A DNA stretch of 38,826 nt from Ascoidea asiatica JCM 7603. Its lineage: Eukaryota > Fungi > Ascomycota. Below, piece by piece: positions 1 through 38,826 of the stretch. The position numbers and the translations under genes were made by a program. The notes beneath the pieces were generated by a model. That model saw nothing but the letters and a program-made list of their open reading frames with translations. It ran no database searches and was not told the origin of the DNA. The stretch spans positions 299,695-338,520 of the forward strand of contig BCKQ01000015.1 in NCBI GenBank assembly GCA_001600695.1, given 5' to 3'. Positions within the stretch are counted from its first letter, which is position 1. The number at the start of each line of letters is the position of its first letter.

Positions 1-204
1 TATGATGCTGATAATTTAATTTATCAACTAAAAACTTATCATCCAAATAATAATAATAATAATAAACTCGGTAATTCAATTATAATTAAAAAAAGAAAAA
101 GAATTTTAAAAAATAAATATTTACTTGATTCAAAAAGAACAATTTTGAAATCTTTTTTAATAAGAGTTAATAAAAATTTAACTCTTTGTGAAAATTTTGA
201 CTAA
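1..204 (+). CDS. 3' end of a gene that begins before the window (…YDADNLIYQLKTYHP…LTLCENFD*), product unknown
   Basis: Frame 1 is open from base 1 to TAA at 202-204, with the same A/T-ending codon usage as neighbouring genes. Confidence 0.6.
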   Translation, partial: YDADNLIYQLKTYHPNNNNNNKLGNSIIIKKRKRILKNKYLLDSKRTILKSFLIRVNKNLTLCENFD

Positions 205-527
205 TAAAGATTTTATAAATAAAAAATTTGAAAAAACTTCATCTCAAAAAGCAATCTTTTAATGAAATCCAGATGTAGGCAGGGACTCTATGATCATATT
301 TCTCCTGGATTAAATATGAAAATTATCGCTTCAATTTCTTTTTATATAACTCTTTTTCACTTCTTTTAAATCCTTTTAGCTTATCTATTCACTCATCTAC
401 TCTCTTTTTCCATTTGAGTCTAAAATTTTTGCTCTATTCAGCATATTATGGTTTTATATTTTTTTTTTATTTTACTTTATTTTCTATAGCTCTAAATTTC
501 AATACTAAGAAAAATAAATATATATGA

Positions 528-2012
528 TTAAAAATTAAGAGTCGATTTTAGTGTATAAGAAACTACAAATGGTAAGGAAATGATTAAAATTGAATATTGA
601 AATAAAAGACAAATACCAAAACAATCCATTTGAATATTAGAATTAGAAATAGGAACTGAATTTTTTTTTTCAACTTTATCCTCAACTTTATCTTCGACTT
701 TATCTTCAACATCATTATTCGTTTGACTGACAACTTTATTGTTGATTTCATTTTGCTCATTATTAGTGACATTAGGATTATTATTAGGATTATTATTGGG
801 ATCAATATTTTCAAACTCAATCTCCAGTTCAATATTATTATCATTTTCAATTTCATTTTCGTTTTCATTTTCATTTTCAATTGATTGATTTGAAGAATTT
901 GAAGAATAAAAAGCAGTTAAATATAATTGAGTAGTTAAACTTGGTAAACACCAATTTAAAATTATAATAAAAGATAAAATTATATCATTTTCATTATTAA
1001 AATTTATTAAATTTGAAGATTTTAATCTAAGTAACCATAAAGTTCCAATTATTGGCATTATACATAATTTTAAAGTTGTTAATAAAATTGCAGATTTCCA
1101 AAAACCTTTTGGAAATTTTTTAAAATTTAATTTTTCTATAGTACAACCTAATAATAATAAACCAATTGGAACTTGAGCATTTGCTAAATATGCAGTGAAA
1201 TCCATTAAGAAATTTAATGGAGGTAATGAATCTGGAGCATTTGGTATTGAAATTTTAGTTTTAACAAATAAAGCTTTTAACCATGGTATAAAAGAAATAA
1301 TTATAGATAATATTAAAGCAATTGCAGGTGGTCTTAAAAAATTAGATAAAAAAAAATAAATAATATTTTTAAAAGTTTTTAATAAATTTAATTTTTTTTC
1401 ATTATTTTTTATAGTTATGGCTTCTTGTTGTTGATTTTGTTGTAGATTAGAATTAAAAGATTCATTATCAATGATTTTATGTTTTAAAACAAATTTTGAA
1501 TCATATTCAATTAATCTAAATAAACCAAGATTAAAACAATAAAATACACCAATAGAACTATAAATAATTGCAAAAGCTACACCTTTATCAGATTAAGTTG
1601 AATTAAAAACTGAAATTGCAGATAAAGATTGTAAATAAGCAATTGGTATATCACCATTATTTGTAAACATTGAAGCAAAAATTGAACCACCTAACCAAGA
1701 TTTTGGAATTTTAGTTAAAACATTTGATATTAAAGCAATTGAAAAACCTAAAGTATAAGTTAATAAAGAAGTTAAAATTAAAATTCCAATATTATATAAA
1801 TCATGAATTGAGATATTTGTGATAACTTTATTAAAAGTTATTGAAGGTATAAAAACTGTTAAAACTATTGTTGATAATTTTTTTGTTACTAATGAAGTTA
1901 AAATTTTTTTTTTTGATAAAAAAAAACCAACAGCTAATATTAAATAAATTTTAATTATTGGTTTAAAAGATATCCATATTATATTTCCTAAAGGTATTGA
2001 CAGATCTGACAT
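528..2012 (-). pseudogene. ECM3: ECM3/YNL095C-like membrane transporter (auxin-efflux-carrier / Mem_trans family) with one internal in-frame TAA at 1593-1595
   Basis: ORFs 1593..2012 and 528..1205 are in one frame (1485 nt). The gap translates without further stops: VFNST*SDKGVAFAIIY…FNLGLFRLIEYD…FFLSNFLRPP…FIPWLKALFV…APDSLPPLNFLMDFTAY. KPIIKIYLI, GDIPIAYLQS, CLPSLTTQLYLTAFY and QMDC are also typical Ecm3-family motifs. Confidence 0.85.
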
Positions 2013-3194
2013 TTTATTTTCTTTTATTTTCTTTTGTTCTATTCATTATATTCACTTTGCTTTGAATATAAAAAAGAAAAATAGTTAAGAGAAATTAAAT
2101 TAGTTATATAAATAAATGTTAAGTAACCAACCATTACTCGATTTGAACAATTGAATCTAAATTTTCAGTTTTGATCTTTGATTATCATTATTATTGTCTT
2201 TCATTATAATTTCTCACAGAGGAAGTTTAGTTCATTCTCTAGAGTAAATAACTGGACTGCAAGTGAATGAGCATTGTGTGAGGGTTTCTCCAAGGTTTAC
2301 TAGTAGTTCATTCTTTTACTGACAGTTGATTAAAAATTATCCTCATCAATTTTAAAATATTGGAATATTATTGAAATGAATAATCGAGAATGAAATCTTC
2401 ATAAACTTCTTCCATTGAGGCTTCCACCACATTTCCTTGTTTTTTCAGTCTTGTTTATTTTTCAACAGCACTCGGCTGTCATCGCTTTACCCCGGATTCC
2501 AGCGGAGTTTTTTTTTTTATTTTTCCAACGTCAAGAATCTGCACTAGCCTGCATTTTCAAGCTGCAAATAACCCTAAATTTTAACTTACTAGCCACTCTG
2601 AAATTAAGCCACAACCCTTAAATAGTAACACACCAGCCATTTAAGATTAATGTTAAATGGTGTTCGGCAATTAGTAAAACCGAAGTAAGTGAGCGCACAG
2701 TAATGTATCTGCTAGCATTAAAAAACAGGAAACAACATTGGATTTCTACAGACTCTTATCTCCGCTTTAAATTAGGACAATCGAAATTTAGGACAACAGT
2801 TTTAAAACCGAGGGGTGAATTGAGGCAAAGAATGCGTTGTTTGTGCATGGATTAGAAAATAGGTTTCTTCTCATTAATTTATTAATCCCTGAGTTGCTTC
2901 ATTTATCTCTTTGGGATTTCAGTTTCTTAATTACTTTTAATTTTACTGCCACTATTTTTTATCACTCTTTGTTTAATTGTACCCTTTGGCTTAAAAAATA
3001 TACAAGATTTTATAGTAGAAGAAATACCATATAAATATAACAGTATCGCTGGATATTTTACAATTCTTTTTGTTTTAATTTTGAAGTACGTAATCATATA
3101 TCCTTTAACTCTGTATTTCTAATAAACTAAAATATTTTTATCAATTTGTTACCAAGATCAATATTACATGAAATATAGTTTCAAATAAATTAAA

Positions 3195-3728
3195 ATGCCA
3201 CCAAAAGATGATCAATTATCAAAACTAGAAGAATCAATTTCAGAAATCTCCAACAGACTTTCAGAACTAGAAGCCAGACTAGATTTCAAGCTAGATTTCA
3301 AGCTAGATTTCAAGCTTGATGACAAACTAGCTGATTTTGATTCCAAAGTGGCCACCAGACTAGAATCCCTCAATGCTGCCCATGCTTCCACTGCTTCCAA
3401 CGATGCCAAAGATGCCAATGATCCCGATAATAATGCACAAACCTCTTCAAGCCGGATCATCCGCTTTTTTTCCACCACACGTGTCTATCCCGGAACTGGA
3501 ATATTTATTTACAGTTTTGCTGTTTTCGGCGGTGTAATTCTCGGGTACGTCTTCTTCCGGGGAAGGGGTCTCTCGGCGCTGGAGGAGGTCCAGCAAGACC
3601 CATTGCCGGATCCAGTCTTAGTCTCAGTCTCAGATCCAACTTCAGATGCAAATTCAGATTCTGATTATGCTTTTTATTTACAGTTCTTTTCACTTTTGTT
3701 TATGCTATATTTTATATATTCAGCATAA
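3195..3728 (+). CDS. Hypothetical 177-aa protein with an N-terminal coiled coil and two hydrophobic (TM-like) segments
   Basis: ATG in an AAAATG context. Heptad-like Leu periodicity (LEESISEISNRLSELEARLDFK…). Hydrophobic stretches GIFIYSFAVFGGVILGYVFF and YAFYLQFFSLLFMLYFIYSA. No family recognised. Confidence 0.6.
   Translation: MPPKDDQLSKLEESISEISNRLSELEARLDFKLDFKLDFKLDDKLADFDSKVATRLESLNAAHASTASNDAKDANDPDNNAQTSSSRIIRFFSTTRVYPGTGIFIYSFAVFGGVILGYVFFRGRGLSALEEVQQDPLPDPVLVSVSDPTSDANSDSDYAFYLQFFSLLFMLYFIYSA
3279..3314 (+). repeat. 12-bp tandem repeat (CTAGATTTCAAG)x3 encoding LDFK x3
   Basis: Seen directly in the sequence. Confidence 0.95.
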
Positions 3729-3751
3729 CATATTGACAAAGATTAATAAAA

Positions 3752-3805
3752 ACTTCAAAGACTTCAAAGACTTCAAAGACTTCAAAGACTTCAAAGATAT
3801 CAAAG
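3752..3805 (+). repeat. 9-bp tandem repeat (ACTTCAAAG)x5 plus one degenerate copy
   Basis: Seen directly, just 3' of the orphan ORF. Confidence 0.95.
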
Positions 3806-3918
3806 AGATATAAATATTCTTAATTTAATTATTTTCCTTTTCTTTTCTTCTCTTTCACTTTCACTTTTTTTCATAATTCATTAGAATAATAAAGTATTTC
3901 CAAATCAAAATCTGAAAA

Positions 3919-4860
3919 ATGTCTAGTGGTCAACAAACTTCAAAATCTGAAGAAACTCAATTATCTTCTAATCTAACTGAGCAATCTTCTCTGTTAATCA
4001 ATGTTGTTTCTTCTTCTGCTTCTTCCTCTCAATCATCAATTAATGAAAAAATTAAGTCAAATCAATTAAATATTATCAATAATAACAATAATATTAATTC
4101 AATGTCAAATTATTATTCCTTTTTCTTAAATTTATTCTCTTTAATATATTCTTTAATATCTTTATTAAAAATTGTTAATTTCACTTTACCTTATCAATTA
4201 TCAAAAGCAGGTCCAAAACAATTCTTAACTAATATATCCTGTGTTTTTACAATATTCAATTATTCTTTAAATATTTTTTTATTTCTTCTAATTAAAACTT
4301 TAAATTTAATTTCAATTTCAAACTCAAATGGAAAAAATATTAATATTAATAATAATAATTATTCTTTAATTAATAAATTTATAAAAATTTCAACTAATTT
4401 AAATAATTTTAAAAATAATTATATTCATTCAATTTGTTTAATTCTTGAATCAATTGTTACTGTAATTTATTGGCCTTTAAGATTATTTTTTATATCTTTA
4501 ATTTTACATGCAAATTCAAATAATGATTTATCTTCAAGATCAAGAATGTTACCAATTTATTATGATTTAGGTGTTCATTTTATACCTTATTTTTCTTTAT
4601 TTTTAGATTATTTATTATTTAAACCAATTTTTAAAATTTCAAAAAATTTATTAATTTTAATCATTTCTTCTTTAACTCTTTTATATTATTTTTATCTATT
4701 AATTTTAATTGATATTAAAAATGGTCAAGTTTATCCTTATCCTTTTATAAATTTACCAATTTTTCAAAGATTATTAGTATTCATAATTGTTGGTTTTATT
4801 GCTTATTTATCTTTTAATTTTCATCAATTTTTATATAAAAAATTTCATTCTATTCAATAA
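3919..4860 (+). CDS. FAR-17a/AIG1-like integral membrane protein (YHR140W/UPF0641-like), putative Thr/His lipid hydrolase
   Basis: Motifs GPKQFLTNIS (conserved Thr), LESIVTVIYWPLRL, DLGVHFIP (conserved His) and YPYPF, plus several TM segments. Confidence 0.85.
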   Translation: MSSGQQTSKSEETQLSSNLTEQSSLLINVVSSSASSSQSSINEKIKSNQLNIINNNNNINSMSNYYSFFLNLFSLIYSLISLLKIVNFTLPYQLSKAGPKQFLTNISCVFTIFNYSLNIFLFLLIKTLNLISISNSNGKNININNNNYSLINKFIKISTNLNNFKNNYIHSICLILESIVTVIYWPLRLFFISLILHANSNNDLSSRSRMLPIYYDLGVHFIPYFSLFLDYLLFKPIFKISKNLLILIISSLTLLYYFYLLILIDIKNGQVYPYPFINLPIFQRLLVFIIVGFIAYLSFNFHQFLYKKFHSIQ

Positions 4861-5064
4861 TTATTATGTTAATCAATCATTTAATATAATATAATATAAT
4901 ATAATATAACATAATATAATTGCTAATAAAAATATCCTATATTATAGGACAAGAAACAATAATATTTAGGTCACACTTCCAGGGCACATTGTCCAATTTT
5001 AATTTCCTACAAAATTTTAAATTTTAATTATAGAATATTTAATATTTATTAATTCTAATAATAA

Positions 5065-6540
5065 CTAAAATATAGATTCATTTGAAATATTTTCTTTAAA
5101 TTTACTAATTATTTCATCAATTATTTCATTATCCTTTTTATCTTCTTTATCAAATAGATTTTTAATAAATCCAAATGTGAAAAAGAAACAAAGTTTATTT
5201 GAAATTAAATTTATTACAATTGAACTACCAATTTCAGAAATATTTTGATTAAAAAATAATTCTTCAATTTTATAATTTTCATTTTCATTTTTATTTTCAT
5301 CTTTATTTTCATTTCTATTACTAAAATCAAAATTATAATAACCTAAATTTGAAAATCTAATTAATGGTCTTTTTTCATTATTTAAAATTTTTGATTTTAA
5401 TAGATTCTCATAAATTGGAATATTACCAAAATTTGAATTTATTAAATTATTTTTATATGATTTGGAGATAATATTTGAATTATTTATTGAATTATTTAAA
5501 TTATCATTTATATTTTTAATAATTTTATTATAATTTGATTGATTATTTATTAAAAAATCTTTTGTATTTAATTCAAAAGGTAATAATGATGGAAATGATC
5601 CATATAAATTAATTTTATTTTCAATAAATCTTCTTAAATTAAATGCAATTAAATAATTAAATTTATCTGAATGATTTTTAATTAAAAAATCTTTTGGTAT
5701 TGAAATTAAAAAATAAAAATATATTAGTGAAGTTATTTTAATTTTTAAAAATTTTGATTTTTTCATTAAATTTAAAGTTTCAACTTCATTAAGTTTTAAT
5801 TTTTTGAAAATTGATTCATAATTATAATTATAATACAATGGGTCATAATTTTCTTTTTTCTCTTTATCAATGATATTGAATTTGTTGAAATTAACTGATT
5901 TTTTCAATAGATTATCTTCTTTAGTTAAAATATTATAAAAAGAATCAATTGGTTTTGGAATTGGAGATAATTTCTTATAATCTTTAATGAAATCAAATAA
6001 TATATAATTTTCATCATCATCATCATTATTATTAGTTAAGCAATTAGTATTCATATTATTAAGTGAATTTAATTCATTGAATAAGTCTTGATGAAAATAA
6101 AAAGCAGATAAACCATCTAATAAATGCTCAAATAAAATAATTAATTCATTTTTATCATTAATTATAATTTTCCAAAATGGTAAAAATTGATTAAATAAAT
6201 CAAATTTAAAATTATCTAAAATATTAAGATCATTAGTTGAAATTTGATTATTATAATCAATAACATTATTAAATTTAATTTTTGAACATGGAGTTAAATT
6301 ATAATTATCATCAGAAATTTTAATTAATCTAAGTATAAGATATGAATTTTTTAATAAAACATTTCTTAAAGCTTTAAATAATAAAATTTTAGGAATTGAT
6401 TTATTATATTTTGCAGAAACAAAAAAATTTGTATATAAATCACTTGTCTTTCTTGCAATAAAAAAATCTTCTATAAAACCAGTTTTTCTTGTAAACTTGT
6501 CTTGTACCAGTAAATTTGGAATCGTTTCTTCAGCCTTCAT
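5065..6540 (-). CDS. Alcohol acetyltransferase / N-acetyltransferase family protein (AATase, Atf1/Sli1-like)
   Basis: N-terminal RKTGFIEDFF…YTNFFVSAKYN, ALRNVLLK, LPFWKI, FEHLLDGLSA (HXXXDG-like, one residue short), FNLRRF and FSNLG. Confidence 0.75.
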   Translation of the reverse strand: MKAEETIPNLLVQDKFTRKTGFIEDFFIARKTSDLYTNFFVSAKYNKSIPKILLFKALRNVLLKNSYLILRLIKISDDNYNLTPCSKIKFNNVIDYNNQISTNDLNILDNFKFDLFNQFLPFWKIIINDKNELIILFEHLLDGLSAFYFHQDLFNELNSLNNMNTNCLTNNNDDDDENYILFDFIKDYKKLSPIPKPIDSFYNILTKEDNLLKKSVNFNKFNIIDKEKKENYDPLYYNYNYESIFKKLKLNEVETLNLMKKSKFLKIKITSLIYFYFLISIPKDFLIKNHSDKFNYLIAFNLRRFIENKINLYGSFPSLLPFELNTKDFLINNQSNYNKIIKNINDNLNNSINNSNIISKSYKNNLINSNFGNIPIYENLLKSKILNNEKRPLIRFSNLGYYNFDFSNRNENKDENKNENENYKIEELFFNQNISEIGSSIVINLISNKLCFFFTFGFIKNLFDKEDKKDNEIIDEIISKFKENISNESIF

Positions 6541-7021
6541 TTTTGAAAATCTTTTGTTTAATTGAATAGCTTTGGAAATTGGGTAAAAACACTAAAAAAA
6601 ACAAAGATAAAAAAGGAAGAGAAGTAATGCTCAATTTATAATTTTCATATGGTGTCTCTTTCAAATAAGATTTGACTTAGTTTATATGATTTAATTTACT
6701 TTTATTTAATCTATTTTATTTTGAGTAGCATTGTTGAAATAATCCATAAGGTTTTTTAAAATGAGTCAGAGAAGCTGTATTTAGTAAAAGAAATAGATAA
6801 GCTCAATGAGTCTAAAAAAAAGTGTGGCTTCATTATCGTTACAAAGATTGTTTTTCAGTGAAATGATAGATCATTTAATGAGTACTGATTATTCAATACT
6901 CATATTGGAATAGAGAAGTTATAGTTGTTGTGGTTGTTGATGTTGTTGGATATAAATACCAAATTATTTTTGTCTGTTTTTGATTAAAAGTACTGTATTT
7001 AACATTACAGTTACCAGAGTT

Positions 7022-7030
7022 AAAAAAAAA
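7022..7030 (-). terminator. Pol III terminator (T9) of tRNA-Val
   Basis: T-run immediately after the discriminator base. Confidence 0.85.
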
Positions 7031-7104
7031 TGATTCGTCCCAGGATCGAACTGGGGACGTTCTGCGTGTTAAGCAGATGCCATAACCAACTAGACCAACG
7101 AACC
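7031..7104 (-). tRNA. tRNA-Val(AAC)
   Basis: The reverse complement GGTTCGTTGGTCTAGTTGGTTATGGCATCTGCTTAACACGCAGAACGTCCCCAGTTCGATCCTGGGACGAATCA folds as a full cloverleaf with anticodon AAC and intact A and B boxes. Confidence 0.97.
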
Positions 7105-7330
7105 ACTTCATTGAAATCTTGGCAATTTTGTGGTTTTGCAATTGTTATCCTAAAAAAGCTTTAATTCACGTGGTTTATAGAGTCCGTTTTAATGGTTCTG
7201 CTTATTTTTTGAATTAGCTTAATAAAGATAAAGAAAGATAATAATCTATAAGTCTATAAAGTGGTGTATGGATTGTATACATTGATTAAAATTAATATGA
7301 TAACATGAAATAAAAATAGAGATAAAATAA

Positions 7331-8245
7331 TTATTTTTTATCATAATGACCAAATTCTACAATACAATTATATCTAACCAATTCTTTATTACCAAGATCT
7401 GAGATTTTTTTCATATTTTCATCATCTAATTTAAAATTAAAAATTTCTAAAGATTCTTTAATTCTTTCTTTTTTAGAAGAAGTTGTAACAGGTAAAATTC
7501 CATTTTGATAAACCCATCTTAATAAAATTTGAGCTCTTGATTTATTATATTTAGTTGATAATTGAATTAATAAAGGTTCTAAGATACCAATATGACCTCT
7601 TGCTAAAGGAGAAAAAGCTTCAACTAAAATATTATTTTTTTTACAAAATGAAATAATATTTGGAGATTGATTTTGTAAATATGGATGATATTCAATTTGA
7701 TTAACCATTGGTTTAATTTTACAAATTTTAAAAATTCTTTCAAGATGTTCAACTGACCAACTACTTACACCAATTGATTTAACTTTACCTTCAAAATATA
7801 ATTTTTCCATTTGTAACCATGCAGTTTCTAAAGTTAAACCATGACACATTTCTGGAGTAACTCTTGAAGAATGAATAAGATATAAATCAATATAATTTGT
7901 ATTTAATTCTTTTAAAGCTTTTGAACAAGATTCATAAGGTCCTGAAGATGTTGCTTTTTTACTACCAAAACTTGCAAAATATTTATCAGTTATAAAAATT
8001 TGTTCTCTTTTTAAATTAGAATTTAAAATTGCATGTTTAACTTCATTTTCAGTTGTATAAATTTCTGCAGTATCAATATGATTAAAACCTAAATTAATTG
8101 CAGTTTTTAAAGATTCAACTAATGGATCAACTAAAGTACCTTGTTCTTCTTCTGATCTAGCCTTTTTTAATTTTTGCCATTTAGTTCCTGAACCATATGC
8201 AATTGCAGGAATTTTAACACCATTTGATAATTCAAAATATTCCAT
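7331..8245 (-). CDS. Aldo-keto reductase, YDL124W / conjugated polyketone reductase-like
   Basis: LSNGVKIPAIAYGSGTKW, HIDTAEIY (catalytic Asp/Tyr), IFITDK (Lys), DLYLIH (His), GKVKSIGVS, PMVNQIEYHPYLQ and AQILLRW. Confidence 0.93.
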   Translation of the reverse strand: MEYFELSNGVKIPAIAYGSGTKWQKLKKARSEEEQGTLVDPLVESLKTAINLGFNHIDTAEIYTTENEVKHAILNSNLKREQIFITDKYFASFGSKKATSSGPYESCSKALKELNTNYIDLYLIHSSRVTPEMCHGLTLETAWLQMEKLYFEGKVKSIGVSSWSVEHLERIFKICKIKPMVNQIEYHPYLQNQSPNIISFCKKNNILVEAFSPLARGHIGILEPLLIQLSTKYNKSRAQILLRWVYQNGILPVTTSSKKERIKESLEIFNFKLDDENMKKISDLGNKELVRYNCIVEFGHYDKK

Positions 8246-8701
8246 TTCGATTAAGTTTATTTGTTTATAAAAGTTGCTATTCTTTCTTTTTTAAATATCG
8301 TAAATACAAAATGAAATATACAAACTCATTATTATAAAGAAAATAATAAAGTTAATATAAAAAACAATCCAAACAATTAATAATTCAAAAGTGATAATTG
8401 GTAGTCTTTATCTAAATTTTGGAGGTTTGAAGAAAATGAACAATTCAATAAAAACTTAAGCAGTTACTGATAACAGATTCGTTGTCTGGGATCCGATCGC
8501 GTGTGGAAGAGTAAAACAGACCAAGCTGTCAGGGCAGAAGATTAAAAATTCAAGGACACATGTTTTAGGGCATTTACTTGAGAACAATACTCGCAATACT
8601 CGGTGAAGGACAAATAACAATTACAGTGTTCAGGATAAGGGGCAGGCTCTAAATGCAGTAAAATAAAAAAAAAAAAAATCTAAACACCAAATAAAATTTG
8701 G

Positions 8702-8710
8702 AAAAAAAAA
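8702..8710 (-). terminator. Pol III terminator (T9) after the tRNA-Thr fragment
   Basis: T-run directly after A73. Confidence 0.8.
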
Positions 8711-8765
8711 TGCCTTCAGCCTGATTCGAACAGACGATCTCCTCATTACTAGTGAGGTGCCTTAC
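8711..8765 (-). pseudogene. 5'-truncated tRNA-Thr(AGT), intact from about G19 to A73, with nt ~1-18 missing
   Basis: The reverse complement reads GTAA GGC A CCTCA CTAGTAA TGAGG AGATC GTCTG TTCGAAT CAGGC TGAAGGC A, then T9. The anticodon arm, T arm and B box are intact. I found no 5' acceptor strand (expected GCCTTCA-like) or A box upstream. Confidence 0.9.
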
Positions 8766-9471
8766 GAAAAACGTTTAGCACCTTTTGATTAAGGTTTTGC
8801 GTTTAGAGTTTCGGGAAAAGCGACGTCGCATTTAGCCGCTGGTGTCACGGCCCGTTACGGAGATTAGCCCCTGGTCTATAGCCGAACCCCGACGGGTTTA
8901 TTGCTGCTTTGCAGCTTAAGATTCTACACTTACATCTGTCAAAATAGACTTTATACTGTATATCTTTTATATATTTTTTGTTGTTATTCCAGAAATTTAG
9001 ATTACTTTAGAATCCCCAGTCGATTCTCCAAAGATTCCACTTCAGTTCAACCTTTTCAGAAAAGAAATGAATTAATTAATTACTTCAAAAATTCTAATGT
9101 AGATCCAAGATTACCTTTCATTAATAAAAGCATTAAAAAAAAAATGAAAAATATTATAAATGAGATTAATCTCAATAAATTTTGAAAGTATTGACCCCTG
9201 AAGTAAATAATTTCAGAAAACTTTCCGAACAAAGTCTTTCTATACTTTTTGAAAGCTCCAGGATACTACTATATTTTTTCTTTATTGTTCCCATAAAAAT
9301 TATTTCACAAAATCATAATTATTAGAAAACAAATATACATAAAACATTGATTCAGTTAATTTGTATTGTAACCTCAATTTTATACACAAAATTTTTTTTT
9401 TTTTTTTTGAATTGTCATATTCTTTTATATTGACAATTTAAAGAGATAAAATACTTTTGCTGAAATTGAAA

Positions 9472-12366
9472 TCATGGTATATCTAAAGATTCTGGGGAAT
9501 GTCTAAGAATATTTGATAAATTCCAATCATCATTCCAGTCAATTAATGGATTTTGATCAAGAGTTAAAGTAAATTGATGTAAGGCATCATAATCCCAAAA
9601 TGGATTGAATTCACCTCCACTAGTATTATTATTATTATTATTATTATTACTATTATTAATAAAATTACTATTCATAATATTCATATTACTATAATCATTA
9701 TCATTATTATTACTATTATTATTATTATTGAAATTATTATTATTATTATTGTTATTATCATTAAGGATGTCATTCATATCATTTATAATATTATTATCAA
9801 GGTTACTTATATTATTTTTCCCAATATTGATGCTATTATCTATACTACTATGATTGATAAAAGATGCATTATCTTGATTACTATTATTACCATTATTAAC
9901 AAGATGTTTCATAGCATTAGCATTACCATTATTATTGCCATTACTGTTATTACTATTAATAGACTTGAAAATATATTCATTATCTAAATTTTGATTATAT
10001 ATCATTAATGAAGAAGGTCTAGAAACATCTGCATCTGGAAATAAAAGTTTATGAATCTCTTGAGATATTTCAATTTCTTCTTGAAAATTATTTCCATGAT
10101 TTATTATTGAATTTATATTACTCATATTTAAATTGACTCCATATGCAATATGTCTTTTTATAACTTTTTCAATTAATTTTTTTATTGATATAATACAATC
10201 TTTAACTGCAGGCCATCTTTTACTCATTATTTCTAATAAACTTACACATTTATCTAATAATGATGTTAAACTTTCAAATTTAATTGTTTTCAAAATCCAA
10301 CTTCTTTCATTCCAAATTATATCTAATAAACATGCAATACATTCAACCATAAAATATACTCCATAAAATAAATAATTCAAATGTCCAGTTGCAGAATGTT
10401 CTAAATATGTATCTGCAATAATTTTAATACAATCAATTGATTCTAATATTTGTTTTTTATTTGGAGTTAAATTTATTGGTGATCTTCTTCTTAATCTTAA
10501 TTTTTCAAAATTTTTACTTATAGTTCTAAATTGTAATTGTCTAAATTTATCAAATTCACTTGCTTTATCACACCATTCTTCTAATTTAATATCCATTTTA
10601 AGATACCATTCATCAAATGTTAAAGGAGAAATACTATGACCTAACCATAAAGTTCCATAAATTTCTGATTCTATAATTCTATATTCATTGAAATGTAAAG
10701 CAGCACCTTTGGTATTAACTCCAGATGAATCAAAACCATTTTTATTGATAAACTTATCACTTAATAAAGAAGGATATTTTGCTGTAATTGAATTTTCAGG
10801 TAAAAAAAATGGTAATTTAATAACGGAGCAAATTGCTCTTTCCATGGAAGATGTTGCTAAAAATAATCTTCTCCTTGTATCCAATTCTAAAGTATTTAAC
10901 ATATCTGACATCATTGGTTCTTTATGAAGTCCTAAATGAACACACATTCTTATAGCAATTCCTAAAAGATACCAAGTATCACATGCAGCTGGATTAGTAA
11001 AAGAATAATGAGCAAAAAGTAATGTTACAACTAATGTTTCAAAACTATCTTGAAAACTTAAAGAAGAAATTTTTTGAGCAGCAGTTGTAAAAAGTGCATT
11101 GGATGAAGCTATTGCTTCTGTTTCATTTTTCCAAAGTAAAGTATTAGCACTTATTGCCATTGCTAAAGATACGCAAATTATATCAAAAGAAGATAGATTT
11201 TCTTTTGAATGAAATACTTTATTAAAGCTATCCATAAGAGTAATTTCAGAAATACAAGGATATTGTGGTAAATGATATTTAATGTAATTATTTATAAGAT
11301 AATTAGCAAAATTTATTGGAATTGTTTTTAATTGAATTGGTTTTGTTAAAGGTAATTGTTGTTTAATATGATTAACTTCAATTAAATTATTATTACTTTT
11401 TGAAAATGGAGAAGGTAATGAATTTGGTCTTAATATAAATATTGAATAAATTAAAGTTCTTTGATCTGAAATCCAACTTGTCTTTTTTAAACCAAAATCT
11501 TTATTAACACATTTTAGTAAAGGTAAAGATAAATCTGAAATTAAATTATCTAGATATGAATCCAAATCAAAAATATTATTAAGAAATGAATTTTTGGAAT
11601 TATTAATTTGTTTTTCATTATTATTAGTAATATTTGATTTATTATCTATGAATGAAAATTGAGAAGATGCTAGAATATTAGAATTTTTGTAATAGTTAGA
11701 ATTATTAATACTAGAGATATTTAGATAGTTGGAATTATTAAGATTATTAGAATTATTGAAATTATTATAATTATTAGAGGTATGTGACTCATTAAAAGTA
11801 TTTAATGAAATTTCAGAGTTTGGAAAGGAATTAGAAATAGAACTAGAACTAGCATTAGAATTAGAATTAGATATAGAATTGAAATTGAAATTAAAATTGA
11901 GATTAGAATTTTTAGTTTCTAATTGTAAAATATTTAATTCATTTTCTAAAGTATTTTTTTTATCTTTTAAATAACTTAATAAAGATCTTGGACTTGGTTT
12001 TTTAGTTTCAGGATTATAACCCCAACATTTACAACCTGCTCTTTGACAAGAAGTACAAGTTGGATAAATTAAATCACATTTTCTTTTATTTTTTTTACAC
12101 CTATAGCATGTTTTAATTGGTCTTAATTTACTTGAACCTGAAAATAATAATTTATTTAAATCAATCTGAAAATCATTAATTTCATCTAAATTTTCATTAG
12201 TTGAGTTATTTATAATATTAGTATCAGTATTTTCATCTTTATTGGAGTTATTTATAATATTATTTTCAACATTTGTATCATCATGTGAATTAATGATATT
12301 ATTGATTGAATCAGTTTTTCTTCTTTTTATAGTGATTTGGGAAGTATAAGGTGACTTAGTAGGCAT
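9472..12366 (-). CDS. Zn(II)2Cys6 transcription factor with a fungal-specific TF domain and Asn-rich tracts
   Basis: Binuclear cluster CYRCKKNKRKCDLIYPTCTSCQRAGCKC followed by a coiled coil. Middle homology region WYLLGIAIRMCVHLGLHKE…RRRLF. Acidic, aromatic C-terminus. Confidence 0.93.
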   Translation of the reverse strand: MPTKSPYTSQITIKRRKTDSINNIINSHDDTNVENNIINNSNKDENTDTNIINNSTNENLDEINDFQIDLNKLLFSGSSKLRPIKTCYRCKKNKRKCDLIYPTCTSCQRAGCKCWGYNPETKKPSPRSLLSYLKDKKNTLENELNILQLETKNSNLNFNFNFNSISNSNSNASSSSISNSFPNSEISLNTFNESHTSNNYNNFNNSNNLNNSNYLNISSINNSNYYKNSNILASSQFSFIDNKSNITNNNEKQINNSKNSFLNNIFDLDSYLDNLISDLSLPLLKCVNKDFGLKKTSWISDQRTLIYSIFILRPNSLPSPFSKSNNNLIEVNHIKQQLPLTKPIQLKTIPINFANYLINNYIKYHLPQYPCISEITLMDSFNKVFHSKENLSSFDIICVSLAMAISANTLLWKNETEAIASSNALFTTAAQKISSLSFQDSFETLVVTLLFAHYSFTNPAACDTWYLLGIAIRMCVHLGLHKEPMMSDMLNTLELDTRRRLFLATSSMERAICSVIKLPFFLPENSITAKYPSLLSDKFINKNGFDSSGVNTKGAALHFNEYRIIESEIYGTLWLGHSISPLTFDEWYLKMDIKLEEWCDKASEFDKFRQLQFRTISKNFEKLRLRRRSPINLTPNKKQILESIDCIKIIADTYLEHSATGHLNYLFYGVYFMVECIACLLDIIWNERSWILKTIKFESLTSLLDKCVSLLEIMSKRWPAVKDCIISIKKLIEKVIKRHIAYGVNLNMSNINSIINHGNNFQEEIEISQEIHKLLFPDADVSRPSSLMIYNQNLDNEYIFKSINSNNSNGNNNGNANAMKHLVNNGNNSNQDNASFINHSSIDNSINIGKNNISNLDNNIINDMNDILNDNNNNNNNNFNNNNNSNNNDNDYSNMNIMNSNFINNSNNNNNNNNTSGGEFNPFWDYDALHQFTLTLDQNPLIDWNDDWNLSNILRHSPESLDIP

Positions 12367-13145
12367 TATAGCCTTAGATGATATTGATTAAGTAATATAA
12401 TAGGTTATTACAATATGGTATAGATTTATTTGAAAAATGAGAGTGATATGTATAATATGAGATATGTGAATAATATAATTAGTGTTTTAGAGAATAACTA
12501 CAAATTAATCAGCTTTTTTTCATTGAATCTTTATTGTTTTCCAATTCTTAAATAACTAATAATGTTTTTTAGAAATTATTTTTTCCAAATTAATGGAATT
12601 GTAATTAAAGAAACAATTATCTTTGAGTATTTAATCGATTGATGTAGTAAAGAGATAGTTGATTGTTAAAAATATTTCAATAAAAATACTTTCTAGAAAA
12701 TAAGTTTGGTTTAATTCTGTGGAAATGCAATTAATTGTTTTTGATTTGATTTCTTTTCTTTTAGCAATTCTTTTAGCAATTCTTTCTAAATGATTTGAAA
12801 ATGGATTTAAGAAATAGCTTTAAAAAATAGGCTTGAATAACGTTAAATTTGTTGGAGTGCTGGAGCACTTATCACGGTATCAAGCGACAAAGCAGCCATT
12901 TCAGGCGGAGATTCTCAGAAACACAGTGGAAAAGCCGAAGGTTTAAAGCTGCATCCAATTACACTTTGACAGAAAGAGAAGTGATTGGTGATTGAGAATA
13001 TGGAAGATGGTCGATGGAAGTGTATATAAGAAGAGCAATATCCTCTTTCAAATGATTCTACTTCTTCTTGTTTGTTTGTAGTTATCGTCAGTTACAGTGG
13101 TTAGTGTAAAATAGAGATATAGTTATAAAAACAGAAGAAGACAAA
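12367..13145. promoter_or_regulatory. Divergent promoter shared by the TF and the C45 gene
   Basis: The genes are head-to-head. A GC-richer patch at ~12850-12960 has CGG/CCG triplets and a GATA site (CTTATC, ~12868). TATATAAG occurs at ~13023. Confidence 0.55.
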
Positions 13146-14234
13146 ATGAATTCAATAAATCCAGAAAGATTTTATGATACAGATGTACCATATGTTTTTG
13201 GTAGAGGTACCAATTATGAAATTGGATTTACTCATGGTAGTGTTGCAAAGGATAGAATTAAGAATATGATTGGAATATATGATGAATTATATCAAGAAAC
13301 TGCAGAAATTGGATGGAAAGAAGCAAATAAAAGAGTTGAAAAATTTATACCATATCTTGAAAAAGTTTGGCCAGAAATTTTAGAAGAAATGAAAGGTATT
13401 TCAGAAGGAAGTGGAATTTCATTAATTGATATAATTACATTAAATTGTCGTAGTGAGATTTGTTTAACAAATTATTCAGATGGATGTACTGCAATGGCAC
13501 AAAAAGATCCTGAAACTGGTGATGTTTTTGTTACTCAAAATTGGGATTGGCTTGAATCAATGCATACAACTACAGTTTTACTTGATATTAAACCAAATAA
13601 TAAACCAAGAATGATAATGTTTGCAGAAGCAGGAATTGTTGGAAAATTTGGGTTTAATAGTGAAGGATTATCACTTGTTCAAAATGCTTTGAAATCAGGT
13701 ATTAATCAAATTGCATTACCAACACATCTTGCAATTAGAAAATGTCTTGAATGTAAAAATGTTGATGAAGCAATTTCACAATTAAAAAAATTTGGTGTTG
13801 CAAGTTGTTCAAATATTACTTTAGGTGATAAAAGTGGAAAATTCTTAACAATGGAAGTCACACCAAGAGGTTTTACTATAATTAATTCAGAGCCTGAAAA
13901 AAATGGATATGATGCAGTTATGCATACAAATCATATTTATGGAACACCAAGATTAGTACCAGATCATCCATCAGATAATTCTTTTAGTAGATTAGCAAGA
14001 TTACAAGAATTAAGTTTAAATGCTCCAGTTAATTATGAAGATATTAGAAGAAGATTATCAGATCTCCAAGGTAAACCATATTCCATCTGTAGATGTAAAA
14101 ATCCTGGAGCTGTTGGAGTTGAAGCAATGGTCACAATAGCTACTCCAATAATAAATATCACCAAAGGAGAAGGTATTATAACTATTGGTTCTCCATGTGA
14201 TGAATCATTAACAAAATATAAATTAATTATGTAA
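13146..14234 (+). CDS. Peptidase C45 / acyl-CoA:6-APA acyltransferase (AAT, IAT-like) Ntn-hydrolase
   Basis: GTNYEIGFTHG, EEMKGISEG, LNCRSEI, the DG|CT autocleavage site (Gly113-Cys114), QNWDW, EAGIVGKFGFNSEGL and HTNH. Confidence 0.93.
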   Translation: MNSINPERFYDTDVPYVFGRGTNYEIGFTHGSVAKDRIKNMIGIYDELYQETAEIGWKEANKRVEKFIPYLEKVWPEILEEMKGISEGSGISLIDIITLNCRSEICLTNYSDGCTAMAQKDPETGDVFVTQNWDWLESMHTTTVLLDIKPNNKPRMIMFAEAGIVGKFGFNSEGLSLVQNALKSGINQIALPTHLAIRKCLECKNVDEAISQLKKFGVASCSNITLGDKSGKFLTMEVTPRGFTIINSEPEKNGYDAVMHTNHIYGTPRLVPDHPSDNSFSRLARLQELSLNAPVNYEDIRRRLSDLQGKPYSICRCKNPGAVGVEAMVTIATPIINITKGEGIITIGSPCDESLTKYKLIM

Positions 14235-15792
14235 GATAAACTATATACAAGAATTAAATAATCTTTTTTATAAACTAAATAAAAACATATTTCGCTACAG
14301 ACCAAAGATTACGTAATATATCATGACACAATGTAAAACACTTATTTACCTTATTGATTATCTAATCAGAGAAAACCACTTTTTTTAAGAGCGCGCCACT
14401 ATTTCCGTATTCAGAAATTTAATCCAAATTTGGACTCGGGGAAAACTGTTGGGTAAAACTTAAAAAGTCGGCGTGGAAGGAGTGGCTCCAAATCTGGAAT
14501 GTTGGCCGAGACCGGGGAGCCCAAAGAAGCTGCTTTACCCCGATCTGAGGCCCGAAACGGCAGGACATCGCTGCTTTGCCGAAGTCCACCGGGATGTGTT
14601 CGGTTAAGGGAATATGAACAAATCCGGCTTTATCGACTTAAAGCACTAAAACAACAACAAAACACCACAAAAACATTGACATAAGATATAAAAGGGTTCG
14701 ATTTGGGCTATTTGTTTGTAATTTATATGGTACTACCAAGGGCAATCATTATATTACTGGTAGGTTCGAGAGAAAGTAAAGATGTTATCCTCCTGGGGAT
14801 GATGTGCTCAATTGATCGGAAAGAAGATGCTCTGATCCACCACCAAGCATGTATTCTTTCCTCTTGTCTATAAACATCAAAACAAAAAAGACAAGAGAAG
14901 AAAACACTAAACTAAAAATGAAAAACTACTACTTTGAAGTGTTCTGATCTCATTTTCACAAGCTTAAAGATATAGAGTTCGCAGCTGTAATTGGTTGGAA
15001 TTGTAGACCATATCCAAGCTATTAGCCAATTTTGACCACCTTGTTAGTTTTTGCTGTAATAATGCTGGAATTTGTTTAAATTCATTTTGATTTCGATTTT
15101 TCTTTGGTTGTAATCCAAAAGCCTTTTTGCAAGTTATGAACTTCCGTACCAATTCATTTCAATTTTAATTCTTTCCACTTATTTTTTTTTGCTTTATTCT
15201 CTTTGTTTCTGTTTTTAATTTATCCAATTATATCTATTCATTCCATGATATTCTTATTATCTCGTTTCTATTTTAGTACTAATCATCTTTTTTTTTCAAA
15301 TAAAATTGTTGGCCAGTTATTTGATTTTAGTTCAATGAATTTACCTATTACTATGATTTTACATTAAAAACACCTCATTTGATTCGAATCCATCAATAAA
15401 TATATATATAAAAAGTATCGGCGCTTAGTCAAAAAAGTTAATATAAAAGGCCATTGATTTCTCTTGTTAATTTTTATATCTCCTTTACTTTTATATTTTT
15501 ATTAATAATCAACTTCAATAAATTAATCAATCAATCAATTAATTAATTAATATTTTTTATGCTTTATTAAATAACTAATATATTATTTATCATTTTATAT
15601 TACTTATTTACTTCAAACTATATTTATTTACCTTCCTTAAATAAAAAAAATTTAATTTATTTCAAGCTGTTTGCAAATTTATTAAAATCAACTCATAATC
15701 AATTTAGTTCGAGAAAGAATTCAAATTCTGGAACGGCTAATTCAAATTCTTTAATATATCATTAAAATCTTTTTATATTAAAAAATTTCACA

Positions 15793-17409
15793 ATGACAAT
15801 TCAAACTTTTGAAACACCAATTGTTAAAGTTAATTCAACAAACTCAGTTTGGTCTGATGATACTTTAAAAACAAAATATATTTATGAAAATTCTGTTGTT
15901 GAAAAACAAAATAATGGAAATTATATTGTATCTCCAACTAAAACTAATTATGAATTTAAAGTTGATTTAAAAAAATCAAAAACTGGTTTATTAATTGTTG
16001 GTATTGGTGGTAATAATGGTACAACTTTAATTTCTTCAATTTTAACAAATAAAAATAATATTTCATTTGAAACAAAAGATGGTATAATTAATCCAAATTA
16101 TTATGGTTCTGTAACTCAATCTTCAACAATTAAATTAGGTATTGATAAGAATGGTAATGATATTTATACTCCATTCAATTCAATTTTACCAATGATTAAT
16201 CCAAATGATTTAATTGTTTCTGGTTGGGATATTAATAGAGAAAATCTAAAAAATTCAATGAATAGATCAAAAGTTTTAGATATTAATTTACAAAAACAAT
16301 TAAATCCATTTTTAGAAAAAATTATTCCAATGCCTTCAATTTATTATCCTGATTTTATTGCTTTAAATCAAAAAGAAAGAGCAAATAATATTATTAATAA
16401 AAATTTAAAAGATGAAATTGATTTAAATAATAAATGGAAAGATTTAAATAACATTAGAAATGATATTAAAGAATTTAAATTGAAAAATAATTTAGATAAA
16501 GTTATTGTTTTATGGAGTGCAAATACTGAAAGATATTCAGAAATTATTAAAGGTGTTAATGATACATCAGAAAATTTAATTAATTCAATCAAAAATAATC
16601 ATAAAGAAATTTCACCTTCAACAATTTTTGCAACAGCATGTATTTTAGATAATATTCCATATATTAATGGATCACCACAAAATACTTTTGTTCCAGGATG
16701 TATTGAATTAGCAGAAGAGAAAAAATCATTTATTGGAGGTGATGATTTTAAATCTGGTCAAACAAAATTAAAATCAGTTTTGGCACAATTTTTAGTTGAT
16801 GCAGGTATTAGACCAATTTCAGTTTCATCATATAATCATTTAGGTAATAATGATGGATATAATTTATCATCACCAATGCAATTTAGATCAAAAGAAATTT
16901 CGAAACAATCAGTTATTGATGATATTATTGAAAGTAATGAAATTTTATATAATGATAAATTAGGTAAAAAAGTTGATCATTGTATTGTAATTAAATATAT
17001 TCCTGCAGTTGGAGATTCAAAAGTTGCAATGGATGAATATTATTCCGAATTAATGTTAGGTGGACATAATAGAATTTCAATTACAAACGTTTGTGAAGAT
17101 TCATTATTAGCAACTCCATTAATTATTGATTTAGTTGTAATTACTGAACTTTTATCAAGAGTTTCTTATAAAAAGTTAAATACTGAAAATCCTAATAATG
17201 AAAGTGAAAAAGATAATGAAAGTGAATATGAAAATTTACATTCAGTTTTATCATTTTTAAGTTATTGGTTAAAAGCTCCATTAACTAGAAAAGGATACAA
17301 GCCAATCAATGGACTTAATAAACAAAGAACAGCAATTGAAAATTTTATCAGATTATTAGTTGGATTACCAATTAATAATGAATTAAGATTTGAAGAAAGA
17401 CTTCAATAG
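15793..17409 (+). CDS. INO1: Inositol-3-phosphate synthase
   Basis: [37 protein letters not shown] and [10 protein letters not shown] are MIPS signature motifs. Confidence 0.99.
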
Positions 17410-18230
17410 ATTATTCAATAGAAGAATTCCTTAATTCAGCTATTTTATCATAATTTCTTACTTCTTTAGAAACCCAAGTGTTCTAATAACTTATTTTCAC
17501 TTCTATTTTATTTTTATTTTCTTACTATTTTTCCAATATATTGATATACTGTATATTAGTATATAATAATACATAAGTAATTTATTTATTCAAATTTCAG
17601 TAGTTAACGTTAAACATAAACAAATTATAATTGTAAGTAATAAGAAGAAGTATTAAAACTTGTTTACTTTTGGCGTTATTGATGAAGAGAATAAGACCCA
17701 CATATATGGTCTCTGGAAATCACAAAAAATTAAAAGCTTCCATAGAACTGGCTCCAATAAAACACATGACATCACATGACCTAGCGCTTTTTTTTATCTA
17801 CGAGGTTTCTATTTTTGGAAGTACCCGGATTTTTAGCAAAACCAGCCGAAACAGGCAACTTTGTCGCGTGACACGTAGGATATAACTGCTCCTGCCCCTT
17901 TTGGATGTTTGTGAGTGCGCTGCTCGTTAATTCCGCATTTTGCTCAACTCCCCAGCAAAGACTGATGCTTATTTTGATTATGCCATTCCCATTCATTATT
18001 TATTCCCATCTTTTATTTATCTTTATTTATCATTAATTTTCATTATTTATCTTTATATTCAATTACAGATATTTATGAGTCAGCTCAGTTTATTATTCTT
18101 TCAGTTTATATTATGGTATTGGTGTTGAAGAACTGCATTAGACACTACTTTTTTTCATCTTTATTTAAGCTTACTCTCAAATACTTCTCAATCGGGATTA
18201 TTCCCACCATTTCCCTTTCTGACTTTGAAA

Positions 18231-21200
18231 ATGGATGGAAATAAATTAGATGATTCTGTAATGGATCCGAATCATAATAATAATAATAACAAATGTAATA
18301 ATGGAGATAGTAATATAATCAATAATAGCAGTCTTCTTGATAATGCTTCAAATCTACTTCCAAGTTTTAATACAAATATTAATAACAACTCAGCTTTAAA
18401 TCAATCTTTATTATCTACACCATCTCAGTCTACTATTTTAGACCCATACACTTTATCAATTTCAACTCAAAATATAGTGGAGAATTCTATTAATGCCATA
18501 AAAAAACTTGAAAAAAAAATTAAATCAGTTTCAAATGAAAATGAAATTGAAAATGAACAACAAAATGAAAATGATATTGAAAATGAAATTAATAATTTAG
18601 AATCTTCCAATAAATTTACTGAAAATATTGATAAAAAAATTATTTTAGATAAAAAAGTTAAAAAAAGAAGAAGAAATCCAATTTCTTGTACTTGTTGTAG
18701 AAAAAAAAAAAGAAGATGTGATAGAAAAAGACCTTCATGTACTTTATGTAAAAAAACTGATTCGAATTGTATTTATGAAAATTCTATTTGGGATTCAGAT
18801 TCTATTATTAATCTTAATATTAATAATAACAATAAAAAGAATATAAATAATAAAAATATTACTTATGATAATTCAAATGGTTTCTCAGTTATTAACTCAA
18901 ATATTAATAAAATTTTACCAAACGAGAATAATTCTTCAAGTAATACCCATAGTAATATCAATAATATAAATACAACCAATCCTAGAAAAGCTATAAATAA
19001 AACCATTTTTTCAAAAAATTCAAATCCAATAAAAACTAAATTTAAGTATTATCAACCTTCAAATGGTTCTTTAACTTTGTCTTTACCAATGAATATTCCT
19101 TCTGAGTCAACAGGAAATGTACCTGATAATATCCCAAATTCTTCAATTGAATCAAATTTCAATTTATATTCAAATTATGCTCCTTTATATTCAAAATCTT
19201 TCAAAATTATTAAAGTTGGTCCTTTTCATTGGTTTACAATAGCTCAAAGGGATTGGTATCTTAAATTATTATTCACAAATATTCATAATCTAAAAAAAGT
19301 TACTAATTTTTATAAATCTAATTTCAATTCTCCAATTAATCCACTTTTGAAAAAAAACTTAATTTTAAATAATATTTCGGATAAAAGTTCAACAAATTTA
19401 AAAATTGCTTCAATTGTCAAAAAAAAAAAATCAAATCTAATTAACTTTAATTTACCTTTAAACCAATCTGCTTCAAATAAACTTTTATCAAAAGATTTAG
19501 AAATTTTAGATTTAATCAATAACTTCTTACCTCCAAAATTCATTATCTTAAAGTATATTGATATTTTTTTCAAGAATGTTTATCCATTTTTACCTTATTT
19601 AGATGAAGAATATTTTAGAAAAAATGTTAATATAATTTTATCTTCAACTTCTTTTCTAACTTCATCTTCTACTACATCTTTACCTGCTTCATCAAAAATA
19701 ACAAATGAAAATAATCTTGAAAATAGTTTTAAAAACTCAAAATGTACTGCCACTTTAACACACAAAAGGGATTCATTTATTTTAGCTCAATTATTAATAG
19801 TTTTAAGATTTGCTTATCTTTCAATATCATCACCTTCTTTGAATCCTGCTTTCAATAATAATAAAAAGTTACATGAATCTTCTGATGATTTTAAAAAGGA
19901 AGCTAGGACCAAGCTTGACAATTCGAAACGACACTACCAATCAAAGGATAGTCTAGTAGTAACTCAAAATCCAAAACTGAGTGGGAAATCGAAAGTATCC
20001 AAACCAAAGCCCAAAGCAAAAGAAAAATCAAAAACTAAACCAAAGGGTAAACCCAAACTTCAAGCAAAAGCACAATCAATTCCTAAATCAACCCTTGAAC
20101 CTCAAATCAACAATACCGAAATTCACTCCACCAAATTGCAAGAAGACTCTGAAATTTTATCTTATTCAATTGATGCAGATGCTATTTCCTTTGCAAAATT
20201 ATTGTTAAGCAATTTTAATTATTTCAAAAAGTCCGGGTTGGAAATTTTTCAAACCTTATTGTATTTGAGACTTTATAAATCTTTTGGTCCTGAAGAATCC
20301 GACGGGTTTGAAGGAAATGATTCATTGATTCTTAATGGTCTTTTATTTAGTACAGCTTTATCAATATCATTAAATCGTAATGTTTCAAATTTTTATAACT
20401 TATTGGATCCAAATTCCAAAAAAAATTTCAAGCAATACTCCAAAAAATATAATCAGATTTTGAAACAAGATAATGGGGACTATGGTTTGAACGTTGGGAA
20501 AACAAAGGAAGCTAAAGTTACAGCGAAAACCAAATTTCCTAATTTAATGGAGCCACCTAATGATAGCAGAGCTAACTGCTTTTATAAAGAGCCTGAGTTT
20601 ATTGTTAAGAAAGATAAATTGATTTGGCTTTGGTCTAAATTATGGATTGGGTTGAAGCATTTGGAATCCTCGCAATGTATTAACTTTGGAGTAAATGGAA
20701 ACTTATTTGATCAATTTGATGATAATGAATTACCAAATTATTCTAATTTTTTGAACAGTTCCAACTTAAAGGATTTGAGTTTGGAAAAAGTTTCAACTGA
20801 GGTATTAGTAGATAGAGGAGAAATAGATTTATACGTAAATGACCTTATCGAGTTGACTACGGGCAAACAATTAAATAAAGAAAGATTGAAATCGAAATTT
20901 AAAAGTTGCCAGAAAATTGGTTTAAATAATGGAGAAGCTCAAATTCAAAACTCTGCACCTTCAAATATTTCTCCCTTTGGTATAAGCCACATTGAATTAT
21001 TCAGCAAAGTCCAGAAAATTGAAGATATATTAAACGAAAAGTTTGATCCTCCGAAGAAATTATTAGAAAACTTCATTAAGCCTAAGCTGCAAGTTAAAAA
21101 TGGTCAATATAGGGCAGATGTAGGCAGATTTGAAAGTTTGTCTAGAATAACGAGTTATCTTGAAACCGCATGTTATTTATTTAACTTGAAATATCAATTG

Positions 21201-22481
21201 TATCTTCATTTTGAGTTATGCTCAGATTCAAACAACAAAAATGGAAAACTTGATTTTAATCACAAATATTTAAAGGAGTGCATACGATCGTTTATTGATA
21301 TTTTTTCTTTAATCAAAGTATGCTGCATTCAAGGATCTAATAAACAATATAGTTGGTATTTAATTCCTCTACTTCATTACGCGTTTGATTCATTGAAAAA
21401 TTTTGGTCTAAGTATTATGATAAAAATTCTTCATTTTCAATATTCTTTAATAATCATAAAAATTGAACTGGAAACAAAATCAGAATTAGATCAACATACT
21501 AATTTGAATAAATTGAACAGAATCAAGGTTATTTTGGACAGCATCTTTAGTAGAATTGTGAAATATTTTGAATTTTATCTTTCAATATTTGGAAATATAG
21601 CTGACAAATATTATGATATTTGGAAAGCAATATTACCTTTAGAATTTTCTATAAGATCACTAAAATTTGAAAATTTTGGAGGTAACTTCAGTTTACATAA
21701 AACTTTAAAAGCCAATGTTAGTAACAAGAGAAATAATTTCCTTGATTTAGAAGAGGAAGATTTGCAGCTTATTTTAGATATGTTCAAGTACTATGATTGT
21801 TATGAATTTCTTAATACTACTAATACATCTGAAATTAAGATGAATAAAATAACAAAGCAAGATCCAGTGGTGGTCACTAAACGACCTTACACGGAAAAAC
21901 CCGTTGTTGCACCTTTAAAGACAGTTAATAGTGGACTATCAGATGATTCGACTTCTTCATCTACATCCCCAGAAAGTTCATATTCTTCTTCTCCTAAGAG
22001 TAGTCGTAATACTGGAGATCGTAGAAATAGCATAACCCAAAGCTCTACTAGCAATTCTTCCATTTCTAAGAACACATTTTCAAATACAATAAATAAGGAT
22101 TCAACAATAGCCCTTAGCTCAATTAACATACCACCCACTCTCAACGGTAATTCCAAGAAGATGTTCAATTCTAATTCTCCCGAAAATGAATTAATTCTTG
22201 GTGTTTCGAATAGCAGTGCTCAGCCCTTAAATAACAATAATAACTCCATGGATATAAATTTTGGCAATCAAAATTTAGAAATATCAGGAAATTTTAGAGA
22301 TGATATAAACAATGGGTCCCTTTCTGAATTTAATGATTTTGATCCATCAAGCTTGTTTACAGATGATATAGGAAATTTTTTCTTCGAAGAATTTGATTCA
22401 AATAATCAACTTGCTCAAATTCTTGAACTTTTCAATAACGACCCTACTAATACTTCTACTAGAAATCCTCCTTTTTTTTGA
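18231..22481 (+). CDS. Large Zn(II)2Cys6 transcription factor, Mrr1-like family
   Basis: KRRRNPISCTCCRKKKRRCDRKRPSCTLCKKTDSNCIYE, GPFHWFTIAQRD, FFKNVYPFLPYLDEEYF, QLLIVLRFAYLS and GPEESDG. The first ATG is at 18231; the ORF track starts at a TTG at 18225. Confidence 0.9.
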   Translation: MDGNKLDDSVMDPNHNNNNNKCNNGDSNIINNSSLLDNASNLLPSFNTNINNNSALNQSLLSTPSQSTILDPYTLSISTQNIVENSINAIKKLEKKIKSVSNENEIENEQQNENDIENEINNLESSNKFTENIDKKIILDKKVKKRRRNPISCTCCRKKKRRCDRKRPSCTLCKKTDSNCIYENSIWDSDSIINLNINNNNKKNINNKNITYDNSNGFSVINSNINKILPNENNSSSNTHSNINNINTTNPRKAINKTIFSKNSNPIKTKFKYYQPSNGSLTLSLPMNIPSESTGNVPDNIPNSSIESNFNLYSNYAPLYSKSFKIIKVGPFHWFTIAQRDWYLKLLFTNIHNLKKVTNFYKSNFNSPINPLLKKNLILNNISDKSSTNLKIASIVKKKKSNLINFNLPLNQSASNKLLSKDLEILDLINNFLPPKFIILKYIDIFFKNVYPFLPYLDEEYFRKNVNIILSSTSFLTSSSTTSLPASSKITNENNLENSFKNSKCTATLTHKRDSFILAQLLIVLRFAYLSISSPSLNPAFNNNKKLHESSDDFKKEARTKLDNSKRHYQSKDSLVVTQNPKLSGKSKVSKPKPKAKEKSKTKPKGKPKLQAKAQSIPKSTLEPQINNTEIHSTKLQEDSEILSYSIDADAISFAKLLLSNFNYFKKSGLEIFQTLLYLRLYKSFGPEESDGFEGNDSLILNGLLFSTALSISLNRNVSNFYNLLDPNSKKNFKQYSKKYNQILKQDNGDYGLNVGKTKEAKVTAKTKFPNLMEPPNDSRANCFYKEPEFIVKKDKLIWLWSKLWIGLKHLESSQCINFGVNGNLFDQFDDNELPNYSNFLNSSNLKDLSLEKVSTEVLVDRGEIDLYVNDLIELTTGKQLNKERLKSKFKSCQKIGLNNGEAQIQNSAPSNISPFGISHIELFSKVQKIEDILNEKFDPPKKLLENFIKPKLQVKNGQYRADVGRFESLSRITSYLETACYLFNLKYQLYLHFELCSDSNNKNGKLDFNHKYLKECIRSFIDIFSLIKVCCIQGSNKQYSWYLIPLLHYAFDSLKNFGLSIMIKILHFQYSLIIIKIELETKSELDQHTNLNKLNRIKVILDSIFSRIVKYFEFYLSIFGNIADKYYDIWKAILPLEFSIRSLKFENFGGNFSLHKTLKANVSNKRNNFLDLEEEDLQLILDMFKYYDCYEFLNTTNTSEIKMNKITKQDPVVVTKRPYTEKPVVAPLKTVNSGLSDDSTSSSTSPESSYSSSPKSSRNTGDRRNSITQSSTSNSSISKNTFSNTINKDSTIALSSINIPPTLNGNSKKMFNSNSPENELILGVSNSSAQPLNNNNNSMDINFGNQNLEISGNFRDDINNGSLSEFNDFDPSSLFTDDIGNFFFEEFDSNNQLAQILELFNNDPTNTSTRNPPFF

Positions 22482-25395
22482 AGCAATAGATATCTTCCTT
22501 TTCTTTAGGTTATGTATTTAGCTTAAATTCTTCAGTTTGTTAATGGCATTTTAATCTCAAGTATCATATTTAAGAAGGTTTTTAGATAAAATAACTATTA
22601 AAACACAAAAGTGAAAATTTTCAAGCATACAATGCGTATTTGGGTACGATCATGCATGTCAGTTTTCTCTATGCGTTTTCTCGGCATCGCCACAAACCTT
22701 AAAGGTGCTAACCAATTTTTCTGAACTTAGATGACTTTTGTTTGTAAGTTAAGGCCAAGAAGTTTAATTTCCATATAAACTACAGTAAAAATGAACCAAT
22801 TGCAGAGTTTAACTATAACTCAAAAAATTCTTATCAAATTGAGATCCAGGAGTTAATATCCGGCTACTATAAACCAACTAAGGTTTCATTATTATCATTC
22901 TCTCTGTTTAATGCTTTGTCGAAGTCAATAAAAATATATGAGCTTTAATTGCCATTTTTATTTTCTGTTCCCGAGTTCGTTGAAAGCAAGTTTTTAATTA
23001 TAAGATCAAAATGACGGAATCGTATTTGCGATGTGTTGTATATTTTGCATAATTTTTTTTGGTCAAAGTCAAGTATTGATATAATATCGCCTCATAATCA
23101 CCTTTTAAATTAGTTTTAGTTGAATTTTGGTGAAAATAAGTATCTTTAAATCATTAATTTTTTTTGAAAATGGAAAAAGGAATATCAAAGTTTTGATAAA
23201 TATATTTATTATTCAAATTTTTAAATAAGGCAGTTATTTCCTGATTTTCAGGAAAGACATGTTTATTATAGTGAGACATTTTTATATTCAAAATTTCATT
23301 GAGAAGAAAAGAGTACTGAATGATTTGAAGCAGATTAAGTTTGATTATGTTTAAATTTTACGCATGTGCTTTTATTACGTGTTGTTTTTTATTATTTGAA
23401 AATCGAGTAAGGTCAGAGAAAAACTTACTCTACCTAAATAATTATTTCAAAGATTATTGGTAGCTTCTTTATTTTCTTTTATTTTAATAGAATACAGTAA
23501 AATAATTTCAAGTGTTAATTGCCATGTCTTTTTGTTTTTCATGCACCTTTCAATTACGAGAAAGTTGATGCTCCAAATGTACATAAGTTTAAAAAATATT
23601 TATCGGCATTTCCCGAAATAAAAAATAAGTAATATTGACAAAAGGAAGTTGAAAATGAAATCTACATATAAAAAGTAAACTTATTTAATTTAATCTATAA
23701 TCGAATTAAGAAAAATAAAAAAAATATAAAATATGATCAGAAAGTTTAGCTGAATGAGAGTTGCTTACCAGGTTTGAAAAAAAATCTTTTCCAGATAGTT
23801 TGATCATTATGAAATAAAAACTTAAAGAAATGATTTCAAAATCAAAACATCTCTCATGATCCAAGTAAATAAACTATTATATTTGAATGTTCTTTTCATA
23901 CTGTCTCGTTCGAAGAAAAAAAATAAAAAAACCACAAGATTTTCAATAAGAAATTAAGTGCTTCATTCACTAAATTTTTGGTTACTTGAGTAATGAGAAA
24001 TAATTGAAAGCAGCAAAGTATTTATTTTATATCACTATAGTCAAACCTCGGGCTTAAGCTAAACTTAAGTTAAAACTGTGAATATTTTGTGATAAACCAT
24101 TAAATTTTACTTTGTTTTTGAGCCAGTATTAGATTTTACCGATAATCATTTGCATTTCAATTGCAACTATTATTCATTTCAGTTCTCATTTATTCGTGAA
24201 TATTTTTAAGACTCGTAATTCAAATTTAAGCAGCAAATAAAAGTTTTTATCTAGCATTTTGCTAGAAAGAATAATCGCTATAATGTAAATTTAATCTACA
24301 ATATATTTTACTTTGGTTGATGTAGTTACTTTTAGAACTTTATAAGATGCAAAGACAAGTCGATCTTTTAAGCTAGATATAACTGTAATGAATTTATTGA
24401 TAATTCATATAATTATATATTATGTATTTGATTTGAATTGGCTCAAAATTTCCCATACAATAATTATTTTAATGAGGAATATTTTGTAAATACCTATAAC
24501 CTGCTGCATAAAGCGTCCCGCAGTAATGTCAATAAATTTGTAAATATCCAAACTGGAGTTGAAAATAATGTTAGGTTTAATCTATAATTCAATTCAGTTA
24601 TTAGTGCTTTATTCCTATCACATTTGGATAAGAAAAGCAAGAACTTCAATATCAATTGAAGAACAATAGAAGCTATTGAAGAATATGATTACCTGGTTCT
24701 TCTCCCATAGACTTTCCTGAAATTTATATCAATAATTGGTTTTTATTTACAATCTTTGACTTATGATAATTCAATAATAAAAGAGAATAATCATAACTAT
24801 AAAAGAAATTAAAAAAGGATTAACTACTATTAAAAGGATACTTTCAAATTCATTCAATTTCTTGTCTTCTAAAGTTTAATTTTACCTAACTCATTCTTTT
24901 TTATTCATACTTCGTTTAAAAAGGTGCTCTACTGGGTATACTTGAGTTGTAAACAAATAAAATAATTTTGTTAATTCTTTTTATTTTTTCAAATATCTTT
25001 TTCATAATTTTCAGACTGATCAATTTTCTCACTCAGATTAAAATAAAAATTCCTTTTTCTCAGTTTGCAAGTTCCTCAGTATTTTTTTATTTTTGTTCAG
25101 TTTTAAAAAAGGCTTTCAGAAACAAGTTTTTCAACAATTTTTTAAATCATTACTATTTTTAACTAAAAGTGGATTTTACGAAGAAGAAGAGAAAAAATTT
25201 TAGCAAACTTTTTAATATATTTCATTGGTATATTTTTTGTTTTCATTTTTATGAACTACAGCATCTATTAAAAAACTGAGATTTAATACATTGAATATAT
25301 CATTTTTTTTTAAAATCTCAACTGACATATTTTTTTTAAAAAGATTCTAACCGTTTTTATTTTTTATTGCTTTATTCAATTATTCGTGGATTCAA

Positions 25396-25530
25396 ATGGT
25401 AATGGATATATATTCTATTAAGGAGGGATATTTCAATTCAAGCTCTGATCAAAAATTTGTTAACTCTAATTGTAAGAAGACTAATAGTCAATCAAATATG
25501 CATGATAGAGATAAACAGACAGAAGCATTC

Positions 25531-25588
<58 letters not shown>

Positions 25589-27012
25589 TAAAGACGTATC
25601 AGTATGCATCGATCACAAACATAGATTCACAAAAAACTCTAGAGAAAACATTAAATTTGAATAAGTCAAAGAATAATTTTGATTCTAGGTCAACAAAAAT
25701 AAATAAAGCTATTTGGGAAAACTTTAAAAAAACTAAATATATCATATATAAGTTCTGCAAGTTCTTTTATAATTTATTGCATTTCAAATATAAAAGCAAA
25801 AGAATTGACAAGGAATCATTTCAATCTAATAGAATAGGTTATGTGGATGAATATAATTCTGGAAAATTAAATTTGTCTTTCAATTCCAATTGTAATAAAA
25901 ATAAAACTCGCTTTTCAAATACAGTTTACCTAACAGATAGCATAGAAGCTGATACAAATATTGTTCCAGTTTGTGAATCATTTGATTTCAAAGGCCCTAG
26001 CAGTAAATTATATTTGTATTCGGCAACTGAAAGATATAATTTCAGAAAATTTGAAAAGAAGACAAAAAACATTGAAGCTCATCATTGTTCAATTAATTTT
26101 TCAAAGAAGTTGGATTCAAAAGATAGTTCTGATTTAGCAGAGAGTTTCGCATCTAAGGATATATTTATACCATACAAATTGAAAGATATAAAACTGAAAA
26201 AAAAGATGGCAAGAAATCTGAAAAATAATAAGAAAAGAAGTCGCAACAGTTCTTCTAGTCTGTCCAATACTGTTTCACCAGTACAAAATAATTCAAACTA
26301 TTCTGCTAATGGTTCCTCAGACCATTATTTCCCTCAATACAATGCTTCCTTTAGCTCACAATATATTAGTAATAGCTCCAATCAAATCCATCATCCAATT
26401 TCTTCGGGATATCCATCCTCTGTTTTCAATCAAAAACCTTCTAAGCACCTTACTATGCCATCTAGTAATAAACCTTCCAATGAACATCCAACTCAAATTC
26501 CTAGTCAAATTCCTAACCAATTTGCAAACCAGTTTCCTACCCAGTTTCCTACCCAGTTTTCTAATCAGCTTCCTAATCAATTCCCTAATAAGTTTTCCGG
26601 TGCCACTCAATATCAAGACCAATACTATAGTCAATATCCTCCCCAATATATTTCTCAATATCCTAATCAATTATCCGCCCCTTATTTAAATAATAGGAAT
26701 AATTTTACTTCCTCTGATTTGAATACTATAACCACAGGTGGAAATACTACTTCTACTGAGAAAACTGAAGCACAAGAGAAAGCTAGATTACTTAAAGAAA
26801 TTCAATTTATGATATCTGATCAAGAAAAATTGAAACTAGAGCAAGAAAAAAAATTAATGGAAATTCATTCTCTCCATGATAAAAGATTGGAATATTTAAT
26901 CAAGAAGATGGATTTAATTGAAAAAAAGAAAAAAGAGGATTTAAATTATTTGCAAAGTTGCCTAGATAATATGAACAATTCACCGGAGAGCAAAACTTCC
27001 AAAAAAAACTAA
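25396..27012 (+). CDS. Hypothetical 538-aa low-complexity protein (poly-N, Q/P/N/S repeats, C-terminal coiled coil)
   Basis: Long uninterrupted ORF in AT-rich DNA. No recognisable domain. Confidence 0.6.
25531..25584 (+). repeat. (AAT)18 microsatellite encoding poly-Asn
   Basis: Seen directly. Confidence 0.97.
26488..26595 (+). repeat. Nine degenerate 12-bp units encoding PTQI-PSQI-PNQF-ANQF-PTQF-PTQF-SNQL-PNQF-PNKF
   Basis: Seen in both the DNA and the translation. Confidence 0.9.
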
Positions 27013-29919
27013 TGGTAAGTGATAGGCTATGACACTTCATTTATTTTAAAAAGGTATAAGTATTCAGTTTCCAGGTATTATATTAAAGAAAATCAACAAA
27101 ACTAATTTACCTGAGCCTTTTGAAGTTTATTATTTCCAATTGTTTTGCTTTGTGCTTCTTTTATTCTCTTTTTCTGTTTGTTTTTCTAACTCGTCATTTG
27201 CATTAGTTTTTCTTTATTATTTTGGTGATTACTCTCTTTTTATTTCATATCCTATATTTTATACTTTGACAGTTTTCTACTTATTTGAAATTCTATCACA
27301 CATATTTATTACTTTTTGTTATATTTTCCTTTTCTCATATACTTTCAATAATCAAATTATTTTTCCGTTATTATCTTTGTATTATGTCCAGATTTTGATG
27401 ACATACAATTTTATCATTTACATGGCTAAAGGGTTGTTCTGAACAGATCAAATAAACACCTTATCTTACGTAACGACGGTTGATTATCTGTCACCGTAAA
27501 TATCCCATATATATTAGAACCCTATATATTATTTTCTAACAGTTACAACCTTACTTACACTTACCCATATTTATTATAGATATATCTAAGGGCTTCACCT
27601 TCAAAACAACAAAACGCTTTAACAGACAATATTTTTTATTATTAATTTTAAAATAAAGCCGAAACATCTTAAACCCTTTTCTAATTTTTCCCTGACTACT
27701 TTTTATAAAAACAAAATACTAAACAAAAAAGCAAAACATAATCCCATCAATAAAAAGACAATCTAAGAAAGTAATACTGAAATAGTTTATTTAACTTGTC
27801 TCAAGCTATTCTGAAAATTTAAGGCCTTTCATGGCACAGTCAAACTGCTCAAAGAACCAAGATTACATTTCTTAAAAGATAATTAATGTACAAAATTCAG
27901 TATACTTATTGCAAATTTTTTATCTTCCAATTCGTGATTATTTTAAACAAAAATCATAAATTATAAAAAGATGAATTATAAAGCAGACCAATAATTGAAA
28001 AGATATTAAGTTGGAAACCAGTAGTGAAATTTAATCAAGTGGGAAACTAAACTAAACTATGAAAAAAACAAAAGTTGAGCCACAATTGAAATTTGTTTGT
28101 TGACCTTAAGTAACATATGGCCATTTGTTGAAGGTTATAACAGGAGTTGCGCGAGACTTTACAATGAGAAATAATCAGTTTTTGATTTTTAATTTTGTAA
28201 GTTTTTTTGAAATTTTTTAATAATGTTTGATAAGACAATTTGTAGTAAAAAGCATGATCAGAATAACAAACCTTTTATAAATAATTATTTAAAATATCGT
28301 CGGCTTTATTCGTTCAATGAAAAGTTATAATTCAAAAATCAATTAAAATAAATATCCAAAATTCAAATTGAAACTCTTATTAATAAAGACCAATGGTAGA
28401 AGGAACCGCACTGATATATTTATTAGAAAAAAGCTCAGGGATCAGCTTCCCCAGTAGTAACATAACCTGAACAAGACAATACGCTTTTTAAGCCAACGCC
28501 TATTTAGGGCTTGAAGCACTATTGAAACAATGATACTCTTAAGTCGATAAACAGAGGCATTTTGTTAAAAAGAAAAATTGTTAATAAATAAATTAATGTT
28601 GGTACCATAAAGCATTGGGGCTGGAGAAATAACCAAACTAGAAATTTTAATATCCGACGCTTGTTAATTTCTAACATCTCTTAATAAGAAGTTAATAAGA
28701 TTTTAACTTAATAAGGGGGTGGATGTACCGGCGTTGGGCAAACTACGTTTTGTGCTAGATACATAAGTATTAAATATCCGATAATGTATTGAAATTGAAA
28801 TAAATGTTGAAGCTAGAATGTGTTTATTCCGAAACATCTACCATCATGGATTAATGCAATTGTTTGGGAGTTTTGGGCACTAGGTCTTTGATATTTTACC
28901 TGATCTTGAAAAATTTGATATTTGCTAAAAGTGCTTTGATAAAAATATAAACGTTTTATGATAGCAGTGTTTCTAAATTTGGCATAATTGCAATGTCAGA
29001 CAATCAAAATAACAATCTCAAATTGAACAGTTAATAAACAGAAGTAGGGATTCAACATAAAATCATAATAAGAAATGCTGACTCACAATCTTCCAGATGA
29101 TATGCTGGGTTGAAAGAAAATATTTGCTACTATTGATTAAGAAGTGCCAATTTTGGTAGCCTCATAAAGGGTGATCATCTGCCGAACGTTGATAATAGTT
29201 AAACTTTGATTTCGAATGTGAAAATTATACAACCATAATGTACTGTCAAAGAACTTTCAATGAGCTTTCCTTTTGAACAACACCAAAACATTGAACAAAT
29301 TGGAATAAAATGTGTATACAGTCGTATAAATATGAAAAATGGTAAAGAATAAAAATTCAAATCTTAAACATTTTGTAAAAATAATTGAATATTATAGCGA
29401 CAAAAAATGTTGTCAAAAGCATTAATAAAATTGCAAAGTCCAAATTCTAAAAGCAGGACAGCAAAAAAATAAAAGATGGGAAATTCCATATTTATATGTA
29501 TAAAGAATAGGGCAACTTTGAAACAAATGGAGTTAAGACGAAACTCAATATTAACTTTTCCCAATAGAACCAGAGAGTTATACCACTGGTATGGTAACAA
29601 AAGGTAAGGGTAGAAAATAATTTAGAAAGAAAAATATATTTTTTCAAATGTGTCAAACCACATAGGAAAAAAAAATTGGGAAAAGAAAAATTTCTGAACT
29701 CTGCTAAAGCACATATGCGAAATTGTCGGGAAAGTAAAGAGCTAAATATTTGATAAAAATAAAAAGTTATAAAAAGACGAAACATGTAGAGAAAACATTT
29801 ATAAAAACAGAAAATGTTTATCTTTAAATGTTTTTATAAGACTGATATGCTGGCTCAAAAGCCTGCTTTGGAATATGGAAGAATTCTTTGTTCATGTTGG
29901 ATCTTAATGGCCTTTTATT

Positions 29920-31209
29920 TCAGATAGGATTTGATCGCTTATATTGCATTAAGCCAGCTGCAATTAATTTAGGGGGGAAAACTAAACCCCATTCGAGTTT
30001 GTTTTTTCTCTCCTTATACGTTGTAAAATGGAAAAGGACACCATGGTATATGATATAGCTTTGGCAGATGATTTTATTATCATGCATTTTCATAAACATA
30101 TTGTATCTGGCGTCATCCATATATAGTGGATATTGATTTGTAATTGTTGACATGGGACAGTCAAAATCATTTATGACATCATATACCGCATGTAAAACGT
30201 CTTGTGGATTGCCAATATTTGATTGAATACATTTGAGATAAGTTTGAAAAAACATTAAATAATTGGTGGAAGAAATGACACCTATTATAGGAGAATAACA
30301 GTAACCATACATCAAGGAAAATGACTGCAAACTATAATTTGCAGTTTTGAAAGGCAATTTATTATTATTTTTATGATATGGGATGACATTTATGGATTTG
30401 GTTAATGGTTCGTTGATCTGATTCCTACTGTTCTGTACAATGTTATTTGAAGAGAATTTATCACAGTATTTTAAATCATAGAAAGAAATTTGTGTATGTT
30501 TGTTTGTCCCTAATAGTACTTTTGATCGTACATGGTAATAAAACATCCATCCAAGTAATCCGAATTTATTTACCTACTGACGAAAGTCTTCTCTTTATTT
30601 TCAATGTCCTAATGGCCCTTCATCAATTATTAATGAAATTGTAGGTTCGGAGCGGAGTGTTTTGGGAAGGAATAAATGATTTTGAGAAAATAAAATGCGA
30701 ATGATTTTGTTTAGTTCTGAAAGGACGTATGGTGTGTCGCTAATATCGGTGATGTCGAAATGTGATTGAACTTGCTGGTGGAATAAAACTAACTCTTCGG
30801 ATGTGTCTTCCCTTATAGTATTATTTTCAGTGTGTGCTTCATCTGAAGAATCGTCTATAGCAATTAAATCTTGTGTATGTATATTGTCAGTTAATTCACT
30901 TTCTTCATGTAATATATCATTAGAATCATGATTACTAATGTATTGGTTTGCAAAAGAAATCATTAAAGCTATCCTAGTCTCCCCATTGCACGATTCTGTT
31001 TCGGGAATTGGTTCATTTTCAGGAGGTTCCCATCTTGATGAGGTATTTGTAGAAGTAGCTGTTGATGGATCCGTTGACTCAGGATTGATTGATGTTGATG
31101 GATCAGAGTTGGTACTTGAATTAAGTACAGTTGACGATTGAGGAGTAGCGTTAGGTTCAAGAGTTAATGGAATGGAGGGAAATTGTAGTGTATGTTGAAT
31201 AGTAGACAT
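29920..31209 (-). pseudogene. Decayed large ORF of unknown family; fragments probably extend from about 28050 to 31890
   Basis: ORFs 30601..31209 and 29920..30546 are in one frame, separated by 18 codons. Stops are at 30601-30603 (TGA), 30595-30597 (TAA) and 30574-30576 (TAG). The frame continues past the TGA at 29920-29922 (NKRPLRSNMNKEFFHIPKQAFEPAYQ). More minus-strand fragments lie on both sides. Confidence 0.6.
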
Positions 31210-32350
31210 TGAATTATTTGTTTGTTATTTGTTTGTTATTTGTTTGTTGATTGTTATTTTAGTAATATTTATTAAAGTTTTATGGTTTTGTTCCTGAAAT
31301 GTGGTTTGCACCATTCCAGAAATTTTGCAGGGTAACGAATTTAGATGTTCCATGATTGGAAGGCCTTTGCCAAGTGTTTGGTATGTGTTGTCAGATCATG
31401 GGTAGGTGGCCATATGTACGATTCTCATAAACGAGAATCATACGGTTTGAGATCTACGCTCAAACCTGTAGCACTATCTGCTACAGTACCCGCATTCATA
31501 GCTAAACGTTCAACAAACTTTTAATGTTCGTATGTTCAGATTCAGTATCTTCATTGATAATTGCCTTACAATGGGAATAATTATTTAGATAACTTAATAT
31601 TTTTTTCGGAAGTTTTGGGTGTTTCATACATTTCAAATAGTTCTTCAGATTCTGGAGTATCATATTAAAGGCTGGTTCTAGCAAATTTGTTTTTCCTCAT
31701 CAAAGGATCCGGGGAATGTTTCGTTTCCATATTTACCTTTAAATTCCTCTGAGTCCTGATCAAATGCTATTTGGGCAAAATCAAATAGATCAATTGGCGG
31801 TAACCCTGAATCTTCTTTCATGATAATTGGAGACGGTTCCTCAGTATTATTATCCTCTGATTGACTATTAGACTTATATTCTAGATTCATTTTTCGTTTT
31901 AAAGACCTGATGTTTCTACTTCTAGTAGCAGAATTTAAAATAGGAAGACAATGTTAATAGTTTAGTAATATTGTTGGTAAACCTATCGAAATATATGTCG
32001 ATTTGTTTTAATTGTTTTATCTTAGTTATTTAATCATTTTCTAGTCTTCCTTATTGGAGTGAGGATTTCAGATTATTAGGTTTCTTAATTTATCAACTGA
32101 TTTATAGTAGTCTGGACAAAAGCAAATTTTGAAAAAAAAGCAAAATTTGGAAAATCGGAGAAAGCCTAATTTTTCTCAAATTATGTCATTGAAAATAAAT
32201 AGCAGGAAGGCCAACCTGAGTTTTAATTTAATCATGTGATAAAAAAGATTAAAAAAATTTTTTGGAAAAGAAAAAAGTGTTTGATACTAAAGTAAAAATC
32301 ATCATTGTAGATGATATAATTCAGTATTGAATGATTTTTCATGTGTGAGT

Positions 32351-32373
32351 TGGCGCCTTAGGCAGGTTTCAAA
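32351..32373 (+). other. Candidate retrotransposon primer-binding site complementary to a tRNA 3' end (Ser-like)
   Basis: The reverse complement of TGGCGCCTTAGGCAGGTTTCAAA is TTTGAAA-CCTGC-CTAAGGC-G-CCA. This parses as T-loop, 5-nt T-stem strand, 7-nt acceptor strand, discriminator G and CCA. It lies ~450 bp upstream of the gag-like frame. Confidence 0.55.
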
Positions 32374-32806
32374 ATAAACCAGCCATGCACTACTGAGCAT
32401 AACTATTTTCCCTTTAATCCCCATTTGCGTGCTTTTTATCGTAAAGCAATTTAACAGCTGAACGTGGCACGTGAGTACCAAACACTGTAAGTTTTTAAAA
32501 TTTGTCTACAAAACTAAACGGTATCTTATAAAAACCACCGTTTAAAGTAAGCTACTTGAGTAATGTCTGGAGTTTTAATAGCTATCATCTTATACAGTCC
32601 GTGGATGATTATTAAAGTTCCACTTTAAAACCTTTTGTCCTCGTAGTCCTCGTATTAGCTGAGCAGTTTATAGATCTATTAATCCACTAGAATGTAAACA
32701 AATTAGAATAACATATAATCATTAACTAAAAAAAAAAAAAACAACAATTATTTTGTTAACTATCAACAAAATTCTTTCAATATATCCTAAAAATTACCTT
32801 TTAACA

Positions 32807-35800
32807 ATGGATGAAAGTAAGTCAAATGATTATGATAATGAAATAGAAAATACTTTATGTAACCTTACGGCTGCAAGTAACACAGAATCAATCCAGCAAA
32901 ATAAAAGGGGGCGGCAGACAATCGAAATAATGTTTCACATAACATTTATAATTGAGGCCCAGAATTATTAAAATCGTGTTTATTTAAAAAACAATACTCA
33001 ACTTCAACTTTAGACTATTGTATAGATCATCCAAAGTTAAAGATCCTTATAGATATTTTACGTGGTTCAAATATTTATCTACTGCAATAACAATGGATTT
33101 TAGTTCTGATGTTGAAGAAGCTTTTAATTGTTGACAAGTAGATCATGATTTAAATATTAAAAATAAACGCATTTTTAATTCAATCAAGTTGTGTTTATTA
33201 GTCGACTGTATTTTTAAGCTTAACTTTTCAGCTCAAATTCAATCCCCAGACTTACAATTAGAGGCTATTAGACATCATTACATTCGTTAATTAAATGGAG
33301 GTAATTTAGTTTAGCATTTTCTTCAAAATAAATTTTAAATGTAAAGACTATCCAGAATTGTTTGATCATCCTGTATATAGTGCTTATTGTTTATATATGA
33401 TTCATACCTGAGAAGAAAATATTATTGTCAATTTAACTAAAGAACAAGAATATCAAATTGATGAATTTTCTACACAATTATTACTCTCAAATTTTTTGAA
33501 GATAGATATAGAGAATCGAAAACAACTCATAATAAGGTTTTTCACAACTTCAGTCATGAATGTTAAAGATTTATTTTGAGATCTCATCAGGAAAAGGTTT
33601 TATAATTTAAAACAACAAGTTTCTGTTTATCAACAAAAAGAATTTCAATTAAATTTGTTAAGAAGAAACAGTAACAATAATAATAACAATAACTATAATC
33701 AAAGAGATCATAATAGATTCCATCAAAATCAAAGAGGAAATAGAAATCAATCTCAATATAATGAAACCAGAAAAAGATCTAATTTAAATTTTAATGATAA
33801 TGATATTAATAGTAATAATAAAAGAGGTGGTTATAGAAGAAGAAGTTGATCTTCAACAAGAAGAGTTGGTATATTGGACAGAGATTTTTAAAATAGATTG
33901 CCACCACGAAATAATTATAATAATAATAAAAAATTTCAAAGTACTCGTAATCAAGCTTCTTCACCAAATTCAAATGAAAATTCTTCTCAACCTCCAAGAT
34001 CTTATGATTCATTTGATCTTTATGTTCATCAAGAGTAACAATCTCGCTCCAGCACCAATCTAAATTTTATTTCAAATTCTAGAAATTCTAGAACTTTATA
34101 AAATAACTTAAAAAATAACTCAACTATTACAAATTTTTATGGTCTTTTCAAACCTTTTTATCTAATAATAATAATTGAAATAATAATAACAATAATAATA
34201 ATAATACACCTTTGTTAGATCCTAGTAGTAAATATCATAAAATTAATTTTCTAGTTGATGCTAGAGCCTATATAAGTACAATTTCACATTTTGATTTATC
34301 CAAATCATGTTTAATTCAAGAAATTATTAAACATCCATCTAAAGTCATTATGGCAAATAAAACTTCAATGGATTTTTCAACTTTCTTATCAATCAAATGT
34401 TTTTTCAATATTATTCTTTTACAAATCAAAATTTAATTATCATCCTTTTTTTCAAAACTTATTAAGTATTAAAGACTTAAATTGTCACAATTTCAATACT
34501 GCTTTTACTAATTATAATCAATTAATCTTAACTCATGAAAATTCTGCATTTAAATTTGACTTAAATTTTATGATTCTCTCATTTGAAAAATATTTTAAAT
34601 ATACTAATGTGTCTCAAATAAACTCATTTACCAATTCCATTCAATGAAGTTTACAAATAAATAATTCTAATATTACTAATAATAATCTCTCAAGATTCAA
34701 TTTTCTTAAAAATAATTCAAAAAATGAAATTTCAACAAATTTGGACCAACAGTCTGGACATGTTTCACCTAGAAAACTTGAAATTTTAAATTTTTATAAT
34801 CTACTCGTTGAATGGATTCCAAATATAAATAATAAAAATATAAATTGTACAACCTGCAATATGGATTCAAGTAATATACTATTTAAAAACAATTTGAATG
34901 ATAGCCACTCAATAAATAAGAATGTAAGGTAAATTGGATTTGATATACTAGAAGTTCGACATAAATCTTTAACAAAAAATAAATATGCATTAATTACCTG
35001 TGAGTTATCAAGTAAATATACTTTAATTGCTTTCAATCAGAATAAAAATAAATTTCACCAAACAATTTTAAATGAGTTAATTATAATTGATAGAACTGAT
35101 CCGCATCAAATACATATTCAAATCACAAGTGATTGGACACCAGAAGTTTGGAATAATCAAATGATTTCAACTATTAATGGTCGTGGTTCCTTATTAGACA
35201 TTAGTCTCGGATATGAAAGTGGCGCAAATGCTTCAATTGAATCAAAAATCATTGGAATTCTTCATGTTAGTCTTCAAGCTTTAGTAGATGCACACTCAGA
35301 AGTTTTTTTGGATTTTGCAATGAATATTGCTGTGTATATGACGAATCACTTACCAAGATTAGAATCTATACCAAAGAAACCTAATGATAATAATAATTCC
35401 ACAAAAGTTTCAATTCCGGTAATGGATTTATTCAATAATATCAATTCATTACATGGATTACCAGCTCAATTTGAAAATCTTATTTATTTAAATAGAATTA
35501 ACAATCAAGATAAAGTTTATAAATCAACTCCAGCAATATTTCTAAGTCCATCTTTATTTATGGCAGCCTAAAATGTTTACTTAATTGAGGCAGATATCAT
35601 TTTATTATCAAGTAATATAATAAGAACTGGCCAAACAGCATAATCACAAAATATTCAATATAATTTTAAAAATGGTCCTTATCATCCACCAGTTAGTTTT
35701 AGAACTCCTAGTTCAACAGGAAACATTTTACCCAAATCAAATTTATCAAAGATTAATTCAATACTGGATGACTCAATAACCAAACATGTTCTATTTCAAC

Positions 35801-37501
35801 AACAGTTTCCCGAAAAAGAATTTACTACAGACCCAATTGATTTCAATTTAAATCTATCTTCGAATTTTAATCAATATAATAATAATTTTACTCATAATAA
35901 TTTAGAAAATAAAATTCCAATCAGATTTTCAATTGTTTCACGAGCAGAACCGAATGATAAAATGAAATTAACACATAGTTTGAATCCAATGATCTTAGAA
36001 CCATTAGTTGAAAATGATATTAATAACCCTAATACTACTAAAGAATGGAAAGAAGCATTTCAAAAAGAACTTTAAACTTTATTAATATACAGCACAATTG
36101 TGCAAATAAATCAAAATTTAATCAAAAACATTAATAAAAAGTTTATCTTCTCAACTAGAATTGTTCACACCATAAAATCCAATAATATTAAAAAGATTAG
36201 AATAGTTATGAGTATAGAAAACAAATTACTCTATTATTTTAGAGTATATTCGAATTATACACGTATTTCAATTAATTTACTACCCTTTTTATCAATCTAT
36301 ATATGTTATACAGCTTTTCCTTTGCTTTTGGAGATTTTTCTTCAGCATTCAAACAATCTACTCTTACGTTAAAAAGAACTTGATATATTAAAATAAAAGA
36401 TCAAATATATTTACTCAAAAAGTTATTATATGGTACGCCATTGGCACCATTATTATGGTATACACCCGTTTATGATTTCTTAATTGAACATAAGTTCCAA
36501 TCAAATAGTTATGATAACTGTTTATCTCAAAGAAAACATACAATTATTTTTTTATATGTTGATCATTTTCGTAGTTAAGGTCCAAAAGAAGATCTTATTT
36601 CAATTTTAAATTTTTTATGTAATTCATTCAATGTTACTTATCAACTAATTCCCGAAGAACTTCAATTTCAAGGATTAGAAATTCATGATTATAATAATAA
36701 ATTTTCAATTTCAATAATTAAATCAATAAATAAAGTGTCAATGAATTCAATTTATCAAAGTTAACCCCAACTGATACTCCTTATTGGACAAAAAGATCAA
36801 GTACATTATTACAAAATTATTATTCTACACGAAAAAAAAAATTCAACAACTTATTGTTTTTCTAATTTAAATTAGTGGAATTAGGCAAGATTTCAAATAC
36901 CCAATTCAAGATCTTGCAAAAACATTTCATGATAGTGATTTAAATTTATTAATTTCTCAAAGTTATAAGATAATTCATTATTTGCTATTTACCATCAAGC
37001 GTTCAATCATGATTAAACATATTTTTAGTCAAACGCTTGTTGTATTTAGTGATGCTAATTATTCTTTAAATTCTAAAAGATTTTCAGGAACAATAATTTA
37101 TTTAGATAAAAATATAATTATTTTAGATTCAACATAAGAATCAATTAGCTCAACATCTAGTACAGCTGCTGAGCCACTCGCTTTGTATCTCGCAATTCCT
37201 TTACTATTATATTATTACAATTTATTCAATTCAATGAAAACAAAAATTAAAAATATTATCATTTATATTGATAACACGGATTACAAAAGAAACAAATAAT
37301 TTGATTAAATTTAATCTATATTCTCTAAATAAAATTATTAACTTAACAGATCAATTATCAAAACCACTTTTTATTATCAAATATGTTCAGACTAAATCTA
37401 ATATAGCTGACATTAACACAAACCCCATAGGTAACCATGATAAATATGCAAAGCATTTGATATCTCCTCTTAATTTACCTTTTACACCATCAAAGGATTA
37501 A
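32807..37501 (+). mobile_element. Decayed Ty1/copia LTR retrotransposon (gag-like, PR, IN, RT, RNase H) with many stops and frameshifts; LTRs not identified
   Basis: Motifs occur in copia order. PR: FLVDARA (~34248). IN zinc finger: SGH…CTTC (~34753-34857). IN core: IGFD…ITSDWTPE…GANASIES (~34930-35240). RT: EWKEAFQKEL (~36043), KIRIV, LKKLLYGTPLAPLLWY (~36414) and LYVDHF (~36552). RNase H: VFSDANY (~37042), STSSTAAE (~37150), IYIDN (37261) and YVQTKSNIADINT (~37382). Confidence 0.9.
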
Positions 37502-38710
37502 TCCTCTACTAAGTATTTTTGATTTCAATTTTTTTTAACTTATAGTTAATTTCAAATTTTTTAAATGTTTTCAGTTTTGGAAACATATTATTATTAACAA
37601 TACTATTATTAGTGACATATACGCACTATTAATTAAAATGAATCTTTTATTAGTCAATGATATTAAAATCTATTCATCAATTCAATTTATTAACTTAACG
37701 CTTAATGCTAATTATCTAATTCAATTATAAACAGAGAACCATTTAGACTTAGTGCCAAATTAAACAGTAATCAATCTAACAGCTGTTGCTAACCATGTTT
37801 TTATTTTTTTGTTATTTTTATCTTTTAAATAAAATCTAATGAAAGCCTGTCCTAATTTCGATTACTATTACCTAAAGCTTTATGCTATATTTTTCAGAAG
37901 CTTTATGCTCACTTATTCAAAAAAAAAAACAAAAAGACAAGTTTAAATTTTTTTGTTTTTCATGATTTTGATTTCCGTTATGATAACTGTTAGTTTTTAG
38001 AGTTATTCTCCGTTATGCCTTTTGCAGACAGATCAGTATACTATTCAGTATTTTTCATTTTTTTTTTCTTTCAATTTTTTTCATTTTTACTAACTTTCAA
38101 TTATTCAAAGACCAGCATTGTTCAATGATGAACTACGCTAAGTATCAGCTATTCTATTGTTAATAGATTTACACATCTTATATTCAATTTGTTTTATTCA
38201 ACTTTTATTTTTTTGTCAGCTGTTTTTTTTCTTTAATTTGTTTCATGTATAGATGTCCTGATCAGGAGTTAAGTGGAAACATATGCCTATCTAATACATA
38301 CAGTGGATTCATGCTGGTGCTCCCTGAATTGTTGTATATGAGTCATCCAGTGAATAGTATTCCTGGTTTAATACTTAAGGACCACAATTCCCGACAATTT
38401 TTATGGTTAATAAAAAGCTGTTAAATATTTGAATAAGGACAATATATAAAGTTAAAAAGTTATGACAACATGCCACGAGCAATCGATTAAGACAACTGAA
38501 ATGAAAAGAGCCAAACGAATCTGTTGGAAAACATTATAATATGTTTTATGAATACTCAAAATAGTGAGGGAAATAATACAGATCTATATATGTTACGGCA
38601 TATATTGGTACTAACACCATAGGTGGTGAAGGTCTAAAAGACACGTAACTATAGTAAACGTAAAAGAGTTATGTATTATACAACAATGTCTATACACTAT
38701 ATATAATCAT

Positions 38711-38805
38711 GCATAGAGATGCATAATTAGGCATAAATATACCTAATGTTGCATAAAGTTGCATTAAGTTGCATGAAGAATACATCAATTTACATGACCT
38801 TGCAT
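38711..38805 (+). repeat. Degenerate ~10-bp periodic array with a GCAT/ACAT core
   Basis: GCAT at 38711, 38721, 38731, 38751, 38761 and 38771; ACAT at 38782 and 38792; GCAT at 38802. Confidence 0.75.
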
Positions 38806-38826
38806 GAGTCTGTGTACAGGTACACA

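What the first reader, a model, noticed from the sequence alone, without database searches (positions are those of the whole stretch)
8702..8920. tRNA-Thr(AGT) cut in the D-loop, with its 5' end replaced by a hairpin-rich GC-rich segment
Seen: the 55 nt from about G19 to A73 and the T9 terminator are intact, but the 5' acceptor strand, 5' D-stem and A box are gone, and I found no intact copy elsewhere in the window. The replacing ~150 bp (8766-8920) is far more GC-rich than the surroundings. It contains several dyads: ACCTT-N6-AAGGT (8780-8795), GCGACGTCGC (8820-8829), CCGT-T-ACGG (8852-8860), AACCC-N4-GGGTT (8885-8898) and GCTGC-N3-GCAGC (8903-8915). Known: Ty3-type elements insert upstream of tRNA genes rather than inside them. 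Insertion inside tRNA genes is typical of bacterial tyrosine-recombinase islands and eukaryotic Dada transposons. Inference: an undecayed 3' half implies a recent event or selection. Candidate explanations are a tRNA-targeting mobile element end, a split or long-intron tRNA, or a chimeric Pol III ncRNA using the retained B box.
Basis: partly seen in the sequence, partly recalled or inferred. Interest (0 to 1): 0.8.

Follow-up and report, generated by a model that had tools for sequence, protein, structure and literature searches.

The report
Decapitated tRNA-Thr gene beside promoter DNA
A threonine tRNA gene in this AT-rich yeast has lost its first 18 bases and now abuts an ordinary GC-rich intergenic patch; it is most likely a young dead gene copy, not a mobile element, a split tRNA or a known RNA gene.

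Summary
On the minus strand, 8765-8711 is the last 55 nt of tRNA-Thr(AGT). It is identical to ten intact copies elsewhere in the 20.3-Mb genome and is followed by a T9 run. Likeness to the intact genes stops at 8765/8766, in the D-loop.

Most of the exotic readings fail:
- The GC-rich segment, and the whole AKR-TF spacer, are single copy.
- There is no orphan 5' half in the genome or window, and no alternative acceptor strand nearby.
- Rfam gives no hit on either strand. The 5S likeness and the '14-kb inverted end' are at chance level.
- The dyads fold no better than shuffles (z -0.6 to -1.05).
- Contigs of two public runs contain the junction at single-copy depth.

GC-rich patches of this kind are common between genes here, about one per 12 kb sampled. 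None of them is a recognised RNA gene, and they share short motifs with this one.

Best reading (0.6): a young 5'-truncated tRNA pseudogene next to ordinary regulatory DNA upstream of the aldo-keto reductase gene. A chimeric Pol III unit, or a TFIIIC-bound B-box site, is not excluded (about 0.2). No RNA data and no close relative were available. The scan had noted this same stretch before (5S-like note); that reading did not hold.

The parts
8702..8710 (-). T9 run, the Pol III terminator of the former tRNA-Thr gene
   Evidence: Read directly. Intact copies have comparable T-runs.
8711..8765 (-). 3' 55 nt of tRNA-Thr(AGT): end of the D-loop, D-stem 3' strand, anticodon arm (anticodon AGT at 8750-8748), variable loop, T arm, acceptor 3' strand and A73
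   Evidence: 55/55 identical to the intact genomic copies. Partial Rfam tRNA match of 23.9 bits. Loose ends of intact-copy contigs begin at 8765.
8723..8731 (-). B-box core (GTTCGAATC) kept inside the remnant
   Evidence: Read directly. That it still binds TFIIIC is inferred, not shown.
8755..8783 (.). Imperfect palindrome across the junction (12-nt arms, 9/12 complementary, T5/A5 centre). In RNA it would be a 7+3 bp hairpin.
   Evidence: MFE fold. A 12-mer this close to the arm's complement occurs at 1.4e-4 per position in the window, so roughly 1e-3 after allowing for spacers, judged post hoc.
8766..8925 (.). Single-copy GC-rich intergenic patch (46-58% GC) with five short dyads, lying 520-680 bp upstream of the AKR start codon
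   Evidence: No Rfam family. Shares the GCTGCTTTG and CCGAAAC words with other GC patches.
7331..8245 (-). Aldo-keto reductase gene whose upstream region holds the remnant and the patch
   Evidence: Pfam PF00248, E 3.6e-46. 66% identical to an Ascoidea rubescens AKR over its full length.
9472..12366 (-). Zn2Cys6 transcription factor gene ending about 550 bp from the patch
   Evidence: Pfam PF04082 and PF00172.

Best explanation
A tRNA-Thr(AGT) gene once lay between the Zn2Cys6 factor gene and the aldo-keto reductase gene. A local deletion or imprecise break repair removed its first 18 nt and the DNA upstream of it. The remaining 55 nt and the T9 terminator now abut a GC-rich patch that belongs to the ordinary regulatory DNA of this spacer. 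Without its acceptor 5' strand, D-stem 5' strand and A box, the remnant cannot give a tRNA. It is a young pseudogene, tolerated because ten intact copies remain. Shown here: the truncation, its exact position, single-copy status, absence of a 5' half, absence of repeats, and the commonness of such GC patches. Inferred: deletion as the mechanism, youth as the reason for 55/55 identity (gene conversion from the intact copies is the alternative), the regulatory nature of the patch, and continued TFIIIC binding to the intact B box.
For: - Eleven 3' parts but only ten 5' halves exist in the genome, and no orphan 5' half at up to 2 mismatches.
- Only the tRNA part of the spacer 8246-9471 has other copies.
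- There is no paralogous flank at the intact loci.
- The junction k-mers are present at single-copy depth (44 and 41) with no differences in contigs of two runs from two studies.
- No Rfam family matches, even when only 236 nt are searched at E up to 10.
- Fold z-scores are -0.6 to -1.05.
- The segment is unrelated to the tRNA in direct or inverted sense.
- GC>=0.5 patches outside real genes occur at about 7-8 per 99 kb sampled, with no tRNA or Rfam hit in the 60 kb of random sample.
- These patches carry similar CGG/CCG-rich words.
- GCTGCTTTR occurs 5 times in the window against 0.29 expected, four of them in GC patches.
- The AKR of Ascoidea rubescens also has a 61%-GC patch 450-900 bp upstream, without any tRNA.
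Against: - Perfect identity of 55 nt in a genome under strong AT pressure could reflect selection rather than youth.
- The junction is a better palindrome than chance (about 1e-3, post hoc), which a plain deletion does not explain.
- B box, T9, an A-box-like 9/11 match (8878-8868) and TATA-like runs upstream make a plausible Pol III layout.
- No RNA data and no close relative were available, so neither silence nor lack of conservation is shown.
Confidence: 0.6

Rival explanations
1. Exapted tRNA relic. The intact B box recruits TFIIIC. One version: with an A-box-like site in the GC-rich segment it drives Pol III transcription of a 150-210 nt chimeric RNA, ending at the T5 (8771-8767) or the T9. 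The other version: TFIIIC binds without transcription and acts as a boundary between the factor gene and the AKR promoter.
For: - The B box and T9 are intact, and all 55 nt are identical to the working genes.
- There is an A-box-like 9/11 match about 140 nt upstream of the B box, with TATA-like runs at 8947-8968.
- There is a junction hairpin.
- Precedent: ZOD1 and iYGR033c are tRNA-derived loci weakly transcribed by Pol III, and ETC sites bind TFIIIC alone in S. cerevisiae (PMC5356446).
Against: - An A-box match of this quality is expected about 0.4 times in 160 nt by my own estimate, and TATA-like runs are everywhere in 22%-GC DNA.
- The fold is no more stable than shuffles.
- No family, no second copy and no detectable relative.
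- No RNA run holds the stretch.
- GC richness is not diagnostic here.
Confidence: 0.2
2. End of a tRNA-targeting mobile element or recombinase island (Dada-like, tyrosine-recombinase, hAT or LTR), or one end of a 14-kb bracketed segment.
For: - The break lies inside a tRNA gene.
- There is a palindrome at the junction.
- An 11-mer plus T5 recurs inverted at 22696-22722.
- Earlier notes report transposons and tRNA-armed rearrangements elsewhere in this genome.
Against: - The segment and the whole spacer are unique in 20.3 Mb.
- The 22.7-kb match scores 26 against 25, 24 and 23 for unrelated places in the window, and the word has only four genomic copies with unlike contexts.
- No 5' tRNA half lies at any far end.
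- The enclosed ORFs that matched Pfam are ordinary genes (transcription factors, C45 hydrolase, INO1), with no transposase or integrase.
Confidence: 0.04
3. Split, permuted or long-intron tRNA whose 5' part lies elsewhere and is joined at the RNA level.
For: The 3' part is perfect, and the break is in the D-loop, a known ectopic intron site in some archaea and red algae (my own knowledge).
Against: - The 18-nt 5' half occurs only in the ten intact genes and is absent from the window at up to 3 mismatches.
- No sequence able to pair as acceptor plus D-stem 5' strand lies within 5 kb of the remnant, or on its strand anywhere upstream in the window.
- Ten intact genes already supply this tRNA.
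Confidence: 0.01
4. Assembly artefact joining a tRNA-Thr copy to unrelated DNA.
For: The 55-nt core is an 11-copy repeat longer than the k-mer of the contigs, so no single contig spans both unique flanks.
Against: - Contigs of X1 (2023) and X2 (2016) start 30 nt inside the remnant and run 845 nt into the GC-rich side with no differences, at single-copy depth.
- Bookkeeping fits: 11 downstream flanks, 10 5' halves and this junction.
- Both runs may derive from the same strain, so they are not fully independent.
Confidence: 0.02

Closest known systems
tRNA-derived relic loci of S. cerevisiae (ZOD1, from tRNA-Ile; iYGR033c, from tRNA-Arg) and ETC (extra-TFIIIC) sites
   Same: A non-functional descendant of a tRNA gene that keeps a B box in an intergenic region next to Pol II genes (PMC5356446).
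   Different: Those loci are old, degenerate and shown by ChIP to be occupied. This one is undecayed (55/55), lacks the A box outright, and has no occupancy or expression data.
Ordinary tRNA pseudogenes and truncated tDNAs
   Same: Loss of the acceptor 5' strand and A box, failure of the ARAGORN and Rfam thresholds, and many intact paralogues.
   Different: Nothing essential. The palindromic junction is the only unusual detail.
Dicistronic tRNA-5S rRNA genes of Yarrowia lipolytica (my own knowledge)
   Same: A tRNA sequence directly fused to another GC-rich Pol III-type sequence in a yeast.
   Different: In Yarrowia the order is an intact tRNA followed by 5S. Here the unknown segment comes first and the tRNA is a 3' fragment. 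The segment also fails the 5S model and a direct alignment to this genome's own 5S (p about 0.07).
SNR6 (U6) of S. cerevisiae with its downstream B box (my own knowledge)
   Same: A B box downstream of a short T-terminated unit would fit if the T5 at 8771-8767 were the terminator.
   Different: U6 of this genome is elsewhere (89 bits). The segment matches no snRNA model.
tRNA-targeting elements (Ty3, Dada, bacterial integrase islands)
   Same: Association with a tRNA gene.
   Different: No repeat family, no TIR or LTR, no TSD, no element-borne gene.

Membership tests
Functional tRNA gene | Complete cloverleaf with acceptor 5' strand and D-stem 5' strand (A box) | tested here: not met
   The 18 nt present in the ten intact copies are absent. 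ARAGORN makes no call. Rfam gives 23.9 bits against a 29-bit cut-off, model positions 10-63 only.
Functional tRNA gene | B box and oligo-T terminator | tested here: met
   GTTCGAATC at 8731-8723 and T9 at 8710-8702.
Split / intron-in-D-loop / permuted tRNA | A 5' part elsewhere that can pair with the retained acceptor and D-stem 3' strands | tested here: not met
   Genome: only the ten intact genes carry it. Window: none at up to 3 mismatches. The degenerate pairing pattern has no hit near the locus.
tRNA-targeting mobile element end | Further copies of the element end in the genome | tested here: not met
   One match (itself) for 8766-8925 and for the whole spacer apart from the tRNA part.
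tRNA-targeting mobile element end | Terminal inverted or direct repeats with the other tRNA part at the far end | tested here: not met
   The candidate at 22686-22722 is at chance level. No 5' half is there.
tRNA-targeting mobile element end | Transposase, integrase or reverse transcriptase gene inside | tested here: not met
   ORFs at 9472-22481 that matched Pfam are transcription factors, a C45 hydrolase and INO1. Two other ORFs of the window outside this span (3919-4860 and 25396-27012) had no Pfam match.
5S rRNA or 5S-derived gene | Match to the 5S covariance model or to the genome's own 5S | tested here: not met
   No RF00001 hit at E up to 10 in 236 nt. Global alignment to the own 5S (L013) is reached by 137 of 2000 shuffles.
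Known structured RNA family (Rfam 15) | Covariance-model match on either strand | tested here: not met
tRNA-relic Pol III locus / ETC site | B-box consensus in non-tRNA context | tested here: met
tRNA-relic Pol III locus / ETC site | TFIIIC (with or without TFIIIB and Pol III) occupancy, or a Pol III transcript | not testable with these tools
   No RNA or ChIP run for this organism was offered.
tRNA-relic Pol III locus / ETC site | Conservation among related species | tested here: inconclusive
   The nearest named relative is too far away (AKR 66% with unlike neighbours, TF 46%). The runs of organisms B and C align only at the tRNA-Val.

The most novel reading that the evidence does not exclude
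The decapitated tRNA-Thr gene has been put to new use. One possibility is that its B box and T9 terminator, with an A-box-like site in the unique GC-rich segment, form a Pol III unit for a lineage-specific 150-210 nt RNA. The other is that the B box alone holds TFIIIC as a boundary between the Zn2Cys6 factor gene and the AKR promoter. Selection for that role would then explain the perfect 55 nt and the junction hairpin.
Probability: 0.15. Interest if true: 0.5.

Novelty: new member of a known kind. Interest (0 to 1): 0.2.

Why it matters
As it stands, little: it is one more truncated tRNA pseudogene, in a yeast that still has ten good copies. It is useful as a caution for this genome. GC-rich, dyad-bearing patches are ordinary between its genes and should not by themselves be read as RNA genes or element ends. 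If the remnant proved to be bound by TFIIIC or transcribed, it would be a very young example of how tRNA relics such as ZOD1 or ETC sites arise, caught before decay.

Tried and rejected
The alignment is not significant and there is no 5S model hit.
- U6/U6atac-like words on the plus strand: my own impression. The real U6 is elsewhere and no model hits.
- 14-kb bracket (s1-614843): chance level. The generic inverted-repeat scan was swamped by AT-rich low complexity.
- Inverted or direct derivation of the segment from the tRNA itself: none.
- Coding exon: stops in all six frames. Only junk ORFs nearby.
- Paralogous flanks at the ten intact loci, to rebuild the ancestral state: none.
- Orthologous spacer: the TF relatives are at most 47% identical and carry no tRNA. 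The A. rubescens AKR locus is not syntenic, and only AT-rich noise aligns.
- Foreign origin: no likeness in plasmids or phages. Two exact-word scans of metagenome contigs were blank. No high-depth (mitochondrial or rDNA) contig lies on the segment.
- Rfam on the INO1-upstream GC patch: nothing credible.
- H/ACA, C/D, Sm-site, SRP and RNase P/MRP motifs were looked for by eye only. None was convincing.

Full report
**1. What is there**

On the minus strand, 8765-8711 reads as the end of the D-loop, the D-stem 3' strand, the anticodon arm with AGT, the variable loop, the T arm and the acceptor 3' strand of a threonine tRNA. A T9 run follows at 8710-8702.

A pattern search of the window's own assembly (20.3 Mb, 71 contigs) found this 51-nt core eleven times. 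In ten places it is preceded by the same 18-nt 5' part: the acceptor 5' strand, U8/G9, the D-stem 5' strand and the start of the D-loop. Here it is preceded by unrelated sequence.

Identity to the intact genes starts at the G at 8765. In the laid contigs, records that come from the intact copies run off as loose ends exactly at 8765, and their loose letters are the reverse complement of the missing 5' part.

ARAGORN finds only the tRNA-Val at 7030-7105. The Rfam tRNA model gives a sub-threshold partial match of 23.9 bits against a cut-off of 29, over model positions 10-63. The truncation, its position and the intact terminator are therefore confirmed.

**2. The neighbouring segment**

- GC content in 100-bp windows rises to 0.57-0.58 over about 8750-8950, against 0.15-0.30 around it.
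- They do not make the segment unusually foldable. Minimum free energies are within about one standard deviation of dinucleotide shuffles: z = -1.05 for the 215-nt unit, -0.61 for the minus-strand segment and -0.86 for the plus strand.

**3. Is the junction real?**

No RNA run and only three DNA runs of 'organism A' hold the stretch.

Logan contigs of X1 (2023) and X2 (2016, a different study) each contain a record covering 8736-9610 with no differences, at depths of 44 and 41. These are the single-copy depths of the neighbourhood.

This is what a k=31 graph must give when the tRNA core is an 11-copy repeat. It shows that the tRNA/GC-rich junction exists in the reads. It does not by itself tie both unique flanks together.

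The bookkeeping does fit: eleven distinct downstream flanks, ten 5' halves and this junction. The two runs may come from one strain.

**4. Tests of the exotic readings**

*(a) Mobile element.*
- 8766-8925 matches only itself in the genome.
- In the whole spacer 8246-9471, only the tRNA part has other copies.
A local alignment of the 65 nt next to the junction against every 120-nt tile of the window scores 26 there, and 25, 24 and 23 at unrelated places.
- The word has four genomic copies with unlike contexts.
- The ORFs between that matched Pfam are Zn2Cys6 factors, a C45 acyltransferase-type hydrolase and INO1.

*(b) Split or long-intron tRNA.*
- The 18-nt 5' half occurs only in the ten intact genes at up to 2 mismatches, and nowhere in the window at up to 3 mismatches.
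- A degenerate pattern for any strand able to pair with the retained acceptor and D-stem strands has no hit near the locus.

*(c) Known RNA.*
- Rfam gives nothing at gathering thresholds, nor at E up to 10 on 1.1 kb apart from the partial tRNA, nor at E up to 10 on 236 nt.
- The genome's 5S and U6 are elsewhere.
- The 5S-like ends noted earlier do not survive a global alignment to the genome's own 5S: 137 of 2000 shuffles score as well.

*(d) Derivation from the tRNA itself,* direct or inverted: none.

*(e) Foreign or organellar DNA.*
- No plasmid, phage or metagenome likeness.
- No high-depth contig lies on the segment.

*(f) Coding.* There are stops in every frame.

**5. How special is a GC-rich patch here?**

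The same window has further intergenic patches at 12837-12965, 14414-14660 (0.63 GC) and 17796-17978.

I drew six arbitrary 10-kb stretches from other contigs. They contain four more patches with at least 50% GC, with no tRNA and no Rfam family in the 60 kb. That makes roughly one such patch per 12 kb sampled.

These patches look alike: many CGG/CCG triplets and recurring words of the CGGAAA type. The patch studied here shares two words with them:
- GCTGCTTTR occurs five times in the window against 0.29 expected, four of them in GC patches. The 10-mer occurs 14 times in the genome against 0 for the reversed control.
- CCGAAAC occurs six times against 0.9 expected.

The closest named relative of the neighbouring reductase is Ascoidea rubescens, at 66% identity. 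Its gene also has a 61%-GC patch 450-900 bp upstream, without any tRNA and without alignable sequence.

I read these patches as ordinary regulatory DNA. That is an inference, but it removes the main reason for thinking the segment exotic. The patch lies 520-680 bp upstream of the reductase start codon.

**6. What remains unexplained**

- The 55 nt are perfect although the surrounding DNA is about 22% GC. Either the event is young, or the copies are homogenised by gene conversion (known for dispersed yeast tRNA genes; my own knowledge), or the remnant is under selection.
- The junction is an imperfect palindrome with 12-nt arms, 9/12 complementary, around a T5. A 12-mer that close to the arm's complement occurs at 1.4e-4 per position in the window, so about 1e-3 with some freedom of spacing, judged after the fact. 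It may be a trace of how the break was repaired, or chance.
- The B box and T9 are intact. An A-box-like 9/11 match lies about 140 nt upstream, with TATA-like runs further up. By my estimate such an A-box match is expected about 0.4 times in 160 nt, so this is weak.

**7. Verdict**

The most likely reading (0.6) is a young 5'-truncated tRNA-Thr pseudogene. It was produced by a local deletion or imprecise repair, lies next to ordinary GC-rich upstream DNA of the reductase gene, and is tolerated because ten intact copies exist.

A re-used relic is the main rival (0.2). It could be Pol III-transcribed like ZOD1 or iYGR033c, or TFIIIC-bound like ETC sites (PMC5356446). This could not be tested for want of RNA, ChIP or close relatives.

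Mobile-element end (0.04), split tRNA (0.01) and misassembly (0.02) are essentially rejected.

**Host organism**

It is a budding yeast. The evidence is Zn2Cys6 factors and an alcohol acetyltransferase and the best AKR hit in Ascoidea.

Noticed in passing
window 8903-8911, 12888-12896(-), 14529-14537, 14570-14578; genome loci L019-L032: The word GCTGCTTTR (often GCTGCTTTGCC) recurs in GC-rich intergenic patches. It occurs 5 times in the window against 0.29 expected, and the 10-mer occurs 14 times in the genome against 0 for the reversed control. It may be a transcription-factor site.
   Followed up: partly
window 12837-12965, 14414-14660, 17796-17978; L036:40-188; L040:3450-3717 and 5300-5468; L041:1748-2021: GC-rich (50-69%) patches of 150-270 bp are common between genes in this 22-26% GC genome. 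They carry CGG/CCG triplets and CGGAAA-type words, and none matches a tRNA or an Rfam family.
   Followed up: partly
L012 (G000:C3:150731-150781): One of the ten intact tRNA-Thr(AGT) genes has A instead of G in the acceptor 3' strand. This turns the U6-G67 wobble pair of the other copies into a U-A pair.
   Followed up: no
window 9472-14234 and L033:4623-7689: The divergent pair of Zn2Cys6 factor and C45 (AAT-family) hydrolase is also found in an unnamed yeast assembly whose factor is 47% identical. This fits a conserved regulator-enzyme pair.
   Followed up: partly
window 3751-3789 (-): Four tandem 9-bp units (GTCTTTGAA...) lie just past the end of the GC-elevated ORF 3195-3728.
   Followed up: no
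window 25396-27012 (+): An ORF of 538 aa, the same length as INO1 at 15793-17409, has no Pfam match at all.
   Followed up: no
L013 (G000:C26:142938-143058): Only one 5S rRNA place was reported in the assembly. It lies in C-rich flanking DNA, possibly a collapsed rDNA unit.
   Followed up: no
window 8400-8650: A second, milder GC rise (0.34-0.42) lies between the tRNA remnant and the AKR start codon. It is probably the core promoter.
   Followed up: no
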